Positions 1 to 64,000 of a stretch of 64,000 nt of DNA are shown here, piece by piece. A program made the position numbers and the translations under genes. Source of the DNA: Minisyncoccota bacterium (GTDB lineage: Bacteria; Patescibacteriota; Patescibacteriia; Patescibacteriales; UBA12465); assembly GCA_021734405.1 (NCBI GenBank), contig JAIPJA010000002.1, positions 1,145 to 65,144 of the forward strand. Reading direction: 5' to 3'. Positions within the stretch are counted from its first letter, which is position 1; each line of letters opens with the position of its first letter. The notes below the pieces were generated by a model. It was not told the origin of the DNA. It saw only the letters and a list, made by a program, of their open reading frames with translations, and made no database searches.

Positions 1-33
1 TTAATTTTAGGCGTAATATTCTTTTTATCAGCC

Positions 34-1473
34 ATGATAACAGGCATGTTTTCGCTGTGGAAAGGTAAAAATGATGATTGGTTGGTAGGTTCTTATAGTT
101 ATGATTATTTGCCAAAATTGGTGTTTATAAAAAGCTTTTTAAATGGTCTTTGGCCTCTGTTAATAATCGCCATTCCCATGGTTTTAGCTTTAAATGCAGT
201 TTTTTATTTATCTGTTTTTAGCATGCTAATAATATTAGTATTTTATGTGCTATATTTATTATTTGTTTCCGCTCTAACTTTGCTGTTTATTTTAGCAGTG
301 GCTAGGCTATATCTGGCTTTGAGCAGGGAAATAAAAGGGCTTAAATTTAATTTTAAAATTTACTTTATTATTTTAACTGTATTAGTTTTAGCTTTAGCTT
401 ATTGTGTTTGGTCTAGTGCTTTATCTTTAGATGTAGTAGAACTTTTTCAAGCTAGTGATACTAGTGTGTCTTCAGTTAACTTATCAGTGATAGTTAACAA
501 TTTTATTTATCTGCCTTCACATATTATAGCCATGGGTATTTTTTATACTCAAACAGCCGTAACTGGAGCTTTAAGCTTATATTTAGTCATTACTTTAGCT
601 TTAAGTTTTTTAAGTGTGTATTTGTGGTTTAAATTATCAAAACTGTATTTATTGCCTTGGCAAAAATTAAAGGAGGGGAAAGGTTTTGAAGCTGGTAAAA
701 AAAATCAGTCTAAGCTTAAAGTTTCTGGGTTTAAATTTTCTGGCTCTGTCTCTGGAGCTTTATTTAAAAGAGAATTATTAGTTTATATTAGAAATCCTAA
801 AAATTTAACTTGGTTTGGTTTTTTGCTGTTTATTTGGCTAATACAGGTAGCAATTAACTATATGTTGGCTAATACTTTGAATATAAATGATATTAGTCCC
901 AACATTAAAGATACGGCTTTTCAAGCTTTATCTTTTGTGGTAGCAATTTATTTTATTTCTGCTTTTGTCCTGCGTTTTGTTTTTCCAGCTTTTAGCTCTG
1001 AGCGAAAAACTTTTTGGCTACTAAAAAGCGCACCTATTGACTACAAGAAGATATATTATATGAAGTATTTATTTTTTGCTGTTTTCTTTGTAATCTTTGG
1101 TCTAGCCTTGCAATATTTAAGTCTTGATATGTTAAATTTAACTTGGGTTAGTTTGTGGCAATCACTTTCCATGTTTTTTGTTTCTATACTTTTTATAACA
1201 GCCCTTGGCTTATCTGTAGGAGCTCTTTTCCCTAATTACGAGACCGATGATCCTTATGTTATGAGTACTAGTTTGCCAGGCATTTTTTTGCTTATAGGCT
1301 CTCTAATTTATGGTTCTTTAGCAGCTTTCTTAATTTATTCTTACCAAAACACTTTAAATGATTGGCCCATATATGCTTTTATAATTATATCTTGTGCTTT
1401 AATTTTAGCTTTATTAATATTTACTCCTAAGTTTTTGATTAATAAAAAAAGCTCTAGAAAATTAATCAGTTAA
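34..1473 (+). CDS. Polytopic membrane protein, function unknown. The frame stays open back to nt 1, so the true N-terminus may lie outside the window.
   Basis: 479-aa ORF with many hydrophobic segments and a basic central loop (KLKEGKGFEAGKKNQSK). No diagnostic catalytic motif seen. Confidence 0.6.
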   Translation: MITGMFSLWKGKNDDWLVGSYSYDYLPKLVFIKSFLNGLWPLLIIAIPMVLALNAVFYLSVFSMLIILVFYVLYLLFVSALTLLFILAVARLYLALSREIKGLKFNFKIYFIILTVLVLALAYCVWSSALSLDVVELFQASDTSVSSVNLSVIVNNFIYLPSHIIAMGIFYTQTAVTGALSLYLVITLALSFLSVYLWFKLSKLYLLPWQKLKEGKGFEAGKKNQSKLKVSGFKFSGSVSGALFKRELLVYIRNPKNLTWFGFLLFIWLIQVAINYMLANTLNINDISPNIKDTAFQALSFVVAIYFISAFVLRFVFPAFSSERKTFWLLKSAPIDYKKIYYMKYLFFAVFFVIFGLALQYLSLDMLNLTWVSLWQSLSMFFVSILFITALGLSVGALFPNYETDDPYVMSTSLPGIFLLIGSLIYGSLAAFLIYSYQNTLNDWPIYAFIIISCALILALLIFTPKFLINKKSSRKLIS

Positions 1474-1542
1474 TTTTTAAAATAGCTCGGTTTTGGTAGC
1501 TTAAATAGAGTTTTTAGGTATAAAAAAGTTGCCTTTTTAGAC

Positions 1543-1571
1543 TTGACAATCGTCTATTATTCGTCTATAAT
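1543..1571 (+). promoter_or_regulatory. Consensus sigma70-type promoter of the Fic gene. The ATG lies 8 nt after the -10 box, implying a leaderless or near-leaderless mRNA.
   Basis: TTGACA 1543-1548, 17-nt spacer, TATAAT 1566-1571, ATG at 1580. The spacer carries the direct repeat TCGTCTAT (1550-1557 and 1561-1568). Confidence 0.6.
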
Positions 1572-1579
1572 ATGTATAT

Positions 1580-2608
1580 ATGTTTAATCCAAAATATACA
1601 ATTTCCCATAGATTATTAGGTAATATAAAAAGAATTGCTGGACTTGTTTCTGATTTAAATCATCGTAGTTTTTCGAATATAATTTTAACTGAGTTAGAGA
1701 TAAGAGCTAGGGAAATATCAGTTTTTTCTTCCACTAGTATTGAGGGTAACCCTTTGCCTTTAACAGAGGTGAAAAGAATTTTAAAAAATAAACCTGATAA
1801 TATTCGTGATAGTGAAAAAGAAGTTTTAAATTATAATCAAGCTTTAACGGAATTAAATTTTTTAATTAAAAAAAATAGAATTAACTTTGATGCAAAATTA
1901 ATTTTAAAAATTCAAAAACTTATTACCGAAGGTTTAATTGAAAAACATCGTTGTGGTCAAACTAGGCAAGAGCCAGTATTTGTTAATAATCCAAAAACTC
2001 GTCAAGTTGTTTATTTGCCACCTGATCAAAAGGAGGTTTTGCCTTTATTAAATGAATTAATTCATTATTTGAATGAAAATAAAAACAAAGTTGACTCTTT
2101 AATTTTAGCAGGTATTTTTCATAAACAGTTTGTTATAATTCATCCTTTTGTTGATGGTAATGGACGCACTGCTCGTTTAGCAACTAAAATGTTATTAGCC
2201 CAAATGGGTTTAAATACTTTTAATCTTTTCAGTTTCGAAAATTATTATAATCAAAATATTAGTAAGTATTTTCAAGAAGTTGGTGTTTTCGGTAACTATT
2301 ATGATATAAAAGATGAAATTAATTTTACTTCTTGGTTAGAATATTTTAGTGATGGTATTATCGATGAACTGCTTCGTGTTGGTAAAGAATTGGATAGACA
2401 GGCTATTTCACCTAAGACTGAATTAAAAGAGCATCATCAACAAATTATTAATTACATTAAGAAACGAGGATATATTACTGATAGACAGTATTCTCAATTA
2501 ACTACTAGAGCTAAGCCGACTAGAAATTTAGATTTTAGAAAATTAATAGATTTGAAAATAATTGAAAAGCTGGGACAGGGAAAGGCAACTTATTATAAGT
2601 TGAGGTAA
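1580..2608 (+). CDS. Fic/DOC family protein (AMPylase-type fold) with a C-terminal winged-helix-like tail
   Basis: Fic core motif HPFxxGNGR is present as IHPFVDGNGRTARL. Length 342 aa. Confidence 0.85.
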   Translation: MFNPKYTISHRLLGNIKRIAGLVSDLNHRSFSNIILTELEIRAREISVFSSTSIEGNPLPLTEVKRILKNKPDNIRDSEKEVLNYNQALTELNFLIKKNRINFDAKLILKIQKLITEGLIEKHRCGQTRQEPVFVNNPKTRQVVYLPPDQKEVLPLLNELIHYLNENKNKVDSLILAGIFHKQFVIIHPFVDGNGRTARLATKMLLAQMGLNTFNLFSFENYYNQNISKYFQEVGVFGNYYDIKDEINFTSWLEYFSDGIIDELLRVGKELDRQAISPKTELKEHHQQIINYIKKRGYITDRQYSQLTTRAKPTRNLDFRKLIDLKIIEKLGQGKATYYKLR

Positions 2609-2659
2609 TTTTGATTATAGAATTTTTTTATTTTATATTTTTACAATCAATCTTAGTGG

Positions 2660-4795
2660 TTATTTACTGACTTTATATAATCTCAAACTATTGGCAACCA
2701 CAGATACGCTAGAGAGACTCATAGCCACAGCAGCTATCATCGGGCTAACTAAACCAAAGATGGCTAAAGGAATGGTTATGATATTATAGATAAAAGCCCA
2801 GAATAGATTTTGTTTAATTATTTTGAAAGTTTTTTTAGATAATTTAATAGCGGAATATATTTTTTCTACTTGGCTGTTTATGATAATTATTTGTCCCGAC
2901 TCCTTAGCAATATCTGTCCCAGAGCCCATAGCAATACCTAGGTCGGCTTTAACTAAAGCTGGGGCATCATTTATGCCATCACCAATAAAGATAATTTTTT
3001 TACCTTGACTTTGTAAGTCACTGATGACTTGAAGTTTTTCTGCTGGCATTAATTCAGCTTTAAAATCATTTAACTTTAATTTATTAGCCACTTCTTGAGT
3101 GGCACTTTTATTGTCCCCACTTAGAAGTAGGGTTTTAAGTCCTAGACCTTTAATTTTCTCTATAGTTTCTTGAGCTTTTCCTTTAATTTCATCTTTTAAA
3201 GTGATAGCACCGATTATTTTTTTATCCTGAGCTACAAAAAGAATATTTTTTCCGGTTTCTGTTTCTTCAATTTCTTTTAGCCACTCATCGCTGATATTGT
3301 GCTTAGCCATTAATTTTTTATTACCAAGATACAGGGTGTTTTTATGATCTTGGCATTGACCAAAGATGCCTAAGCCTGGCTCTTCTTTAAAGTTAATAAT
3401 ACTAGCCAGGGGCAGAGTTGTTTCAGCTTGATAATTACTTAAAGCTTGAGAAAGCGGGTGATTGGAGTTTATAGCTAAAGACTGTGCAATTTTTAATATT
3501 TGATTTTTATCTATATTAGAGTCAAAATGGCTTAATATTTTTTGTACACTAATTTTACCAGTAGTTAAAGTCCCGGTTTTATCAAAGATAACAGTGTCTA
3601 TATTTTTAGCTAATTCAAAACTCTCTCCATTTTTTATCAGTATCCCTTGTTTAGCGCCTATGCCGGTTCCTACCATAATAGCTAAAGGCGTAGCTAGACC
3701 TAAAGCACAAGGGCAGGCAATGACTAAAATAGTTACTGCTCTGATAATAGCCATAGAAATTGAGCCACTAACAAAAAATAAACTTATAGCTGTGATTAGA
3801 GCTATAGCAATGATAATTGGTACAAAAACAGAGGATATTTTATCAGCTAGTTTTTGCATGGGTGCTTTAAATTTCTGAGTTTCTTCAACCACTTTAATTA
3901 TTTGGGATAAAGTTGAGTCTTGGCTATTTTTGCTTACCTCTATAGACAAAGTACCATCAAGATTAATAGTAGCGCCAAAAACCTTTTTCCCAGGCTCTAA
4001 ATTTAAAGGTAAACTTTCTCCAGTTAACATAGACTGATCGACTGTGCTAGTTCCAGAAATTACTTTACCATCTAGGGGAATTTTTTCTCCAGGTTTAACT
4101 AGTATAATTTGTCCTACTTTTACTTCTTCAATTTTTACATCTTTAGATTTATCTCCCTCTATAACTCGAGCAGTCTCAGCTTTTAATTCCAGTAGTTTTT
4201 TAATAGCTTGAGAGGCTTTTTGTTTACCTCTACTTTCTAAGTATTTGCCCAGAAGTATTAAAGTGGTAATAGTGGCAGCACTTTCAAAATATAGGTGTTG
4301 ATTATTTAAAAGAGCCCAAAGACTAAAGAAGTAGGCTGAAAGTGTTCCTAGAGAAATTAGGGTATCCATATTGGTTTGTCCTTTTTTAATTAAAAGGAAA
4401 GCGTTTTTATGGAAATTATAGCCTAAGATAAAAACGACTATAAAGCTAAGATGATGTTGTAGCCAAGGATTCATTTCTAAGCCAAACATAATTAATAACA
4501 AGGGCAGGGTAAGGATAGTTGCTAAACTAACCCTTATGAGCGACCAGTTATTTTCTTTTTTGCTTTTATTATTTTCTTCATCCTCTTCACTGATAACTTG
4601 GTAGCCGACTTTTTTCACACTTTGTTTCAACTTATCTAAATCTATTTTTTCAGGATTATACTTTAAGCTAGCTTTTTCACTAGCATAATTTACAGATACG
4701 TCTTTTACGCCATCTAGCTGGCTGAGACTTTTTTCAATATTGAAAGCACAACTACTACAGTGCATACCAGCAATTTTTAAATTTATTTCTTTCAT
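2660..4795 (-). CDS. copA: Copper-translocating P1B-type ATPase
   Basis: N-terminal HMA motif GMHCSSC, CPC motif ([11 protein letters not shown]), phosphorylation site DKTGTLT, hinge GDGINDAP. Confidence 0.9.
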
Positions 4796-4899
4796 ATATA
4801 AAGTGATTATTTGTGTATTAGTTTTTCCGCTTTTTATCTGAGATTTTTTAAATCTATAGCTAATTAGCTAATTTATTTAAGTTTTAACAACTGCAATTT

Positions 4900-6228
4900 T
4901 TAACTTTTAGCTTCAACAATAAATTTTCCCCTGATCATACCCATCCAACAACTAAAATTAATAGTGCCTTCTTTGTTAGGGGTGAATTTTACTATGTTTG
5001 TGCCTTGGGTAAGTTTTTTTCTAATTCCCATACTAGGAACAATAATTTCATTATTACAACCAGTAATTTGTTGACCATTAATAATCCATTTTACTGGTAC
5101 GCCTGACTTTAATTTAATTACGCTGGGAGTATAGCCTCTATAATCAACAATCATATTTACTACCTGCTCATCTTGTGTCTCTTTAGCCTCTACCTTAGCT
5201 TGAGAGCTTAAATTAATATTTACACCTTGCACAGCTAGAGCACTGCTTAAGGTGTAGAGGGCGAAAATAATTATAGCTAGTCCAGCTACTTTCTTAAATA
5301 AGTTTGATTTAATACGCTTAAAACGATTGCTAGCAATGCCTACACCCATTAAAACTGGCAAGGTGCCCAGAGCAAACATAGTCATAATTAAAGCTCCAGA
5401 AATAAAGGAGCCACTAGCCATGGCAAAAATTTGCATTGATTGAGTAAAGCCACAAGGAAGAAAAAAGCTCAGTGCGCCTAAACCTAAAGGTGTCCAGGCT
5501 TTATCTGAGTTTTTTAGCTTTTGCCATTTACGTCCCACCTTTTTATTTAAACCGCCTTTAAAAAGATTAATGGCTGGAGCTAGGTTTAATATATCTAAGG
5601 CTAACCAAATAAGTATTAAAGCGACAATTATTGAAACCCAAGACATGAAAGTAGCAGAGATAGTAAACAAACTGCCAATTACACCCAAGAGTCCCCCTAA
5701 AAGGAAAAAAGCTAGAAGTCTGCCTAAATGAAAAAGACCGTGAGGTTTAATACTACTTTGATAGAAATTACCTTTATTTTCATATTTAGCACTAAAGCTA
5801 ATAACTACAGCCCCTACTACCATTAAACAAGTGCTAAGTGAAGCCACTATTCCTACTATTAGAGCCATGCCATAACTTAAATTTTCTCCAATTATTACTT
5901 CAGGTATTATATTAGTCACAGAGAGAAGTCTGTATAGAAGGTATAGGCTGGTTAAAATTAAAAGAGTGAGCCCCCATTGTTTAAGGTTAATTTTCTGGTT
6001 AGCTTTGACTGGTTTTTTATTATTATCAATTTCATAGCCTAACTTTTCAATAACAGCTTTTATTTTTTTGGAATTTATTTTAGAGCTATCATATTTAGCC
6101 GTACATTGACCCGTTTTGTAGTCTACTCTAATATCCTTAATACCTGCTAGTATTTCTACTTCAGATTCAATTAAGGTTTTACAGCTAATACAGCTAGTAC
6201 CTTTGATTTTAAAGCTTATTTTTTCCAT
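4900..6228 (-). CDS. Fusion protein: HMA metal-binding domain, polytopic permease core (TauE/DsbD-like) and a C-terminal cupredoxin-like domain
   Basis: N-terminal GTSCISC motif, about 8 hydrophobic helices, and a C-terminal block ...KLKSGVPVKWII...FSCWMGMIRGKFIV typical of cupredoxin-like domains. Sits between csoR and copA. Confidence 0.7.
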   Translation of the reverse strand: MEKISFKIKGTSCISCKTLIESEVEILAGIKDIRVDYKTGQCTAKYDSSKINSKKIKAVIEKLGYEIDNNKKPVKANQKINLKQWGLTLLILTSLYLLYRLLSVTNIIPEVIIGENLSYGMALIVGIVASLSTCLMVVGAVVISFSAKYENKGNFYQSSIKPHGLFHLGRLLAFFLLGGLLGVIGSLFTISATFMSWVSIIVALILIWLALDILNLAPAINLFKGGLNKKVGRKWQKLKNSDKAWTPLGLGALSFFLPCGFTQSMQIFAMASGSFISGALIMTMFALGTLPVLMGVGIASNRFKRIKSNLFKKVAGLAIIIFALYTLSSALAVQGVNINLSSQAKVEAKETQDEQVVNMIVDYRGYTPSVIKLKSGVPVKWIINGQQITGCNNEIIVPSMGIRKKLTQGTNIVKFTPNKEGTINFSCWMGMIRGKFIVEAKS

Positions 6229-6262
6229 ATATTTAAAAAGACTTTAGTATAAATTATTAATT

Positions 6263-6544
6263 TTATTTATTATATAACTTGGTGACTTGTAAAATTTCTT
6301 TAGTCATTTTATCTTTTTGTTTTTCATTACTGCTTTTCATGGCTCTGGAAAAACAAGTTTTTATGTGATTTTCCATGAGTTGAGCATGGGCGGATTTTAG
6401 AAGTCCTAGGGCAGCTAAGTTTTGTTGCATAACATCAATACAGTAATCTTGTCTTTCCATCATCTCTGTTATTTTATAAATTAAGGAATGGGCCTTTTTA
6501 AGAGTAGTAAGGGTTTTTTTATACTCTAAACTATTTTTGTTCAT
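6263..6544 (-). CDS. csoR: CsoR/RcnR-family metal-sensing transcriptional repressor
   Basis: 93 aa, with the ligand pattern C35-x24-H60-x3-C64 of Cu(I)-sensing CsoR. First gene of the copper operon. Confidence 0.85.
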   Translation of the reverse strand: MNKNSLEYKKTLTTLKKAHSLIYKITEMMERQDYCIDVMQQNLAALGLLKSAHAQLMENHIKTCFSRAMKSSNEKQKDKMTKEILQVTKLYNK

Positions 6545-6585
6545 ATTTTTTAGATAAGTATTTTTTAATATAAATTATATATTTA

Positions 6586-6604
6586 ATACCTGGGGGGTAG
6601 GTAT
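6586..6604 (-). promoter_or_regulatory. Candidate CsoR operator: G-tract flanked by inverted ATACCT/AGGTAT arms
   Basis: ATACCTGGGGGGTAGGTAT lies about 42-60 nt upstream of the csoR start codon. The architecture matches the known CsoR operator type. Confidence 0.6.
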
Positions 6605-6653
6605 ATATAATTTAGCATTTATTTTAAAAGCTAGCAAATTAAATGGAAATATT

Positions 6654-6662
6654 TGCTATAAT
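6654..6662 (+). promoter_or_regulatory. Extended -10 promoter element TGCTATAAT for the metallophosphoesterase gene
   Basis: TGCTATAAT lies 41 nt upstream of the ATG at 6704. The same 9-mer recurs upstream of several other genes. Confidence 0.5.
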
Positions 6663-6703
6663 TTGCTAAAATACAAAAGTATTATTTAGTAATATATTTT
6701 CTT

Positions 6704-7771
6704 ATGTTTTATACAGTAGTTTCTTTTATGCTTTTATTTCTATTTATAGCCTTGGGCATCTTTTTAGCAGGGAACTTAATAATTACAGCTTTTTCCCTGG
6801 TTTCCAGAAATAAAAAGCTTTTTGTTTATTTATTAGTTTGCCTAAGTGTTTTTTTCTTTATTATTAGCTTGCCTTTAATAAATACTTATTCTAGTACTTT
6901 AGCTATTTTATTTCACATAATTGCAGCGCTCCTTCTGGGCTTAAGTTCTCAGTTAATGCTTTTTGGCTTGTTATTTTATCTTATAAGTTTTTTTAAATTT
7001 AAAAAGAAACTTCTAGCTAAAATTGCTTTAGGTTTATCTTTAATATTTTTCCTTTTAGGGCTATATAATGCTTTTTATCCTAGAGTTAAAACTATTGTTT
7101 TAGATGATTGGCTAAAGGAGAATAAGGTGGTGCATTTATCAGATTTACATTTAGGTTATTTTCACGGTGTTAAATATTTAGATCGTGTAGTTAAAAAAGT
7201 TAATAGTTTAGAAGCTGATGTTGTAATTATCAGTGGTGATTTATTTGATGGTAATGATAAAGATATAGCTAAATTTATAGAGTCTTTAAGTAAATTTAAA
7301 AATCCAACTATTTTTGTCTATGGTAACCATGATGTTTATTTATCTGATGAGTCGGTAGGCTCAGTTATTTCTCAAGCAGGCTTAATGGCTTTAAGCGATG
7401 AGGCTAGGGTAATAAATGATTTAGAGATTATAGGCTTTGACTATTTAAGTCGTGAAGATAGTAATATTAGAAGAAAAATTGATAATTTATTAGTAGAAAA
7501 AACCTATCCTCGCATAGTAGTTAATCATGTTCCAGTTGATAGAGCTGAGGCCAAAGCTTTAGAGGCTAATTTAATGTTGTCTGGCCATGCCCATAGAGGG
7601 CAAATTTTTCCACTTTCGCTGATTGTTAGGCTTATGTATGGCAAGTATTCATATGGGCTAGAAAATTATGAAGGTATGTCAACTTACACTAGTGCCGGTA
7701 CAGGCACTTGGGGGCCGCCTCTTAGAACTTTATTTCCTGGAGAGATTATTTTCTTTCAGGGAATTAAATAA
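6704..7771 (+). CDS. Membrane-anchored calcineurin-like metallophosphoesterase
   Basis: N-terminal TM helices followed by the motifs HLSDLHLG, GDLFDG, GNHD and GHAHRG. Confidence 0.8.
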   Translation: MFYTVVSFMLLFLFIALGIFLAGNLIITAFSLVSRNKKLFVYLLVCLSVFFFIISLPLINTYSSTLAILFHIIAALLLGLSSQLMLFGLLFYLISFFKFKKKLLAKIALGLSLIFFLLGLYNAFYPRVKTIVLDDWLKENKVVHLSDLHLGYFHGVKYLDRVVKKVNSLEADVVIISGDLFDGNDKDIAKFIESLSKFKNPTIFVYGNHDVYLSDESVGSVISQAGLMALSDEARVINDLEIIGFDYLSREDSNIRRKIDNLLVEKTYPRIVVNHVPVDRAEAKALEANLMLSGHAHRGQIFPLSLIVRLMYGKYSYGLENYEGMSTYTSAGTGTWGPPLRTLFPGEIIFFQGIK

Positions 7772-7844
7772 ATAGTTAAAATTAGTGATCTTGTAACATT
7801 TTTCTGGTTTTAACGAATACTACTGTAGAGGATAACTTAAAAAT

Positions 7845-7970
7845 ATGATGCATAGATTTGAAACAATTAATTTAATTTCTGGGGATAAAATGTATATCCC
7901 TGCTTTTGTTGTGGCCAAGTTTAGTTGGGCCAGGAAAAAATTAATTGTTTTAAATAGTTTATATGATTAA
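7845..7970 (+). CDS. Possible 41-aa small protein (MMHRFETINLISGDKMYIPAFVVAKFSWARKKLIVLNSLYD)
   Basis: ORF below the track cutoff. GAGGA lies 12 nt upstream of the ATG, and an intrinsic terminator follows at 8016-8043 in an otherwise empty 306-nt gap. Confidence 0.3.
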   Translation: MMHRFETINLISGDKMYIPAFVVAKFSWARKKLIVLNSLYD

Positions 7971-8015
7971 GGATTAAATCATTTCAAAGAATAAATAATA
8001 ATTAAACAATATTTT

Positions 8016-8043
8016 TCCCGGCTTAACTAGTCGGGATTTTTTG
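8016..8043 (+). terminator. Rho-independent terminator
   Basis: TCCCGGCT ... AGTCGGGA stem followed by a T-run. Confidence 0.6.
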
Positions 8044-8077
8044 TTCTTTGAAATATTAACCTTAAAAAATAAATGTT

Positions 8078-9310
8078 ATGGCTAGAAAAATTTTATTTAA
8101 GTACTTTATTGGCGCTCTATGGCTATCTTTTAGCAACTCCTTTTCCTTTGCTGTTTATCAATTATTTCTTTATTCCTTTGACCTGTCTTTATTGCAAATA
8201 AATTTAGTTAACCTAGCTTTTATGATTTCAGTTTTTTTATTGGAAATTCCTACTGGAGCTTTTGCTGATAGTTTTGGTCGAGGTAAGTCTGTAGCTTTAG
8301 GTGCTTTTATAACAGCTTTAGGGTTTACCATTTATTTTCTCTCTGGAATCTTCTATCTATTTTTATTGGCTGAAATAGTTGTAGCTTTAGGTGTTTGTTT
8401 TATGTCTGGGGCCATGGAGGCCTGGATGGTAGATACCCTAAGAGATTCAGGTTGGAATAAAGATTTGCGTCCTATTTACCAGAAGGAAGCCGGTTTTAAC
8501 TTAATAGGGATAATGTCAGGAGCTTCTTTAGGGGCTTGGGCTGGTAATTCAGATTTATCTTTGCCTTGGCTTTTAACAGCTATAGGTATGATGATTTTCG
8601 CTTTTTATAGCTATTTTGTTTTTAAAGATCAAAGTTCTAAATCTAAAAAGATAAGTTTAAGCTTGGCTCCAATTAAGAAAGTTGCTAAAGAGAGCTTGCA
8701 TTACGGCTTTAGGCACAAAGAAATTTTTTCAGTAATTGTTTTTAGCTCAATTTTAACTATTAGTTTCCAAGCTTTTAATATGCAATGGAACTTATTGCTT
8801 TCCACTCACAATGTAGAAGTTTTTAAAATGGGCTGGATTTTTGCTGGTATTAGCTTAGCTTTGTATTTAGGCTCACAAGTCGCTGTGTTTTTAGCTAAAC
8901 CCTTTAAGTCAGAGAAGCTATCAATAGTTTTTCTGCAACTCATCACGGCTTTAGCTATGATTTTGGCAGCTTCTTTTGCTAGTTTGTTGGGAATTTTAAG
9001 TTTTTTCCTTTTACATGAATTTGGTTGAGGAATTATTAGACCACTGAAAAGAGCTTATTTAAATGATCGTATTGAGGGTAATAAGCGGGCCACAGTTTTG
9101 TCTTTTGACTCTATGATGGTTAAACTGGGGGCAGGTATAGGCCTTATAGCTTCAGGAGTCTTGGCTGATATAAGTTCTATTTCTACCACTTGGTTGGCTT
9201 CAGGCGTTGTGGCTCTAATTGCAGTTGTTTGGTTTTCTGGGCAAGAGTTAAAGGTTATAAAAAAAGAAAATTTAAAGTTAAGGAACAAAGCCTTGTCTTT
9301 AAAAAGCTAA
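8078..9310 (+). pseudogene. MFS transporter interrupted by a single in-frame TGA (9026-9028). The two halves, 8078..9028 and 9029..9310, are in the same frame.
   Basis: ORF 8078..9028 ends ...LLHEFG*. The same frame continues GIIRPLKRAYLNDRIEGNKRATVLSFDSMMVKLGAGIG... with further TM helices and ends at 9310. Confidence 0.65.
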
Positions 9311-9325
9311 AATAAATGGTTTATG

Positions 9326-9356
9326 AAGCAACTTTTAATAAGTTGCTTCTTTTTTT
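9326..9356 (+). terminator. Rho-independent terminator after the MFS gene
   Basis: GAAGCAACT / AGTTGCTTC stem followed by T7. Confidence 0.75.
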
Positions 9357-9366
9357 AAGCCATTTT

Positions 9367-9375
9367 TGCTATAAT
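9367..9375 (+). promoter_or_regulatory. Extended -10 element TGCTATAAT
   Basis: Exact TGCTATAAT upstream of the gene starting at 9419. Confidence 0.5.
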
Positions 9376-9418
9376 ATATTTAGCTTAAATTAGATAATAT
9401 ATAATTAAAATTAATTTT

Positions 9419-10438
9419 ATGAAAATTAAAATGAACTTAAAAAAAGGCTTAGTTTTAAGTATAACTTTAGCTATGCTTTTTTCTGTTTTTAGCTATAGTG
9501 TTAGCGCTTCTACTGATAGTTCTGATTTAACTTTAATATTAGCTGAGGCTGAAGCTGATGAAAGTGATGATGTAAATTTAGATGACTTTACTGAAAGTGA
9601 ATTATTAGAACCAGAACCAAGTGATTTACCTGAAGTAAAGGAAGATGTAAATTTAACTAACCGTCTTAAGGGATCTTTACTTTTAGATGTAGAAGGCAAT
9701 GGTGAAGTATATTATGTTGACCCGGATAGTGAAGGTAAAGAGTATTTAGCAGATGGAGCTTCTGCTCATAGATTACTAGAGAGACGGGCCTTAGGTATAA
9801 ATGAAGTTAATTTTTCTAAATTAGAGTTAGGCAGTGAGGCTAATGAAACTAATGTTTGCGCGAATTCTGAGTTAGCCTCAAGACTTAAAGGTAAAATTGT
9901 TTTAAGAGTGGAAAGTCATGGTGAAGCTTATTGGATAAATCCTAATAATTGTCGCGCTTATTACACTGGTACTTATGAAGCTGCCTATAACTTAATGAAA
10001 AAGATGAGTTTAGGTATTAAAAAGGCTAATTTAGCTAAAATTAAAGATAATGTTAGACAAAAAGCTAAAACCGCTTTTAGACACTCAGTTTATGCTTATG
10101 CCGCTGAAAATGAGATTGATTTAAAACAAGCTAAAGATGAAGTTAAAAATGATTTAAAAGATATAAATGATTGTTTAAAGGTTAAACAAGCTTTAAATAA
10201 CCAGGCTTTAAGTGTTCAAAATCGTTTAATTTTAACTAAAGAATGTTCTCAAGGAAAAATTATTTCTTCTATTAATGAAGAAAAGAGAGAGAAAATAAAA
10301 GAAGCTATAGAAGCAGTTAGAAATAGTAATAGGGAGGCTATAGAAAGCGAAGGAGAGGAGTCAGTGGCAAGTAAGCCTAGTTTAGGGCAGATGATAAAAA
10401 ATATTATTAAACCAGGCACAGATTCTAATGTTCAATAG
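9419..10438 (+). CDS. Secreted protein of unknown function with two copies of a ~55-aa repeat
   Basis: Signal-peptide-like N-terminus. Residues 81-135 and 154-208 align as xRLKGxhhLxVExxGExYahxP...Y...A..Lh....LGI...N..Kh. Confidence 0.7.
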   Translation: MKIKMNLKKGLVLSITLAMLFSVFSYSVSASTDSSDLTLILAEAEADESDDVNLDDFTESELLEPEPSDLPEVKEDVNLTNRLKGSLLLDVEGNGEVYYVDPDSEGKEYLADGASAHRLLERRALGINEVNFSKLELGSEANETNVCANSELASRLKGKIVLRVESHGEAYWINPNNCRAYYTGTYEAAYNLMKKMSLGIKKANLAKIKDNVRQKAKTAFRHSVYAYAAENEIDLKQAKDEVKNDLKDINDCLKVKQALNNQALSVQNRLILTKECSQGKIISSINEEKREKIKEAIEAVRNSNREAIESEGEESVASKPSLGQMIKNIIKPGTDSNVQ

Positions 10439-10474
10439 CATAAAAGATCTGATTATAAAGTGATAATATATACA

Positions 10475-10508
10475 AAAGTGGAAGCAGTTAGTTTCCACTT
10501 TTATTTTT
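10475..10508 (+). terminator. Rho-independent terminator
   Basis: AAAGTGGAA / TTCCACTTT stem followed by a T-rich tail. Confidence 0.75.
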
Positions 10509-10602
10509 ACAAACTCATAATTTATATGCTATACTTTTAAAAGTTAAAATATTATTTGTAAATTAAGGCAGGTAAAGAAGCCTGTTTCCTTTTTTAAAAA
10601 TT

Positions 10603-12111
10603 ATGGCTAAGAGAAACAAATTTTTATTTCCTCTGTTTAGAAAATACTTTAGAGAAGTAGAAAAATTTAAAAAAGAACCCTTTAAAGTGCAAGAGGTCTT
10701 GTTTGATTATCTTTTAAAAAAAGGTTCTAAAACTGAATGGGGAAAAAAGTATAACTATAGAAATATTAGTTCTGTGAAGGAATTTAAAAATAGGGTACCT
10801 ATTTCTTCTTATTCAGACTTAGATCCATATTTTTTGCGTTTGCTTAAAGGTGAGAATTATTTGCTTTGGCCAGAGAAAATTAAGTTCTTTGCCAAGTCAT
10901 CAGGTACTACTAGCTCTAAAAGTAAATTTATTCCTGTTAGTTCCAGCGCTCTAAAAGATTGTCACTACTTAGGTGGCAAGAATTTATTTGCTTCTTATTT
11001 TAATCAAGTAAAAGATTCTAATGTTTTTAAGGGTCAAAACTTCGCTTTAAGCGGAAGTCGGCAAAATGAAGAGATTGCTAGAAATAAATACATTGCTGAT
11101 GTGTCCGTGATTATTATAAAAAACTTGCCTTGGTGGGCTAAGCTTAGAAGAAGCCCTAAATTTTCTTTAGCTTCTATGTCTAATTGGGAAGAAAAGATTC
11201 CTAAAATAGCTGAAACAATATCTAAACAGAATATAACTAGCTTGTCAGGAGTGCCTTCTTGGAATTTATTGTTACTTAAAGAAGTTTTAAAGGTTTCTAA
11301 AAAAGATAATATTAGCGAGGCGTGGCCTAACTTAGAATTATTTGTTCATGGAGGTGTTAATTTTAGCCCCTATAGACAGCAGTTTAAAGAACTTATCTCT
11401 TCAGCTAATATGCATTATTTAGAAGTCTATAACGCTTCGGAAGGTTTTTTTGCTTTCCAAGATGATTTAAACAGAGAAGATATGCTTTTATCTTTAAATA
11501 ACGGTATTTTTTACGAGTTTATGCCCATGGAAGAATTAGATAAGGACAAACCAAGAACTTTGTCTTTATTAGAAGTAGAGTTAAATAAAAATTACGCTTT
11601 AGTAATTTCAACTAATGCTGGTCTGTGGCGCTACTTAATAGGGGATACAGTTAAATTTACCAGTTTAAAACCTTTTAGAATTATTTTTAGTGGTAGAACT
11701 AAGAGTTTTATAAACGCTTTTGGCGAAGAATTAATTGAGGATAATGCTAATAAAGCTATAGACTATGCCTCTCAAAAGACTGGGGCTGTAATTAAAGATT
11801 ATACAGTCGCTCCAGTTTATATTAGCTCCAATAGCTCGGGCAGACATCAGTGGTTAATTGAGTTTTCTAAATTACCTAAGTCTGTAGAGGAGTTTACTGG
11901 TTTGTTAGACAAAAAGCTTAAAAGTTTAAACTCAGATTATGAGGCTAAGCGTTACAGAGACATGACTTTAGCTCTACCAGAAATTATAGTTGCTAGACAA
12001 GGTCTTTTTTATAAGTGGCTTAAAAATAATAATAAGTTGGGTGGTCAACATAAGGTCCCTAGACTAGCCAATGATCGCAAAATAATTGAGAAAATTTTAG
12101 CATTAAATTAA
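10603..12111 (+). CDS. GH3-family (acyl-adenylate-forming, auxin-responsive-promoter-type) protein
   Basis: 502 aa. The N-terminal region and the FAKSSGTTSSKSKFIPVS block are typical of bacterial GH3 homologues. Confidence 0.7.
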   Translation: MAKRNKFLFPLFRKYFREVEKFKKEPFKVQEVLFDYLLKKGSKTEWGKKYNYRNISSVKEFKNRVPISSYSDLDPYFLRLLKGENYLLWPEKIKFFAKSSGTTSSKSKFIPVSSSALKDCHYLGGKNLFASYFNQVKDSNVFKGQNFALSGSRQNEEIARNKYIADVSVIIIKNLPWWAKLRRSPKFSLASMSNWEEKIPKIAETISKQNITSLSGVPSWNLLLLKEVLKVSKKDNISEAWPNLELFVHGGVNFSPYRQQFKELISSANMHYLEVYNASEGFFAFQDDLNREDMLLSLNNGIFYEFMPMEELDKDKPRTLSLLEVELNKNYALVISTNAGLWRYLIGDTVKFTSLKPFRIIFSGRTKSFINAFGEELIEDNANKAIDYASQKTGAVIKDYTVAPVYISSNSSGRHQWLIEFSKLPKSVEEFTGLLDKKLKSLNSDYEAKRYRDMTLALPEIIVARQGLFYKWLKNNNKLGGQHKVPRLANDRKIIEKILALN

Positions 12112-12197
12112 AAAGTTTAGCTGTATACTTTTTTTATACGATTTAATCTATCGTTTTTATTTTGATTATTTTGTAATCTTGTATATAGATTAAGCTA

Positions 12198-12206
12198 TGG
12201 TATAAT
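12198..12206 (+). promoter_or_regulatory. Extended -10 element TGGTATAAT
   Basis: TGGTATAAT lies 27 nt upstream of the ATG at 12234. Confidence 0.45.
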
Positions 12207-12233
12207 TTTAGTTAATTAATAGATCTAAATATT

Positions 12234-12956
12234 ATGGAGAAGATTTTAGAAGTAGAAAATTTAAGTAAATTTTATAAAGATTTTCAAGCTGTTAAAGATG
12301 TTAATTTTAATGTTTTTAAAGGTGAAATCTTTGCTTTAGTTGGTCCTAATGGAGCTGGCAAGTCCACTAGTTTAAAAATGATAGCTACTATTTTAAATCC
12401 TAGCGCTGGCAAGATAAGAATAAATGGTATTGACACCTCTAAAGATTCAGAAGAGGCTAGGAAATGTATAAGTTATTTGCCTGAAGATGCTGGTGCCTAT
12501 AAAAACTTAAGTGGTTTAGATTATTTAAAGTTTATGGCTTCAATGTATAATGATGATAAAAAGGCACAAAAGACCCAAGTAGACTTTGCTGCTAATTTAT
12601 CAAATTTAGGTAAAAAATTGAAAAATAAAGTTAAAACCTATTCTAAAGGCATGACTAGAAAATTATTATTGTCACGAGCTATTATGACCAGACCAAAGCT
12701 GTTAATTTTAGACGAGCCTACTTCAGGTTTGGATGTTATAAACGCTGTTAATGTTAGAGATATAATTAAGAATTTATCTCGTCAAGGCGTAGCTGTATTG
12801 CTTTCAAGCCATAACATGTTAGAAGTAGAATATTTATCTAATCGTTTAGCTATTATTGATAAAGGAGAAATTAAAGCTGAAGGTAAGGCTGATGATTTAA
12901 AGGCTAAATTTCAAAGTCAAAACTTAGAAGAGGTTTTTATGAAAATTACTAAATAA
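12234..12956 (+). CDS. ABC transporter ATP-binding protein
   Basis: Walker A GPNGAGKST, Walker B LLILDEPTSGLD, degenerate signature YSKGMTRK. Confidence 0.9.
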   Translation: MEKILEVENLSKFYKDFQAVKDVNFNVFKGEIFALVGPNGAGKSTSLKMIATILNPSAGKIRINGIDTSKDSEEARKCISYLPEDAGAYKNLSGLDYLKFMASMYNDDKKAQKTQVDFAANLSNLGKKLKNKVKTYSKGMTRKLLLSRAIMTRPKLLILDEPTSGLDVINAVNVRDIIKNLSRQGVAVLLSSHNMLEVEYLSNRLAIIDKGEIKAEGKADDLKAKFQSQNLEEVFMKITK

Positions 12957-12961
12957 AGATT

Positions 12962-14239
12962 ATGCAGAAATTTTTCTCACTAGTAAAGAAAGAAATAAAA
13001 GAATTAGTCACCATACAAATGGTTGTACCTTTAATTATCATGGTGTTAGCCTTTTCCTGGTTAGGTAGTATTTTAGCTACCGAGACAGAGAAGTCTCAAG
13101 CTCCTTTAGATTTGTGGGTTATAAACAACGACAGTGGCGAGCTTTCAGAAAATATTATTGTTGACTTAGAAGCTAATAATTTTAAAGTTGAAACCAAATT
13201 TGAAGATTTAGAAACAGTCAAGTCTTTAGCTTTAGCTAATGATATTTCCATGCTCTTAGTAATTGATGCTGGTTTTTCTCAAGCTTTAAATAACTACCAA
13301 GCGCAAAACATAGAGCTCTATAGCTTGATTTCTAATTTTTCTTTAACCACCATGACAGCTGGATCTAAATTGCAGGCTGTGGGTAATATTATAAATACTA
13401 ATATAAAAAATTATTGGGTTAATAGCTTAAATTTAGAAATTTCAGCTAGTGATTTAGAAAAGCCCGTTAATTTAGAGGAGTATGTGGTTATTGGTGAAAA
13501 GGAAGCTAAAGTACCTTTAATGGCGGTTAGTGGCTTTATTTCTCAACAAACAACCTTTGTTCCTGTTATACTTTTTATTATCATAGTCATTGCTGCTCAA
13601 ATGGTGGCCACTGCTATTGCTAGTGAAAAAGAAAATAAAACTTTTGAAACCCTTTTAACTTTACCAGTGGGGAGAAAAACTATTGTCTTTGCTAAGTTGT
13701 TAGCGGCTGGTATTATTTCTATTCTTTTTGCTCTATTTTATTTAATTGGTCTTAGTCGTTATATGGGAGGATTAACTGGTGGAGCAGGGGCGGTTATGGA
13801 TAATTTTGCTGGAGCCTTCCAGTCTTTAGGAATTTCTTTTTCTTTTATTGATTATACTTTCTTAGGTTTATCCCTGTTTTTAGGTATTATGACAGCTTTA
13901 TCTTTAGCCCTGCTTTTAGGTTTAATGGTAGATAATGTTAAAGCTGTGCAGGCAGCTACCACGCCTTTAATGGTTTTAGTTTTAATTCCTTATCTTTTAA
14001 CCATGTTTATTGATATTGATAAAGCTAGCTTGTTTATAAAATATTTAGTCTATGTTATACCCTTTTCTTATCCTTTTTTAGCAGTGCAAAAACTAGTAAT
14101 AGCTGACTATAGCTTTATTACCTTTGGTTTAATTTATCAATTATTCTTCTTTTTATTAGTAGTAATTTTAACTACTAAAGTATTTTCTTCAGATAAAGTT
14201 TTAAGTTGGAGATTTAATTTTAAAGGTCTAAAAAAATAG
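12962..14239 (+). CDS. ABC-2 type transporter permease with a large N-terminal extracytoplasmic loop
   Basis: One N-terminal TM, a ~170-aa loop, then 5-6 TM helices. Directly follows the ATPase gene. Confidence 0.75.
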   Translation: MQKFFSLVKKEIKELVTIQMVVPLIIMVLAFSWLGSILATETEKSQAPLDLWVINNDSGELSENIIVDLEANNFKVETKFEDLETVKSLALANDISMLLVIDAGFSQALNNYQAQNIELYSLISNFSLTTMTAGSKLQAVGNIINTNIKNYWVNSLNLEISASDLEKPVNLEEYVVIGEKEAKVPLMAVSGFISQQTTFVPVILFIIIVIAAQMVATAIASEKENKTFETLLTLPVGRKTIVFAKLLAAGIISILFALFYLIGLSRYMGGLTGGAGAVMDNFAGAFQSLGISFSFIDYTFLGLSLFLGIMTALSLALLLGLMVDNVKAVQAATTPLMVLVLIPYLLTMFIDIDKASLFIKYLVYVIPFSYPFLAVQKLVIADYSFITFGLIYQLFFFLLVVILTTKVFSSDKVLSWRFNFKGLKK

Positions 14240-14284
14240 TTTTTAGTTTTTGCCTTTAAAAAAAACAAGTGCTACAATAAAACT

Positions 14285-15421
14285 ATGAAGATTAAGTTAA
14301 AAAGGCTAATTTATCTAGTTTTAATATCTTTTTTGAGTTTGTCAATTGTTTCTCCTTTGCAAGCTGAGACTGAAAATCAAGACATTAGTTTTAAGGCTAA
14401 GGTTTTAGAGGTGGTGGAAGAAGATAGAAAAACTCTTGCTGGAGGCAGGGAAGTAATTCAGCAAAAACTTAAGTTAAAAGGCTTGGAGGAGCCTTTTTTA
14501 AATGAGGAAATTATTTTTAATGGTATAGGTGATTTAGATGTTTTAAATACTAAGGTTTATAAGGAGGGTGATAAGCTACTTATGGTAGTTAGTTATGGAC
14601 CTGAAGGGGAAGAGTTTTTTTATGTTTTAGATTATGTTAGGTCTAACAGTCTTTGGTATTTAGCTATTATTTTTTTATTTTTATTAGTGATTATTGGTCG
14701 TTTTCGAGGTTTTCGATCTTTTCTATCTTTAGCTTTAAGCTTTTTAGTAATTACTAATTTTATTATCCCTCAAATTTTAAAAGGCTCAAATCCTTTGCTG
14801 ATTACTATTATAGGGTCAATTTTTATTCTTTTAGTAGTTATTTATTTAACTGAGGGCTTTAAGGCTAAGTCACATTTAGCAGTTACAAGTATATTAGCTA
14901 GTTTGTTATTTGCTATCTTCATTTCGGCTTTATTTGTTAATTTAGCCAAATTAACCGGAGCTGCTAGCGAAGAAGTACTGTTTCTTTTTAATTTTCAAGA
15001 TACAGTTATTAATTTAAAAGGACTTTTACTGGCAGGTATTATTATTGGTGCTTTAGGCGCTTTAGATGATATTGTCATTTCTCAAATTGCTACTTGTGAA
15101 GAATTAGCTAAAGCTAATAAAGATTTAAGCTACAAAGAACTTTTTACAAGAACCTATAACGTTGGCATTTCTCATATTGCTTCTATGACTAATACTTTAT
15201 TTCTAGCTTATGCTGGAGCTTCCTTGCCTCTTTTAATACTTTTTGTCTCCGGGCAAACTGTTCTAGGTAATTGGCAACAAGTAATAAATACAGAGCTAGT
15301 AGCTACTGAGATTGTAAGAACTTTAGCCGGCTCTATAGGCATAGTTTTATCAGTCCCTATAGCCACAGCTTTAGCTGCCTGGTATTATAGTAAAAAGAAT
15401 AAAGAAAAAAATATTATTTAA
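14285..15421 (+). CDS. YibE/F-like polytopic membrane protein
   Basis: Signal peptide, a soluble N-domain, then about 7 TM helices. Family assignment is from overall architecture only. Confidence 0.5.
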   Translation: MKIKLKRLIYLVLISFLSLSIVSPLQAETENQDISFKAKVLEVVEEDRKTLAGGREVIQQKLKLKGLEEPFLNEEIIFNGIGDLDVLNTKVYKEGDKLLMVVSYGPEGEEFFYVLDYVRSNSLWYLAIIFLFLLVIIGRFRGFRSFLSLALSFLVITNFIIPQILKGSNPLLITIIGSIFILLVVIYLTEGFKAKSHLAVTSILASLLFAIFISALFVNLAKLTGAASEEVLFLFNFQDTVINLKGLLLAGIIIGALGALDDIVISQIATCEELAKANKDLSYKELFTRTYNVGISHIASMTNTLFLAYAGASLPLLILFVSGQTVLGNWQQVINTELVATEIVRTLAGSIGIVLSVPIATALAAWYYSKKNKEKNII

Positions 15422-15425
15422 TTTT

Positions 15426-16223
15426 ATGAAAAAGAGTGATTATATAATAGAAGTTAAAAATTTAAGAAAGAAATTTAAGGAAAATATGGCAGTAGCTGAT
15501 ATTAGTTTTAAGGTGAAAACTGGTGAAGTCTTTGCTTTTTTAGGACCTAATGGCGCTGGTAAAAGTACTACTATAAAGATATTAACAACTCTTTTAAAAC
15601 CTACAGAGGGAAGTGTGCATTTAAATGGATTTAATGTTTTAAAAGATAAGGCTAAAGCTAGAAAATCTTTTGGTATAGTTTTTCAAGATCAAAGTCTGGA
15701 TATAGATTTAACAGCTTATGAAAATATGTATTTTCATGCTACTTTGTATAAAATTCCTAAGGCGGATCGTTTGGAAAAAATAAAAAAATTAATGGAAATG
15801 GTGGATCTTTGGGAAAAAAGAAAGCAGATAGTTAAAAAATTTTCTGGGGGCATGAAAAGAAGATTGGAGATAGCTAGAGGATTATTGCATCATCCTGAAA
15901 TATTGTTTTTAGATGAACCTACCTTAGGTCTTGATCCGCAAACTAGACAACATATTTGGCAGTATATAATGAATTTAAATAAGTCTGAGGCTTTAACCAT
16001 TTTTTTCTCTACTCATTATTTAGATGAGGTAGAAAAAATTGCTGATAAAGTTGCTATTATTGACCAGGGAAAGATTATTGATATAGGAACTGTTAAAGAA
16101 ATAAAAGAACGTAATCAAACTTTAACTTTAGAAGAAGCCTTTATTAAATTAACTGGAAAAAATATGAGGCAAGAGGAAGGAGATAATTTAGCAGTAGTTA
16201 AACAATACCTGAGAAAAAGGTAA
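15426..16223 (+). CDS. ABC transporter ATP-binding protein (DrrA/NodI-like)
   Basis: Walker A GPNGAGKST, signature FSGGMKRRLEIA, Walker B ILFLDEPTLGLD. Confidence 0.9.
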   Translation: MKKSDYIIEVKNLRKKFKENMAVADISFKVKTGEVFAFLGPNGAGKSTTIKILTTLLKPTEGSVHLNGFNVLKDKAKARKSFGIVFQDQSLDIDLTAYENMYFHATLYKIPKADRLEKIKKLMEMVDLWEKRKQIVKKFSGGMKRRLEIARGLLHHPEILFLDEPTLGLDPQTRQHIWQYIMNLNKSEALTIFFSTHYLDEVEKIADKVAIIDQGKIIDIGTVKEIKERNQTLTLEEAFIKLTGKNMRQEEGDNLAVVKQYLRKR

Positions 16224-16233
16224 TTATAATTTT

Positions 16234-16983
16234 ATGTTTAGTACTATTTACATATTATGGCTCAGGCAAATAAAAAGATATTTAAGATCTAAATCTAGAA
16301 TCATTGGTTCTTTAGGTCAACCTATTTTATTTTTAGTAGCTTTAGGTTTTGGTTTTGGTCCTATGTATTCTGCTAGTGGTCAAGGAAATTTTATAGAATT
16401 CTTAGCCCCAGGGATTATAGCCATGAGTATTATTTTCACTGCTATGTATAGTGGCATGGAAGTTATTTGGGATAAACAGTTTGGTTTTTTAAAAGAAACT
16501 TTAGTAGCTCCAGTTAGTCGTTTTAATATAATGCTAGGCAGAACTTTGGGAGGTGCTAGTGTAGCCATGTTTCAGGGTATATTGGTTTTAATTATTTCAA
16601 CTTTTTTTGGTTTTCAAATTTTAAGTTTTAGTGGCTTGCTTTTAGGATTTTTGTTTATGTTTTTAATTGCAGTTTTTTTTACAGCTTTAGGCACAGCTAT
16701 TGCTTCAGTTTTAGAAGATATGCAAGGCTTTCAACTAATTATGTCTTTTTTAGTAATGCCAATATTTTTTCTTTCAGGAGCACTTTTTCCCATAGAGGGC
16801 ATTAACAGAACTCTTTATTATATTATCAGAATAAATCCTTTAACTTATGGAGTAGATGGTTTAAGACAAAGTTTAATCTCAGAAGGATACTTTAGTCTAG
16901 GTCTAGACTTGGTTGTCTTAGCAATTTTAGCTATAATAACCTTAATCTTAGGAGCGAAGCTTTTTTCTAAAATACAAATTTAA
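16234..16983 (+). CDS. ABC-2 type transporter permease
   Basis: 249 aa with 6 TM helices; adjacent to the ATPase gene. Confidence 0.85.
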   Translation: MFSTIYILWLRQIKRYLRSKSRIIGSLGQPILFLVALGFGFGPMYSASGQGNFIEFLAPGIIAMSIIFTAMYSGMEVIWDKQFGFLKETLVAPVSRFNIMLGRTLGGASVAMFQGILVLIISTFFGFQILSFSGLLLGFLFMFLIAVFFTALGTAIASVLEDMQGFQLIMSFLVMPIFFLSGALFPIEGINRTLYYIIRINPLTYGVDGLRQSLISEGYFSLGLDLVVLAILAIITLILGAKLFSKIQI

Positions 16984-17007
16984 ATAAGATAACTTAATTA
17001 TAAATAT

Positions 17008-17733
17008 ATGAGATTAAAAGATAAGGTAGCTATAGTAACTGGAGCTAGCTCTGGTATAGGTAAAGCTATTGCTGATAGCTTTGTGAAAGAAGGCGCTAAA
17101 GTTGTTTATAGTGATATAAATAACATTGATAATTTACCTGAAGGTGCTATATTTTTTAAAGCTGATGTTTCCAGTAGTGAACAAGTGAAAACTTTAATTT
17201 CTGAGGCTGTTTCTGTTTTTGGCTCTCTTGATGTTATGGTTAATAACGCTGGCATTGGCTCACAGGGCTCTATTTTGGAAGAAAGTGATGCAAACTTTGC
17301 TAAAACTATAGCGGTTAATTTATCTGGAACTTTCTATGGTAGTCGTGAGGCTGGAAAATATATGAAAGAGCAGGGAATTAAAGGTTCGATTATAAATATT
17401 AGTTCAATTTTAGGACAGGTTGGCTTTCAAGGAGCAATTTCTTATTGCGCTTCTAAAGGTGGGGTGATGCAGCTTACTAAAGCTGGGGCACTTGATTTAG
17501 CACCTTTTAACATTAGAATCAATGCTATCGCCCCTGGCTTTATTGAAACCGAAATGACAAAAGAAATTTTAAAAGATGAAAACTTTAATAATTTGGTTTT
17601 AAGTTCTACTCCTTTAAATAGAGTGGGTAGTCCTGAAGAAATTGCTAAGTCGGCTGTATTTTTAGCTAGTGATGAGTCTAGCTATATTACTGGTGAAACT
17701 TTATTTGTAGATGGCGGTTGGAGAGCTAAATAA
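17008..17733 (+). CDS. Short-chain dehydrogenase/reductase (FabG/glucose-dehydrogenase-like)
   Basis: TGASSGIGKA, NNAG and the catalytic YCASKGG (YxxxK). Confidence 0.85.
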   Translation: MRLKDKVAIVTGASSGIGKAIADSFVKEGAKVVYSDINNIDNLPEGAIFFKADVSSSEQVKTLISEAVSVFGSLDVMVNNAGIGSQGSILEESDANFAKTIAVNLSGTFYGSREAGKYMKEQGIKGSIINISSILGQVGFQGAISYCASKGGVMQLTKAGALDLAPFNIRINAIAPGFIETEMTKEILKDENFNNLVLSSTPLNRVGSPEEIAKSAVFLASDESSYITGETLFVDGGWRAK

Positions 17734-17754
17734 TTATTTAATTAATATATATTT

Positions 17755-18120
17755 ATGAAACAAGAAAATTTAAACCAAGAACCAGAGGAGTTTTTGGAAG
17801 CAGAGGAATTTAATGAAGAGCTAGAAGATGAAAACAATGAAGAAAACTTAGATTATGAATTTGATAGTAAGCCCAAAAAGAAAAAATTTAAGAATAAAGT
17901 GATTTTAATTGAGTTAATTATTATTTTAATTTTAGGAGCAATTGTCTATTTTCAGTTTTCTAGTTTTTCTGATAAAAAAGTTGAAGTGGAAAACAATTAC
18001 CAGGCTTTACAAAAATTAGATTCAGAGATTAATTCTTGTCGAGAATTAATCAGTCAAAATCAAGGAGAGTTTGATCGCTATGACTATTGTCGTCAATTAA
18101 TACAAAGTTTTGATAATTAA
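17755..18120 (+). CDS. Hypothetical single-pass membrane protein with an acidic N-terminus
   Basis: 121-aa ORF with an E/D-rich head, one TM helix and a short C-terminal domain containing two Cys. Confidence 0.5.
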   Translation: MKQENLNQEPEEFLEAEEFNEELEDENNEENLDYEFDSKPKKKKFKNKVILIELIIILILGAIVYFQFSSFSDKKVEVENNYQALQKLDSEINSCRELISQNQGEFDRYDYCRQLIQSFDN

Positions 18121-18147
18121 TATTTAATTTAAATAATAATAATTTAC

Positions 18148-18966
18148 ATGATTGGAGTTTTTGATTCAGGTTTAGGGGGACTGAGTATTTTAAAGCATTT
18201 TTTATCTGATTTGCCTGAATACGACTATATATATTTAGGGGATAATGCTCGAGTACCTTATGGCAATAAGTCTAGTGAGCTTATCTACCACTATAGCTGT
18301 CAGGCAGTAGATTTTTTATTTTCTCAAGGAGCTAAATTAATTATTTTTGCCTGCAATAGCGCTTCTAGTCAGGCTTTGAGAAAAATACAAACAGAGTATT
18401 TGCCTGTAAAATACCCAGGTAAAAATGTTTTAGGTGTAATAGTGCCTTTAGTGGAAAAAGTAGTTTCAGATCCTAAAATTTCTAAAGTAGGGGTAATTGG
18501 CACTAGAGCCACAATTAATTCTCATATCTATAGAGAGGAGTTGTTAGAGCTAAAGCCAGATTTAGAAGTTTTAGAAAAAGCTACGCCTCTTTTAGTCCCT
18601 CTAATAGAGGAGAATTGGTTGAAAAGACCTGAGACTCGAAAGATTTTAAAATATTATTTACGTGAGCTAAAAATGAAAGAAGTGCAAGCTTTAATTTTAG
18701 CCTGTACGCATTACCCTTTTCTTTTAAAGGAAATAAGGCAAATTATGGGGAAGTCTTGTAAAGTGTACAATCCAGGTGAGGTGGTAGCCTTTAGTTTAAA
18801 AGATTATTTATCTAGACATTCGGAATTAGACATAAAACTAGTTAAAAAACCGCAAAGAAAATTTTTTGCTACAGATAAAGCTTCTAATTTTAAACAATTA
18901 GGAGAGAAGTTTTTGGGAGAAAAAATTGAGGACATAAATTATATTAATTTAAATGACAAGCTATAA
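18148..18966 (+). CDS. murI: Glutamate racemase
   Basis: VFDSGLGGLS, plus the catalytic Cys motifs ACNSAS and ACTHYP. Confidence 0.9.
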   Translation: MIGVFDSGLGGLSILKHFLSDLPEYDYIYLGDNARVPYGNKSSELIYHYSCQAVDFLFSQGAKLIIFACNSASSQALRKIQTEYLPVKYPGKNVLGVIVPLVEKVVSDPKISKVGVIGTRATINSHIYREELLELKPDLEVLEKATPLLVPLIEENWLKRPETRKILKYYLRELKMKEVQALILACTHYPFLLKEIRQIMGKSCKVYNPGEVVAFSLKDYLSRHSELDIKLVKKPQRKFFATDKASNFKQLGEKFLGEKIEDINYINLNDKL

Positions 18967-20137
18967 TATACAACCTTTAGCTGATAAATTTAGACCCAAA
19001 ACTCTAGAGGATTTTGTTGGTCAAAAAGAAGCGGTTGGTAAAAATAGTTTTTTAAAGACTGCTATTTTAAAAGACAGCTTATCTTCTTTAATTTTTTGGG
19101 GTCCAGCTGGGGTAGGTAAAACTACCTTAGCTTTAATAATAGCCAATCAAACTAAAGCTGAGTTTTTAAAGTTAAGCGCTACTTCCAGTGGCCTTAAAGA
19201 TTTAAGGGCTTTAATTGAAAAAGCTGAGGTTAATAAGAGATTGGGCAAGAAGACAATTTTGTTTATAGATGAAATACATCGCTGGAGTAAATCCCAGCAA
19301 GACGCCTTACTTCCTCATGTTGAAAGTGGAACTTTGATTTTAATTGGAGCTACCACGGAAAATCCTAGTTTTGAAATTAATTCAGCTTTGCTCTCCAGAG
19401 CTCAAGTAATAGTTTTGGAGCGTTTAGAAAATAGTGATTTAAAAAAGATTATAAACAGGGTAGAAAAAGATTTGAAACTTAAAATAAGTGAAGAGGCTAA
19501 AGATATTATATGCCAATTAGCTAGTGGTGATGCTAGACAAGCTTTAAATATATTAGAAAAAGCCTTAGTTCAGGGTAAAAAAATCACTAAAGATACCTTA
19601 GCTAATACTATAAAAAAGCTTCCTATTTACTATGACAAAAAGTCTGATGAACACTATAATTTAATTTCTGCTCTACATAAATCTATGCGTGGCAATGATG
19701 CTAATGCTTCAGTTTATTGGTTAACTCGAATGTTAGAGGGCGGAGAAGATCCCCTATATATCGCTAGGCGCCTTATTCGTTTTGCTTCAGAAGATATTGG
19801 TTTAGCCAATAATAGTGCTTTAATGCTGGCAAACAGCGCCTTTGAAGCTTGTCATAAAATTGGTATGCCTGAGTGCGCAGTTATACTTTCTCATACCGTT
19901 ATTTATTTAGCTAAGTCCAAAAAAAGTATTTTAGCCTATAGCGCCTATAACAAAGCTAAAGCCGAGGTAGAGAAAAGTGGCAACCTGAGGCCACCACTTC
20001 ATATTCTAAATGCTCCTACAGATTTTATGAAAAAATTAGGTTATGGTAGAGACTATAAGTACACACCTCTAGAAGATAGTTCAGACCAAAACTATTTACC
20101 TGAGATAATTTCTAAAAAGAAGTTTTTAGATCAGTAG
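18953..20137 (+). CDS. rarA: Replication-associated recombination protein A (AAA+ ATPase)
   Basis: GPAGVGKTT and FIDEIHRW, plus the conserved MgsA C-terminal domain (HYNLISALHKSMRG). Confidence 0.9.
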   Translation: MTSYNIQPLADKFRPKTLEDFVGQKEAVGKNSFLKTAILKDSLSSLIFWGPAGVGKTTLALIIANQTKAEFLKLSATSSGLKDLRALIEKAEVNKRLGKKTILFIDEIHRWSKSQQDALLPHVESGTLILIGATTENPSFEINSALLSRAQVIVLERLENSDLKKIINRVEKDLKLKISEEAKDIICQLASGDARQALNILEKALVQGKKITKDTLANTIKKLPIYYDKKSDEHYNLISALHKSMRGNDANASVYWLTRMLEGGEDPLYIARRLIRFASEDIGLANNSALMLANSAFEACHKIGMPECAVILSHTVIYLAKSKKSILAYSAYNKAKAEVEKSGNLRPPLHILNAPTDFMKKLGYGRDYKYTPLEDSSDQNYLPEIISKKKFLDQ

Positions 20138-20808
20138 GCTTTTAAAGATAATTTGTAACCTCGGCCGGGCACAGTATGAATTAGCTTAGTCCGGTTTTTT
20201 GTTTCAATTTTTCTCCTTAAGTTTAGAATATGAGACTCAATAGTGTTAGAAAAAGGATCAGCGTTTATATCCCAGACATTTTCTAAAATTAAAGCTCTAG
20301 ACAAGACCCTGTTAGGATTTTCTAAGAAATATAACAATAGACAAAACTCTTTTCTAGTTAGATAAATTGCCTGTTTGCCTCTTTTTACTTCATGGGTTTC
20401 AGTGTTAAGCTTTAAATCATCAATTTGTAGTATTTTTTCTTTAATATTTTCTTGTCTTTTAGTTAAGGCTTTAATTCTTAAAAATACTTCTTCAAAAATA
20501 AAGGGCTTAGTTAAAAAGTCGTCAATCCCAGCTGTAAACATCTCTGACTTGGTAGGCATGTCAGCTTTAACAGTTAACATTAAAATAGGAGTGTTAATTT
20601 TTTCTTTTCTAAGTTCAGTGCAAACTTCTAAGCCGTTTTGTTTAGGCATAATGTAGTCAAGCAAGATGATGTTATAGGTGTTGGTTTTAGCTAAAAAGCA
20701 ACCTTGCTCTCCATTGCTGGCAGTGTCTACGACTAAAAATTCTGCTTCTAAACTTAATTTTAAAAGTTTTAACAGCTCTTGGTCATCGTCAATTAGTAAA
20801 ATTTTCAT
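20131..20808 (-). CDS. OmpR-family response regulator with no adjacent histidine kinase
   Basis: Receiver domain (LLDYIMP phospho-acceptor region) plus a winged-helix C-terminus (...VPGRGYKL). Its TGA stop overlaps the rarA 3' end. Confidence 0.85.
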   Translation of the reverse strand: MKILLIDDDQELLKLLKLSLEAEFLVVDTASNGEQGCFLAKTNTYNIILLDYIMPKQNGLEVCTELRKEKINTPILMLTVKADMPTKSEMFTAGIDDFLTKPFIFEEVFLRIKALTKRQENIKEKILQIDDLKLNTETHEVKRGKQAIYLTRKEFCLLLYFLENPNRVLSRALILENVWDINADPFSNTIESHILNLRRKIETKNRTKLIHTVPGRGYKLSLKAY

Positions 20809-20978
20809 AGTTTTTTAGTTTAAAAATTTATTATATATTTACTCTTATTTTAGAACATAATAGATTAAATAAATCTAAAGTTAAAATTAAGATAAAATTA
20901 AGAGATAAAACATTGAATAAATTCAATTTCTTAGCTATTATTAAAATATAAATATTTTAAGAAAAATAATAAATTTTT

Positions 20979-22247
20979 ATGAATAACATTTCTAATCAAC
21001 CCCCTAAAGGAACTAGTGACTGGTTACCAGAAGAATTTGCTATTAGGCTCTATATTTTTAAAACTTGGATTAAGGTTTGTCAGTCTTATGGTTTTGACCG
21101 GTATTTAACACCCTTGTTTGAAAATGCTGATATATACAGGGCTAAGTCAGGTGAGGATGTAGGCGTTAAAGAGTTAATGCTTTTAACTGATAGGGCTGGT
21201 AGAGAATTTGCCTTGCGTCCAGAGATGACCCCTAGTGTTACTAGATTAGTTTCTAGAATTTTTGATAAATACCCTAAACCTTTAAGGCTTTTTTCAGTGG
21301 CCAACTTTATCAGAAACGAAAAACCGCAAAGAGGTAGAAATAGAGAATTTTGGCAATTAAATTGTGATATCTTTGGTAGCTCTAGTCTAGAAGCAGATAA
21401 AGAGATATTGCAATTAGCTATTGATATTATGTTGGCTTTTAAGGCTCCTAAAGATTCTTTTGTTTTATCTTTAAATCACAGAAAGCTGGTTGATGATTTA
21501 CTTTCTTTAGCTAATATACAACCAGAAGCTAGAATTCCAGTTATTAGGTTAATGGATAAATGGAATAAGTTAAAAGAGGAAGAGTTAGAAACTGCCTTTA
21601 AAGATTTAAATGTTTCAAGTAATAGTTACAAAATGATAGAAACTTTTATGAAAAGTCAGCATTTATCTGATATTGCCAAATTTTTACCTAAATTAAAAGA
21701 TAGTCAAGGGTTTAAAGAAATTGATGAGATTATAAGTTCAATGATCGATACGGAATATTCTACTTGGGTACGTTTTAATTCTCAGGTTATAAGAGGTCTT
21801 GATTATTATGATGGTATAATTTTTGAAATTTTTGATAAACATCCTGACAATAGAAGAGCTATGTTTGGTGGAGGCAGATACAATGGTTTAGCAGAAATTT
21901 TTGGACAAAAAAGCTTTCCAGCTGTAGGCTTTGCTCCTGGCGATGAAACTACTAAATTATTTTTAGAGTCTTGGGGACTGTTAGAAAGCATAGAAAGACC
22001 AGGTAAGTATTATTTTCCTCTTTTAAGTAATGATTTAAAAATTCCTTTTAATTTACTTTTAAAAAAACTAAGAAAAGATAAAAATATTGAAGCAGGCTTG
22101 GAAGAGCAAAAAATTAACAAAGCTTTGAGTTATGCTAATGCTAAAAAGGTGGATAAGGTGATTATTATGGGAGAAGAGGAGTATAAGAATAAGGAATACA
22201 AGATTAAAGATATGGAGACTGGAAAAGAGGAGACTTTTAAGGTTTAA
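20979..22247 (+). CDS. hisS: Histidine--tRNA ligase
   Basis: Class II motifs, including LRPEMTPSVTR and FGGGRYNGL. Confidence 0.85.
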   Translation: MNNISNQPPKGTSDWLPEEFAIRLYIFKTWIKVCQSYGFDRYLTPLFENADIYRAKSGEDVGVKELMLLTDRAGREFALRPEMTPSVTRLVSRIFDKYPKPLRLFSVANFIRNEKPQRGRNREFWQLNCDIFGSSSLEADKEILQLAIDIMLAFKAPKDSFVLSLNHRKLVDDLLSLANIQPEARIPVIRLMDKWNKLKEEELETAFKDLNVSSNSYKMIETFMKSQHLSDIAKFLPKLKDSQGFKEIDEIISSMIDTEYSTWVRFNSQVIRGLDYYDGIIFEIFDKHPDNRRAMFGGGRYNGLAEIFGQKSFPAVGFAPGDETTKLFLESWGLLESIERPGKYYFPLLSNDLKIPFNLLLKKLRKDKNIEAGLEEQKINKALSYANAKKVDKVIIMGEEEYKNKEYKIKDMETGKEETFKV

Positions 22248-22335
22248 AGATTTAAAAAATAAAATTTTTAATTAAATCCTTGATTTTTATTTATTTTTAT
22301 GCTATAAATATCTAATTAAATATTTATTAAAATAA

Positions 22336-23151
22336 ATGATTAAAATATTAGGGCAAATTAATTTAGAAAATTTACCCCAAGAAAAACCTAAGTTTAATTT
22401 TGAAAAGTATAAAGGGTTTTTACAAGAGAAAATGTCTGCTTTAGCAGAAAGGGTGAATAAAGAGCATGGGGAAATATTAAATGCGGATGGCAGTATTAAG
22501 GTTAGTAATCAAGATGACTTAGCTTTAATTAAAGCTCAAGAAGAAGCTTGGGCTAGTGAGACCGGTATTGGTAGGGAAGCATGGTTAGAAAAAAAAGAAA
22601 GTAATAAGGCAGAGATGACTGAAAAAGTTATAACTTTAGTTTTAGATAAAATGTTAGGTGATGATTTTGTAGTAGTAAGAGCTTCTAGTTTTGATGATTA
22701 TAATAATGGGGTAGATAATGTAATTTTAGATAAAAGAACTGGTCAAGTAGTTTGTGGTTTTGATGATGTAATTAGCAGAGACGGGGAAAATGGTAGTGAA
22801 AAGAAAGCTGAGAAGGTAAAGAGAGTTATGGCTAAAGGCGGGGCTAAGTTGAAGTATGGTTTAGATTTAAAAGGTGATGGTAGCATAGAAACAGGACAAT
22901 TAAAAAATTTACCAGCTTTTTATTTGGCTTTAAGTAAGGATGATTTAGCTTCAGCTTTAAAGGTTTTGGAAAATAATGGTTCTGTGTCTGATTTTCAAGA
23001 GTTAGGGTCTAAACTGTTATTATCTTTAGATGATCAAATAAAAAATGTGGATAGAGATGATTTAGATAATGATTTACTTTTTAATTTAAGTGAGTTTGAA
23101 CATTCTTTGTTTGAAATTAAACAGTCTTTTTTAAGTAAATTAGAGAAATAG
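22336..23151 (+). CDS. Hypothetical soluble protein
   Basis: 271-aa ORF with no motif recognised. Confidence 0.5.
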   Translation: MIKILGQINLENLPQEKPKFNFEKYKGFLQEKMSALAERVNKEHGEILNADGSIKVSNQDDLALIKAQEEAWASETGIGREAWLEKKESNKAEMTEKVITLVLDKMLGDDFVVVRASSFDDYNNGVDNVILDKRTGQVVCGFDDVISRDGENGSEKKAEKVKRVMAKGGAKLKYGLDLKGDGSIETGQLKNLPAFYLALSKDDLASALKVLENNGSVSDFQELGSKLLLSLDDQIKNVDRDDLDNDLLFNLSEFEHSLFEIKQSFLSKLEK

Positions 23152-23244
23152 GTCTGGTTTAGTTTTGTAATTTTGGTTAATTGAGTATTGATTTTTAAAG
23201 CAATTTATTTATAATAATTATATTGTTCATTTTAAAAAATAACT

Positions 23245-23439
23245 ATGAATATGAAAGATGTTTGGCAGTATTATTGGCAGGATATTGGCTTTTTTTGGGA
23301 TTATAAAAAGGAGGATTTTTTAAGCTCAAAAGGTTTGGCCGTAATAGGTAGTATTATTTTTACGGTTATTTTTACTTTTGCTCAAATACTTATCAGTTTA
23401 GTGTTTGTGTTTTACAAGCCTTTAGCTTATAGGCAGTAA
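23245..23439 (+). CDS. Small hypothetical membrane protein
   Basis: 64 aa with one long hydrophobic segment. A wobble-rich terminator hairpin (ACCGTCTC/GGGGCGGT plus T-run) follows. Confidence 0.45.
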   Translation: MNMKDVWQYYWQDIGFFWDYKKEDFLSSKGLAVIGSIIFTVIFTFAQILISLVFVFYKPLAYRQ

Positions 23440-23551
23440 AGATTTGTAACCGTCTCTAAAAAGGGGCGGTTTTTAATAAATTATAATTTTATAATTGTAA
23501 TTTGTTTATATTTCATGCTAAACTTTTAATATAAAAAGTGTTTTTAATGTT

Positions 23552-24952
23552 ATGCAAAAATTATCACTACATAACACCCTTAGTCGAAAAAAAGAAGAAT
23601 TTAAGCCCATAATTGATGGGGAAGTCGGACTATATACTTGTGGCCCAACTGTATATAATTTTGCTCATTTAGGTAATTTACGCACCTATTTGTTTGAAGA
23701 TTTTTTAAAGAGATCTTTGTTTTTTGCTGGCTACAAAGTAAAACATGTAATGAATATTACTGATGTTGGTCATTTAGTTGGAGATGGGGATATGGGTGAA
23801 GATAAATTGGAGAAAAGATCTAAAATTGAGAAAAAAAGTGCTTGGGAAATCGCTGATTTTTATTTAGAAGCTTTTAAGTTGGATTTATCTCATTTAAACA
23901 TTATTTTTCCCTCTAATTGGTATAAAGCAACTGAGACTATCTCTGAGCAAATAAAGCTCATAGAAGAGCTTGAACTAAAAGGCTATGCCTATAGAATCTC
24001 TGATGGTATATATTTTGATACTTCTAAATTTAAAGATTATACTAAGCTAAGTCATCAAAAAATTGAAGACTTACAAGAAGGTGCTAGAGTAGAGAAAAAT
24101 CAAGAGAAAAGAAACCCAACTGATTTTGCTCTATGGAAGTTTTCACCTGAAAATGAGAAACGACAAATGGAATGGGAGTCCCCTTGGGGACTAGGTTTTC
24201 CAGGTTGGCATATTGAATGTAGTGCTATGAGTTTAAAAGGTTTAGGTAAGCAATTAGATATTCACTGTGGTGGAGTTGATCATGTAAATATTCATCACAC
24301 CAATGAAATTGCGCAGTCTGAGGCTGCTACAGGAGAAAAGTTTTTTAATTATTGGCTTCATGGAGCTTTTTTAATTGTTTCTGGTGGTAAAAAAATGGCT
24401 AAGAGTAAAGATAACTTTTTAACTTTAAAAAATGCTTTAATAGATAAAAATTTACATTCTTTAGCTTTTCGCTTGGCTTGTTTACAAGCGCATTATCGTA
24501 AACCTTTAGAGTATAGTGAAGATATGCTTCAAGCTTCAAATAATGCGCTTTTAGCTATATATGATAAGGTTAATTTCTTGGGTAGAGAGGTGGCGGAAGT
24601 AGATAATAATTATTTACAGGAGTTTAAAAGTTTAGTATTTGATGATTTAAACTTACCTCAAGCTTTAGCGGTTTTTCATAAATTACTAAAAGATGAGTCA
24701 GTTAAAAAAGCAGTGAAATTAGCTACTGCACTGGAGATGGATAAAGTTTTAGGTTTGAATTTAAAGTCAGTTATAGAAAATGAAGAGGATATTGAAATTC
24801 CCGATGAGATTGAAAAATTAGCTAAAGCTAGACAATTAAGTCGTGAACAAAAAGACTTTAAAGAAGCGGATTTAATACGAGAAGAAATAGAGGCCAAAGG
24901 TTATATCATAGAAGAGAGCCAGCAGGGCTTTGTTATTAAGAAAAAACGTTAG
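23552..24952 (+). CDS. cysS: Cysteine--tRNA ligase
   Basis: HIGH-type motif (AHLGN), KMSKS-type motif (KMAKS) and the Zn-binding region WHIECS. Confidence 0.9.
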
Positions 24953-24958
24953 AGAAGA

Positions 24959-25900
24959 GTGAAGATGAAAAATAATTTTTGGCAACAACTTGAAAAACCT
25001 ATTATAGCTTTAGCGCCCATGGCGGGTGTAAATGATCTGGCTTTTAGGCATGTTTGTAAAAGTTTTGGCGCTGATGTTATATATAGTGAAATGGCCTCAG
25101 CAACGGCTTTAGCTAGAAACCCTGAAAAAACCTTAAAGATGTTAGAGTTTGAACAGGTTGATAGGCCTTATGTCATTCAGATTTTTGGCTCTAAAGTAGA
25201 AGATTTTTCTCCAGCTGTAAAAAGATTAGAAAAGGAATTAGACTTTGATGGTATTGATATTAATTTTGGTTGTCCGGTTAACAAGGTTATTAAACAAGGG
25301 GCAGGGGCTATATTAATGCAAGAAAAATTAGCTGCTAAAAAAATAATAGCTAAAACTCTTGAGGTTGCTTCTTTGCCTGTTTCTATTAAAACTAGAATTA
25401 AATCAGGAGAAGTAGAAGTTTTGGATTTTTTAAAATATATTCAGGATTTGCCAGTTTCTGCTTTAATGATCCATGGTCGTAGTTTGAGTCAAGGTTTTGT
25501 TGGAGAGATAGATTATAGGGTGATAAAAAAAGCTAGAAAATATTTTTCTGGCATTATTTTAGCTAATGGTGGTATAAATAATTATAGTCAAGCTGAAAAA
25601 ACTTTGAAGCTGACAAGATCTGATGGTTTAGGTATAGCTCGTGGAGCTTTGGGACGTCCGTGGTTGTTTAAAGAAATAAAAGAAGGAAAAGAACTGGAGC
25701 TATCTTTATCTGAGATAGCCAGCGTGGCTTTAAAGCAGACTAAGTTAGCCTATAAATACAGACAGGATTCTGGTATTAAAGAAATGAGAAAGCATTTAGC
25801 TTGGTATATGCAAAATTTTCCTGGGGCTAAAAATTTGAGAAATAAGTTAATAAAAGTGGAAAGCTTAAAGGATGTAGAAACTATTTTAAAAAACATATGA
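24959..25900 (+). CDS. dus: tRNA-dihydrouridine synthase
   Basis: LAPMAGVND, catalytic GCP region and TIM-barrel pattern. The start may be the GTG at 24959 or the ATG at 24965. Confidence 0.85.
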   Translation: MKMKNNFWQQLEKPIIALAPMAGVNDLAFRHVCKSFGADVIYSEMASATALARNPEKTLKMLEFEQVDRPYVIQIFGSKVEDFSPAVKRLEKELDFDGIDINFGCPVNKVIKQGAGAILMQEKLAAKKIIAKTLEVASLPVSIKTRIKSGEVEVLDFLKYIQDLPVSALMIHGRSLSQGFVGEIDYRVIKKARKYFSGIILANGGINNYSQAEKTLKLTRSDGLGIARGALGRPWLFKEIKEGKELELSLSEIASVALKQTKLAYKYRQDSGIKEMRKHLAWYMQNFPGAKNLRNKLIKVESLKDVETILKNI

Positions 25901-26292
25901 TTTTATATTTAGATACAACTGAATACGGCTTAATAATTTTAAGTTTATTAAAGAAGCAGGGAAAGACTGAAAAAGAAATTTTTAGAAAAGAATTTACAGC
26001 TACAGGTAAGAGTCAATCAGAGAAACTTTTGCCAAGTATTGATAAGTTTTTAACTTTAGTTAAAGTTTCTTGGAATAAGATAAAAGTAATTAGAGTTAAA
26101 AATCAAGGTGGTAGTTTTACAGGATTAAGGTTAGGAGTGATAACTGCCAACACTTTAGCTTGGTCTAAAAATTTAAAACTTGAAGGCACTAAAGATGACT
26201 ATATTATTAAGGCAGGAATTAAATTATTAAAACCTATTTATGAAAAAGAACCTGATATAGTGATAAATAAAAATAAATATGGCTTAGATTAG
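25897..26292 (+). CDS. Short TsaB/YeaZ-like protein (N-terminal half only compared with typical TsaB)
   Basis: 131 aa, MILYLDTT...GGSFTGLRLGVITANTLAW. ATGA overlap with dus. Confidence 0.55.
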   Translation: MILYLDTTEYGLIILSLLKKQGKTEKEIFRKEFTATGKSQSEKLLPSIDKFLTLVKVSWNKIKVIRVKNQGGSFTGLRLGVITANTLAWSKNLKLEGTKDDYIIKAGIKLLKPIYEKEPDIVINKNKYGLD

Positions 26293-26350
26293 TTCTTTAC
26301 CTGTGGATAACTTGTGACAAGTTTTTAAAAATTTATTTTTTTTCTTTTAA

Positions 26351-26375
26351 AATCCCTAAAATTAGGGATTTTTTA
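26351..26375 (+). terminator. Rho-independent terminator after the tsaB-like gene
   Basis: ATCCCT / AGGGAT stem followed by a T-run. Confidence 0.6.
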
Positions 26376-26390
26376 TATTTATTAAAAGTG

Positions 26391-26456
26391 TTGACCTTAG
26401 TGGGTAAGTGGTGTATAATTAAACTACTTAGGTGATTAGTGGGGAATTAAGGTGAT
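26391..26456 (+). promoter_or_regulatory. mraZ promoter (TTGACC-17-TATAAT) overlapped and followed by five GTG[GA][GT] pentamers, candidate MraZ boxes
   Basis: TTGACC 26391-26396, TATAAT 26414-26419. Pentamers: GTGGG 26400, GTGGT 26408, GTGAT 26432, GTGGG 26439, GTGAT 26452. Confidence 0.55.
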
Positions 26457-26465
26457 AATACTTTT

Positions 26466-26897
26466 ATGTTTATAGGTGAATACAATCACAATTTAGACGC
26501 TAAAGGCAGACTGGCTATACCAGCTAAATTTCGTGCGTCATTTAAAAAAGGGGCAGTTGTAACCAAGGGTTTGGATAACTGCTTATTTTTTTATTCTAAA
26601 GATCAGTGGAAGGAAATGGCAGAAAAATTTTCTAAATTACCATTAGGTCCAGCTAAAGCCAGAGCTTTTGCTAGACATATGTTAGCTGGAGCTATGGATG
26701 TTGAATTTGATAATCAAGGCAGAATAACTTTACCTGAATATTTAAGAAATTTTGCTGGTTTAGGTAAACAAGCTGTTATTGCTGGATTATATAATCATTT
26801 AGAAATTTGGGATAAAGATTCTTGGGAAAAATACAAGAAACAAGCAGAGAAAAATAGCGGAGATATTGCTGAGAGTTTAACTGAGTTAGGAGTGTAA
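26466..26897 (+). CDS. mraZ: Division/cell wall cluster transcriptional regulator MraZ
   Basis: Two SpoVT/AbrB-like halves carrying DAKGRLAIPAKFR and DNQGRITLPEYLR. Confidence 0.9.
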   Translation: MFIGEYNHNLDAKGRLAIPAKFRASFKKGAVVTKGLDNCLFFYSKDQWKEMAEKFSKLPLGPAKARAFARHMLAGAMDVEFDNQGRITLPEYLRNFAGLGKQAVIAGLYNHLEIWDKDSWEKYKKQAEKNSGDIAESLTELGV

Positions 26898-26902
26898 TTT
26901 TT

Positions 26903-27853
26903 ATGAAAGAAACTATTCATAAGCCTGTTCTTTTAGAAGAAGTATTATCTTTTTTAAGTTTAAAATCTGGATATTGTTGTATAGATTGCACTTTAGGAGG
27001 AGCTGGATATAGTTTAGCGATTTCTCAAAAAATTGGTCCAGAAGGTAAGTTATTAGCTATTGATTTAGACTTAGAAGCTATTTCTAGAGCTCAGGAAATT
27101 ATTAAAGAGAAAAAGATAAAAAATATTATTTTAGAGTCTGGAAATTTTAAAGATATAGAAATCTTAGCCAAAAAGCAATTTAAAGAAAATAAACAAGTTG
27201 ACGCTATTGTAGCCGACTTAGGTCTTTCCATGGATCAATTAAAAGATCAATTTCGTACTTTTTCTTTCAATAGTCAGGCTAAATTAAATTTTAGTTATAG
27301 CCAACAAGAAAATTTCGGTAAATCTTTAGGGATTATAAACAATGCTTCAGTTAGAGAGCTAACAGAAATTTTAAGAAGTTATGGTGAGGAAAGATTTGCT
27401 GGACCTATAGCTAAAAAAATAGTATTTATTAGAGCTAAAAGAAAGATAAAAACTGGAGCTGAGCTTAAAGAAGTAATTGAGCAGGCAGTTCCTAGAAAAT
27501 ATTGGCCTAAAGGAATTTCTGTAGCTACCAAAAGTTTTCAAGCCCTGCGAATTGTAGTAAATAACGAGTTTCAGAGTTTAGAAGAATTTTTACCAAAAGC
27601 TGTAAAAATTTTAAAACCTGGGGGAAGGTTAGTTATAGTGAGTTTTCATAGTTTAGAAGATAGGATTGTTAAAAGATATTTTAAAAAAGTAGCCTCTGAC
27701 TGTATTTGTCCCAAAGAATCACCTATTTGCAATTGTAATTATCAGCCAATTATTAAAATTATAAATAAAAAACCTATCACCGCTAGTGAGAAAGAATTAC
27801 AATTTAACCCTAGTTCTCGCAGTGCTAAACTTAGGGTGGTAGAGAAAATTTAA
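26903..27853 (+). CDS. rsmH: 16S rRNA (cytosine1402-N4)-methyltransferase
   Basis: HKPVLLEEV, DCTLGGAGYS and SFHSLEDRIVK. Confidence 0.9.
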   Translation: MKETIHKPVLLEEVLSFLSLKSGYCCIDCTLGGAGYSLAISQKIGPEGKLLAIDLDLEAISRAQEIIKEKKIKNIILESGNFKDIEILAKKQFKENKQVDAIVADLGLSMDQLKDQFRTFSFNSQAKLNFSYSQQENFGKSLGIINNASVRELTEILRSYGEERFAGPIAKKIVFIRAKRKIKTGAELKEVIEQAVPRKYWPKGISVATKSFQALRIVVNNEFQSLEEFLPKAVKILKPGGRLVIVSFHSLEDRIVKRYFKKVASDCICPKESPICNCNYQPIIKIINKKPITASEKELQFNPSSRSAKLRVVEKI

Positions 27854-27859
27854 AAACCC

Positions 27860-28189
27860 ATGAATAAACAATATAGCACTTGTCGTGTGCAAAAAAATCG
27901 AAAATCGCTTGTTAAATTTTTAAATGGTTGTATTTTATTTGGCTTGGCCCTTACCTTAATCTATTACATTGCAAGCGTTAACGATTTAGCAGTCAAAGGC
28001 TTTGACTTACAGAATTTGAAGTCAGAAGCCAAAGCCTTGGCTGCGGAAAATCAGAGTAAAAGTGCTCGCAAAACTTCCTTGCAAGCTCTTTATGAATCTA
28101 AAAGTAAAATTGATCAATTAGGACTAGTGAAGGTAGATAATATTACCTATATTACAGTTTCTAAAGGAGAGCAGGTGGCTAAAAAGTAA
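27860..28189 (+). CDS. FtsL-like division protein (single TM plus coiled coil)
   Basis: 109 aa. Assignment rests on position between rsmH and ftsI and on topology only. Confidence 0.5.
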   Translation: MNKQYSTCRVQKNRKSLVKFLNGCILFGLALTLIYYIASVNDLAVKGFDLQNLKSEAKALAAENQSKSARKTSLQALYESKSKIDQLGLVKVDNITYITVSKGEQVAKK

Positions 28190-28279
28190 TTTATGGAGAT
28201 TTTTTTAAGAATTTTAAATCAATCAGAAGAGATTATAAATATTTGTAAGTACTTTTTAAACTTGGGTAGATAGTTTCTT

Positions 28280-30373
28280 ATGATTAAGAACTCCAAAAAA
28301 AATAGAAGATTTAAAAAAAGTAATAATCGCCTGTATTTAGTTGTTGCGGTTATTTTTTTATTATACTTAGCTTTGTTGACGAAGCTATATAAGGTGCAAA
28401 TATTAAATCATGATTATTATACTGCTTTAGCTTCTAGTCAGCATGAAATGCAAGCCACTTTGCAACCAGAAAGAGGTAGTATTTTTATTTCAGATAGTAA
28501 TGGTAAAGAAGTTTTCCCTGTGGCTGCTAATAAAAATTTTGCTTCTGTTTTTTTTGTGCCTAAAGAAGCTATTAATTTAGATGTTTTAGCGGAGAAAGTG
28601 TATTTAGCTTTAAATCATAAGGAGGTGTTATCTTTAGTTGAGGAGAAATTTGCTAAAGAACAAGAGGAGGAATTACAACAAGAAATAAATTATATTAATT
28701 CTTTAGATCTAAGCGAAGAAGAAAGAAAGTCACGTTTAGAAAATGCTAAATATAGACTGTCTCATCCAAATCAAGAGAAAGCAGAGCTTTTGGAAATAGA
28801 AAAAAATTTAGAAATTGAAAAAGCCAAAGAAGAAATTTTAGAAAATTATTTAAAAAAACTTAGAAAAAGAAATGATCCTTATGAGCCTGTAAAAGATAAA
28901 GTGAGCGAAGAAGAAATTTTAATACTTTTTAGATATTTAGCTGCCACGTCTGACGAACCTTTACCGGAAGAGACTTTAAGGGTTAATAATTTTAAGATAT
29001 ATTTGCAATCAGATCAATATAATTTAGATGAGAATATAGAATTAAAAGAAGATGGTCAAATAATTTATCCAGGCATATCTTATCAATTAAAAACTTTTCG
29101 TTATTATCCTGAAAAAGAAATTGTGGCTCATTTAGTTGGTTTTGCTAGTAGCCAAGATGATTTGCCAGAGGGAAGATATGGTTTAGAAGAATTTTTTAAT
29201 GCTGAGCTTTCTGGACAAAGTGGTTATTTGCAAGCTAATCGTGGTTCGGGTAGGGTTATAAATGTAAATGATAGAAAATACAGTAAAGCTGTAAATGGAG
29301 CAGATATTTTTTTAACCATAGATCTTTCAGTTCAATTTATGATTTGTGATAAATTAAAACAAGGAATAGAAAAATACGATGCAGAAAGCGGCACAGTTAT
29401 AGTAGTAGAGCCTAAAACTGGAGCTATTTTAGCTATGTGTTCTTTGCCTAGTTTCGATCCTAATAGTTATGCTGAAGTAGAAGATTTGAAAGTTTTTAAT
29501 AATCCTGCTACTTTTTATCAATATGAACCAGGTTCTATTTTTAAAACTATAACTATGGCTATAGCTCTTGACCAAAATAAAATAGAGCCCCATACTTATT
29601 ATGAAGATAAAGGACAAATAATGATAAAGGGGTGGCCTAAACCTATAAAAAACTCAGATTTTTTTACTCATGGCCCTCATGGACAAGTTGACATGAATAC
29701 TGTTTTAGCTGAATCTTTAAACACTGGTGCTATTTTTGCCATGCAAAAGGTTGGTAAGGATAAGTTCTCTGAGTATGTAGAAAAATTTGGTTTTGGTCAA
29801 AAAAGTGGTATCGAATTAGGCTCAGAGGCTACTGGAAACATAAATAATCTTTTAGAAAATAATATTAAAGAAGTCGACGCCGCTACAGCCTCTTTTGGTC
29901 AAGGCATAGCTGTAACTCCCCTACAAATGATAATGTCTTATGCAGCTATAGCTAATGGAGGCACTTTAATGAAGCCATATTTAGTTAAAGAAATTAAATT
30001 TTCTGATGGTAACTCTGAAGTTGTGCAACCAAGAATTATTAGGCAAGTTATTTCCCAAAAGAGTGCTAGTTTAACTTCAGCTATGTTAGTTAATGTTTTA
30101 GAATCTGGCCATGCCATAAAGGCTAAAGTGCCTGGATATTATATAGGTGGAAAAACTGGGACTGCCCAAGTGGCTAATTCTGGCGGATATAGTGAAAATA
30201 ATTTTATTCATAGTTTTGTAGGTATTGCCCCAATTGATAATCCAGCTTTTGTAGTTCTAGTAAAACTAGATCATCCCCAGGCAGTAAAGTTTTCCGCTGA
30301 CTCAGCTGCACCAGTCTTTAGTGATATTGCTGACTTTTTATTAAAATATTATCAAATTCCTCAAGATAGATAG
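28280..30373 (+). CDS. ftsI: Class B penicillin-binding protein (FtsI/PBP2-type transpeptidase) with an enlarged N-terminal domain
   Basis: SxxK (GSIFK), SxN (ESLNTG) and KTG (GGKTGTAQ). An E/K-rich coiled-coil stretch of about 100 aa lies in the pedestal region. Confidence 0.85.
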   Translation: MIKNSKKNRRFKKSNNRLYLVVAVIFLLYLALLTKLYKVQILNHDYYTALASSQHEMQATLQPERGSIFISDSNGKEVFPVAANKNFASVFFVPKEAINLDVLAEKVYLALNHKEVLSLVEEKFAKEQEEELQQEINYINSLDLSEEERKSRLENAKYRLSHPNQEKAELLEIEKNLEIEKAKEEILENYLKKLRKRNDPYEPVKDKVSEEEILILFRYLAATSDEPLPEETLRVNNFKIYLQSDQYNLDENIELKEDGQIIYPGISYQLKTFRYYPEKEIVAHLVGFASSQDDLPEGRYGLEEFFNAELSGQSGYLQANRGSGRVINVNDRKYSKAVNGADIFLTIDLSVQFMICDKLKQGIEKYDAESGTVIVVEPKTGAILAMCSLPSFDPNSYAEVEDLKVFNNPATFYQYEPGSIFKTITMAIALDQNKIEPHTYYEDKGQIMIKGWPKPIKNSDFFTHGPHGQVDMNTVLAESLNTGAIFAMQKVGKDKFSEYVEKFGFGQKSGIELGSEATGNINNLLENNIKEVDAATASFGQGIAVTPLQMIMSYAAIANGGTLMKPYLVKEIKFSDGNSEVVQPRIIRQVISQKSASLTSAMLVNVLESGHAIKAKVPGYYIGGKTGTAQVANSGGYSENNFIHSFVGIAPIDNPAFVVLVKLDHPQAVKFSADSAAPVFSDIADFLLKYYQIPQDR

Positions 30374-30386
30374 GAAATAAAAATAT

Positions 30387-31688
30387 ATGAAAAAGATATT
30401 ACAAAAAACTTTAAGATTTTTCTCTAAATTAATTTTAAAAAAATATCAACCCAAAGTGGTAGGTATTACTGGGTCAGTTGGAAAAACTAGCACTAAAGAG
30501 GCTGTTTTTCAGGTTTTATCTGGCCCTTTCAAATGTAGATCTACTTATAAAAATTTTAATAATGAGATTGGTTTGCCTCTCACTATTATAGGTATTTCTG
30601 AATCACCAGGAAGAAATTTTTGGGGGTGGTTTTTGGTTTTTCTAAAAGCTTGTAAACTTATTTTAATAAAAGATAATAATTATCCTAATATTTTGATTCT
30701 GGAAATGGGCGTAGATAGACCTAATGATATGGATTATTTACTTAGTATAGTTAAGGTTGATATTGCTATTGTTAGTTCTGTTAGTCATTCTCATTTAGAG
30801 TTTTTTAAAAAAGTAGAAGCTATAGCTAAAGAAAAGGGAAAATTAGTAAAAAGTTTAAGTAAAAGTGGAAGTGCAATTTTAAATTTTGACAATCCTTTAA
30901 GTCGTCAGTTCAAATCTTTAAGTCAAGCTAAAGTATTTTTCTATGGACTGCAAATCGGGGCTGATTTAAAAGCAGTAGATTTAAATTATAATTTCTCTAA
31001 TTTTGCTTCACAAGAGCCTAGTTTAGAAAAAATCAGTGGCCTTAATTTGAAATTAGAATGGCAAGGATCTTTAGTTCCCTTATCTCTTAAAAAAGCCTCA
31101 AATTTAAATGCTGTTTATGCTGGTATGGCGGCTATTTTAACAGGTTTAAGATTAGGTCTGAATTTAATGGAAATTTTATCTAGTTTGTCTGATTTTTCCA
31201 TGCCCCCTGGAAGACTTAATATAATTAGTGGCATTAAACATACTTATATTATTGATGATACCTATAACGCCTCACCAGAGTCTACTTTGGCTGCTCTTGA
31301 TTTTTTATCTAAAATGAAATTTTCTAATTCTCGGAAAATTTTAGTTATGGGCGAGATGTTAGAATTAGGATCTTATACAGAGAAAGGACATCAATTAGTA
31401 GGGGAAGAAGCTTCAAAAGTAGTGGATGTTTTAATTGCTGTGGGTGAAAAAGCTAGAGGGATAATAAGGGGAGCCATAGAAGCTGGTTTTGATAAAGACA
31501 AATGTTTTTATTTTAATGACTCTGATAGCGCTGGACGTTTTTTGCAAGAACTGGTAGAGTTAAATGATATTGTTTTAGTAAAAGGCTCTCAAGGCTCTAG
31601 AATGGAAAAAGTAGTTAAAGAGATTATGGCTAACCCTTTAGAGGCTGAAAGTAAATTAGTTAGACAGAATCAATCTTGGTTGCACTAA
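30387..31688 (+). CDS. murF: UDP-N-acetylmuramoyl-tripeptide--D-alanyl-D-alanine ligase
   Basis: P-loop GITGSVGKTSTKE and Mur ligase central/C-terminal domain pattern. Confidence 0.85.
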   Translation: MKKILQKTLRFFSKLILKKYQPKVVGITGSVGKTSTKEAVFQVLSGPFKCRSTYKNFNNEIGLPLTIIGISESPGRNFWGWFLVFLKACKLILIKDNNYPNILILEMGVDRPNDMDYLLSIVKVDIAIVSSVSHSHLEFFKKVEAIAKEKGKLVKSLSKSGSAILNFDNPLSRQFKSLSQAKVFFYGLQIGADLKAVDLNYNFSNFASQEPSLEKISGLNLKLEWQGSLVPLSLKKASNLNAVYAGMAAILTGLRLGLNLMEILSSLSDFSMPPGRLNIISGIKHTYIIDDTYNASPESTLAALDFLSKMKFSNSRKILVMGEMLELGSYTEKGHQLVGEEASKVVDVLIAVGEKARGIIRGAIEAGFDKDKCFYFNDSDSAGRFLQELVELNDIVLVKGSQGSRMEKVVKEIMANPLEAESKLVRQNQSWLH

Positions 31689-31696
31689 ATATTTGT

Positions 31697-32566
31697 ATGA
31701 AAGTTTTAATTTTAGGTTCAAATGGAAATCTGGGTACCCAACTTTTACAGGTTTTCAATGATAGAAATCAAGTATTAGGTTTAGATTCTTATAATACTGA
31801 TTTTTTTGACTTAAAAAAATTGAAAAATAAGATTAATTCTTATTTGCCAGATGTAGTTATTAATGCGGTTGCTTATAATAATGTTGATAAATGTGAAACT
31901 GATGCTGAGGTTAAAGTTTTAGCTGAGCATTTAAATATACTTTTACCCAAGTTTTTAGCTGAGCTTTGTTTGGAAAATAATTATTTACTTATAAGCTATT
32001 CATCTGATTATGTTTTTGGCCAAGAAAATAGAGATTTTCCTTATTCAGAGTGGGATATACCTAATCCAGTTAATTATTATGGTCTAACAAAAGCGAAAGG
32101 AGAAGAGCATGTTATTAAATTAGGACTTTTAGGATTAAAACATTATTTAATTAGGACCTCTAAACTTTTTGGACCTCAAGGTAAAAGTTCTTTTACTAAA
32201 AAGAGCTTTTTTGATATTATGATAGAAGTTTCTAAAAAACAAGCAGAAATAAAAGTGGTAGATGAAGAAATTAGTTCCTTTACTTATACGCCTGATTTAG
32301 CTAAATATACAAATTATTTAATTTCTCAGAATTATCCTTTTGGTATTTATCATTTAATAAATAAAGGGCAGGCTACTTGGGCTCAGGCAGCACAAGCTCT
32401 ATTTAAGGTTTTAAAAATAGGAATTACTATCATACCTGTTAGTGGGCAAGAGTTTCCGCGACCAGCACCTAGACCTAAATATTCTTTATTGGAAAACACT
32501 AAAATGAAACCTTTGCCTTATTGGAAACAGTCTTTGGAAAATTACTTAAAAAAATATTATTTATAA
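31697..32566 (+). CDS. rfbD: dTDP-4-dehydrorhamnose reductase
   Basis: Starts MKVLILGSNGNLG (the ORF track's earlier start at 31676 overlaps the murF end). YGLTKAKGE catalytic YxxxK. Confidence 0.8.
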   Translation: MKVLILGSNGNLGTQLLQVFNDRNQVLGLDSYNTDFFDLKKLKNKINSYLPDVVINAVAYNNVDKCETDAEVKVLAEHLNILLPKFLAELCLENNYLLISYSSDYVFGQENRDFPYSEWDIPNPVNYYGLTKAKGEEHVIKLGLLGLKHYLIRTSKLFGPQGKSSFTKKSFFDIMIEVSKKQAEIKVVDEEISSFTYTPDLAKYTNYLISQNYPFGIYHLINKGQATWAQAAQALFKVLKIGITIIPVSGQEFPRPAPRPKYSLLENTKMKPLPYWKQSLENYLKKYYL

Positions 32567-32568
32567 CT

Positions 32569-33294
32569 ATGAGAGGAATTATTCTATCAGGAGGTTCAGG
32601 CTCTAGGCTTTCACCTCTGACAAAAATTACAAGTAAGCAATTGTTGCCGATATATAATAAACCCATGATTTATTATCCTTTACATACCTTAATTCAAGCA
32701 GGTATTAAAGAGATTTTAATAATTGTAGCTCCAGAAAGAGCAGGTGATTATTTAAATCTTTTAGGCTCAGGTAAGGATTTTGGGGTTAAATTTACTTATG
32801 AAATTCAAGATGAACCTAAGGGTTTGGCTGAGGCTTTTTTAATTGGAGAAAACTTCATAGATGATGAAGACGTGGCCATGATTTTAGGGGATAACATCTT
32901 TGAGGATAACTTTTCTAAGGAAATTAATAGTTTTAAAGGCGGGGGTAAAGTGTTTGTTAAAAAGGTACCTGACCCTGAACGTTTTGGTGTGGTTAAGTTT
33001 AATAAAGAAGAAAAAATTGAGACTATAGTGGAGAAACCAAAAAACTGGATAAGTGATTTTGCTGTTACTGGTCTTTATGTTTATGATAGCCGGGTAGTGG
33101 AAATTGCTAAAAGCATTAAACCTAGTAAAAGGGGAGAGTTAGAAATAACCGATATTAATAATTGGTACTTGCAAAAAAGTGAGTTAGAAGCAGCGAAGGT
33201 AGAAGGGCTTTGGCTTGATGCAGGTACTTTTGACAGTCTATTAGCTGCTCAAAATGTGGCTAAAGAGAAATTAGCAGATAAAATGAGTTTTTAA
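32569..33294 (+). CDS. rfbA: Glucose-1-phosphate thymidylyltransferase-like sugar nucleotidyltransferase (short form)
   Basis: Starts MRGIILSGGSGSRLSPLT (the track start at 32521 is an upstream extension). Contains the LGDNIF motif. Confidence 0.8.
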   Translation: MRGIILSGGSGSRLSPLTKITSKQLLPIYNKPMIYYPLHTLIQAGIKEILIIVAPERAGDYLNLLGSGKDFGVKFTYEIQDEPKGLAEAFLIGENFIDDEDVAMILGDNIFEDNFSKEINSFKGGGKVFVKKVPDPERFGVVKFNKEEKIETIVEKPKNWISDFAVTGLYVYDSRVVEIAKSIKPSKRGELEITDINNWYLQKSELEAAKVEGLWLDAGTFDSLLAAQNVAKEKLADKMSF

Positions 33295-33295
33295 T

Positions 33296-34246
33296 ATGAG
33301 TATTACTGCTGGGTTTATAACTTACAATAAAGACAGTTTAAAATATCTGCCTTATTTTCTGCCTAGTTTAAAAAAAGCTTTAGAGTTTGATGCGCAAGCT
33401 AGAATTTTAATGGTTGATAATAGCGAGAATTTTAGCTACAACTTGGATTATGTGCAAAAAAATTATCCCAGCATTGAAATTATATCCAGTGGATCTAATT
33501 TAGGTTTTGCCAAAGCTTATAACTTAATGATTAAATCAGCCTCTAATTCTTTGGCTGATTATTTTTTTATTATAAACCCAGATACTTTAATTACATCTCA
33601 AGCAATTTCTTTATTAAAACAAGCTTTAGAAGCAGATCCTTCTTTAGCCGCTGTCAGTCCTAAGATTTTTAACTGGCCTTTCCCTAAGGTAAGTTTTGGT
33701 CCTAAAATAGATAGTTTAGGTATTATTGAAAAAAAAGGACTAAGATTTATAGACAAAGCTCAAGGTGAGTTTAATAGAGAGAGTTTTAGTAAAGAAATTT
33801 TAGCGCCTTCAGGAGCGGCTGGTCTTTTTCGCTTAGAGAGTTTGAAGGCAGTAAAGAGTAGTTATGGTTACTTTGATGAACGCTTTTTTCTCTACAAAGA
33901 AGATGTTGATTTAGCCTATAGAATGAAACTAAAAGGTCAAAAAACTATGACAGTCTTAGAAGCACAAATAGCCCATGACAGAAGTTTAAGCTCTAAAAGC
34001 AGTAAGTTTCTCTTCAGTTTTAAAGGTAGGGACAAACAAAGTCGTTTTGGTCGTAGCCAGTCTTTTATAAATCAGCACTTACTTTATTGTAAATATTTTC
34101 ATCTACAAAGTTTTAGTTCTAAACTGATTATAGTCTTTAGAATTATAGCTATGTTTATTTTTGCTTTAGTTAAGGAGAGGTTTTTGTTGAAAAATTATGC
34201 TAAAATTATTACAATAAAGAAGGAGATTAAAAAAGCAGGAATTTAA
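33296..34246 (+). CDS. Family 2 glycosyltransferase (rhamnosyltransferase-like)
   Basis: N-terminal GT-A fold pattern (VDNSEN, NLGFAKAYN, NPDT). Confidence 0.75.
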   Translation: MSITAGFITYNKDSLKYLPYFLPSLKKALEFDAQARILMVDNSENFSYNLDYVQKNYPSIEIISSGSNLGFAKAYNLMIKSASNSLADYFFIINPDTLITSQAISLLKQALEADPSLAAVSPKIFNWPFPKVSFGPKIDSLGIIEKKGLRFIDKAQGEFNRESFSKEILAPSGAAGLFRLESLKAVKSSYGYFDERFFLYKEDVDLAYRMKLKGQKTMTVLEAQIAHDRSLSSKSSKFLFSFKGRDKQSRFGRSQSFINQHLLYCKYFHLQSFSSKLIIVFRIIAMFIFALVKERFLLKNYAKIITIKKEIKKAGI

Positions 34247-34269
34247 GCCTGATTTTAGTTTATAAAAAT

Positions 34270-36528
34270 ATGAATTATAAGTATTATTTGCGTATTTTAC
34301 AGGTAGGAAGTTGCTTGGCTGTGTTAAGTTTATTATTGTTTTTTTCTAACATCTTTTTTCCTTTTATTGGTTCAAAGCAGTTAACTTTTAACATTATTGT
34401 GGAAATTTTAAGTGCTGTTTCTTTAGTTTTTTTAATTAAATATCCTCAGTTTAGACCAAAATTTAATTTAATAAGTTATTTTTTGTTAGCTTATTTAGGA
34501 GCAATTTTAGTTTCTACTTTTTTTAGTTCAGATTTTCTAATTAGCTTCTTTAGTAATGCTGAGAGAATGTTTAGTTTTTGGCAGATTTTACATTTAGTTT
34601 TATTTTACTTTATTTTACAGATCTCTTTTAGAAGCTGGCAGGAGTGGCGGTGGTTGTTTTTAAGCTCTTTGGCTGTGGCTTTTATTATGAGTGTTTATAG
34701 TTTTTACAATCTTAAGCCGGGATCTTTATTAGGTAATGAGGCTTATTTTGCCGCTTTTTTAATTTTCAACCTTTATTTTGCTTTAATTTTTATAGTTAAA
34801 GATTATAAACCTTATAAATGGGTTTATTTAGCTTTTTGGGCTTTTTTCATTCCTGCTTTTGTCGCTGCTGATATTACTGGGGCATTTATAGGTTTAGGGG
34901 CTAGTTTATTTATAGGCCTTATTTTAGTAGCTGTTTTTTATAAAAACAAGCTGTTGAAGTTAAGCTCAATTATTTTGTCAGTTTTAATTGTAGCCATTAT
35001 TGCCTTATCTTTTAGTTTTCCCCAAGCTTCTTTTGTGAAGAACAATAAGGTTTTAAGGCAAATTTCTTGGCAAAAAAACACTTTTCAAACCAGACTTTTA
35101 TCTTGGCAAGCAGCTTGGCAAGGTTTTTCAGATAACCCCGTAGTTGGGGTTGGTTTTGGTAATTTCACCCCCACCTTTGATAAATATTTTGAGGCTGAGT
35201 TTTATAACCATGCACCTAATGAAACTCGCTTTGATAGAGTGCATAATAATCTGCTAGAAGTTTTAGTTACTACTGGGCTTTTGGGAATTATTCCTTATTT
35301 AGCTATTTTTGTTCTTATCTTTATCTATTGGCTGAAGTTATTTATTTATTATAAGAAAAATTATCCTGGTTTTCTACGTTCTTCTTTATCTTTAGTTTTG
35401 TTAGTTATATTATCTGCTTTCGGTGCTTACTTTATCCAAAACTTAAGTATTTTTGACACCTTATCGGTGTTTATGGCTTTTATGATTTTATTAGCTTATT
35501 TTAACCATATAAAAGCTAATAAAGAGCAGTTTTTACCTCAGGAAAAAAATTATAAATATAAAGAGCTGGAAGCAGAAGCTAAAAGAAAACAAGTTGACTG
35601 GTTGCTTATTCCTTTGCTACTGATATTTTTAGCTATAGCTTATTGGTTTAATGTTAGACCTATGCAGTCTTTTGTTATGGGCATTTCAGGTTATAAACAA
35701 ATTTTAGCTGGACAAATTGTGCCTGGTCTAGAGACTTACAAGCAAGGTTTAAAAATAAAACATCCTTTTCAAAGAGACATGTATTATGCTGTTACTTTCT
35801 TAGCCGCTCAAGACACTCAGGGGTTATTTAATGGTTTAAGCCAAGAGGAAAAAATAAATTCTTTAGAGACTTTATTAAACTTTAATGCTGAACTTTTAGA
35901 AATATCTCCTGAAAACAATGCCTACTTCTTAAATCGAGCTTATTTATATAATAAATTAGCTTCTGTCTATAGTGAGGACAATGATAATTACCAAAAATAC
36001 ATGAGGTTAGCTCTAGAGAATGTAGACAAGGCTATTTTAACTAGTCCTAATAGAGTTGATACTTATTGGCTTAAAGGACAGTTGCTTATAAACTTAGGAG
36101 AAAAAGAGCAAGGTTTAGAAAATTTTCTTCAGGCTATTAGTTTAAATCCTGACTATAGCAAATCATATTGTCAAGCTAACCAAGCCTATTTAGTGGTTGA
36201 TAAAAAAGAAGAGGCCTGGCCATTTATGGATAAATGCTTAGAAAAAGGCGGCGTTTCTTATTTAAACAATAGCCCCATTTTAGCTTTAGCTGTTAATCAT
36301 TATATTGAGCAAGAAAATCATGAAAAAACCGCTCAAGTCTATGAGCGTTATGCTAAAATTAACCCCAGTCAAGAAAATTGGATGAATTTAGCTAAACTTC
36401 AAGCTACTTTAAGTAATTGGGAAAAAGCTGAAAAATATGCTTTAAAAGCTTTAGAGTTAACCCCGGAGTCAGATAAAGAATCAGTTGAGTTATTTTTAAA
36501 GATTGTTAGAAGTAAGCAAGTTCAGTAA
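34270..36528 (+). CDS. O-antigen ligase/polymerase-like polytopic membrane protein with a C-terminal TPR domain
   Basis: About 12 TM helices with a Wzy_C-like loop (NPVVGVGFGNF...HNNLLEVL), then TPR-like repeats across the last ~300 aa. Confidence 0.7.
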   Translation: MNYKYYLRILQVGSCLAVLSLLLFFSNIFFPFIGSKQLTFNIIVEILSAVSLVFLIKYPQFRPKFNLISYFLLAYLGAILVSTFFSSDFLISFFSNAERMFSFWQILHLVLFYFILQISFRSWQEWRWLFLSSLAVAFIMSVYSFYNLKPGSLLGNEAYFAAFLIFNLYFALIFIVKDYKPYKWVYLAFWAFFIPAFVAADITGAFIGLGASLFIGLILVAVFYKNKLLKLSSIILSVLIVAIIALSFSFPQASFVKNNKVLRQISWQKNTFQTRLLSWQAAWQGFSDNPVVGVGFGNFTPTFDKYFEAEFYNHAPNETRFDRVHNNLLEVLVTTGLLGIIPYLAIFVLIFIYWLKLFIYYKKNYPGFLRSSLSLVLLVILSAFGAYFIQNLSIFDTLSVFMAFMILLAYFNHIKANKEQFLPQEKNYKYKELEAEAKRKQVDWLLIPLLLIFLAIAYWFNVRPMQSFVMGISGYKQILAGQIVPGLETYKQGLKIKHPFQRDMYYAVTFLAAQDTQGLFNGLSQEEKINSLETLLNFNAELLEISPENNAYFLNRAYLYNKLASVYSEDNDNYQKYMRLALENVDKAILTSPNRVDTYWLKGQLLINLGEKEQGLENFLQAISLNPDYSKSYCQANQAYLVVDKKEEAWPFMDKCLEKGGVSYLNNSPILALAVNHYIEQENHEKTAQVYERYAKINPSQENWMNLAKLQATLSNWEKAEKYALKALELTPESDKESVELFLKIVRSKQVQ

Positions 36529-36550
36529 GGCTTTTATTTTTTATTTTCTT

Positions 36551-36559
36551 TGCTATAAT
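36551..36559 (+). promoter_or_regulatory. Extended -10 element TGCTATAAT
   Basis: Exact TGCTATAAT upstream of the gene starting at 36632. Confidence 0.45.
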
Positions 36560-36631
36560 AAACAAATAGTTAAAGGTATTTAATAATTAACAAATAATAG
36601 TAAATAATTAATAAAATTAATCAATAATCTT

Positions 36632-36913
36632 ATGAGTTTAGAATCACAAAAATTTACACCAGAAACCGGAAATGAAGAAATTAAGAAGATTGAGGCATAT
36701 ATGTCTGATGTAGAAAATTATATTATTAGTCTTGGTTTTACGATAGAAGCTAATAAAGACCAAATTAAGGAAGCATTAGAAATTTTAATTAGTCAGCACG
36801 AAGATCCTGAGCAAGCCACTGCTATTTTAAAGCAATTAATTTCTTTTCTTGAACCTGGTGATAGTTTAGCAGGTAGTGTTAATATGATGAAAGAAGATCC
36901 TGCTGATTTTTAA
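36632..36913 (+). CDS. Small acidic hypothetical protein
   Basis: 93-aa ORF with no motif recognised. Confidence 0.45.
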   Translation: MSLESQKFTPETGNEEIKKIEAYMSDVENYIISLGFTIEANKDQIKEALEILISQHEDPEQATAILKQLISFLEPGDSLAGSVNMMKEDPADF

Positions 36914-36928
36914 TAATTTTTTGTTTTT

Positions 36929-37831
36929 ATGTCTATAAAAAGCAAACATCATCCAGCAAAATTTACTTTTCTATACCTTCTATCTTTAGCTTCACTAGTT
37001 ATGGTGGCTTTGGGGGTAGGTATGATTGTATTTGAGTTTATCAACAAATATGTGCCGGACTTTTTAAGTTATTCTTATCAGGGTAATTTTTCTGATGCTC
37101 AAGTTAAATTTGCTTTTTCAGCTCTGTTAATTTCTGCCCCCATATACTTTGTTTGTTCTTATTTTCTGGAAAAGAATTTAAAGAAGGGAAATTTAAGTTT
37201 ATCAGCTTCACTTAGAAAATGGTTACTATATCTAATTATATTTACAGCTTCAGTGGTTATTATGGGCTGGTTAATAGGGCTATTAAATAATTTTTTAGAT
37301 GGTGAGTTAAGTCTTAGATTTGCTTTAAAGGCTTTGACTGCTATTGTTATTTCAGCTTTAGTTCTAAGTTTCTATATTTTTGAAATTAAAAGAACGCAAA
37401 CCCAAATAACCCCTTTAAGCTTTAAGATTTATGGAATTATATTTATAGCAGTAACTTTAACAGCTTTAGTTTTAAGCCTACTTATCATGGAGTCACCTCA
37501 GAAAGCACGTCAAAACAAGTTAGATAATTTAATTTTAAATAATTTCAATCAGATATCTATAGCTGTAGATAGTTATTACAGCGAAAAAGGAGAGTTACCA
37601 GACAGCTTAGAAGCGCTTGATCAGAAGTTTTTAGGTCCTAAGCAATTACTGGACCCACAAACTCAGGAACCTTTTGGTTATAGGGTTATAGATAAAGATA
37701 GTTATGAGCTGTGTGCTAACTTTAGAACTAATACTGAAAATGATGCTGATAGTTTAAGATTTAACTATAGAGATGAACATAAGGCTGGCTGGCAGTGTTT
37801 AGAAAGAGAAGTAGTGCCCATGAAACCTTAA
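36929..37831 (+). CDS. Four-TM membrane protein (DUF5671-like) with a pilin/pseudopilin-like C-terminal domain
   Basis: TM pattern plus a C-terminal block ...IAVDSYYSEKGELPDSLEAL...DPQTQEPFGYRV...YELCANF resembling type IV pilin-like globular domains. Confidence 0.5.
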   Translation: MSIKSKHHPAKFTFLYLLSLASLVMVALGVGMIVFEFINKYVPDFLSYSYQGNFSDAQVKFAFSALLISAPIYFVCSYFLEKNLKKGNLSLSASLRKWLLYLIIFTASVVIMGWLIGLLNNFLDGELSLRFALKALTAIVISALVLSFYIFEIKRTQTQITPLSFKIYGIIFIAVTLTALVLSLLIMESPQKARQNKLDNLILNNFNQISIAVDSYYSEKGELPDSLEALDQKFLGPKQLLDPQTQEPFGYRVIDKDSYELCANFRTNTENDADSLRFNYRDEHKAGWQCLEREVVPMKP

Positions 37832-37880
37832 AAAATTAAAAAAAGCTGAATTTTTTCAGCTTTTTTTTATTTCTATATTT

Positions 37881-39173
37881 ATGAAAATAACTAATAAAGT
37901 AACTATTTTAATATTTTTAATAATCTTAATTTCTGCTGGCTTTTTTTATTTTAAAAATATCCAGGCTGAAGATAATGAGGAAAAACTAGGTGAGGCAGAG
38001 ACAGTCTTAGAAAGTGAAAATGATGAAAACAAGACTCCAAAAGACATTGTTCAAATTATACAAGTAGAAGATGGTCAAACTTATGGCGAGCTCATGAAAA
38101 GCTCAGGTATATCAGTTAGTCTGGCTAATGAAATTTATGAGTCTTCTTTAGAAACCTATGATTTAGCTAGTTTAAGAGCTGGTAAAGAAATTAAATTGTT
38201 TTTTGATCCAGGGAGCAAAGAATTAAAAAGTTTGCTCTACAGTATTGATTCTGAGTCTGAGTTAGTGGTAAAAAATTTAAATTATTTTCCAACTGTAGCA
38301 GATTTAAAGGCTTCTAGCACTGAGGAAGTTGAAGTAAAGGAAAATATTTGGCAGGCAGAAGTTAAAGCCATTGATTATGAAGTAAAGGTAGTTGAAAAAG
38401 AAGGTGAGCTAGCGTCTAGTCTATATAACTGGGCACTGGAAAATAATGTTGATGAAAGAGCGATTATAGAGATGGCTAATGCTTTTCAATGGAGTTTAGA
38501 TTTCGCCATGGATCCTCGCGTTGGTGATACTTTCAAGTTTATTTATGAAGAAAGATATTTAAATGGTAATTATATTATGCCTGGCCAGCTTCTAGCTGCT
38601 AAATATGTTAATGAGGGGGAAAACTATGAAGTATATTATTTTGAAGAAAGTGAAGATAATAAAGGCTATTTTGACAGAGAAGGAAACTCTGTGCAAAAAA
38701 TGTTTTTGAAAGCCCCGGTAGCTTTTAAATATATTTCTTCAGGCTTTACTACAGGACTAAGATATATTAGCGCTTTTAATATTTCTACTGGTCATAGAGC
38801 CATTGACTACGCAGCCGCTTATGGCACCCCTATAAGGACTGTAGGCGATGGAACGGTAGTTATGGCTAAATATAATGGTTCTTATGGCAATATGGTTTCT
38901 GTTAGACACAATGGAACTTATAGTACCAACTATGGCCATATGTCAAAGTTTGCTGTTAGCTACGGAGAAAAAGCAAAACAAGGAGATATTATTGGTTATA
39001 TAGGTTCAACAGGACTTTCTACTGGACCTCATCTTCATTATGAAATGGTTAAAAATGGAGTTAAAATTAATCCTCTTTTAGAGGTACTACCTCCAGGTGA
39101 ACCTATTAAAGAGGAAAACAAAGAAAGATTTTTTGAAAGCATTAAGTCTTGGCAAGAGAAGTTAAATAACTAA
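37881..39173 (+). CDS. M23-family metallopeptidase (peptidoglycan endopeptidase)
   Basis: HRAIDYAA and GSTGLSTGPHLHYE motifs, with an N-terminal TM anchor. Confidence 0.85.
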   Translation: MKITNKVTILIFLIILISAGFFYFKNIQAEDNEEKLGEAETVLESENDENKTPKDIVQIIQVEDGQTYGELMKSSGISVSLANEIYESSLETYDLASLRAGKEIKLFFDPGSKELKSLLYSIDSESELVVKNLNYFPTVADLKASSTEEVEVKENIWQAEVKAIDYEVKVVEKEGELASSLYNWALENNVDERAIIEMANAFQWSLDFAMDPRVGDTFKFIYEERYLNGNYIMPGQLLAAKYVNEGENYEVYYFEESEDNKGYFDREGNSVQKMFLKAPVAFKYISSGFTTGLRYISAFNISTGHRAIDYAAAYGTPIRTVGDGTVVMAKYNGSYGNMVSVRHNGTYSTNYGHMSKFAVSYGEKAKQGDIIGYIGSTGLSTGPHLHYEMVKNGVKINPLLEVLPPGEPIKEENKERFFESIKSWQEKLNN

Positions 39174-39324
39174 ATATATTTTAAATTTTGTTTATAAGGC
39201 TACTCATAAGTTAGCTTGTTAGTCAGAGTCTTATAAATCTTCCGATAATGTACATTATTTGTTATTATTAAAGTATAAAGTTTAGATAAAAACTAGTTAT
39301 ACGCAATTCAAAAAATATTTTTCT

Positions 39325-39539
39325 AACGGAGAATAAGGAATGATAGGCTTTCAAAGAGGAATAAATTTGATTTTTTCTAAAAAAAGGAGGGGGATAATAT
39401 GGTGTTTTCTCCACTTCTTTCCGAAAACGATTTATTTATAAATTGAAAAAGGTAACAAAACTTATATAATACAAATAACTTTTAATTTATTATGGAGGAT
39501 TTAATGACTCAGAAAAATTTATTAAAAAAAGAAAAGATA
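39325..39539 (+). repeat. Copy A of a ~170-215-bp repeat covering the cassette leader plus the first ~16 codons
   Basis: Aligns with 40270-40441, apart from a ~28-nt and a ~12-nt insertion in copy A. Includes AACGGAGAATAAGGA, ATGATAGGCTTTC, hairpin 39404-39428 and AACTTTTAATTTATTATGGAGGAT. Confidence 0.85.
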
Positions 39540-40262
39540 AAGGCTTTCTCTATAAAAATATCAAAAAAACTTAATCATAGTATTTGGTTGAAACTTCTGG
39601 TTTTTATTCTACTTTTCATTTTCTTGGTTATAGTGTCCACATTATATCAACCAATTGCTGAGCTAGGCGGAAGGCTCTTTGAACCCATCTCTCTCAAAAC
39701 TTTCTTGGATACATTGACTCCTCCAGAAATGTACACTTTTTTACCATATCTAATCGTTCTCCTATTTGTTCCATTTTCAGGAATATTTTTTGCCTTTAAT
39801 CGTAGAATTAGCGTGGTTCAAGTCATTTCGTTTTATCTTGCCATTATATGTATGTGGCTGATTGCTTTGGCAATTTATATTGTTTTTCCGACAACTGCTT
39901 CGGAAGTTATGATTACTTCATATGACGAATACGCAGCATATTATTTGATATATGAAGGAGCATTCCAAACACTGCAAAACTTATATGGAGCGAGTACTCC
40001 TCTTGGAGATTTTCCTAGTCTACATGTAGCACCACTTATGTTGATGGGTATTTTCCTTCGCAAACATTGGAAGACATTGTTTTGGATATTCTTACCTATC
40101 GCATTTATTGGTGCGACTGGAACATATTTATTGAAATTTCACACGGTTATAGGATTTTTAGGCGGAGTAGCACTGGGATATTTTGGTTATTATGTCTTGT
40201 ACGAAAAAGTCGTTCATAAGTATCTCAGTAAATTTTTTATAGAAAAGGAAAGCCTATCATAA
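39492..40262 (+). CDS. Polytopic membrane protein, PAP2_3-like (FPSLH motif), with a borrowed N-terminus
   Basis: 256 aa with DFPSLHVAP and a degenerate distal H motif. The first 19 aa (MEDLMTQKNLLKKEKIKAF) are nearly identical to those of the next, unrelated gene. Confidence 0.6.
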   Translation: MEDLMTQKNLLKKEKIKAFSIKISKKLNHSIWLKLLVFILLFIFLVIVSTLYQPIAELGGRLFEPISLKTFLDTLTPPEMYTFLPYLIVLLFVPFSGIFFAFNRRISVVQVISFYLAIICMWLIALAIYIVFPTTASEVMITSYDEYAAYYLIYEGAFQTLQNLYGASTPLGDFPSLHVAPLMLMGIFLRKHWKTLFWIFLPIAFIGATGTYLLKFHTVIGFLGGVALGYFGYYVLYEKVVHKYLSKFFIEKESLS

Positions 40263-40297
40263 GAGTTAGAACGAAAAATAAGGAATGATAGGCTTTC
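40248..40297. repeat. Complete boundary site: 13-bp inverted arms GAAAGCCTATCAT / ATGATAGGCTTTC separated by 24 nt
   Basis: Left arm 40248-40260 (encodes the last codons and stop of the upstream gene), right arm 40285-40297. A right arm alone lies at 39340-39352 and a left arm alone at 41618-41630. Confidence 0.85.
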
Positions 40298-40441
40298 AGA
40301 GTGGAATATAATGGTGTTTTCTCCACTCCGTTCCGAAAACAATTTGTTTTTTAAAGACAAAACTTATATAAGAATTATAACTTTTAATTTATTATGGAGG
40401 ATTCAATGACTCAGGAAAAATTATTAAAAAAAGAAAAGATA
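40270..40441 (+). repeat. Copy B of the leader/N-terminus repeat
   Basis: See copy A. Contains hairpin 40316-40340. Confidence 0.85.
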
Positions 40442-41533
40442 CTCGCATTTGATTATCTTAGAACCTTTGTAATTATTCTTGTAGTTTTACATCATGCAAT
40501 TTTAGCATATGTGACATTTATTGATTATTCTGGGGAGTATCTTGTTGCAGATATTGTTCCATCTACCAATTTATTAAATCCAATATTTGATACTGCAAAA
40601 TCTTGGGTTTTTGATATAATTCTTACAATAAATGACCAGTATTTCATGAGTTTGCTATTCCTCTTATCTGGATTGTTTATATATAATAGCTACGAAAGAA
40701 AAGGAACAAAGAAATTCTTTAAGGATAGATTTGTAAGATTAGGGGTTCCTTTTTTACTTTTTGTACCAACAATAATTCCTATTGCTTATTATTTTGCACA
40801 TTTGCAATGGTCAATAAATGGAAATACTGCCCTAAGCTTTTTCGGTTTTTGGTTAGAATATGCTAAAGCTGGTTTTTTTGCATCAGGTCCTCTTTGGTTT
40901 TTATGGGTACTTCTTTTATTTAACCTTATAGTAGTTTTATTATTCTTCAGACCTAAAATAGAAAATAGAATAAAAAATTTAAAAATATTCGAACATCCAG
41001 TATATCTTTTTATAGCCTTATTGTTAATTTCCACTATATCGTTTTTTCCATTATTGTTGATCTTTGGAGGTTCATGGATCGGTGTTGGTCCATTTACTGT
41101 TCAAGGCTCTAGAGTATTGCATTATTTTATTTTCTTTTTATTTGGGACATTTTTAGGAATGTATGGTCTTGAAAAAACTATGTTCAAACCAAATTCAAGT
41201 TTCACAAAATTTTGGTGGATTTATTTAATTATTGGTTTAATCTCTTTTCTATTCTTTTTCCCACTATCTTGTGTATCTCTTAGTTTTGCTACAATAGGAT
41301 TTTTCCTGCGTTATACTAAAAAAAGAAATTTATTAATGGATAGTTTGAATAAAAATGCTTTCGGAATTTATATTTTTCATTATATGTTTATAGCAGGACT
41401 ACAATTTATTTTACTCGGAATCAATATATCAGCAATTACTAAAGGTATTATAGTCTTTTTTGGAGCCTTAGTTTTGAGTTGGGGCTTCAGTTCTGTATTT
41501 CGCAAAATCCCTATAGTCGGAAGAATAATATAA
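40394..41533 (+). CDS. Acyltransferase family 3 (OafA/YrhL-like) membrane protein
   Basis: 379 aa with about 10 TM helices and the N-terminal signature FDYLRTFVIILVVLHH. Confidence 0.8.
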   Translation: MEDSMTQEKLLKKEKILAFDYLRTFVIILVVLHHAILAYVTFIDYSGEYLVADIVPSTNLLNPIFDTAKSWVFDIILTINDQYFMSLLFLLSGLFIYNSYERKGTKKFFKDRFVRLGVPFLLFVPTIIPIAYYFAHLQWSINGNTALSFFGFWLEYAKAGFFASGPLWFLWVLLLFNLIVVLLFFRPKIENRIKNLKIFEHPVYLFIALLLISTISFFPLLLIFGGSWIGVGPFTVQGSRVLHYFIFFLFGTFLGMYGLEKTMFKPNSSFTKFWWIYLIIGLISFLFFFPLSCVSLSFATIGFFLRYTKKRNLLMDSLNKNAFGIYIFHYMFIAGLQFILLGINISAITKGIIVFFGALVLSWGFSSVFRKIPIVGRII

Positions 41534-41540
41534 CTTTCAA

Positions 41541-41589
41541 GTTTTGAAAAATGAAATTCACCCCTAACCCCTCTTTCATTTTTCAAAAC
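41541..41589. repeat. Perfect 16-bp inverted repeat hairpin with a C-rich 17-nt loop
   Basis: GTTTTGAAAAATGAAA (41541-41556) pairs with TTTCATTTTTCAAAAC (41574-41589). The loop is TTCACCCCTAACCCCTC. No T-run follows on either strand. Confidence 0.8.
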
Positions 41590-41715
41590 GAAAAAAATCA
41601 AATTTATAAGAATTGAAGAAAGCCTATCATGAGAATTAAGAACGAAAAATATTTTTTGAACTCACTCCGCTACGCTTCGTGCCACGCTGCGCTCTCCTCC
41701 TTTCAGTCGTCGGGG

Positions 41716-41817
41716 CGTATAACAAGGGATATACGGTTCAGCCCTCGGCTCGGGCTTCACTCAAATTTTTCTTCCACTTCGTTCCAGAAAAACTTCGTAT
41801 ATCCCTAACGTTATATT
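41716..41817 (+). repeat. attC-like site 1: R''-L'' ... L'-R' imperfect inverted repeat, about 100 bp
   Basis: CGTATAAC-A-AGGGATATACG (41716-41735) pairs with CGTATATCCCT-AAC-GTTATA (41796-41815). This gives a 6-bp R pair (TATAAC/GTTATA), an asymmetric 1x3 internal loop and an 11-bp L pair. Confidence 0.6.
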
Positions 41818-41871
41818 AAATTACAAGGGTAGGCCAATAACTTTATATATTTTATAATTTTTTAATTTATT

Positions 41872-42531
41872 ATGATTGAAGCATTAATATTTGATATGGA
41901 TGGTGTTTTAGTAAAATCTGAAGGTGCTATTTCTACATCATTTAATAAAGTGCTAGAAAAATACGGTGTAAAACTTAACCCAGAAAACAAGAAAAAATAT
42001 CTAGGGCGTTCGTTAAGAGATCAATTACAGATGATGAAAGAAGAATATCCTCAAATACCAAAAGAATTAAACATTCAACAATTTAGCAAAGAAGCGTTTC
42101 AATATCAACTAGAATTATTAAAAGAAGAGCTAGTACCTAAAATTTTAATAAAAGAATTCATTAAAAAAGCTAAAGAGAACAATATAAAAATTGCAGTAGC
42201 AACTTCAAGTTTAAGATATAGAGCAGAAATATTCTTAAAATTAATCGATATTTTTAATGAACTAGATATATTGCTAACCTCAGAAGAGGTTAGCAATCAT
42301 AAACCACATCCAGATATTTTTCTAGAAACCGCAAAAAGATTAGAGGTTTTACCTGATAACTGTGTAGTAATTGAAGATGCAAAAAATGGAATTGATGGCG
42401 CTCAAGCTGCAAAAATGAAAACTATAGGAGTAATCACAGAGAACCGTTCTATAGAGGAATTAAAACATGCTGATTTGATAGTTAATAGTCTCACAGAATT
42501 AAATATTGAAAAAATTAAAAAATTATTCTAA
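41872..42531 (+). CDS. HAD-superfamily hydrolase (beta-phosphoglucomutase/phosphatase-like)
   Basis: Motif I FDMDGVLV, motif II ATSS, and a C-terminal EDAKNGIDGAQAAKM. Confidence 0.8.
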   Translation: MIEALIFDMDGVLVKSEGAISTSFNKVLEKYGVKLNPENKKKYLGRSLRDQLQMMKEEYPQIPKELNIQQFSKEAFQYQLELLKEELVPKILIKEFIKKAKENNIKIAVATSSLRYRAEIFLKLIDIFNELDILLTSEEVSNHKPHPDIFLETAKRLEVLPDNCVVIEDAKNGIDGAQAAKMKTIGVITENRSIEELKHADLIVNSLTELNIEKIKKLF

Positions 42532-42603
42532 TCTAAAGGTCGACCCTTGTAAATCTGAAATTTCCCTTCGGGACGTTGCACTAAATTTCAGCCCTGAGGG
42601 GAA

Positions 42604-42696
42604 TATAACAAGGATTATGAGGTTACGAAGTCTTGCAGACTTCTCCACCCAAATTGCTCCCTACGGTCGCAACTTCTCATATCCCTGACGTTATCT
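42604..42696 (+). repeat. attC-like site 2, homologous to site 1
   Basis: TATAAC-A-AGGATTATGAG (42604-42621) pairs with CTCATATCCCT-GAC-GTTAT (42676-42694). The upstream TTTCAG...GGGG block is shared with site 1. Confidence 0.6.
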
Positions 42697-42728
42697 GAAA
42701 TCCATTTTTTAACTTTTTAAATAACACT

Positions 42729-42890
42729 ATGAGCAAAACAATAAAAATCTCATTGCTTATTATCGCTGGCTTGTTAGTACTTAACGGATTAATAAACATT
42801 TCTGATAATGGAAGTATTTTAGCTTATGACATTACCGCTATTTTATCTGGGATTGGATTTACTATTGTTGCTTTATCTAAGAAAGCATAA
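42729..42890 (+). CDS. Possible 53-aa two-TM membrane peptide (last cassette)
   Basis: MSKTIKISLLIIAGLLVLNGLINISDNGSILAYDITAILSGIGFTIVALSKKA. Below the track cutoff. Begins 35 nt after attC-like site 2. Confidence 0.4.
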   Translation: MSKTIKISLLIIAGLLVLNGLINISDNGSILAYDITAILSGIGFTIVALSKKA

Positions 42891-43141
42891 AAGTTTAATA
42901 TCATTATTAGTGTATATATAAGTTTTGAGTCTTTTCGATATTCTTCCTAAGTTTCAAAATCCCACCCTTTATAAAGATAAAGCAGGTGGTTTTTTTAATT
43001 CAACTAAATTAATCCATGTTTAAAGCCTATTAAAGCTTTTTTTGTATATAGCAATATTTTTTTTAATTTGTAAACTAGTTTTTAATTGTTGCTTTTGGTA
43101 TTATGATAGTAAAGAGATGCTAAAAAATATTTAAATTAATT

Positions 43142-46100
43142 ATGAGCTTTGTCCACCTCCACAATCATACCCACTATTCTTTACTTGATGGCTTAACTAA
43201 GATACCTGAGTTAGTAAAAAGAGCTAAAGAGCAGGGCTCCCCAGCTGTGGCTATTACTGATCACGGTAATATGTACGGGGTTATTGACTTTTATCAAACC
43301 TGTAAAAAGGAAGGCATTAAACCCATTATAGGGGTAGAGGCTTATTTAGCTAGAGGCAGTCGTTTTGATAAGGCTACTAGAGATGATGCTAGAAACTATC
43401 ATTTAGTGCTTTTAGCGAAAAATAATACTGGTTACAAAAACCTTATTAAACTAACCACTAAAGCGCATTTAGAAGGTTTTTATTACAAACCTAGAATAGA
43501 TTGGGAAATTTTAAAAGAACATAGTGAAGGTTTAATTGCTATGAGTGCTTGTTTGGGTGGAGAAATGGCTCAACTAATTAGATCTGGAAACTTAGAAACA
43601 GTTAAAAAAAGAGCTTTAGAGTATAAAGAGTTGTTTGGTGAAGATAATTTCTATTTAGAATTAATGGATCATCCTCAACTTGAAGGCCAAGCTGAAATTA
43701 ATGAAACTTTAATCAAATTAGGTAAAGAGCTAAAAATACCACTAGTAGCTACTAATGATATTCATTATTTAAAAACTGAAGATGATGAAGCTCAGGATAT
43801 ATTACTTTGTTTGCAAAATAAAAAGAAAAGAAACGATAGTGATCGCATGAGCATGTTAGGGGAAGATTATTCTATGAAGAGTAATCAAAAGATGGTGGAG
43901 GTTTTTTCTCATGTACCTGAGGCTATAGAAAATACTGTAAAAATAGCAGAAAAATGTAATGTAGAAATTGAATTAGGTAAAACCCAATTACCTTATTTTG
44001 AGGTGCCAAGTGACTATAATGAAAATTCATATTTACGTTACCTTTGCGAAGAAGGACTTAAGAAAAGATTTGCCTGTGACTATAATAGCGCTACTCAAGA
44101 GCTAAAAGAAAGAATGGATTATGAATTAAAGGTTATAGAGAAAATGGGTTGGCCTTCCTACTTTTTAATTGTGGCTGATTTTGTTAATTGGGCCAAGGAC
44201 AATAAAATAGTGGTAGGTCCAGGCAGAGGTAGTGCGGCCGGTTCTTTAGTTTGTTATTTAACTGGTATTACTAATATTGACCCTTTGCATTATGATTTGC
44301 TATTTGAAAGATTTTTAAATCCAGAAAGAGTTTCCATGCCTGATATTGATATGGACTTTGCCGATACTAGAAGAGATGAAGTTATTCAATATGTAGCTGA
44401 TAAATATGGCCATGATAGAGTGGCGCAAATAATTACTTTTGGAACTATGGCGGCTAGAGCGGCTGTTAGAGATGTAGGTAGAGTTCTAGATGTGCCTTAT
44501 GAGTTTTGTGATAAACTTTCCAAGGCTATTCCGATGTTTTCCAAAATTAAAGAAGCTTTAAAAATAGTTCCAGAGTTAAAAGAAGCTTATGACAATGACT
44601 CTCAAGCTAGACAAATTTTAGACTACGCTATGCGTTTAGAGGGTGTTTCCAGACATAGCTCCACCCATGCTTGCGGGGTACTTATAACCAAAGATGCTTT
44701 AGATGAGCATGTGCCACTTCAATATGCTTCTTCTTCAGATAAAAGTATTGTTTCTCAATATTCCCTACATCCAGTAGAAGACTTAGGGCTTTTGAAGATG
44801 GATTTTTTAGGTTTAAAAAACTTAACCATTATTGAGTCAGCTTTGAGGATTATAAAAAACACTAGAGGAGAAGACATTGATATTGAAAGTATACCTTTAA
44901 ATGATGAGTTAGCTTATAACTTATTTCAAGAAGGTAATACTACTGGAGTTTTTCAATTTGAGTCCTCAGGCATGAAAAGATATTTACGAGAGTTAAAGCC
45001 TAGTGAATTTGAAGATATTATTGCTATGGTAGCGCTATATCGTCCCGGTCCTATGGAGTGGATTCCTGACTATATTTCTGGTAAGCATGGACAGAAAAAA
45101 GTTTCTTACCTTCATCCTAAGCTAGAGCATATATTAGACAAAACTTACGGAGTAGCTATTTATCAAGAGCAAGTTATGCAAATTGCTCGAGATTTAGCTG
45201 GTTTTACTATGGGCGAGGCTGATGTGCTTAGAAAAGCCATGGGTAAAAAGATTCCTGAGCTTTTAGCTAAGCAAAAAGAAAAATTTGTTGAAGGTTGTGT
45301 TAAAAATCAAATTCATAGTGAGTTGGCAGAGAAAATATTTTCATTTATTGAACCTTTCGCTGGTTATGGTTTTAACCGTAGTCATGCCGCTTGTTATGCT
45401 TTAATTGGTTATCAAACCGCCTATTTAAAAGCTCACTGGCCAGTGGAGTTTATGGCGGCGTTACTGACAGCTGATCAACACAACACTGATAGAATAGCGG
45501 TAGAAATAGATGAATGTAGAAAAATGCAGATAAATATTATGCCTCCAGATATTAATGAGTCTTATGATTCTTTTACAGTCGTAACCAGTGGTACTACTGA
45601 AAACAAATTAGCCAAAAAAGATGAAAAAGTAGATACTATTCGCTTTGGTTTAAATGCTATAAAAAACGTAGGTGAGCATATTGTAGATGTTATTATTGAA
45701 GAAAGAAAAAAGAATGGCAGGTATAAGGATATTTATGAATTTTTAGAAAGAATAACTGATAAAGATTTAAATAAAAAGTCTTTGGAAAGCTTAATTAAAT
45801 GTGGAGGTTTAGATAATTATGGTGATAGAGGTCAACTTTTATATAATTTAGAAACCTTATTAAAAATTAATAAAGAGTCTGCTCAAGAAAAAGCTAGTGG
45901 TCAAACTAGTTTATTTGGATCTGAAAATGGTTTTCAAATTAAAGCTCAACCTATTAAATTAGCTAATGGAGGTGAGCTTAGCCAAGCAGAAAAATTAAGC
46001 TGGGAAAAAGAGCTTTTAGGTCTATATATCTCTGAGCATCCTTTTTCTGAATTTAAGGAAAAACTAAATGGCTATATAGTTAGTCTGAGTCAATTAAAAG

Positions 46101-46762
46101 AACATTTAGATAAAGATGGGGTAAAAACGGCTGGAGTTATTAGTTCTATTAAAAAGATTATTACTAAAACTAACCAATCTATGTTATTTGTGAAAATAGA
46201 GGACGCGGTTTATAATGTAGAGGTTTTAGTTTTTCCTCGACTTTTAGAAACAAGCCAGGATATTTGGCAGGAAGGACAGGTGGTTTTATGTGAAGGTAAG
46301 GTGTCTGATAAAGATCAGGAAATAAAGCTTTTAGCTAATAAAGCTACAGTTTTAAAAGTGGAAACTTTAGAAGCTGATCTGCAAAAATTTAAAAAATCTC
46401 CGATTATAAACAAGGCTAAAAGATTTGCTAATGGCTTTAAAAAATTTGGACCTAAGCCTGCTTATCAAAATCCTAGCTCTACTAATTTTAATTCCAGCCC
46501 TAAAAAAGAGATAATAAAGACAGAGCTTAATAGTTTTTCTCAGCCCTTTAAGATAATTATAAAAACCGCTTTAAGTCAAGCAGAGAGTTCTGAGCTTTTA
46601 GAAATTTTACAACAATTTCCAGGAAGTAGCGAAGTTTATTTGTTTGAACATTATAGCGACAATATTATTAAAACCAATTTTAAAGTAGATAATTCCTTAT
46701 TTTTAATAGCTAAGATAAAAAAACATTTTCCTGAAAAAATTAAAGTTGTCGAGTTGCAGTAA
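43142..46762 (+). CDS. dnaE: DNA polymerase III alpha subunit
   Basis: 1206 aa with an N-terminal PHP domain (HLHNHTHYSLLDG), conserved palm/fingers blocks and an OB fold. Confidence 0.95.
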   Translation: MSFVHLHNHTHYSLLDGLTKIPELVKRAKEQGSPAVAITDHGNMYGVIDFYQTCKKEGIKPIIGVEAYLARGSRFDKATRDDARNYHLVLLAKNNTGYKNLIKLTTKAHLEGFYYKPRIDWEILKEHSEGLIAMSACLGGEMAQLIRSGNLETVKKRALEYKELFGEDNFYLELMDHPQLEGQAEINETLIKLGKELKIPLVATNDIHYLKTEDDEAQDILLCLQNKKKRNDSDRMSMLGEDYSMKSNQKMVEVFSHVPEAIENTVKIAEKCNVEIELGKTQLPYFEVPSDYNENSYLRYLCEEGLKKRFACDYNSATQELKERMDYELKVIEKMGWPSYFLIVADFVNWAKDNKIVVGPGRGSAAGSLVCYLTGITNIDPLHYDLLFERFLNPERVSMPDIDMDFADTRRDEVIQYVADKYGHDRVAQIITFGTMAARAAVRDVGRVLDVPYEFCDKLSKAIPMFSKIKEALKIVPELKEAYDNDSQARQILDYAMRLEGVSRHSSTHACGVLITKDALDEHVPLQYASSSDKSIVSQYSLHPVEDLGLLKMDFLGLKNLTIIESALRIIKNTRGEDIDIESIPLNDELAYNLFQEGNTTGVFQFESSGMKRYLRELKPSEFEDIIAMVALYRPGPMEWIPDYISGKHGQKKVSYLHPKLEHILDKTYGVAIYQEQVMQIARDLAGFTMGEADVLRKAMGKKIPELLAKQKEKFVEGCVKNQIHSELAEKIFSFIEPFAGYGFNRSHAACYALIGYQTAYLKAHWPVEFMAALLTADQHNTDRIAVEIDECRKMQINIMPPDINESYDSFTVVTSGTTENKLAKKDEKVDTIRFGLNAIKNVGEHIVDVIIEERKKNGRYKDIYEFLERITDKDLNKKSLESLIKCGGLDNYGDRGQLLYNLETLLKINKESAQEKASGQTSLFGSENGFQIKAQPIKLANGGELSQAEKLSWEKELLGLYISEHPFSEFKEKLNGYIVSLSQLKEHLDKDGVKTAGVISSIKKIITKTNQSMLFVKIEDAVYNVEVLVFPRLLETSQDIWQEGQVVLCEGKVSDKDQEIKLLANKATVLKVETLEADLQKFKKSPIINKAKRFANGFKKFGPKPAYQNPSSTNFNSSPKKEIIKTELNSFSQPFKIIIKTALSQAESSELLEILQQFPGSSEVYLFEHYSDNIIKTNFKVDNSLFLIAKIKKHFPEKIKVVELQ

Positions 46763-46809
46763 AAATGTTATAATTATTTCTAGTTATAAACTTTTTAAAC
46801 TTTTATTTT

Positions 46810-48432
46810 ATGCCTGCGAGAAAAACTAGCTCTACTGATAAAAAGAAAAAAACTACTAGCAAAAAGACTACTAAAAAAACTACAACTAGTAGTGCTAAAA
46901 AACCTAAAAAAAGTACTAAAAGCAATTCTAGTCAGAAAAAACCCACTACCAGTACTAGTAAAAAAATTAGACAAAAATCAGAGAGCAAATTAAGTCAAAT
47001 TAAGAAAGAGTCAGGCGCTATAGAGGAGAAAATAAAATCAGAAAAACCAAAAGAGGAAATAGTTGAAAAAGAAGTAGTTAAAAAACCAAAAAAACATAAA
47101 TTAGTGGTTAGCACTTCTCCTAAGTTAGAAAAGGAGCCTGAGCTAGTTGATGATAGACCAATTAATACTGATTTAGGTTTTGAGCCAATTGTTGATAGAA
47201 GTCAAATTGATAGTCAAAAAAAATTCTATCAAGAGCTTTCTAATCAAATAGATCAGGAGTTTTTAGAGGAAGGTTATGAGAATTCAGTTGAGCCTGAAAG
47301 GGAAGTTAAGGTTAAAAAACCAGTTGCTTCTATTAGTTTGTATAAAAAATTAGCTCGTCTATTTATAGTCTTAACAGCCATACTGCTTTTAGCTATTGTT
47401 TATTTTTCTTTTTCTAAGCTAACCATTGCTATTTCCCCGGCTGAAGAAGTTGTTAATAACAATGTGCTTCTAGATGTTTATAACAAACCAGACTCAGACT
47501 CAGTTCTTTCTGGTTCAGTTATGTCTATTACAGCTGAAAGTGAAGATACTTTTTTAGCTAGTGGCGAAGAAATTATTGGTGAAGAGATTGCTGGTACAGT
47601 GACGATTATAAATAATTATAGTAAAGATCAAGCCTTAGTCGCTACGACTAGACTTTTAAGCCCTGATGATAAGCTCTACCGTATTAAAGATAGTGTTAAT
47701 GTTCCGGCCGGTGGTAGTCTGGAGGTGGAAATTTATACTGAAGAGGTTAAGCCGGAAATGGCTATTTCTCCCACTCAGTTTATTATCCCAGGACTTTGGT
47801 CGGGCCTTCAGGATCAAATTTATGCTAAAAATAATGAAACTTTTATCTATAGAACCAAAACAGAAAAATATGTTAGACCAAGTGATATTGCTCAAGCTCA
47901 ACAGGAACTTAAAAATAAACTAATTAACAAAGTTAGAGCTGAAGCTAAACGCATGTTTTCTGATGATTACGAGGTTATCTATGATATAAATACTGATTTA
48001 ACTGATTTTGACTATGAAGTTGAGCCAGGTGATAATGTTTCTGAGTTCTCTATAACAGCGGAGAGTCAGGTAGTAATTATTGCTTTTTTAAAGGAAAGAG
48101 CTAGAGAGTTAGCTTATAACAAACTTTCTCTTTTAATACCTGCTGATAAACAGATACAAGAATTTAAAGCTGAAGATTTAACCTATAATTTAGATAACTA
48201 TAATTTAAAAGATGGTGTGGCTACGGTTAAAATTTCTTTTTCTGGTAAGATGAGTTTAAAGGATAATGCAGAAATTTTAGATAGGTCTCAGTTAGTTAAT
48301 TTAAAAAGAGAGCAAATAGAAAAATATTTAGAGAACTTTCCTGAGATAGATTCCTTTGAGCTTAAATTTTTCCCAGGGTTTGTAAAGTCAGCTCCGTCTT
48401 TACCAGAGAAGATAGAGATTAAAATTGATTAA
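46810..48432 (+). CDS. Hypothetical membrane-anchored protein with a K/S/T-rich low-complexity N-terminus
   Basis: 540 aa. The first ~100 aa are Lys/Thr/Ser repeats, followed by one TM helix and a large extracytoplasmic domain. Confidence 0.6.
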   Translation: MPARKTSSTDKKKKTTSKKTTKKTTTSSAKKPKKSTKSNSSQKKPTTSTSKKIRQKSESKLSQIKKESGAIEEKIKSEKPKEEIVEKEVVKKPKKHKLVVSTSPKLEKEPELVDDRPINTDLGFEPIVDRSQIDSQKKFYQELSNQIDQEFLEEGYENSVEPEREVKVKKPVASISLYKKLARLFIVLTAILLLAIVYFSFSKLTIAISPAEEVVNNNVLLDVYNKPDSDSVLSGSVMSITAESEDTFLASGEEIIGEEIAGTVTIINNYSKDQALVATTRLLSPDDKLYRIKDSVNVPAGGSLEVEIYTEEVKPEMAISPTQFIIPGLWSGLQDQIYAKNNETFIYRTKTEKYVRPSDIAQAQQELKNKLINKVRAEAKRMFSDDYEVIYDINTDLTDFDYEVEPGDNVSEFSITAESQVVIIAFLKERARELAYNKLSLLIPADKQIQEFKAEDLTYNLDNYNLKDGVATVKISFSGKMSLKDNAEILDRSQLVNLKREQIEKYLENFPEIDSFELKFFPGFVKSAPSLPEKIEIKID

Positions 48433-48533
48433 TAACTTCGCTTTAATTAGTTTCTTACAAGCTTGACCTACGGTCAGGTTTGTATTATATTTAGGTAATT
48501 AATATTTTGATCTTTAACTTAAAAATTTAGATA

Positions 48534-48746
48534 ATGAAAAAACAAAATCTGACGTTTGACTCAATTTTTTCTGCCTTTGTATTTGTGTGCATGTTGTTTT
48601 TTTCAGTTTCAGCCTGGATAAATGTTACACTAGAGGTTGTAAAAGCTAACGTTTGGGAAATTACGGCTTTGGTGATTGTTAACTTAATAACCATAGCTTT
48701 AGTTTTTAAAACTTTTCAGTTGTGGCGCAGATGGATTAAAAAATAA
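48534..48746 (+). CDS. Small two-TM hypothetical membrane protein
   Basis: 70-aa ORF followed by a strong terminator. Confidence 0.5.
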   Translation: MKKQNLTFDSIFSAFVFVCMLFFSVSAWINVTLEVVKANVWEITALVIVNLITIALVFKTFQLWRRWIKK

Positions 48747-48753
48747 AGCTTAT

Positions 48754-48778
48754 AGACTCCTTTGAGGGAGTCTTTTTT
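48754..48778 (+). terminator. Rho-independent terminator
   Basis: AGACTCC / GGAGTCT stem followed by T6. Confidence 0.8.
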
Positions 48779-48815
48779 AAAATTTAAGGCTAGAAGAAAA
48801 GGTGATGGAGTATCG

Positions 48816-48844
48816 TTGACACTTTATACAACTTAAGATATTAT
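48816..48844 (+). promoter_or_regulatory. Promoter of the thrS leader (TTGACA-17-TATTAT)
   Basis: TTGACA 48816-48821, TATTAT 48839-48844. Confidence 0.55.
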
Positions 48845-48850
48845 ATAATT

Positions 48851-49030
48851 ACAGTGATTGTTATAGCTACCAACTATAATAAGGTGTAAATCTTAATTAG
48901 AAGTTATATATTTCTAATCTAAACTGTTAAATTAAGGGCTTGAGATAAGTCTCAAGAAACTAGATGGAACCGCGGGAAATCCCGTTCTAGTAATCTATTT
49001 TTATGTAGATTATTGGAACGGGATTTTTTA
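48851..49030 (+). promoter_or_regulatory. T-box riboswitch leader (Thr, ACC specifier) with a short Stem I, controlling thrS
   Basis: A 9-bp hairpin (48858-48882) has the loop CUACCAA. The T-box antiterminator has A1 ACTAGA/TCTAGT, a 7-nt bulge UGGAACC (48965-48971) and A2 GCGGG/CCCGT. The competing terminator spans 48978-49023 and ends in T6. Confidence 0.8.
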
Positions 49031-49105
49031 TATAATAAGTTAATATACATATATTAGGTTATTAAGTTAAATATAAATAAATTAATAAATAAATAATATA
49101 AAAGT

Positions 49106-50887
49106 ATGGAAAAAGATAAATTAGAAGCAGACAAGCTTCATAAAATTAGACACTCCCTGTCTCATGTTTTAGCTAAAGCTGTAAAAGGACTATACCCTCA
49201 AGCTAAGTTAGCTATTGGTCCAGTTATAGACAACGGCTTTTATTATGATATTGATTTTGGTAAGGAAAAAATTAGCTCTGATGACTTAGAAAAGATAGAA
49301 AAAGACATGAAAGCAATTATTAATCAAAACCTAGAGTTTAAAAGTTTTGTTCTAGGTATTGATGAGGCTATAGACAGAGAAAAGAAGCTAGAGGAAAAAT
49401 ATAAGGTGGAGCTAATAGAAGATTTAAAAAAAGCAGGAGAAAAAGAAGTCAGTTATTATCAAGTAGGAGACTTTGTAGACCTCTGTAAGGGTCCTCACGT
49501 TGAAAATACTCAACAAATTGATACTAGAGCCTTTTCCTTATTTAAACTAGCGGGTGCCTATTGGCGAGGTGATGAAAACAGGGAAATGTTAACTAGAATT
49601 TATGGCTTGGCTTTTTTAAATAAAAAAGAGCTTTTAGACTATAAAAAGATGTTAGAGGAAGCTGAGAAAAGAGATCATAGAAAACTAGGCAAGGAGCTAG
49701 GCTTGTTTGTTTTCTCTGATGTAGTAGGTAAGGGTTTACCTATGCTGACAGAAAAAGGTGCTTCTATGCGCAGAACTTTAGAAAAGTTTATTGTTGATGA
49801 AGAAATTAAAAGAGGCTATAGACATGTTATTACCCCAGACTTAGCTAAGTTAGAGTTATATAAAAAATCAGGACATTACCCATACTATAAAGACTCTATG
49901 TATGCTCCTATTAAAATTGATGAAGAAGAGTTTATGTTAAGACCTATGGCTTGCCCACATCATTTTGAAATGTATTTAACTGAACCTAGAAGTTATAGGG
50001 ATTTGCCTTTTAAAATGGCTGAGTTAGCCAAGCTTTATCGCTACGAACAGTCAGGGGAGTTGTCAGGACTAATGAGAGTAAGAAGTTTTTGTTTAGCTGA
50101 TGCTCATATTATTTGTGCTGATAACAGACAAGCTAAAGAAGAGGTGGCTGGAGTCTTAGACTTAATAGATTTTGTTTGTCAGAAACTAGGTCTAGAACCA
50201 GACAAGGATTATTGGTATCGTTTGTCTTTAGGTGATAGACAGGATGAGAAAAAATATCACAAAAACGATAAGGCCTGGGATGAGGCTGAAAGTAGTCTTA
50301 GACAACTATTAAAAGATAAGGGTTCTAAGTTTGTAGAAGCTGAAGCTGAAGCTGCTTTTTATGGTCCAAAAATAGATGTACAGATGAAAAATGTCTTAGG
50401 CAAGGAGGATACTGCCTTTACTGTTCAGTGGGATTTTGTTATGCCAGAGAGATTTAAGCTTGTTTATACTAGCCAAGCCGGCAAAGAAGAAAGAGCCATT
50501 GTTATTCACAGATCTTCTATAGGGGCAATTGAAAGAGTTATGGCTTTTCTAATAGAATTCTATGCTGGTCGTTTCCCACTTTGGCTTTCACCAGTACAAG
50601 TTAAACTTATCTCAGTTGGAGAAAAACATATAGAAGCAGTAAAGAGTTTGAGCCAAGAATTTAAAGAGCAGGGGATTAGATCAGAAATTGATATTAGTGA
50701 TGAAACTGTTGGTAACAAAATTAGAAAGTCTGCCTCAGAAAAGATTCCTTATATTCTAGTTATTGGTGATAAAGAAGTTAATTCCAGTAAATTAGCAATT
50801 AGAGTAAGAGGAGAAAAAGATATGATTGAAATAGAAAAAGCTGAATTTATTAAAAAAATAAAACAGGAAATAGAAGACTTTAAATAG
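49106..50887 (+). CDS. thrS: Threonine--tRNA ligase lacking the N-terminal TGS domain
   Basis: 593 aa. It starts directly with the editing domain (RHSLSHVLAKAV), followed by the class II core and the anticodon-binding domain. Confidence 0.9.
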   Translation: MEKDKLEADKLHKIRHSLSHVLAKAVKGLYPQAKLAIGPVIDNGFYYDIDFGKEKISSDDLEKIEKDMKAIINQNLEFKSFVLGIDEAIDREKKLEEKYKVELIEDLKKAGEKEVSYYQVGDFVDLCKGPHVENTQQIDTRAFSLFKLAGAYWRGDENREMLTRIYGLAFLNKKELLDYKKMLEEAEKRDHRKLGKELGLFVFSDVVGKGLPMLTEKGASMRRTLEKFIVDEEIKRGYRHVITPDLAKLELYKKSGHYPYYKDSMYAPIKIDEEEFMLRPMACPHHFEMYLTEPRSYRDLPFKMAELAKLYRYEQSGELSGLMRVRSFCLADAHIICADNRQAKEEVAGVLDLIDFVCQKLGLEPDKDYWYRLSLGDRQDEKKYHKNDKAWDEAESSLRQLLKDKGSKFVEAEAEAAFYGPKIDVQMKNVLGKEDTAFTVQWDFVMPERFKLVYTSQAGKEERAIVIHRSSIGAIERVMAFLIEFYAGRFPLWLSPVQVKLISVGEKHIEAVKSLSQEFKEQGIRSEIDISDETVGNKIRKSASEKIPYILVIGDKEVNSSKLAIRVRGEKDMIEIEKAEFIKKIKQEIEDFK

Positions 50888-50974
50888 TATAAGTTATTAT
50901 TTAAGTAGCTAAAAGCTTTAAATAACAATTAAAGAGTATAATAAATTAGGCGCTAATAAGGCGCTTAATTTATA

Positions 50975-51545
<571 letters not shown>

Positions 51546-51571
51546 AAAAAGCGCTAATTAAAGCGCTTTTG
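51546..51571 (-). terminator. Terminator hairpin downstream of the aldolase gene (A-run/T-run flanked, possibly bidirectional)
   Basis: AAAAGCGCT / AGCGCTTTT stem with a 6-nt loop. Confidence 0.55.
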
Positions 51572-51649
51572 TTTGGTATTATAGATATTTTAAGATATAA
51601 CACTAAATATATATTATATATAATTACAATTTATTTCTCTATTTTATCT

Positions 51650-52579
51650 TTATTTCCAAGCTAATTCTTTTTTACCTTTGTAAATAGAAATAGCGTCTTT
51701 GAGACTGAAGTTATATAAAGTTATAGCAGAGATAGCATTAGCTAGACGTATAGCTTCGGGTAATGACTTTTGATGAATATTTCTACCAATAGCTACACCT
51801 CTAGTTTTAGATACTTTAATTTGCTGTTCAATAGTTTCTAGTAGTTTTTCTGGATCTTTACTAGATCCGCCTACACATAAAACTCCAGTTTTACCCGCCG
51901 CTGAGCTAACTTCTTGAAAACTTTCAGGAACATTTTTAGCTTTAGAGCTATAAGGGTATTTAACTTTAACAAAATCAGCTCCTAAACAAGCAGCTACTCC
52001 AGCTCCACCAGCTATAAGGTGTATGTCTTCATCGTTTTTAATTTGTGGACCACGAGGATACATCCAAATAACAGCTAAGAGCCCAGCTTGATGAGCTTGA
52101 CTTATTATCTGAGCAGCTTCACTTAACATAGCAGTCTCATTTTCTGAGCCAATATAAATAGTGTAACCAACTCCTACAATATTTAAATCATTAGCTTCTT
52201 TAAGCTCTACTACTTCATTAACTGAGTGCCAAGCCAAACTAATAGGGTTGTCAGTTTCAAATAAGTTAGTTTTAGAATTTAATTTTACTAAATAAGGAAT
52301 TTTAGGATATTCTCTGGCATAAGCTGAAATTAAGCCAAATTGAGAAGCTAAAACCCCAACATGAGACTGGCTAGCAATTTCAAATAAATGTCTAGGAGCA
52401 CTATCATCAGGGTGAATGTCTTTACCTACAAAATCGTCATTTAAATGTTCTACTTTTTGATCGCCAGCAAACAACATGAGGCGCCCACTATCTTTAGTGG
52501 CTATACGCCAATTTTTTTTGTATTCCTTAATTTTAGCTTTAGGCACAGAAGCAGGAATATGAAGAGTTTTAAGGCTCAT
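51650..52579 (-). CDS. Class I fructose-bisphosphate aldolase, DhnA/FbaB (archaeal-type) family
   Basis: 309 aa with a DeoC/LacD-fold pattern, GADFVKVKYP (Schiff-base Lys region) and VAIGRNIHQ. Confidence 0.75.
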   Translation of the reverse strand: MSLKTLHIPASVPKAKIKEYKKNWRIATKDSGRLMLFAGDQKVEHLNDDFVGKDIHPDDSAPRHLFEIASQSHVGVLASQFGLISAYAREYPKIPYLVKLNSKTNLFETDNPISLAWHSVNEVVELKEANDLNIVGVGYTIYIGSENETAMLSEAAQIISQAHQAGLLAVIWMYPRGPQIKNDEDIHLIAGGAGVAACLGADFVKVKYPYSSKAKNVPESFQEVSSAAGKTGVLCVGGSSKDPEKLLETIEQQIKVSKTRGVAIGRNIHQKSLPEAIRLANAISAITLYNFSLKDAISIYKGKKELAWK

Positions 52580-52642
52580 AGTCTTTATTTTTTAAATTTT
52601 TAAAATATGATATGATGTAAGTAGTTATTATTATATCATTTT

Positions 52643-53542
52643 ATGGGAAAAAATAAAAATAGTGATTACGACTTAAAAGGCTATAAAGACTTAGAAGGTA
52701 TTTCCAATAAAAGTCTTAATTTTAGTTTATGGTTTATAAACAATCGTAAAAAATTTATTATTGCTATTATTGTTGTTTTAATACTTGTTTCCGCTGGTTT
52801 TTTTATGTATTCTGGTTATCATTACGGCTATTATCTACTGGAGGGCAAATCTAGAGACGAGCAAATGCTTAAAGAATTAAGCGAATACCAGGCTTTGCCA
52901 GAAGAATATAGAAACAAGAATTCAGCTCAAAATCTAATTTTCTATAAACCAGAAATACTTAGAAAGCAAGATTCTTTTGATATTGTAAATTTAGTGGAAA
53001 ATCCTAATCAAAATTATTACGCCTTTTTTGATTATTGTTTTGTACAGTTTAATGAAGAGATTTATTGTGATTCAAGCTTTGTTTTTCCTTTAGAAAAAAA
53101 ATATTTATTAGCTCTATCTCAGAATTTAAATGCTAGCTTGTCAGCGGAGTTGGTAATTAAAAATTTATCCTGGTCTAGGGTTAATTTACATATTTATCCT
53201 GACTGGGCAAAATACTATAGTGAACATTTGGATTTTCCTTTAAAGGATGTTATGTTTAAACCTTCTCACAAAAATCAATTATCTAATAAAGTTTCTCTAG
53301 ATAGTTTAGAGTTTAAAATAACTAACAATACTGCCTATAATTATTGGGAGGTGCCTTTAAATATAGTTATTTTAAACGGTTCTAAGGTAGTAGGAGCTAA
53401 TAAGTATCTTATAAATAAATTTTATTCTGGCGAGAGTCAATCAGTAAATTTAGTTTGGCCTGGCAATATTTCTCAAGCTTCTGAAGTTAAAATTCAGCCA
53501 AGTTTAAATATTATTGATCCAGATATATATATCAGCTATTAA
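52643..53542 (+). CDS. Hypothetical membrane-anchored protein
   Basis: 299-aa ORF with one N-terminal TM helix and no motif recognised. Confidence 0.5.
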   Translation: MGKNKNSDYDLKGYKDLEGISNKSLNFSLWFINNRKKFIIAIIVVLILVSAGFFMYSGYHYGYYLLEGKSRDEQMLKELSEYQALPEEYRNKNSAQNLIFYKPEILRKQDSFDIVNLVENPNQNYYAFFDYCFVQFNEEIYCDSSFVFPLEKKYLLALSQNLNASLSAELVIKNLSWSRVNLHIYPDWAKYYSEHLDFPLKDVMFKPSHKNQLSNKVSLDSLEFKITNNTAYNYWEVPLNIVILNGSKVVGANKYLINKFYSGESQSVNLVWPGNISQASEVKIQPSLNIIDPDIYISY

Positions 53543-53550
53543 GTTTTTTT

Positions 53551-54657
53551 ATGTTAGCTAAATTAAAATCGCATTTAAAAAAATTCGATTGGATTTTATT
53601 TTTATCAGTTTTGCTTTTGTGTTTTTTTGGTTTAATTGAAATCTATAGTATTGCCTTAGGTCAAGAGACTTTAAGTTTTTTAAATTTTAAAAAACAAATA
53701 TTTTTTATAGGTGCGGGAGTGATCTTGATGTTTGTGGTAAGTTTTATAGATATTTATTTTTTAAAAAGCCTGAGAAAATATTTTTATTTAGGAGCGGTTT
53801 TAATTTTAATAGCAGTATTAGTTTTTGGTTCCACTATTAGAGGTACTACTGGCTGGTTTAATGTATTAGGCTTTGGTATTCAGCCAGTAGAAATTGTTAA
53901 AGTTATACTGCTGTTAGTCTTAGCTGGATATTTTAGTAATTTATCTACACGAGTTAAAAGTTTTGGACATTTATTATCCTCAGGAATATTAGCTTTTGGT
54001 TTAGCTTTTTTAGTGATTTTACAACCTGATTTTGGCTCAACTTTTATTCTACTGTTTGTTTGGTTTTTTTTACTACTTTTTTCTGGTTTTAACAAGAAAT
54101 ATATTATTGCCGTAATTCTAGCTGGAGCCATTATTTTTAGTAGTCTGTGGTTAGTATTTTTTAAAGATTATCAAAAACAAAGAGTTTTGACTTTTTTAAA
54201 TCTAAATCAAAGTTCTTTAGAAGAAGGCTATAATGTCTCTCAAGCTATTATTGCTGTAGGCTCAGGTGGTCTAACGGGCAGGGGGGTGGGTTTTGGGTCT
54301 CAATCTCAATTAAAATTTTTACCTGAAGCTCAAAATGATTTTGTGTTTGCGGTTATTTCAGAGGAATTAGGCTTTTTAGGTGTCTCTTTGTTATTTTTAT
54401 TTTTTGTAGTAATTTTTGCTAGATTACTTATTAGAATAGGTAAATTAAAAGATGATTTTGCTATTTATTTTGTTTTAGGAGCCTTGGGCTTGATTTTTAT
54501 TCAAATGTTTATTAATATTGGTATGAACATAGGTATTTTCCCGGTAGTGGGAATATCTTTGCCTTTTGTTAGTTATGGTGGCAGCGCCATCCTCTCCAGC
54601 TTTATATTGTTGGGGTTATTGCAAAATATAATTATTCAATCTAAAATTAAATATTGA
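53551..54657 (+). CDS. SEDS-family peptidoglycan polymerase (FtsW/RodA)
   Basis: 368 aa, 10 TM helices, with conserved blocks LQPDFGS, GRGVGFGSQSQLKFLPEAQNDFVFA and SYGGSA. Confidence 0.85.
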   Translation: MLAKLKSHLKKFDWILFLSVLLLCFFGLIEIYSIALGQETLSFLNFKKQIFFIGAGVILMFVVSFIDIYFLKSLRKYFYLGAVLILIAVLVFGSTIRGTTGWFNVLGFGIQPVEIVKVILLLVLAGYFSNLSTRVKSFGHLLSSGILAFGLAFLVILQPDFGSTFILLFVWFFLLLFSGFNKKYIIAVILAGAIIFSSLWLVFFKDYQKQRVLTFLNLNQSSLEEGYNVSQAIIAVGSGGLTGRGVGFGSQSQLKFLPEAQNDFVFAVISEELGFLGVSLLFLFFVVIFARLLIRIGKLKDDFAIYFVLGALGLIFIQMFINIGMNIGIFPVVGISLPFVSYGGSAILSSFILLGLLQNIIIQSKIKY

Positions 54658-54697
54658 TAAACAGATTAATTGTTTATTTTTTATTTTAAAAAAACAT

Positions 54698-55348
54698 ATG
54701 AGTTTAAAAGCTAATATCAGAGAAAAAGGACAAAAAATTGATAAAAAATTTATTCCAGCTGTAATTTATGGACCTAGTACAGACAATCAGCTAATAACTT
54801 TAGCTAAGTCTGAATTTGAAAAAGCCTATGAGAAAGCTGGTGAATCTAGTTTAATTGATTTAAAGGTCAATGATCAAGATGTTTTTAAGGTTTTAGTAAA
54901 AGAAGTACAAGTTCATCCTACTAAAAGTTTAATTAGACATGTTGACCTTTATCAGGTGGACATGAAAAAGAAAATTACTACTGAAATACCTTTGCACTTT
55001 ATCGGTGCTTCTAAAGCTGAGAAAGAGCAGGGAGCTTTAGTTATGAAAAATTTAGATTATGTTGAAGTTGAGTGTTTGCCAGGAGACTTAGTTGATAATA
55101 TTGAAGTTAACTTAGAGGAATTAAAAGAAATAGGTGAAGCTATTCATGTTAAAGACTTAAAGGTCCCTCAAGGTATGGAAATATTACATGAAGACGACGA
55201 AGTGGTGGTAAGTGCTATAGAGCCCAAACAGGAGGAAGAGCCAGCTCCAAGCACTGAAGAAGTTGGGGGAGCCACAGAAGAGACAAAAGAGGGCAAGAAA
55301 GATGAGCAAGCTGAGACTGAAGGTGAAGAGAAAAAAGAAGATAAATAG
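54698..55348 (+). CDS. rplY: 50S ribosomal protein L25 (long Ctc form) with an acidic tail
   Basis: IPAVIYG and the two-domain L25/Ctc pattern, with an E/K-rich C-terminus. Confidence 0.85.
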   Translation: MSLKANIREKGQKIDKKFIPAVIYGPSTDNQLITLAKSEFEKAYEKAGESSLIDLKVNDQDVFKVLVKEVQVHPTKSLIRHVDLYQVDMKKKITTEIPLHFIGASKAEKEQGALVMKNLDYVEVECLPGDLVDNIEVNLEELKEIGEAIHVKDLKVPQGMEILHEDDEVVVSAIEPKQEEEPAPSTEEVGGATEETKEGKKDEQAETEGEEKKEDK

Positions 55349-55382
55349 AGTGAAGTTTAAATTCAATATATTAAAAGGGGGA

Positions 55383-56462
55383 ATGAAAATAAAGACTGAT
55401 AAAATTTTATCATTTAAAAAGATGCTTTGGTCACTTGTAATTGTGGTGGCTACTATTATTTTATTTGGTTTAATTATTTTCTTTCTTAATTTAAATGCTA
55501 AAGACAAAGACTTGCAGAATTTAAAGATTAATTTACCCTTAAAAAATAACTTTACAGATCAACAAGCAGAAACCTGTGATAATTGCTTGCCTGATATTTT
55601 AACTGGTGAGCTAAAACCAGAGGCTTCAGGTTACCCCTTAGCTGTAATTGTAGATAACCATTTAGATGCTAGGCCAGCCTTAGGCTTATCTCAGGCTAAG
55701 TTAGTTTATGAAGTTCCAGTAGAGGGAGGTATTACTAGATACTTAGCAATTTTTTCTTCCGATCAGGAAATAGAAGCTATTGGTCCAGTTAGAAGTGCTA
55801 GACCTTATTTTATAGATTGGGTAGAGCCTTTATCAGCTTTATTTGTTCATTGTGGTGGTAGCCCTGAAGCCTTAGTTGATATTATTCAAAAAGATATTAT
55901 TGATTTAAATGAGTTCTATAATGCTGACTATTTTTGGCGTGACAGTTCTCGTCCAGCTCCTCATAATGTTATAACCAGCTCTGATAAATTAAGTGCGTAT
56001 TTAGAGAAAAATAATTTGTCTAAAGCTAGCCTTATTTCCTGGCAATTTAAAGCAGATATTAGTCCCAGTAAGCAAGCTAAGGAGGCTTTAGAGATAAATA
56101 TTGACTATATTGCTGATAGTCATGAAGTCTTGTGGCTTTATGATCAGAAAACAGGGAAATATATTAGAAATTTAGCTGGAGAGAAACATGAAGATGCTAG
56201 TGGTCAGATTATTAGCGCGAAAACTGTAATTATTAAAGAAGTAAACAGTGAGGTTGTAGATGAAAAATTAAGGCTAAAAATAGATAGCCAGGGAGAAGAT
56301 AAGGCTGTTATTTGTTTTTTAGGTAAATGTGAAGAGGGTAGCTGGAAACAAACTAGTGCTAGCGCTAGAGAAAGATATTATGTAAATGGAGAAGAGGTAG
56401 TCTTTTTACCAGGAAATTTCTGGATTGAAGTGGTTGATCAAGAGGTTAGTTATAGTTACTGA
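55383..56462 (+). CDS. DUF3048-domain (YerB-like) membrane-anchored protein
   Basis: The likely start is MKIKTDK at 55383; the track start at 55263 overlaps the rplY tail. Contains PLAVIVDNHLDARP...GGITRYLAIF. Confidence 0.65.
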   Translation: MKIKTDKILSFKKMLWSLVIVVATIILFGLIIFFLNLNAKDKDLQNLKINLPLKNNFTDQQAETCDNCLPDILTGELKPEASGYPLAVIVDNHLDARPALGLSQAKLVYEVPVEGGITRYLAIFSSDQEIEAIGPVRSARPYFIDWVEPLSALFVHCGGSPEALVDIIQKDIIDLNEFYNADYFWRDSSRPAPHNVITSSDKLSAYLEKNNLSKASLISWQFKADISPSKQAKEALEINIDYIADSHEVLWLYDQKTGKYIRNLAGEKHEDASGQIISAKTVIIKEVNSEVVDEKLRLKIDSQGEDKAVICFLGKCEEGSWKQTSASARERYYVNGEEVVFLPGNFWIEVVDQEVSYSY

Positions 56463-57324
56463 CAACCACTAAGCGATCTTTTTGGCTTAAGTCTTTAATT
56501 ATGGTGATTTCTGCTTTAGGCAGAATTTTTTTTATATAATCACTTAATTCTGGCTTTTGTTGAGGATTTATTTCCATTAAAACTTCTATTGATTTAGCTT
56601 TTAAGTCTTTAACTTCTTTGATTAACTTCTTATAGTAGTACAATCCTTTATCTTTAGCTATTAGAGCCTGTTTAGGCTCTTTTTTAATACTAGCTGAGCT
56701 TTGCCAAATACTTTCTTCTACATAAGGCAAATTAGCCATAATAGTAATACTTTCCTTTTTGGCTATATCCAAGTTAGATTCTATTACTGCTTTTAGTAAG
56801 TTAGCTGGTTTAAAAATTATTTTTTTATCTAAATTATATTTTTTAGCATTTTTTTTTGCTACTTTTAAAGCTTTAGCGGAGATATCAGTAGCTAGAAGCA
56901 GGGTGTCAGAGTCAAGGTTTTCAGCTTTCAGGTTTTTTATTAAGCTAATTATTAAACAACCTGAACCAGTGCCAATATCTATTATGGCTTTATTTTTAAA
57001 GTCTTGGTTTTTTAAATAATCTATAAATAATTCTGATTCGGGGCGGGGGATTAATACGTTTTTATTTACCAAAAATTCTAGATTATAGAAACCTTGTTGT
57101 TTGTTTAAATAAGCTAAAGGTACTCCTTTTAATCTTTTTTTTAACCAATAGCTAGTTTTTAAAACTTGAAAATAGTTTAAATTTTTCTCATAAGCAGTGA
57201 TAAGTTGGGCTGAGTTTAAGTCAAGAGTAGATTCTAAAAGTTTTTCAGCTTCAAAAACAGGCTGTGAAAAACCAGCCTGTTGAAATTTTTTACTTATTTC
57301 TTTTTTAAGCTGAAGAACTTTCAT
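56446..57324 (-). CDS. prmC: Release-factor glutamine methyltransferase
   Basis: SAM site IIDIGTGSG and the substrate motif NLPY (a variant of NPPY). Overlaps the prfA end. Confidence 0.8.
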
Positions 57325-58372
57325 GGCTTTGATTTAATTGTCTTTGCGCTTCTTTTAAAGCCTCAATTATTTCTTCTATATCTCCATCCATGACTTTAAC
57401 AATATTATGCCAAGACTCTTTAATGCGGTGATCAGTCACTCTGTCCTGGGGGAAATTATATGTCCTTATTTTATCACTTCTATCGCCTGATCCTATTTGT
57501 TCTTTTCTAGCACTGGAGTCTTGAGCTCTTTTTTCTTCTTCAGCTTTAGCTAAAAGTCTAGAGCGTAAAACTTGTAAAGCTTTTTCTTTGTTTTGGTGTT
57601 GAGATTTTTCATCTTGGCAACTAACTACTGTATTGGTAGGTAAATGAGTAATTCTAATGGCTGAATAAGTAGTATTTACGCTTTGACCACCTGGTCCAGA
57701 AGAGCAAAAAGTATCAATTCTAATATCAGCTGCTTTTATCTCCAAGTCAACCTCTTCAGCTTCAGGTAAGACTGCTACAGTAGCGGCGGAAGTGTGTATA
57801 CGTCCTTGTTTCTCAGTTTCTGGTATTCTTTGCACACGGTGAGTCCCAGCCTCATATTTAAAGTCTCCATAAACCTTATTTCCAGATACAGAAAAAATTA
57901 TTTCTTTGTAGCCACCTAAGCCAATTTGATTAGAGCTCAGTATTTCTATTTTCCAGCCTTTTCTTTCACAAAAACGATTGTACATTCTAAATAGATCAGC
58001 TGCAAATAGGGCTGATTCATCACCACCAGTGCCAGCTCTAATTTCTACAATAGCATTTTTTTTATCATGAGGATCAGTAGGGTTAAGTTCAGTAGAAATA
58101 TTTTTTTGTAGTTTTTCTATTTTTGGTTCTAAGTTTAAAATTTCTTCTTTAGCCATTTCAGCTAATTCTCCAGTCGGCTCATCATTTATTATTTTCTTAT
58201 TTTCCTCTATAGCTACCTTTATTTTTTCCAATTCCAAAATCATCTCATAGACTTCTTTAGTTTGAGAGTGTTCTTGAGAAATTTTTCTAAATTGCTTTTG
58301 ATCTTTAACTAAACTGGGGTCAGAAAGTTTCTTCTCTAATTCTTTAAATTTAGCCTTTAATTCTTTATACAT
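57305..58372 (-). CDS. prfA: Peptide chain release factor 1
   Basis: GGQ motif ([11 protein letters not shown]) and an RF1-type P-x-T region ([13 protein letters not shown]). Confidence 0.9.
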
Positions 58373-58451
58373 ATTGCTTTTAAATTGAAATAATGTTAAA
58401 CTATAATAGTATTTATTATTGGTGTTTGGTTTTTAATTTTAAACATGTTAT

Positions 58452-58482
58452 ACCGCCAGCGCAAAAGTTGGCGGTTTTTTCT
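58452..58482 (+). terminator. Plus-strand terminator-like hairpin inside the prfA upstream region, antisense to the prfA leader
   Basis: ACCGCCA / TGGCGGT stem followed by T6. There is no annotated plus-strand gene upstream. Confidence 0.4.
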
Positions 58483-58495
58483 TTTAATTTAACAA

Positions 58496-58562
58496 AAAAC
58501 AGTGATAAGCTATAATTATTGTAACAAAAATAGCACAATAATTACAGTCTATCACTGTTTTA
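58496..58562 (-). terminator. Long terminator hairpin of rpmE, overlapping its stop codon
   Basis: AACAGTGATA...TATCACTGTT outer stem with an inner TAATTATTGT/ACAATAATTA stem, then a T-run on the minus strand. Confidence 0.7.
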
Positions 58563-58841
58563 TTTTTTGTCTTCTGCTTTTTTAGCTGCTCTTTTAGCTC
58601 GTTTAACCTTTTTTCCTTGCCTAGCTTGGGCAACACTTTTTTTGTTATCCATTTTAGCTTGGAATTTTTCTACTCTCTTAGCAGTATCTACTAATTTTTG
58701 TTTGCCAGTGTAGAAAGGGTGACATTTAGAGCAAAGTTCAACTTTAATTTCCGGCTCAGTAGATCCGGTAGTAAAAGTGTTTCCGCAAGCACAGCTTACT
58801 TTAGCGTCTTTATAGTATTTTGGGTGAATATCTTTTTTCAT
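58560..58841 (-). CDS. rpmE: 50S ribosomal protein L31 (zinc-ribbon form)
   Basis: MKKDIHPKY, with Cys pairs CACGN and [10 protein letters not shown]. Confidence 0.9.
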
Positions 58842-58889
58842 AAGCTTTTTTAAAAATAAAAAGGCGAAAATATTCTCGCATTGATTTAA

Positions 58890-58898
58890 ATTATAGCA
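58890..58898 (-). promoter_or_regulatory. Extended -10 element TGCTATAAT (minus strand) for rpmE
   Basis: The reverse complement of 58890-58898 is TGCTATAAT. It is followed by the palindrome GCGAAAAT/ATTCTCGC (58864-58879) in the leader. Confidence 0.5.
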
Positions 58899-58951
58899 AA
58901 AGATTTAAAATAAAGCAAGAGTTTATGTTTTAAATTATGTTTTAAATTAGT

Positions 58952-58974
58952 CGGTCTTTATAGACCGGTTTTTT
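58952..58974 (+). terminator. Plus-strand terminator-like hairpin just upstream of the wzx-like promoter
   Basis: CGGTCT / AGACCG stem followed by T6. Confidence 0.45.
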
Positions 58975-58976
58975 AT

Positions 58977-58985
58977 TGCTATAAT
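58977..58985 (+). promoter_or_regulatory. Extended -10 element TGCTATAAT for the wzx-like gene. The ATG is 8 nt downstream, a leaderless geometry.
   Basis: TGCTATAAT 58977-58985, ATG at 58994. Confidence 0.5.
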
Positions 58986-58993
58986 AGCTTTAT

Positions 58994-60439
58994 ATGTCTA
59001 AGATACAAAACATTGCTAAAAACACATCTTACCTAACTTTGGCTTTAGTCGCCCAGAAGATTATTTCTTTTACTTATTTTACTATTTTAGCCAGAAATTT
59101 AGCCCCTGAAAGTTTGGGTAAATATTATTTAGCTATTTCTTTAACTACTATTTTTGCTATTTTTATAGACCTGGGACTAGTCAATGTTTTAACTAGAGAA
59201 GTGGCTAAAACCCCTGAAAGGACTAGCAAACTACTGGGTTCAGTTTTAGCTTTAAAAATTCCTTTATCAGCTTTAGCGCTTTTAGCCACTGTTGCCACAG
59301 TTTTTATTTTAGATTATGGACACTTAACTAGACAGTTAGTCTATATCTCTTCTATTTGCATGGTTTTAGATTCCTTTACTATGACCTTTTTTGGGGTTAG
59401 CAGAGGGCGACATAATTTATTTTATGAAAGCTTAGCTTCTATAGTTTTTCAGGTTATAGTTATGGTTTTTGGTTTATTAGCACTTTTTTCTGGTCTAGAC
59501 TTGCGTTATATCATGGGAGCTTTAGCTTTAGCTAGTATTTTTAATTTTCTTTATTCTTGGTTGGTTTTAAGGTTAAAGCTAAAAGTTAAAATTAAGTTGT
59601 TTTATGAAAAAACTTTTTTAAAGTACATGCTGGTTTTAGCTTGGCCTTTTGCTGCTTATGCAGTTTTGCAAAGAGTTTACACTTATTTAGATTCAGTGCT
59701 TTTGTCTTTATTTTCCGGGGAAACAGCTGTGGGTATTTATCAAATACCTTTTAAGATTATTTTTGCCTTACAATTTTTACCTCTAGCTTTTACAGCTTCG
59801 CTATATCCAGCTTTAAGCTACTATTGGCTTAAAGACCAAAAACAGCTAAGGGTTTCTTTTTCTAGAGCTATGAATTATTTAACTATTATTTCAGTTCCGA
59901 TTGTGTTTGGTACTATATTTTTAGCTAATAGGATTATTGGTTTATTTCAAAATAATTATTTAAGTGCAGTTTTGCCTTTACAGATAATTATAGTGGCTTT
60001 ATTTTTTATTTTTGTAAATTATCCTATAGGCGCGCTTTTAAATGCTTGTGATCGGCAAAAGCAAAATACTCGCAATATGTTAATAGTTACAATTTTTTCT
60101 ATAGTTTTAAACTTGATTCTTATTCCTAAATTCGGTGTCATTGGTGCCAGTTTAACTGTGGTCTTTACTAATTTTTTAATGTTTATCCTAGGTATTTATT
60201 GGGTTAAAAAAACTATTGTCTATCAAGGCAAAAACAATTTAATAGTTTTTTCTAAAGTGCTGTTATCTGGTTTGGTGATGGGCTTATTTTTAGAGTTTTT
60301 CAAGCCTTATATTAACATTTTAATTCTTATGGTCTTGGCTTCTTTAGTTTATTTTGCCTTACTTTATTTGTTGAAAGGTTTTAGAAAAGCTGATATTTTA
60401 AGTATATACAAGGCTTTTGCCAAGAAAAAAGCTTTTTAA
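58994..60439 (+). CDS. MOP-superfamily polysaccharide flippase (Wzx-like)
   Basis: 481 aa with about 14 TM helices and the typical Wzx/polysaccharide-biosynthesis-protein layout. Confidence 0.75.
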   Translation: MSKIQNIAKNTSYLTLALVAQKIISFTYFTILARNLAPESLGKYYLAISLTTIFAIFIDLGLVNVLTREVAKTPERTSKLLGSVLALKIPLSALALLATVATVFILDYGHLTRQLVYISSICMVLDSFTMTFFGVSRGRHNLFYESLASIVFQVIVMVFGLLALFSGLDLRYIMGALALASIFNFLYSWLVLRLKLKVKIKLFYEKTFLKYMLVLAWPFAAYAVLQRVYTYLDSVLLSLFSGETAVGIYQIPFKIIFALQFLPLAFTASLYPALSYYWLKDQKQLRVSFSRAMNYLTIISVPIVFGTIFLANRIIGLFQNNYLSAVLPLQIIIVALFFIFVNYPIGALLNACDRQKQNTRNMLIVTIFSIVLNLILIPKFGVIGASLTVVFTNFLMFILGIYWVKKTIVYQGKNNLIVFSKVLLSGLVMGLFLEFFKPYINILILMVLASLVYFALLYLLKGFRKADILSIYKAFAKKKAF

Positions 60440-60448
60440 TTATTTTTC

Positions 60449-61564
60449 ATGAAAGTATTACTTATAACAATTGATTATTTGCCTAGTTTAGGCGGGGTGG
60501 CTACTTACTACGCTAAATTAAAAAAGCATTGGCCTAGTAGTGAGTCTTTAGATGTTTTAGATAATAGCCATAGAGAGTTAAGCGCGGAGACTGGTTTTTT
60601 GCCTTGGTTAAAAGCTTTTAGCTCAGTTTATAAAGCCACAAAGAAAGAAAACTATGATTACTTGCTAGCTGGGCAAATTCTGCCTATAGGCACAGTTTGT
60701 TGGCTTTTAAGTTATATACTTAAAAAACCTTATGCTGTAGTTATCCATGGTATGGATTTTAAATTTGCTCTTTTAAAAACTAGAAAGAAGTGGTTAGCTA
60801 AAAGAATTTTAAACAAAGCTGATAAGGTTATTTGTGGAAATATTTATACGGCTGATTTAGTAAAAGATTTTTTATTACAATCTTCTAAGGAAAATAAAAA
60901 AAATAAAATTATAAATAAAGTAAAGGTTGTTAATCCTGGTATTGAACCAGAAGAAGCTTTAAGATATTTAGGTAATAAACAAGCTATAGACAATTTAAAA
61001 ACACAATACGATCTAGTTGATAAGACCGTTCTTTTTAGTTTAGGCAGACTAGTGGCCAGAAAAGGTTTTGATAAGGTTTTACAGGCTTTAAGCAAAGAAA
61101 AAGTAGATTTTAAAGATTTAGTTTATGTAATTGCTGGTCAAGGAGAGGATAAAGATCGTTTAGAGAATATAGCTAAAGAAGTTAAATTACCAGTAATTTT
61201 TCTAGAAAATTTATCCAATTTAGATAAATGGCTTTGGCTTAATTTATGTGATATATTTATAATGCCAGCCAGAGAAATTAAGGGTGATTTTGAAGGTTTT
61301 GGTATTGTTTACTTAGAAGCTAATTTAGCTTCAAAGCCAGTTATAGCTGGTAATTCAGGGGGAGTAAAAGATGCAGTTGTAGATGGAGTAAATGGTTTAA
61401 TGGTTGATCCAGAAAATATTGAGGCTATAGCTAGAGCTATAGTAAAACTTCAAAATGATAATCACTTAAGATTAGAGCTAGGAAAACAAGGTAAAAAAAG
61501 AGCTGAAGAAAAATTTAATTGGCAACACCAAGCTAAGCTATTTTTGGATTATTTAAAAGAATAG
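60449..61564 (+). CDS. Family 4 (GT-B) glycosyltransferase
   Basis: EGFGIVYLEANLASKPVIA (E-x7-E region), 371 aa. Confidence 0.8.
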   Translation: MKVLLITIDYLPSLGGVATYYAKLKKHWPSSESLDVLDNSHRELSAETGFLPWLKAFSSVYKATKKENYDYLLAGQILPIGTVCWLLSYILKKPYAVVIHGMDFKFALLKTRKKWLAKRILNKADKVICGNIYTADLVKDFLLQSSKENKKNKIINKVKVVNPGIEPEEALRYLGNKQAIDNLKTQYDLVDKTVLFSLGRLVARKGFDKVLQALSKEKVDFKDLVYVIAGQGEDKDRLENIAKEVKLPVIFLENLSNLDKWLWLNLCDIFIMPAREIKGDFEGFGIVYLEANLASKPVIAGNSGGVKDAVVDGVNGLMVDPENIEAIARAIVKLQNDNHLRLELGKQGKKRAEEKFNWQHQAKLFLDYLKE

Positions 61565-61639
61565 TTTTTTGCTTTACTTGTGTTATTAATGTTTGTTTAT
61601 AAAAAAATTTATTTTCATAAATTAAATTAATTAGAAACT

Positions 61640-62341
61640 ATGATTTCAGTAATTATACCGGTCTATAATCAGGCTAAAGAGCTGAAAGAAACTTTGAAAA
61701 GCTTAATTAAACAAAGTTACCAAGATTTAGAGATTATTATCGTAAACGATGGCTCCAGTGATGGAGTAGAAAAAGTTTTTCAAGATTTTATCTCTCAACA
61801 AGAAACTTCCTTAAGTTTTTACTTTTTAAATAATAATAAGAACTTAGGTGCCCCAGCTACTAGAAATAAAGGCTGGAGCAAGTCTTCAGGCAATTATTTA
61901 TTTTTTTGTGACGCTGACGCTGTTTTAAAGCCAGAAGCTTTAGAAGTTATGCTTAATGCTCTTAACACAAATTCTCAAGCTAGCTATGTTTATTCTTCTT
62001 TTAAATGGGGTAGAAAATTATTTAAAGTGGGAGAATTTAAGGCTGAGAAACTAAAAACAGAACCCTATATTCATACTATGAGTCTTATTAAAAGGGAAGA
62101 TTTCCCGGAAAAGGGCTGGGATGAAAAGATTAAGAAGTTTCAAGATTGGGATTTGTTTTTAACTATGTTAGAGCAGGGAAAAACCGGTGTTTGGGTGGAC
62201 AAGGTGCTTTTTACAGTGAAGCCAGGAGGCACTATGAGTTATTGGTTGCCTAGTTTTGCCTACAAACTACTGCCTTTTTTGCCAGCAGTTAAGAAATATA
62301 AACAAGCTAAGCAGGTTATAAAAAATAAACATTCTTTGTAA
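61640..62341 (+). CDS. Family 2 glycosyltransferase
   Basis: VIIPVYNQ, VNDGSSDG and the DxD-type CDADA. Confidence 0.8.
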   Translation: MISVIIPVYNQAKELKETLKSLIKQSYQDLEIIIVNDGSSDGVEKVFQDFISQQETSLSFYFLNNNKNLGAPATRNKGWSKSSGNYLFFCDADAVLKPEALEVMLNALNTNSQASYVYSSFKWGRKLFKVGEFKAEKLKTEPYIHTMSLIKREDFPEKGWDEKIKKFQDWDLFLTMLEQGKTGVWVDKVLFTVKPGGTMSYWLPSFAYKLLPFLPAVKKYKQAKQVIKNKHSL

Positions 62342-63880
62342 ATGGAAACAGTTATTAAACAAATTATAAATAAAAAGATTGGGATAATTTTTGCTCTTAT
62401 TTTGACAGCGGAAGTTTTATCTTTTTTAGCCTATATTTACCCTAGCCTAAGTGCATACTTCTTTTTATTGGTTATAGTTTTAGCTACTTATTTAGGTATT
62501 AAGAATTTAAAGTACCTTTTCTTTTTCTCTTTAGCTGAACTCATTATTGGTTCTCAGGGTCGGCTTTTCTTTTTAGATTTACCTTTTTTTAGTCTGTCTT
62601 TACGCATGGCGCTATGGGCTTTAATGTTAATTTTTTTCTTTTTTTATTTACTTAAAAATTTAAATAGGAAAAAAGTAAAAGAAGAAAATCAAGTAGGGAT
62701 AAGCTTAAAGAATAAACCTTTTTATGAGTTTAGATATTTGTCAGTTTTTCTACTTTTAATGTTTTTTATCTTTTTGGGCGCTTTAATAGGTGTTTTATCT
62801 GGTCATGATTTAGGTGTTTGGTTGGCAGATTTTAATGCCTGGTTATTTTTAGCCTGGCTGTTTCCCGTAGTGTATATTTTTAGGAAAAACCCAGGCGAAA
62901 AAATCCTTTATGAGACTTTAACGGTTTTTATAGCTGCTTGTCTGTGGCTAGTTTTTAAAAGCTTATTCTTTTTGTTTATTTTTTCTCATGACTTTTTTAG
63001 TTTAATGGGGCCACTGTATCGTTGGAGTCGAGTTAATTATTTAGGTGAAATTACTGCTTTGCAAGCTGGGTTTTATAGGATATTTTTTCAGTCTCATCTT
63101 TATTCTTTAATAGCGGTAATTTTATCTTGGGTAGCTTTAGAAAAGTTTAAAAAACTAGAATTTAAACAAAGCAAATATATATATTTGTTTTTAGTTTTAA
63201 ATTTATCAGCTGTGCTTCTATCTTTATCTAGAAGTTTGTGGATGGGCTTAGCTTTTTTTCTGTTATTTTATTTTCTCTTTAAATTAAGGTCCTGGAAGTT
63301 TAAGCAAACTCTTAAACGTTTTATGGTGTTATTATCTCTATTTTTAATGGCTTTTTTAGTTATAGCTTTTGTGGCTAAAGTGCCGGTTTTAGGGCAAAGT
63401 GGAGAATTTTCCGCTAAAGATATTTTAAAAGAAAGATCCTCTACTGAAGCTGATGCTGGGGCAATTTCTTCTCGTTGGTCACTGTTATCTCCTTTGAGTA
63501 AAAAAATATTAAAAGCGCCTGTCTTTGGCCAAGGTTTTGGCCAGGAAATTACCTATATCAGTCAAGACCCTAGAGTTTTAGAAAGCAATCCTTCAGGCAC
63601 TTACACTACTTATGCTTTTGAATGGGCTTGGTTAGATGTTTGGTTAAAAATTGGATTTTTAGGTCTTTTAGCTTATTTCTGGCTTCTTTATCGTTTAATA
63701 GCTGATAGCTTTAAAACTAGAGCTTTTCAACCCCTAGTTAAAGCTTTGGGTTGGTCGCTTATGGCTATAGCTATAGTTAATATCTTTACCCCATACTATA
63801 ACCACCCTTTAGGCTTGGGTTTTTTAGTGGTTTCAGCTGTTATTATCACTAGGTCAAAAAATATAATTTATGAAAGATAA
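62342..63880 (+). CDS. O-antigen polymerase/ligase-like polytopic membrane protein
   Basis: 512 aa with about 12 TM helices and a Wzy_C-like periplasmic loop (APVFGQGFGQ). Confidence 0.65.
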   Translation: METVIKQIINKKIGIIFALILTAEVLSFLAYIYPSLSAYFFLLVIVLATYLGIKNLKYLFFFSLAELIIGSQGRLFFLDLPFFSLSLRMALWALMLIFFFFYLLKNLNRKKVKEENQVGISLKNKPFYEFRYLSVFLLLMFFIFLGALIGVLSGHDLGVWLADFNAWLFLAWLFPVVYIFRKNPGEKILYETLTVFIAACLWLVFKSLFFLFIFSHDFFSLMGPLYRWSRVNYLGEITALQAGFYRIFFQSHLYSLIAVILSWVALEKFKKLEFKQSKYIYLFLVLNLSAVLLSLSRSLWMGLAFFLLFYFLFKLRSWKFKQTLKRFMVLLSLFLMAFLVIAFVAKVPVLGQSGEFSAKDILKERSSTEADAGAISSRWSLLSPLSKKILKAPVFGQGFGQEITYISQDPRVLESNPSGTYTTYAFEWAWLDVWLKIGFLGLLAYFWLLYRLIADSFKTRAFQPLVKALGWSLMAIAIVNIFTPYYNHPLGLGFLVVSAVIITRSKNIIYER

Positions 63881-63890
63881 GAGTAAAAGC

Positions 63891-64000
63891 ATGAAAGATG
63901 GTAATAAAAAAGGAATAATTTTAAAAATAACTGTATTTTTAGCTGGAGCTATAGTGATGATTTTTGAGTTGATAGGTTCAAGGGTGGTGGCTCCATATGT
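63891..64000 (+). CDS. 5' end of a membrane protein, truncated by the window end
   Basis: MKDGNKKGIILKITVFLAGAIVMIFELIGSRVVAPY... resembles the N-terminal TM region of spermidine-synthase-like fusion proteins. Only 36 codons are visible. Confidence 0.35.
   Translation, partial: MKDGNKKGIILKITVFLAGAIVMIFELIGSRVVAPY

Follow-up and report, generated by a model that had tools for sequence, protein, structure and literature searches.

The 13-bp inverted arms surrounding the first two genes of the examined locus form part of the conserved ends of a mobile, integron-type gene cassette, predicted to drive its own expression, which is distributed among many uncultured Patescibacteria; within the conserved shell of this cassette the arms are one of three blocks in mirrored arrangement, and they are not recombination sites. 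The DNA analysed (a stretch of 64 kb, hereafter the window) probably carries two integron-type mobile gene cassettes, each ending in an attC-like site of approximately 100 nt that works through its fold, and these are probably moved by a tyrosine recombinase of Patescibacteria. The features of the locus are listed in Table 1.

Extent of the repeated arms

It had originally been predicted that the arm occurs as a half-site upstream of gene 1, as a full palindromic site between genes 1 and 2 and as an inverse half-site after gene 2. All of these copies were retrieved: the 13-mer ATGATAGGCTTTC is present exactly at 39340-39352 and 40285-40297 on the plus strand and at 40248-40260 and 41618-41630 on the minus strand, with no further exact copies elsewhere in the 64-kb window, in which approximately 0.002 exact copies of one 13-mer would be expected by chance on both strands (our own arithmetic). 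The palindrome at 40248-40297 indeed consists of a 13-bp stem and a 24-nt spacer, the related arm flanks are present (AACGGAGAATAAGGA, 39325-39339; AACGAAAAATAAGGA, 40270-40284; AACGAAAAATA, 41641-41651), and the C-terminus of gene 1 (...E S L S *) falls in the left arm of the palindrome, its stop codon occupying 40260-40262. The view that the arms are not ordinary terminators was also upheld, as a scan revealed no terminator-like site at any arm; an intrinsic terminator was rejected on the same grounds, the 13-bp stem enclosing a 24-nt loop and no T run being present.

The repeats are, however, much longer than 13 bp, an extent which had been overlooked. The outer ends also have in common TTCAAAAAATATTTTTC (39307-39323, inverse at 41644-41660) and ATAAATTTGATTTTTT (39361-39376, inverse at 41592-41607), while genes 1 and 2 share a leader of approximately 200 bp and their first 12-13 codons, the first 12 codons of gene 2 being a copy of those of gene 1. 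Furthermore, a GC-richer structured element is located 3' of the right arm (41661-41816) and is a relative of the element following gene 3 (42603-42696).

Boundaries of the probable cassettes

The insertion lies between a gene for an M23 peptidase and dnaE, and it adjoins a cell-surface polysaccharide gene cluster. A search for an empty site among relatives had been proposed; in the closest genome (DnaE 84% identical) the whole block is absent and the M23 peptidase gene is followed directly by dnaE. As this comparison genome is related at the genus level only, loss in that genome is formally possible. The strain of the window was found in one sample only.

The homology of cassette A to the array-bearing contig L108 begins exactly at 39296, and in more than 80 contigs among the matches listed conservation begins at G|TTATACGC, with unrelated DNA upstream. 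Read as reverse complement, these first bases of cassette A match its own AAC box, GCGTATAA(C), at 41715-41723, and both ends of the cassette fit the consensus derived from closed cassettes, of which there are more than 30 among the matches listed. The arms had been taken to be the ends of the modules; conservation and cassette identity instead start at G|TTATACGC, 43 nt before the left arm, and the unit extends 180 nt to the right of the right arm, to the G of the attC-like GTT box. The description of the genes as site-specifically inserted, non-autonomous cargo modules is supported, while the designation of the arms as their termini or crossover sites has to be abandoned.

Between these boundaries, a conserved shell of approximately 205 nt (5') and approximately 120 nt (3') surrounds variable cargo, and throughout one widespread cassette family the 3' shell mirrors the order of its blocks of 17, 13 and 16 bp in the 5' shell. 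When the 3' shell was compared with 24 contigs whose cargo is unrelated, identities of 86-97% were obtained, the weakest match (L151) reaching 82%. The unit of gene 1 shares 90.6% DNA identity with the arm-type cassette that comes first in the L108 array, starting from the exact G|TT boundary, and the second, shortened 5' shell is homologous to L108 up to 40398. Since a sigma-70-type promoter and a ribosome binding site (RBS) are predicted within the 5' shell, the cassette should be expressible wherever it lands, including at non-integron sites, of which the present locus is an example.

Table 1. Features of the cassette insertion (positions are those of the window)
Feature	Position	Strand	Description
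Left junction	39290..39303	+	Host ...AAAAACTAG then TTATACGC...; putative crossover point between 39296 (G) and 39297 (T)
Cassette A	39297..41810	+	Shelled integron-type cassette, two genes (PAP2 and acyltransferase 3)
5' shell	39297..39503	+	Kept in 74 distinct cassettes with different cargo (among the matches listed)
5' shell start	from 39297	+	GTT-box half and GCAA
TIRa TTCAAAAAATATTTTTC	39307-39323	+	5' shell block
Linker with AACGGAGAATA	39325-39335	+	5' shell
Arm copy 1	39340..39352	+	Inner block of 5' shell; left half-site of the original prediction
ATAAATTTGATTTTTT block	39361-39376	+	5' shell
Copy of attC hairpin 2	39404-39430	+	In 5' shell
Promoter TTGAAA-16-TATAAT (predicted)	39443-39470	+	Promoter scan 11/12
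RBS GGAGG	39494-39498	+	5' shell
Gene 1, PAP2-superfamily membrane protein, 252 aa	39504..40262	+	PF14378, E 9.8e-08
Short palindrome (inverse arm, 24 nt, arm)	40248..40297	.	Junction at which two shelled units are fused
Second, shortened 5' shell (arm, hairpin-2 copy, RBS)	40285..40405	+	Without ATAAATTTGATTTTTT block
Gene 2, acyltransferase family 3, 375 aa	40406..41533	+	PF01757, E 1.8e-32
3' shell	41540..41660	+	Consensus of closed cassettes
AAAAAATCAAATTTAT	41592-41607	+	3' shell block
Inverse arm	41618-41630	-	3' shell block
Linker with AACGAAAAATA	41641-41651	+	3' shell
TIRa' GAAAAATATTTTTTGAA	41644-41660	+	3' shell
GC-rich segment CTCACTCCGCTACGCTTCGTGCCACGCTGCGCTCTCC...	41661..41716	+	5' of AAC box; kept in arm-type and some other cassettes
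attC-like site 1	41717..41816	+	Covariance model 90.2 bits (site in training set); covariation
Cassette B	41811..42690	+	HAD-family hydrolase, promoter/RBS module, no arms
Gene 3, HAD-family hydrolase	41872-42531	+	PF13419, E 7e-36
attC-like site 2	42603..42696	+	Covariance model 74.8 bits

Distribution, cargo and mobility

An 18-mer holding the arm, AAGGAATGATAGGCTTTC, matched at least 120 contigs from metagenomes, which differ in their cargo but mostly have the same long context. The 13-mer is not restricted to one local duplication, and the refuting outcome that had been named beforehand, in which it would occur only here, did not arise. More than 30 closed elements were recognised among the matches listed, each composed of 5' shell, cargo, 3' shell, GC-rich segment and structured site, and carrying one to three co-oriented cargo genes in 0.4-3.8 kb; the sole minus-strand ORF of at least 100 aa in the closed elements listed overlaps a longer plus-strand gene. 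The cargo is of the accessory or defence type, comprising type I and type II restriction-modification systems, GmrSD and PPDK_N/PEP-utilizers proteins, in addition to a P-type ATPase, a pyridine-nucleotide-disulphide oxidoreductase, GNAT, Cass2 and S51, and no transposase or integrase was present in the cargo among the matches listed. The GC content of the hosts of shelled cassettes ranges from 24 to 49%.

The cassette moves as one piece. Four contigs (L096, L107, L129 and L192) share a 3.6-kb cassette for type I restriction-modification at 99.9-100% identity, although their left flanks are all different; in L129 the right flank is different as well, the break occurring exactly after ...AAACG|. 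Additionally, among the matches listed, arm-type cassettes are situated in many unrelated non-attC contexts, always beginning with G|TTATACGC. A shell that frees the cassettes from their platform would explain how they come to land at many non-attC sites across hosts.

Structured sites at the cassette ends

The canonical integron features used for comparison are the AAC triplet, the R and L boxes, the extrahelical bases and attG insertion (PMC12614218). The first site of the window is 100 nt in length; between its AAC box (GTATAAC, 41717-23) and its GTT box (GTTATAT, 41810-16) it has an 11-bp covarying stem, two hairpins that are linked by CAC(T/C)CAAATT, and then the motif AACTTC. The second site was also recovered, with its stem paired, by a scan based on motifs only. 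A search of the whole window against Rfam 15 gave no match at the gathering threshold.

RNAalifold analysis of a MAFFT alignment of the sites returned three helices, with compensatory changes in 13 of the 18 pairs. When the set was enlarged to 130 sites, the proportion of paired cells was 94.6% and double changes occurred in 17 of the 18 pairs, in an alignment fitted to the covariance model, which inflates pairing percentages; the covariation score of these 130 sites is 0.657, versus 0.139 for shuffles and 0.07-0.12 when the partners are slid. When sites were defined by motifs only and pairing was not imposed, 10-11 of the 11 base pairs were formed in 66 of 96 sites. TAAC and GTT are invariant in a 45-site alignment, and the asymmetry between the R box and the long stem is constant (1 nt versus 3-4 nt), with no bulge in the stem. 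One pair, conserved as G-T when the top strand is considered, would become a C-A mismatch if the bottom strand folds. The sites are attC-like, each being an imperfect palindrome with AAC and GTT boxes in which the fold is conserved over the sequence. They differ from canonical attC in their continuous 11-bp stem, their 1 x 3-4 nt asymmetric loop and their three-way junction, and in the conserved single-stranded motifs CACCCA(A/T)ATT and AAC(T/A)TC.

The putative crossover point is reflected in 66 adjacent site pairs, in which the 5 nt following GTT are reverse-complementary to those preceding AAC in the downstream site: the mean complementarity is 4.1 of 5 with the downstream site, 38 pairs being perfect, versus 2.97 within the same site (66 pairs). 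If crossover takes place between the G and TT of R', the first bases of a cassette will complement its own R'', a rule which both window cassettes obey, the start of cassette B (TTATAT) complementing its AAC box ATATAA(C) at 42603-09. We infer that an IntI/XerA-like Patescibacteria recombinase without the IntI-specific insertion, assumed to be encoded elsewhere in the genome, would excise and insert cassettes between G and TT.

Role of the shell and origin of the middle palindrome

Upon excision, the junction of a circular cassette would read ...CCCTAACG|TTATACGCAATTC, and in a circle, or when a cassette is paired with one of its own kind, the shell blocks would extend the attC hairpin to an interrupted palindrome of approximately 310 nt. 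The reconstructed circular junction folds at -58.4 kcal/mol, versus -28.1 +/- 3.8 for shuffles (z ~ -8), with all three blocks paired. This outer stem may aid folding or extrusion of the site, or it may bind a protein.

It is somewhat unlikely, and would be compatible with the cassette model, that the blocks function mainly in protein binding or insulation, i.e. as an operator, an accessory-factor site or a barrier to read-through. The three blocks have a conserved sequence, in contrast to the variable and non-complementary linkers between them, the blocks are located upstream of the predicted cassette promoter, and where an inverse arm departs from the consensus, its cassette shows no compensating change in the 5' arm (in a sample selected on an exact 5' arm). 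As it is the arm sequence itself that is conserved, and not just its complementarity, a protein-binding site fits as well as a stem; moreover, the shell is absent at about half of the attC-like sites (57 of 111), and the blocks are thus not required for the site. Against such a function, the mirror order and matched spacing of the blocks amount to one long predicted hairpin with the z value given above, no candidate binding protein travels with the cassettes among the matches listed, and no T-tract terminator accompanies the arms.

The two genes had been proposed to form separately bounded modules. The middle palindrome lacks a recombination site, as no attC-like site was identified there by the covariance model, and in the absence of an attC core the PAP2 and acyltransferase genes therefore belong to one cassette. 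The approximately 260 nt by which the arms are normally separated (TIRa', the GC-rich segment, the attC core and TIRa) are absent at 40248-40297, and the 24-nt spacer is equivalent to the 3'-shell linker ...GAACGAAAAATA running directly into the 5'-shell linker AGGA. Four tandem arm-arm junctions have this same short form (the window, L108, L185 and L087), whereas the site is retained between the arms in only one (L115). The presumed full site would accordingly represent the remnant of a long palindrome from which the attC core was lost between the short direct repeats AACGAAAAATA and AACGGAGAATA; such a deletion of the approximately 260-nt centre, the mechanism of which we infer, would fuse two units into one cassette.

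The associated recombinase

Neither a tyrosine recombinase nor a recombinase of the integron-like family was found in the 64-kb window, which with two sites and no integrase is in a CALIN-like state (CALIN denoting cassettes away from integrase, PMC9024848). Fourteen other loci have an adjacent tyrosine recombinase. Co-oriented arrays adjoin this gene and contain up to seven sites (L108, downstream of a divergent recombinase), with four sites in L225/L226 and two in L229; furthermore, two of three genomes picked by recombinase similarity alone have divergent site arrays next to the recombinase. The recombinase-proximal junction reads TTCGTATAGAAACGA|GTT, without an upstream hairpin half.

The recombinase is closest to IntI4 and XerA, the best solved relative being IntI4 (2a3v) and the second XerA (5hxy). 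It scores 182-226 bits, in two pieces, with the integron integrase model TIGR02249 (cut-off 265; ten of ten below) and 204-245 bits with the XerA-type NCBIfam model NF040815 (cut-off 220; six of ten above, the other four at 204-211). The IntI additional domain, which is regarded as defining integron integrases and as necessary for their activity (PMC9668308), and on which classical integrases depend for handling folded attC sites, is absent from the adjacent recombinase, residues 204-211 of the query (8) standing in place of residues 191-240 of IntI4 (approximately 50). Shelled cassettes are apparently moved by a recombinase without the hallmark domain of classical integron integrases.

These properties bear on a reading in which the elements are Xer/dif-type modules, comparable to pdif modules or IMEX in exploiting Xer for integration and moved by the housekeeping Xer of Patescibacteria, which acts on a double-stranded core (AACTTCGTATA - ~10 nt - TATACGCAATT), the hairpin being incidental; we regard this as distinctly improbable. 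The missing domain and the scores above would agree with it, as would the nature of the gene (approximately 270 aa, chromosomal, among housekeeping genes and with more than 6600 close homologs), the two imperfect 11-bp inverted arms formed by the 3' end of a site and the first 11 nt of the next cassette (9/11 in attC1), and the recombinase-proximal sites, which have the right-hand half only (TTCGTATA-N7-GTT). However, the hairpin halves covary strongly across approximately 130 sites, which a double-stranded core would not need, and the central region measures 9-10 nt and is thereby longer than the 6-8 nt of dif-type sites. In addition, the arrays adjoin the recombinase gene, that of L229 lying approximately 6 kb from dnaA and not at the terminus, and the best solved relative is an IntI. 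A similar comparison applies to the pdif modules of Acinetobacter plasmids and other Xer elements, which likewise have discrete cargo, short inverted arms, no enzyme inside and an Xer-like recombinase. pdif sites are 28-bp double-stranded XerC/XerD cores in alternating orientation, whereas the sites described here are covarying hairpins of approximately 100 nt, in one orientation and in arrays beside the recombinase gene.

Relationship to integrons

The preferred reading as integron-type cassettes agrees with several features of integrons, especially sedentary chromosomal ones with homogeneous attC sites (such as the Vibrio cholerae repeats): a recombinase beside a co-oriented array, cassettes that each end in an imperfect palindrome with invariant AAC/GTT and a fold kept while the sequence varies, a G|TT boundary, and accessory, defence or resistance-like cargo. 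The cassettes also occur off-platform at simple G-containing sites, as do CALIN clusters and attG insertions. Unlike in integrons, the recombinase is devoid of the IntI-specific additional domain. Classical cassettes are mostly promoterless, relying on Pc, and begin with no more than 6 nt of the site; in contrast, one large family here possesses a shell of approximately 325 nt, a predicted promoter and RBS of its own and the potential palindrome of approximately 310 nt. Archaeal integrons and XerA-type enzymes are comparable with respect to the NF040815 matches and to their occurrence in uncultured small-genome lineages known only from metagenome-assembled genomes (MAGs). Archaeal IntIs, however, are reported to possess the additional domain of IntI and to be accompanied by attC sites with canonical folds (Ghaly et al. 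2022, PMC9668308), unlike the Patescibacteria recombinases, which lack this domain.

A literature search yielded no published description of shelled cassettes or integrons in Patescibacteria. We tentatively suggest that Patescibacteria (CPR) might carry an integron-like lineage of their own, with a recombinase between Xer and IntI that is tied, despite the missing insertion, to folded, covarying hairpin sites recombining at G|TT, and with shelled cassettes that combine a standard promoter and RBS with palindrome-extending ends, enclose almost any cargo and are independent of a platform; the shell may also make new cassettes. If the cassette model is correct, folded-site cassette recombination does not need the IntI-specific domain, and a recombinase without it could be an evolutionary intermediate between Xer recombinases and IntI. 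CPR bacteria, which have tiny genomes and few recognised mobile elements, would furthermore gain a general route for swapping defence or resistance-like genes. A search keyed on the IntI-specific domain probably misses such platforms, and surveys of MAGs may therefore undercount them. The standard shell around dozens of unrelated cargos makes cassette genesis directly testable, and the model would explain why envelope-modifying genes (for a PAP2 phosphatase, an O-acyltransferase and HAD) are present here as a strain-variable insertion of 3.5-4 kb.

Transposon, inversion and duplication models

Tandem elements with terminal inverted repeats (TIRs) had been among the structures originally proposed, and a cargo-carrying, MITE-like transposon served by a transposase in trans, with the arms in TIRs of approximately 70 bp, is highly improbable. 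The segments 39307-39376 and 41592-41660 do form an interrupted inverted repeat of this length, and the cargo is variable with no enzyme encoded inside; foldback and MITE-like elements are likewise non-autonomous and have such repeats near both ends. Here, however, the repeats are internal, the mobile unit going 10 nt past the left repeat and approximately 150 nt past the right one, no target-site duplication was observed at the window, L129 or other junctions, no transposase is associated, and the co-oriented arrays lie beside a tyrosine recombinase. The model was rejected since the boundaries of identical cassettes contradict ends at the repeats.

Inversion, another mechanism put forward at the outset, is barely conceivable: perfect inverted 13-mers do flank each gene, at which a DNA invertase would flip it in an inverton or shufflon, but the main cargo is on the plus strand relative to the shell in every closed element among the matches listed, on which ground this model was rejected, there is no invertase nearby, and flipping would not switch expression as the predicted promoter is inside the segment with the gene. 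Equally implausible is a local segmental duplication without mobility, in which one leader/trailer unit would have been copied in tandem, the gene bodies having later diverged or been replaced, which was rejected as contradicted by the distribution: other contigs have dozens of unrelated cargos enclosed in this same shell, PAP2 and acyltransferase 3 are unrelated protein families, and L108 has the same PAP2 unit followed by a different gene. The near-identity of the two leaders and first 12 codons in the window, which would suit a duplication, indicates local gene conversion between the two leaders.

A structured element as the putative recombination site

Sequence comparison indicates that the true recombination site is not the 13-nt arm ATGATAGGCTTTC (or its reverse complement, the inverse arm) but a structured, attC-like element of approximately 100 nt that ends each cassette. 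Some 100 of these elements, taken from the compared loci (designated by L numbers), display a common layout in which NNNTAAC is followed by A, an 11-nt stem half, hairpin 1, CACCCA(A/T)ATT and hairpin 2, and thereafter by AAC(T/A)TC, the second stem half, 3–4 nt and GTTRNNN. RNAalifold analysis of a plain MAFFT alignment recovered three helices, in which 13 of 18 pairs show compensatory change. A covariance model, whose E-values are rough, matched 151 sites in 100 loci; in an alignment of 130 sites fitted to this model, 94.6% of cells were paired, 17 of the 18 pairs were changed on both sides, and the covariation score was 0.657 as against 0.139 when shuffled and 0.07–0.12 for slid partners. 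Since this alignment was fitted to the model, sites were also defined by sequence motifs alone, and these were bimodal: 10–11 of the 11 stem pairs were present in 66 of 96 sites, while the remainder look like chance. The model matched exactly two sites in the window, both of which belonged to its training set, and Rfam returned no match across the whole window at the gathering threshold. A presumed resemblance of GCGTATAAC...ATACGGTTC to group II intron domain V was dropped, the stem partners being located elsewhere.

The boundaries of the cassettes were assessed at 66 neighbouring site pairs, in which the 5-nt stretch following GTT is the reverse complement of the 5-nt stretch that precedes AAC in the downstream site (mean 4.1 of 5, 38 pairs being perfect; mean against the same site's own AAC box 2.97). 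Such a signature is to be expected from cleavage of each cassette between G and TT, whereby TTNNNN would travel with the cassette ending in the complementary NNNNAA-C. The rule holds for cassette A, which starts with TTATACGC and whose own site begins GCGTATAAC, and for cassette B (TTATAT and ATATAAC, respectively). Furthermore, a 3.6-kb type I restriction-modification cassette is 99.9–100% identical across contigs L096, L107, L129 and L192, yet the sequence left of G↓TTATACGC (↓ denotes a junction) is different in all four; the right neighbour in L129 differs too, with the break exactly after ...CCCAAACG↓. At the level of sequence, these copies show directly that the cassette moves as a unit. 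Arm-type cassettes, i.e. those bearing conserved 5' and 3' shells around their cargo, were found after the sites of other cassettes, after sites proximal to the recombinase and in numerous unrelated contexts, either AT-rich or coding, and their first base is constant across all of these. A lone arm-type cassette in L129 (766–4430) has an attC-like site on neither side, and its flanks (left ...AATTTAATAG↓, right ↓ATGAACGGG) resemble those of an attG-type insertion at a G-A-T triplet.

Features of the cassette region, with predicted junctions and the hairpin tiers predicted for cassette A
Feature	Window position	Detail
M23 peptidase gene	37881–39173	upstream of cassette genes
Cassette A	39297–41810	PAP2 and acyltransferase 3
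Outer inverted block, exact	39307–39323 / 41644–41660	17 nt
Arm (+)	39340
Inner inverted block, exact	39361–39376 / 41592–41607	16 nt
Predicted 5' shell promoter	39443–39470	TTGAAA-16-TATAAT, 11/12 matches
Gene 1	39504–40262	PAP2-superfamily membrane protein
Inverse arm (-)	40248
Arm (+)	40285
Gene 2	40406–41533	acyltransferase family 3
Inverse arm (-)	41618
attC-like site 1 (+)	41717–41816
Cassette B	41811–42690	HAD hydrolase
Gene 3	41872–42531	HAD hydrolase
attC-like site 2 (+)	42603–42696
53-codon ORF		downstream of cassette genes
dnaE	43142–46762	downstream of cassette genes
Predicted circular cassette A junction	41810 joined to 39297	...TATCCCTAACG↓TTATACGCAATTC
Predicted circular cassette B junction	42690 joined to 41811
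Predicted empty-site joins		...AAAAACTAG↓TTATAT... or ...AAAAACTAG↓TTATCTGAAATCC
Predicted hairpin tier 1		16 bp, AAAAAATCAAATTTAT with ATAAATTTGATTTTTT
Predicted hairpin tier 2		13 bp, arms
Predicted hairpin tier 3		17 bp, GAAAAATATTTTTTGAA with TTCAAAAAATATTTTTC
Predicted hairpin tier 4		9 bp, GCGTATAAC with GTTATACGC; then the site's stem and two hairpins

The associated recombinase and its likely mechanism

Sites occur in co-oriented arrays of up to seven (L108), and in 14 loci a tyrosine recombinase gene adjoins the array, usually divergently and sometimes co-oriented. NCBIfam model NF040815, a XerA-type model named 'tyrosine recombinase/integron integrase', scored 204–245 bits, with six of the ten recombinases scanned passing its cut-off of 220, while the integron-integrase model TIGR02249 matched the scanned recombinases in two pieces at 182–226 bits, i.e. 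under its cut-off of 265. The best solved relative, Vibrio IntI4 (2a3v), was similarly matched in two pieces, eight query residues replacing IntI4 residues 191–240, and the IntI-specific additional domain is thus missing. More than 6600 homologs were retrieved at E < 1e-30, the hosts named in NCBI records being Patescibacteria, Parcubacteria and Komeilibacteria. When genomes were picked by recombinase similarity alone, arrays lay immediately upstream of the gene, in divergent orientation, in two of three cases (four sites in a Candidatus Parcubacteria genome, two in the other); the recombinase-proximal junction there, TTCGTATAGAAACGA↓GTT, lacks the upstream hairpin half and is attI-like. Most array-linked recombinases are approximately 270–290 aa in length and divergent; that of L093 (292–1494) is extended at its N terminus by about 120 aa and has the same orientation as its cassettes.

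The most serious rival to recombination at a folded site is a double-stranded mechanism of the Xer/dif type, in keeping with which the recombinase is Xer-like and the 3' end of the site, together with the first bases of the next cassette, look like a pair of imperfect 11-bp arms. On the other hand, the distant upstream half of the site covaries strongly, the arrays adjoin the recombinase gene, and in L229 that gene is located some 6 kb from dnaA, all of which argues for the folded-site mechanism. Genes for a Y1 transposase (IS200/IS605 TnpA) and an HNH nuclease were also found in the recombinase-adjacent array of L229, the stretches of L229 concerned being 6192–9200 and 16741–18105. In L108 (5118–6269), an IS110-family transposase (DEDD_Tnp_IS110 and Transposase_20) shares a cassette with PAP2 and dehydrogenase genes; IS1111-attC members of the IS110 family target integron attC sites.

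No recombinase of the array-linked family was found in the window, and its left flank displayed no similarity above shuffles to five attI regions, with a short resemblance only (ATA.AAAC.A↓GTT); the cassettes therefore lie away from a platform of recombinase gene and adjacent array. The only weak recombinase HMM match in the window (56446–57324) proved to be a PrmC-type methyltransferase.

This arrangement matches the logic of integrons throughout: in its recombinase, its attI-like and attC-like sites, its boundaries at G↓TT, the type of cargo, and cassettes inserted at sites other than attC (PMC12614218, PMC9024848, PMC9668308). In contrast to integrons, the recombinase lacks the defining IntI domain, the site is a three-way junction with conserved single-stranded motifs, the cassette family possesses a conserved shell that bears a predicted promoter and extends the palindrome, and the host phylum is Patescibacteria. 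Full-text literature searches yielded resistome surveys and general integron papers only, and neither integrons nor attC sites were found described for Patescibacteria, CPR or Parcubacteria; such arrays may, undescribed, have entered the counts of large MAG surveys.

The arms as a tier of an extended hairpin

The four arm copies are positioned as originally noted, and no further exact copy was found in the 64-kb window, where approximately 0.002 would be expected by chance (our own arithmetic). Likewise confirmed were the 13-bp stem and 24-nt spacer of the middle pair, the related strings AACG(G/A)A(G/A)AATA beside the arms, and the end of gene 1 (E-S-L-S-stop) within an arm; the assertion that these are not terminators also held, as the loop is 24 nt, a T run is absent and a terminator scan gave no match. 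In addition to the two exact inverted blocks towards the outer ends, genes 1 and 2 share a leader of about 200 bp and their initial 12–13 codons, and a GC-richer element lies 3' of the right arm, with a related one 3' of gene 3. A degenerate arm-like 13-mer at 43022–43034, AAAGCCTATTAAA (10/13 matches), in a small hairpin ahead of the dnaE promoter region, is probably due to chance.

Folding of the cassette A junction as single-stranded DNA, the 3' end being joined to the cassette's own 5' end as in a circle, predicted one interrupted hairpin of four tiers (-58.4 kcal/mol compared to -28.1 ± 3.8 for shuffles). The left and right half-sites would thus constitute the halves of the second tier, with the cargo between them. 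Alternatively, the arms may be protein-binding or insulator elements, which would not conflict with the cassette model. Arm-type cassettes conserve the GC-rich segment CTCACTCCGCTACGCTTCGTGCCACGCTGCGCTCTCC... ahead of the AAC box (41661–41716), which pairs with nothing in the predicted fold; a variant, CCACGCTGCGCTCTC, precedes some other sites.

The middle palindrome is the extended palindrome without its centre: within its spacer the 3' linker ...GAACGAAAAATA is directly joined to the 5' linker AGGA, and the missing ~260 nt lies between imperfect direct repeats AACGAAAAATA and AACGGAGAATA. Genes 1 and 2 are therefore not separately bounded units, as had been proposed, but form one fused cassette. 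The loss would arise by slippage across the hairpin or an equivalent palindrome-stimulated deletion. Short arm-arm junctions also occur in L108, L185 and L087, a tandem arm-type pair retaining the site between its arms was found in L115 only, and none of 111 model-detected sites has shells on both sides. The short junctions may instead share common descent, with cargo exchanged afterwards. In L108, the PAP2 unit and its junction recur, with a short-chain dehydrogenase in place of the acyltransferase. Since homology between the window and L108 continues through the second leader to the start codon, the exchange point is not the palindrome. The first 12 codons common to genes 1 and 2 fit gene conversion between the adjacent leaders.

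A conserved shell around diverse cargo

Scanning of metagenome contigs for AAGGAATGATAGGCTTTC yielded at least 120 matching contigs, a sample selected in this way on the exact arm; among the matches listed, a minority, in GC-rich or unrelated contigs, represents chance, while the rest share one long context, GTTATACGCAATTCAAAAAATATTTTTCTAACGGAGAAT - arm - AAAGGGGAATAAATTTGATTTTTTC...GTGTTTTCTCCACTCCGTTCCGAAAAC..., in contigs of 24 to 49% GC. A purely local duplication is contradicted. Block mapping revealed a single architecture across more than 30 closed elements, comprising 5' shell, cargo, 3' shell, GC-rich segment and structured element, with cargo of one to three genes (0.4–3.8 kb) on the same strand throughout. 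The proposal of an inverton was not upheld, given this single orientation of the cargo, nor was that of a TIR transposon, as the boundaries of the mobile unit differ from the repeats and target duplication is absent. Neither transposase nor integrase was found inside the closed shelled elements.

The 3' shell reads ...AAAAAATCAAATTTAT, ~10 nt, inverse arm, ~13 nt and GAAAAATATTTTTTGAA, while the 5' shell contains GGAGG and in many cassettes reaches as far as the start codon. A candidate leader peptide in the 5' shell (ATG GTG TTT TCT...) was rejected, as neither frame nor ATG is conserved among copies. Hairpin 2 of the attC-like site recurs within the 5' shell (39404–39430 and 40316–40342, GTTTTC-TCCACTYCKTTCC-GAAAAC), where it follows ATAATATGGTG, an inverted form of the junction motif CACC(C)ATATT, and may represent a fossil half-site. 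Arms are lacking in the HAD cassette, which shares the promoter/RBS module (41836–41874, AACTTTATATA...TTTTAATTTATTATG), the exact 15-mer TTTTAATTTATTATG occurring in the window only upstream of the three cassette genes.

The cargo is diverse and accessory, and includes type I and type II restriction-modification, GmrSD, GNAT, Cass2, peptidase S51 and RibD_C proteins, PPDK_N/PEP-utilizers proteins (which, from their domains, we take to be rifampicin-phosphotransferase-like), a P-type ATPase with DUF302, and a pyridine-nucleotide-disulphide oxidoreductase (presumably MerA-like, on the same reading) with a VTT-domain protein. The 3' shell and site had no match in annotated phage and plasmid collections. 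Two IMG/VR contigs classed as viral, L203 and L216, bear arm-type cassettes, the cargo being small ORFs in one and a type IIG-like restriction-modification gene in the other; either phages have acquired such cassettes or the classification of these contigs is wrong.

Host and genomic locus

The window derives from a Patescibacteria (CPR) genome related to Falkowbacteria, and the same strain is present in one Logan contig, SRR12088350_10064 (L001, L002 and L230). Records of the exact M23, PAP2 and acyltransferase proteins come from a single Logan contig, and there is none of the HAD protein. SRR12088350_10064, the only other assembly of this strain, stops 43 nt past gene 2 (window ~41576) within the repeated 3' shell, an assembly break that multiple copies of the shell in that sample would lead one to expect. 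In the closest available genome, a genus-level relative (DnaE 84% identical), the gene order is Wzy, small ORF, DUF5671, M23 and dnaE, and the M23-dnaE gap is 155 bp only, and thus the whole 39174–43141 block is absent. The motif AAACTAG↓TT, considered for an empty-site reconstruction by comparison with L003, is common to the left junction and the dnaE upstream region. Among 80 Patescibacteria dnaE loci, neither an attC-like site nor a recombinase of the array-linked family was detected. The cassettes sit at the end of a cell-envelope cluster (30387–39173) encoding a Mur ligase, an RmlD-like epimerase, a nucleotidyltransferase, a GT2 protein, an O-antigen-ligase-like Wzy_C/TPR protein and the M23 peptidase; the surface polymer of this cluster may also be a target for modification by the inserted PAP2 and acyltransferase genes.

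Follow-up and report, generated by a model that had tools for sequence, protein, structure and literature searches.

A repeat spanning two start codons

How do two unrelated membrane-protein genes that stand side by side come to share one leader and the first codons of their reading frames? The genes lie in the window, which is the whole 64,000-nucleotide stretch of DNA analysed here. Leader copy 1 (L1, the long form) occupies positions 39325-39539 of the forward strand, and leader copy 2 (L2, the short form) occupies 40270-40441 of the same strand, reaching to codon 16 of the second gene. In a gapped global alignment, 154 of 172 positions are identical (89.5%); the two indels measure 33 nt and 10 nt, and copy 1 has the extra bases in both. 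A repeat search splits the similarity into three ungapped blocks, of 85 nt (92%), 56 nt (82%) and 51 nt (82%), and blastn inside the window scores it at E = 3.8e-35. A 23-nt pattern from the start region occurs exactly twice in 64 kb, where shuffled sequence leads one to expect 0. L1 and L2 are paralogous, and both start codons fall inside the repeat, as the preliminary description of this locus had reported along with the two indels. That description counted 19 shared codons; compared codon by codon, the repeated DNA stops after codon 16 (GATA) in both genes, leaving 16 shared codons, or 12 from the probable start. Codon 17 is a complete mismatch (AAG vs CTC), the codons for A18 and F19 differ (GCT/GCA and TTC/TTT), and the "AF" match past codon 16 is a coincidence.

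Within L1, an arm with the sequence ATGATAGGCTTTC (39340-39352) is followed by a hairpin, GTTTTC..GAAAAC (39404-39428), a promoter-like TTGAAA-16-TATAAT (39443-39470), a first ATG (ATG1, 39492), GGAGG (39494-39498) and a second ATG (ATG2, 39504), from which codons continue to ...KEKI. Promoter, SD and start codon are predictions; the promoter is sigma-70-like, with a match of 11/12. Both leader copies read ATGGAGGATTYAATG, which puts GGAGG 5 nt ahead of the second ATG. MTQ is the start chosen for both proteins by two gene callers (P0001, P0077, P0199), while the NCBI annotation begins gene 1 at MEDL instead (MCF7819976.1). ATG2 (MTQ) is likely the start of both genes; for PAP2, a downstream TTG at codon 33 is a conceivable alternative.

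In the window and its relatives, all L1 copies are long and both L2 copies are short, so the split between L1 and L2 is older than the divergence of these genomes. Every copy of L retains the small hairpin GTTTTC-13 nt-GAAAAC. The 13-nt arm occurs four times exactly in the window. One occurrence, at the start of L2, pairs across a 24-nt loop with GAAAGCCTATCAT, the last PAP2 codons plus stop, to give a junction hairpin (40248-40297, forward strand) with an RNA fold of -17.6 kcal/mol and z = -4.6. We rejected this hairpin as an attC site or intrinsic terminator: its GTT lies in the loop and is not conserved in contigs L001 and L016, and the hairpin lacks a T-run. The 13-bp inverted repeats were likewise rejected as transposon ends, there being no target duplication and one arm being PAP2 coding sequence. 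No tRNAs were found in the window, and Rfam 15 gave no match in it at gathering thresholds.

The PAP2 gene as recipient of a foreign 5' region

The first gene is a chimeric ORF of the PAP2_3 family (39504-40262, forward strand, from the probable start ATG2). Its longest ORF, 39492-40262, encodes 256 aa beginning MEDLMTQKNLLKKEKIKAF... and passes the gathering threshold of Pfam model PF14378 (32.5 bits vs 27) over aa 82-234, so that the shared module (aa 1-20) lies outside the PAP2_3 domain. The second gene, an acyltransferase-3 ORF (40406-41533, forward strand, probable start ATG2), has a longest ORF of 379 aa from 40394 to 41533 beginning MEDSMTQEKLLKKEKILAF..., and passes the threshold of PF01757, Acyl_transf_3 (113.2 bits vs 31), with a match spanning aa 17-365 and profile positions 2-324. 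By blastp the two proteins are unrelated except at the N-terminus, and they belong to separate Pfam families, in agreement with the preliminary description.

The history of the junction can be read in the relatives of each gene. The native PAP2 start is MKISKK..., used by almost all homologues; 14 of the 16 inspected begin in the manner of MKISKKLNHSIW, and the module is present in P0001 only. Among JGI loci, the match starts at query residue 20 or 21 in 12 of 18. Directly after the repeat, the window reads AAGGCTTTCTCTATAAAAATATC where contig L002 has CAGGCTTTCCTTATGAAAATATC, so the old 5'UTR and start are still recognisable. This relic, AAGGCTTTCTCT ATA, lies at 39540-39554 of the forward strand, with ATA at 39552-39554 in place of ATG. 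At the native-start position L002, L014, L027 and L010 retain ATG, the window and L001 have ATA, and L016 and L031 have ATC. The only in-frame ATGs upstream of PAP2 lie in L1, and all four lineages, despite several substitutions, keep an uninterrupted reading frame from ATG2 into PAP2. PAP2 is the recipient of a foreign 5' region, as the preliminary description had proposed for gene 1, and its native start codon is dead. Contig L028 was considered as a further carrier of the module because its match begins at query residue 3, and was rejected; its N-terminus is its own and unrelated. At 17 aa the module is too short to be traced by protein search at the scale of 5.8 billion sequences: phmmer would give even a perfect match only 7-13 bits (E > 1e4).

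The acyltransferase shows the opposite pattern. A protein called from MTQ, P0077, is 100% identical to it. In acyltransferase relatives the end of the module joins the family-conserved K(K/E)(K/N)ILAFDYLR seamlessly. Because of this junction, and because Pfam homology begins at aa 17, the donor-type sequence of the repeat is judged to belong to the acyltransferase; the earlier assignment of the K-rich segment with FDYLR to that family is thereby upheld. DNA upstream of acyltransferase relatives at 53-63% identity (L006, L007, L015) is unrelated, so the leader could not be traced along with the gene.

The residues in common, MTQ(K/E)(N/K)LLKKEKI, are hydrophilic. In gene 1 a hydrophobic window first appears at aa 26, and in gene 2 at aa 14-19; the hydrophobic residues themselves follow the shared part in both. 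The shared peptide is predicted to be a Lys-rich cytoplasmic tail, not a membrane-targeting element; the idea that the shared 12-16 residues form a "membrane-targeting unit" is not supported, and a soluble-type SDR oxidoreductase stands behind the same leader and lacks the shared peptide.

Within a clade of at least 90% PAP2 identity, four independent metagenome contigs carry the chimera and a fifth has lost it. The leader is fused to PAP2 in L001, L016 and L031, with remnants in L034. Relatives at 84-88% PAP2 identity lack the fusion, which is absent in L002, L014, L027 and L017. From these contigs, the chimera is judged fixed in the Paceibacteria clade at or above 90% PAP2 identity. Overall, close relatives have replaced the acyltransferase once and deleted it twice: L001 and L034 carry the deletion, and in L016 the SDR oxidoreductase occupies the acyltransferase slot, with leader and 3' motif unchanged on either side. 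Leader-like sequence also precedes a 120-aa gene in L006. L001 L1 and L016 L2 have a 7-nt variant in common, which suggests exchange between leader copies. The contigs L016 and L031 were located via PAP2 protein alignment. A search of genome contigs for the exact DNA pattern of the start region gave one chance match, inside a Bacteroidetes ORF, and the same search of JGI metagenomes gave none; the pattern is too strict, L016 and L031 differing from it at ACTCAG.

A probable integron-type cassette array

The left end of the locus, at 39296-39322 of the forward strand, reads G|TTATACGCAATTC and then a palindrome, AAAAATATTTTT (39311-39322). Homology to L016, L031 and L010 starts exactly at GTTATACGC, and the left-hand flanks of the four sequences are unrelated to one another; the PAP2 cassette is met in four different left contexts. 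The proposed crossover lies at 39296/39297. The palindrome AAAAATATTTTT is unsupported as the crossover site, since junction 2 retains only half of it. The first bases of the cassette, TTATACGC, are complementary to GCGTATAAC (41715-41723) in an attC-like site, b1, that lies at 41665-41816 of the forward strand and ends in GTTATAT (41810-41816). Because the boundary G|TTATACGC is complementary to the inner core GCGTATAAC of b1, the region appears to be one integron-type cassette (39297-41810), with PAP2 and the acyltransferase both inside it and b1 closing it. Site b1 scores 112.7 bits with covariance model R1, is 79% identical to L016 2660-2810, and folds with z = -3.3. The next cassette (41811-42696, forward strand) consists of a 5'UTR, a HAD phosphatase gene (41872-42531) and a second attC-like site, b2 (42594-42702, forward strand), with AATATAAC at 42602-42609 and GTTATCT at 42690-42696. 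Its start, TTATATT, is complementary to AATATAAC in b2.

An attC site is an imperfect palindrome of about 55-150 nt with inner core RYYYAAC and outer core GTTRRRY. In b1 (GTATAAC/GTTATAT) and b2 (ATATAAC/GTTATCT) each core has one deviation from this consensus, while in L010 (1155-1223) the cores are exactly GCCTAAC...GTTAGGC. All 5 sites aligned have AAC and GTT without exception, and their stems show some compensatory changes. In L009 and L010, model R1 places a palindromic site behind almost every gene; in the window it reports two, and the forward strand there has two strong sites (b1, b2) and one weak (41534-41599). In seven of eight cassettes, including both in the window, the first bases after G|TT are complementary to the inner core of the cassette's own 3' site and not to the upstream one: TTAGGCG/CGCCTAAC, TTAGCTG/CAGCTAAC, TTATGTG/CACATAAC, TTAGACG/CGTCTAAC, TTATGTGT/ACACATAAC (L016) and the window pairs TTATACGC/GCGTATAAC and TTATATT/AATATAAC. 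The exception is the L010 PAP2 cassette, TTATACG vs CATCTAAC. Contig L009 equals L010 plus 1344 nt with two genes, an addition of two complete cassettes that has a copy of one 65-nt site at its borders, and the two contigs are 99.5% identical elsewhere. Taken together, b1 and b2 look like attC-like sites of an integron-type array.

Two further features lie between the acyltransferase and b1. Right after the acyltransferase stop is a short palindrome (41527-41592, forward strand; stems 41542-41556 and 41574-41588), preceded by AATATAAC. It folds at -15 kcal/mol (z = -5.8) and scores 15.6 bits with model R1 (E = 0.44); possibly it is an attC-like site, now decayed, that belonged to the acyltransferase cassette itself. 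A 16-mer at this palindrome also follows genes in L001, L016 and L006, and in L016 an IS110-family element sits inside the loop of the post-gene palindrome, recalling the IS1111-attC group (PMC11187229). The second feature, T2 (41600-41651, forward strand, ending in AACGAAAAATA), duplicates, in decayed form, the final 33 nt of PAP2 and its 3' flank: it aligns locally with 40231-40280, and its peptide reads KFIRIEESLS-stop against KFFIEKESLS-stop. In L002 and L010, PAP2 is directly followed by T2-type flank and then a palindromic site.

The non-coding leader resembles an AT-decayed attC-like site followed by a cassette 5'UTR. The 5'UTR of the HAD cassette is colinear with the 3' half of L, and a local alignment of L with b1 plus this 5'UTR scores 54 against 20.7±3.3 for shuffles, none of 300 reaching the score; the homology of L to b1 is modest, at about 60-70% with gaps, and comes from one genome family. 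The small leader hairpin has an equivalent in b-type sites, with compensatory changes (TTTTGC/GCAAAA in L016, TTCTGT/ACAGAA in L010).

No tyrosine recombinase, and no other recombinase, was found in the 64-kb window. In L016 and L031, the PAP2 cassette is preceded by divergently oriented genes for IntI-like tyrosine recombinases. The L016 enzyme best matches TIGR02249 (220.8 bits, below the 265 cut-off) and VchIntIA (2a3v), and it has no counterpart to 2a3v residues 190-241, the IntI-specific insert. The additional domain specific to IntI comprises about 35 residues near patch III (PMC4889954, PMC9668308).

Origin of the borrowed start, and precedents

We consider it probable that the chimeric PAP2 gene, with its borrowed start, was produced by microhomology-mediated duplication and deletion inside a fused integron-type cassette. 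PAP2 and the acyltransferase would once have been separate neighbouring cassettes that fused upon decay of the intervening site, and L would combine an AT-decayed b1-family site with the 5'UTR and first codons of an acyltransferase cassette. L1 would then have arisen through illegitimate recombination between short stretches of homology: TTAGA on the left and, at the right-hand junction of acyltransferase codons 16/17 with the PAP2 5'UTR, AGATA(C). These proposed microhomologies are only 5-6 nt long and partly mutated in the window. The route may have been copy-insertion of about 215 nt, or tandem duplication of PAP2-acyltransferase followed by deletions. The duplication-and-deletion history is favoured because T2 represents a second PAP2 3' end after the acyltransferase. 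From L1, PAP2 would have gained its own promoter, SD and start, plus an N-terminus of 16 acyltransferase-type codons, and since it gained these signals its expression is presumed independent of upstream read-through. An own promoter matters in cassette arrays. The protein would have acquired a Lys-rich cytoplasmic extension of 16-20 residues, its topology should stay unchanged, and the native ATG, then dispensable, could have mutated to ATA or ATC. This history does not account for the fact that the 3' end of PAP2 and the leader arm are perfectly complementary over 13 nt.

A different reading, essentially that of the preliminary description, makes L a purpose-built portable 5' module, in which site-specific or homology-guided recombination at L and at a 3' motif, TTTTGAAAAATGAAATTCACCCC, would let genes be swapped. 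L or L-like leaders do precede four unrelated genes (PAP2, the acyltransferase, the SDR of L016 and the 120-aa gene of L006); the SDR stands exactly in the acyltransferase slot, with L2 on one side and the same 3' motif on the other; the 16-nt motif recurs unchanged in a genome with an acyltransferase of only 56% identity; and the 7-nt variant could reflect exchange between copies. The claim that different genes can sit behind one leader therefore stands weakly for the non-coding leader, which is found before the SDR and the 120-aa gene, and fails for the coding part, which is confined to PAP2 and the acyltransferase. Against a dedicated recombination module, L lacks intact AAC/GTT cores and no dedicated enzyme is associated with it; only seven copies turned up across roughly 230 kb of window and related loci, with none elsewhere in the window; and the L016 leader departs from L2 inside the 3' half, as ordinary homologous recombination predicts. 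Deletion and duplication at short homologies, with homologous exchange between paralogous leaders, explain all events seen, and we regard such a module as unlikely.

Still less credible is a cis-regulatory RNA leader, resembling an attenuator or riboswitch, duplicated to bring two envelope enzymes under a common signal. The GTTTTC/GAAAAC hairpin in every copy of L, with compensatory changes in its b-type equivalents, would suit such an element, but it lies upstream of the predicted promoter, no Rfam match is found in 39100-43200 even at E <= 1, and the same hairpin occurs inside palindromic recombination-type sites, where a role at the DNA level is equally likely. We give almost no credence to a shared N-terminus normal in both families, or to a repeat created by assembly. 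Only Lys-rich character, common to many membrane-protein N-termini, speaks for the former; the segment is missing from PAP2 homologues, and acyltransferase homologues have other N-termini. The repeat is not an assembly artefact, because the locus is identical in an independent Logan assembly (L005) and contigs from other samples carry the leader-PAP2 fusion, independent assemblies from five samples reproducing the structure.

The array invites comparison with CALINs, integron cassette arrays that have no integrase close by (Cury et al. 2016, PMC4889954) and are recognised by two or more attC sites sharing a strand, with intI missing from the surrounding 4 kb. Its placement among them would depend on the window's sites being accepted as attC. 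Like CALINs, it has one imperfect palindrome per gene in a single orientation, outer cores ...AAC and GTT..., cassette first bases complementary to their own inner core, whole cassettes present or absent between near-identical contigs and, in the window, two attC-like sites with no recombinase. It differs in that the neighbouring recombinases of L016 and L031 are IntI-like without the IntI-specific insert, and in that b1-type sites are extended at the 5' side by GC-rich sequence and share a conserved hairpin in their interior.

The remodelling of the PAP2 start is instructive and has precedent. Tn1331 contains a fused two-gene cassette, aadA1-blaOXA-9-attC, and 520-bp direct repeats (PMC2262945). 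There as here, two genes lie in one cassette with the intervening site lost, and the 5' end of a neighbouring gene is part of a direct repeat. In Tn1331, aac(6')-Ib receives its promoter and opening codons from blaTEM by way of the repeat, a comparable borrowed start. Here, by contrast, a repeat of 172-215 nt seems to stem in part from a decayed recombination site, the start of the recipient persists as a mutated relic, and the genes encode envelope enzymes of an uncultured symbiont, not resistance. The case also resembles chimeric-gene formation by partial tandem duplication and deletion, in which N-terminus and expression signals come from an adjacent gene through short-homology recombination. 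Unlike usual 5'-end capture, the event took place within a mobile cassette, and the donor has been repeatedly lost or replaced in sister lineages. The chimera would be a clean natural case of promoter, RBS, start codon and N-terminus exchanged in a single step, with the old PAP2 start visible and the states before and after preserved in sister lineages.

To our knowledge, complete integrons are not expected in CPR bacteria with tiny genomes. The evidence points to integron-type cassettes in a CPR bacterium, remodelled by recombination-site decay, fusion, short-homology deletion and IS110 insertion. More tentatively, Paceibacteria (CPR, genomes of about 1 Mb) may carry a distinct integron-like system, with IntI-related recombinases lacking the canonical insert, attC-type arrays and L leaders that persist from decayed sites as portable promoter/start modules. 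The leaders would then drive cassette genes and supply homology for swap, fusion and deletion, explaining three PAP2 N-termini and three states of the downstream slot in genomes at least 90% identical. Confirmation would offer a concrete mechanism for envelope-gene turnover in CPR symbionts, and a set of sites and recombinases open to direct testing.

A decayed inverted copy of 39287-39385 lies on the reverse strand at 42990-43084, just upstream of dnaE. It covers the left flank, the cassette start and the first 60 nt of L, with 71% identity over 100 nt (E = 5e-8).

The repeated leader and the direction of transfer

A direct repeat (39325-39539 and 40270-40441) covers the start regions of two adjacent ORFs on the same strand, a PAP2_3-family gene (PAP2; 39492-40262, 256 aa) and an acyltransferase-3 gene (40394-41533, 379 aa), whose proteins are unrelated beyond the N-terminus. 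The two copies of this leader (L), L1 before PAP2 and L2 before the acyltransferase, appear in a repeat search as three ungapped blocks of 51-85 nt with 82-92% identity. A gapped alignment matches 154 of 172 positions, with indels of 33 nt and 10 nt, and blastn within the window gives E = 3.8e-35, confirming the near-identical repeat that the preliminary description had reported. An independent Logan assembly equals the window sequence across the whole locus. The repeat does run through the start codons, as stated in that description, but of the 19 shared codons claimed only 16 belong to it: codons 1-16 are common to both ORFs, 13 of them identical, while codon 17 (AAG/CTC) shows no relation and different codons spell A18 and F19. 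Alignment to the Pfam family HMMs assigns aa 82-234 of the first protein to PAP2_3, and Acyl_transf_3 homology in the second begins at aa 17.

The start region in both copies reads ATGGAGGATTYAATG, so that GGAGG overlaps the first ATG and lies 5 nt upstream of the second. MTQ is the start set by two gene callers (protein entries P0001, P0077 and P0199), while the NCBI start for PAP2 is MEDL; translation of both ORFs is predicted, probably, from the second ATG. Counted from there, the shared peptide has 12 residues, MTQ(K/E)(N/K)LLKKEKI. In both proteins this basic, hydrophilic peptide precedes the first hydrophobic stretch, and it is not a targeting signal, contrary to the membrane-targeting unit proposed earlier; like the native MKISKK N-terminus, the added Lys-rich tail is expected to remain in the cytoplasm.

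The sequence MKISKKLNHSIW, or a near variant, is the N-terminus of 14 of the 16 PAP2 homologues inspected and aligns to residue 21 of the window protein; among JGI loci the match starts at residue 20/21 in 12 of 18. The DNA directly 3' of the repeat, AAGGCTTTCTCTATAAAAATATCAAAAAAAC, corresponds to the intact upstream region of three loci with genes 84-88% identical (L002, L014 and L027), which read (C/T)AG(G/A)(C/T)TTTC(C/T)(T/C)(T/C)ATGAAAATATCAAAAAA. On this correspondence, the native PAP2 5'UTR and start codon persist as a relic, ATG having become ATA, and residues KAF of the chimera are former UTR, now translated. On the acyltransferase side the module continues unbroken into K(K/E)(K/N)ILAFDYLR, common to more distant acyltransferases despite differing N-termini. 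This identifies PAP2 as the recipient and the module's coding part as acyltransferase-type, bearing out the earlier proposals that PAP2 acquired a foreign 5' module and that the K-rich segment before FDYLR is native to acyltransferases. The chimera is a variant of an already known kind of event; the more novel lead is its cassette-array setting in a CPR genome.

Distribution of the leader and the slot downstream of PAP2

Among related loci, the L1-PAP2 fusion occurs in L001 (Logan, protein identity 91%), L016 (JGI, 90%) and L031 (JGI), and is absent from L002-4, L014, L027 and L017. Where the native start codon stood, the window and L001 now have ATA, and L016 and L031 have ATC; in each of these four lineages an uninterrupted frame leads from the second ATG into PAP2. 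Every L1 copy has the long form, as does the leader of the more distant L006, and both L2 copies have the short form, so the L1/L2 split is older than the divergence of these genomes, and L2 subsequently lost 33 and 10 nt.

The slot 3' of PAP2 is unstable. L016 has an SDR oxidoreductase in place of the acyltransferase, behind an L2 whose first 70 nt show about 90% identity and which diverges beyond. The 3' motif GGAGTTTTGAAAAATGAAATTCACCCCTAACCC also stands after this SDR gene, where an IS110-family element interrupts it. The acyltransferase of L001 has been deleted between two GTYTTTT repeats, leaving the last ~75 nt. L034 retains downstream only L2 and MTQEKLL (the first 7-8 acyltransferase codons), and its PAP2, without L1, starts at a third ATG within an upstream-palindrome relic (MHIPLLYAIQKKLNHSIW). 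L034 (5574-5661, ~5826-5853, 6001-6900) presents PAP2 in a third context, adjoining a tRNA-Ser with repeated tRNA 3' end, and with a third N-terminus (MHIPLLYAIQKK...) built from that relic. In L006 an L-type leader precedes an unrelated 120-aa gene. Recurrence of the leader before different genes, as anticipated, is thus seen in L016 and L006, but an nhmmer profile of L detected no additional copy, either in the window or in the other loci, which speaks against a dedicated plug-in system.

A probable integron-type cassette array

Two GC-richer intergenic palindromes resembling attC, b1 (41665-41816) and b2 (42594-42702), are captured by one covariance model, R1. Its members have AAC/GTT cores and show complementarity specific to their cassette, and indels span whole cassettes. 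L016 carries sites at 1928-2081, 2704-2817 and 6218-6370; L009 and L010 have an R1-type site after nearly every gene, all on the same strand (six sites each). L009 matches L010 except for two additional whole genes, with copies of a single 65-nt site on either side. The sequence of that site, GCCTAAC...GTTAGGC, is the classical attC pair of inverse-core and core. Seven of eight cassettes show, after G|TT, seven bases exactly complementary to the inner core at their own 3' site rather than to that of the upstream site. In the window, TTATACGC (39297-) of the PAP2-acyltransferase cassette pairs with GCGTATAAC in b1, and TTATATT (41811-) of the next with AATATAAC in b2. The PAP2 cassette starts with GTTATACGC in four unrelated left contexts. 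We read 39297-41810 as one putative cassette with both genes, within a CALIN-like array (integron cassettes without a nearby integrase) whose next members are a HAD phosphatase cassette and a 53-aa gene, ahead of dnaE. Taken together, the sites suggest an integron-type array, carried here by a Paceibacteria (CPR) genome. No description of integron cassettes in CPR bacteria was found in the searchable literature, which does not itself prove novelty.

Immediately 5' of dnaE there is an inverted copy of the left end (42990-43084, minus strand, against 39287-39385, plus strand; 100 nt, 71% identical), which takes in 9 nt of outside flank; inverted relics thus bracket the whole array.

No recombinase was found in the window. 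Tyrosine recombinases are encoded divergently upstream of the PAP2 cassette in L016 (878-1726, minus strand) and L031 (1-~495, minus strand), the latter within ~135 nt of where the cassette begins; they are different proteins, 39-45% identical. The L016 protein best matches the integron-integrase family (TIGR02249) and VchIntIA (2a3v), with scores under the NCBIfam cut-offs; the ~50 residues matching the IntI-specific insert are missing from it. The IS110-family RNA-guided transposase element of L016 (~4752-6130; NCBIfam 204 bits; ~280-nt structured 5' region) sits in the loop of the palindrome after the slot gene, recalling the IS1111-attC group.

Several smaller features accompany the sites. 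A 50-nt GC-rich extension 5' of b1 (CTCCGCTACGCTTCGTGCCACGCTGCGCTCTCC...; 41665-41714), outside the palindrome, is conserved at L016 2660-2705. An AT-rich stretch of ~40 nt (AAATCTCTCTGCAAAAGAA.A.TAAGGATAAAAAAAAT) stands just 5' of a palindromic site in the distant genomes of L006 (5608-5650) and L016 (2617-2657). ORFs overlying the sites (41629-41808 and 42506-42688) are probably spurious. In L017 (718-2354), an L002-like relative, the post-PAP2 cassette encodes a Dam-like DNA methyltransferase (DPPY) and a Cys-rich putative nuclease, apparently a restriction-modification pair as cargo.

Origin of the leader and expression of the pair

L is colinear with b1 plus the HAD cassette 5'UTR as far as the ATG (local score 54; shuffles 20.7±3.3, 0 of 300 reaching 54). 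Shared elements, in order, are a 5' part, ATAA(C/G)-AAGG-A-ATA-GG-TT-C; a hairpin, TTTTCT(T)CC...GAAAA, with compensatory variants among b sites; and an AT-rich stretch with promoter-like hexamers terminating in TTTTAATTTATTATG. Since its AAC/GTT cores are mutated and its 3' arm is missing, L is probably a decayed b-type site joined to the acyltransferase cassette 5'UTR. PAP2 and acyltransferase would then be a fused cassette pair, comparable to aadA1-blaOXA-9 of Tn1331.

Two routes to the second copy are compatible with the sequence. TTAGA at the left L1 junction is common to the source and the native PAP2 UTR (TTTAGATAC), and AGATA(C) is shared at the right. A ~215-nt copy could have been inserted via template switching. 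Alternatively, the pair could have been tandemly duplicated and then trimmed through short-homology deletions, one joining acyltransferase codon 16 to the PAP2 5'UTR. The interval from the acyltransferase to b1 contains the decayed remains of a second PAP2 3' end (41600-41651), and deletions between short A/T-rich repeats are directly visible in L001 and L034. Either route fits.

L1 holds the region's best sigma-70-like match, TTGAAA-16-TATAAT. Through this match, the ribosome-binding site and the start, PAP2 would gain autonomous expression, a point that matters for arrays with poorly transcribed distal cassettes. Because both enzymes are envelope-related and adjoin Wzy_C, glycosyltransferase, RmlD and Mur-ligase genes, their common control is plausible. 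The cell-envelope cluster beside which the array is inserted (34270-39173; 1-8768 in L005, the Logan assembly of this locus) encodes a Mur ligase, RmlD-like epimerase, nucleotidyltransferase, GT2, Wzy_C/TPR protein, DUF5671 and M23 peptidase. Perfect 13-nt complementarity links the PAP2 3' coding end (ESLS*; 40248-40260, 41618-41630) to the leader arm (39340-39352, 40285-40297), and the native PAP2 5'UTR of L002 is likewise complementary to the PAP2 3' end.
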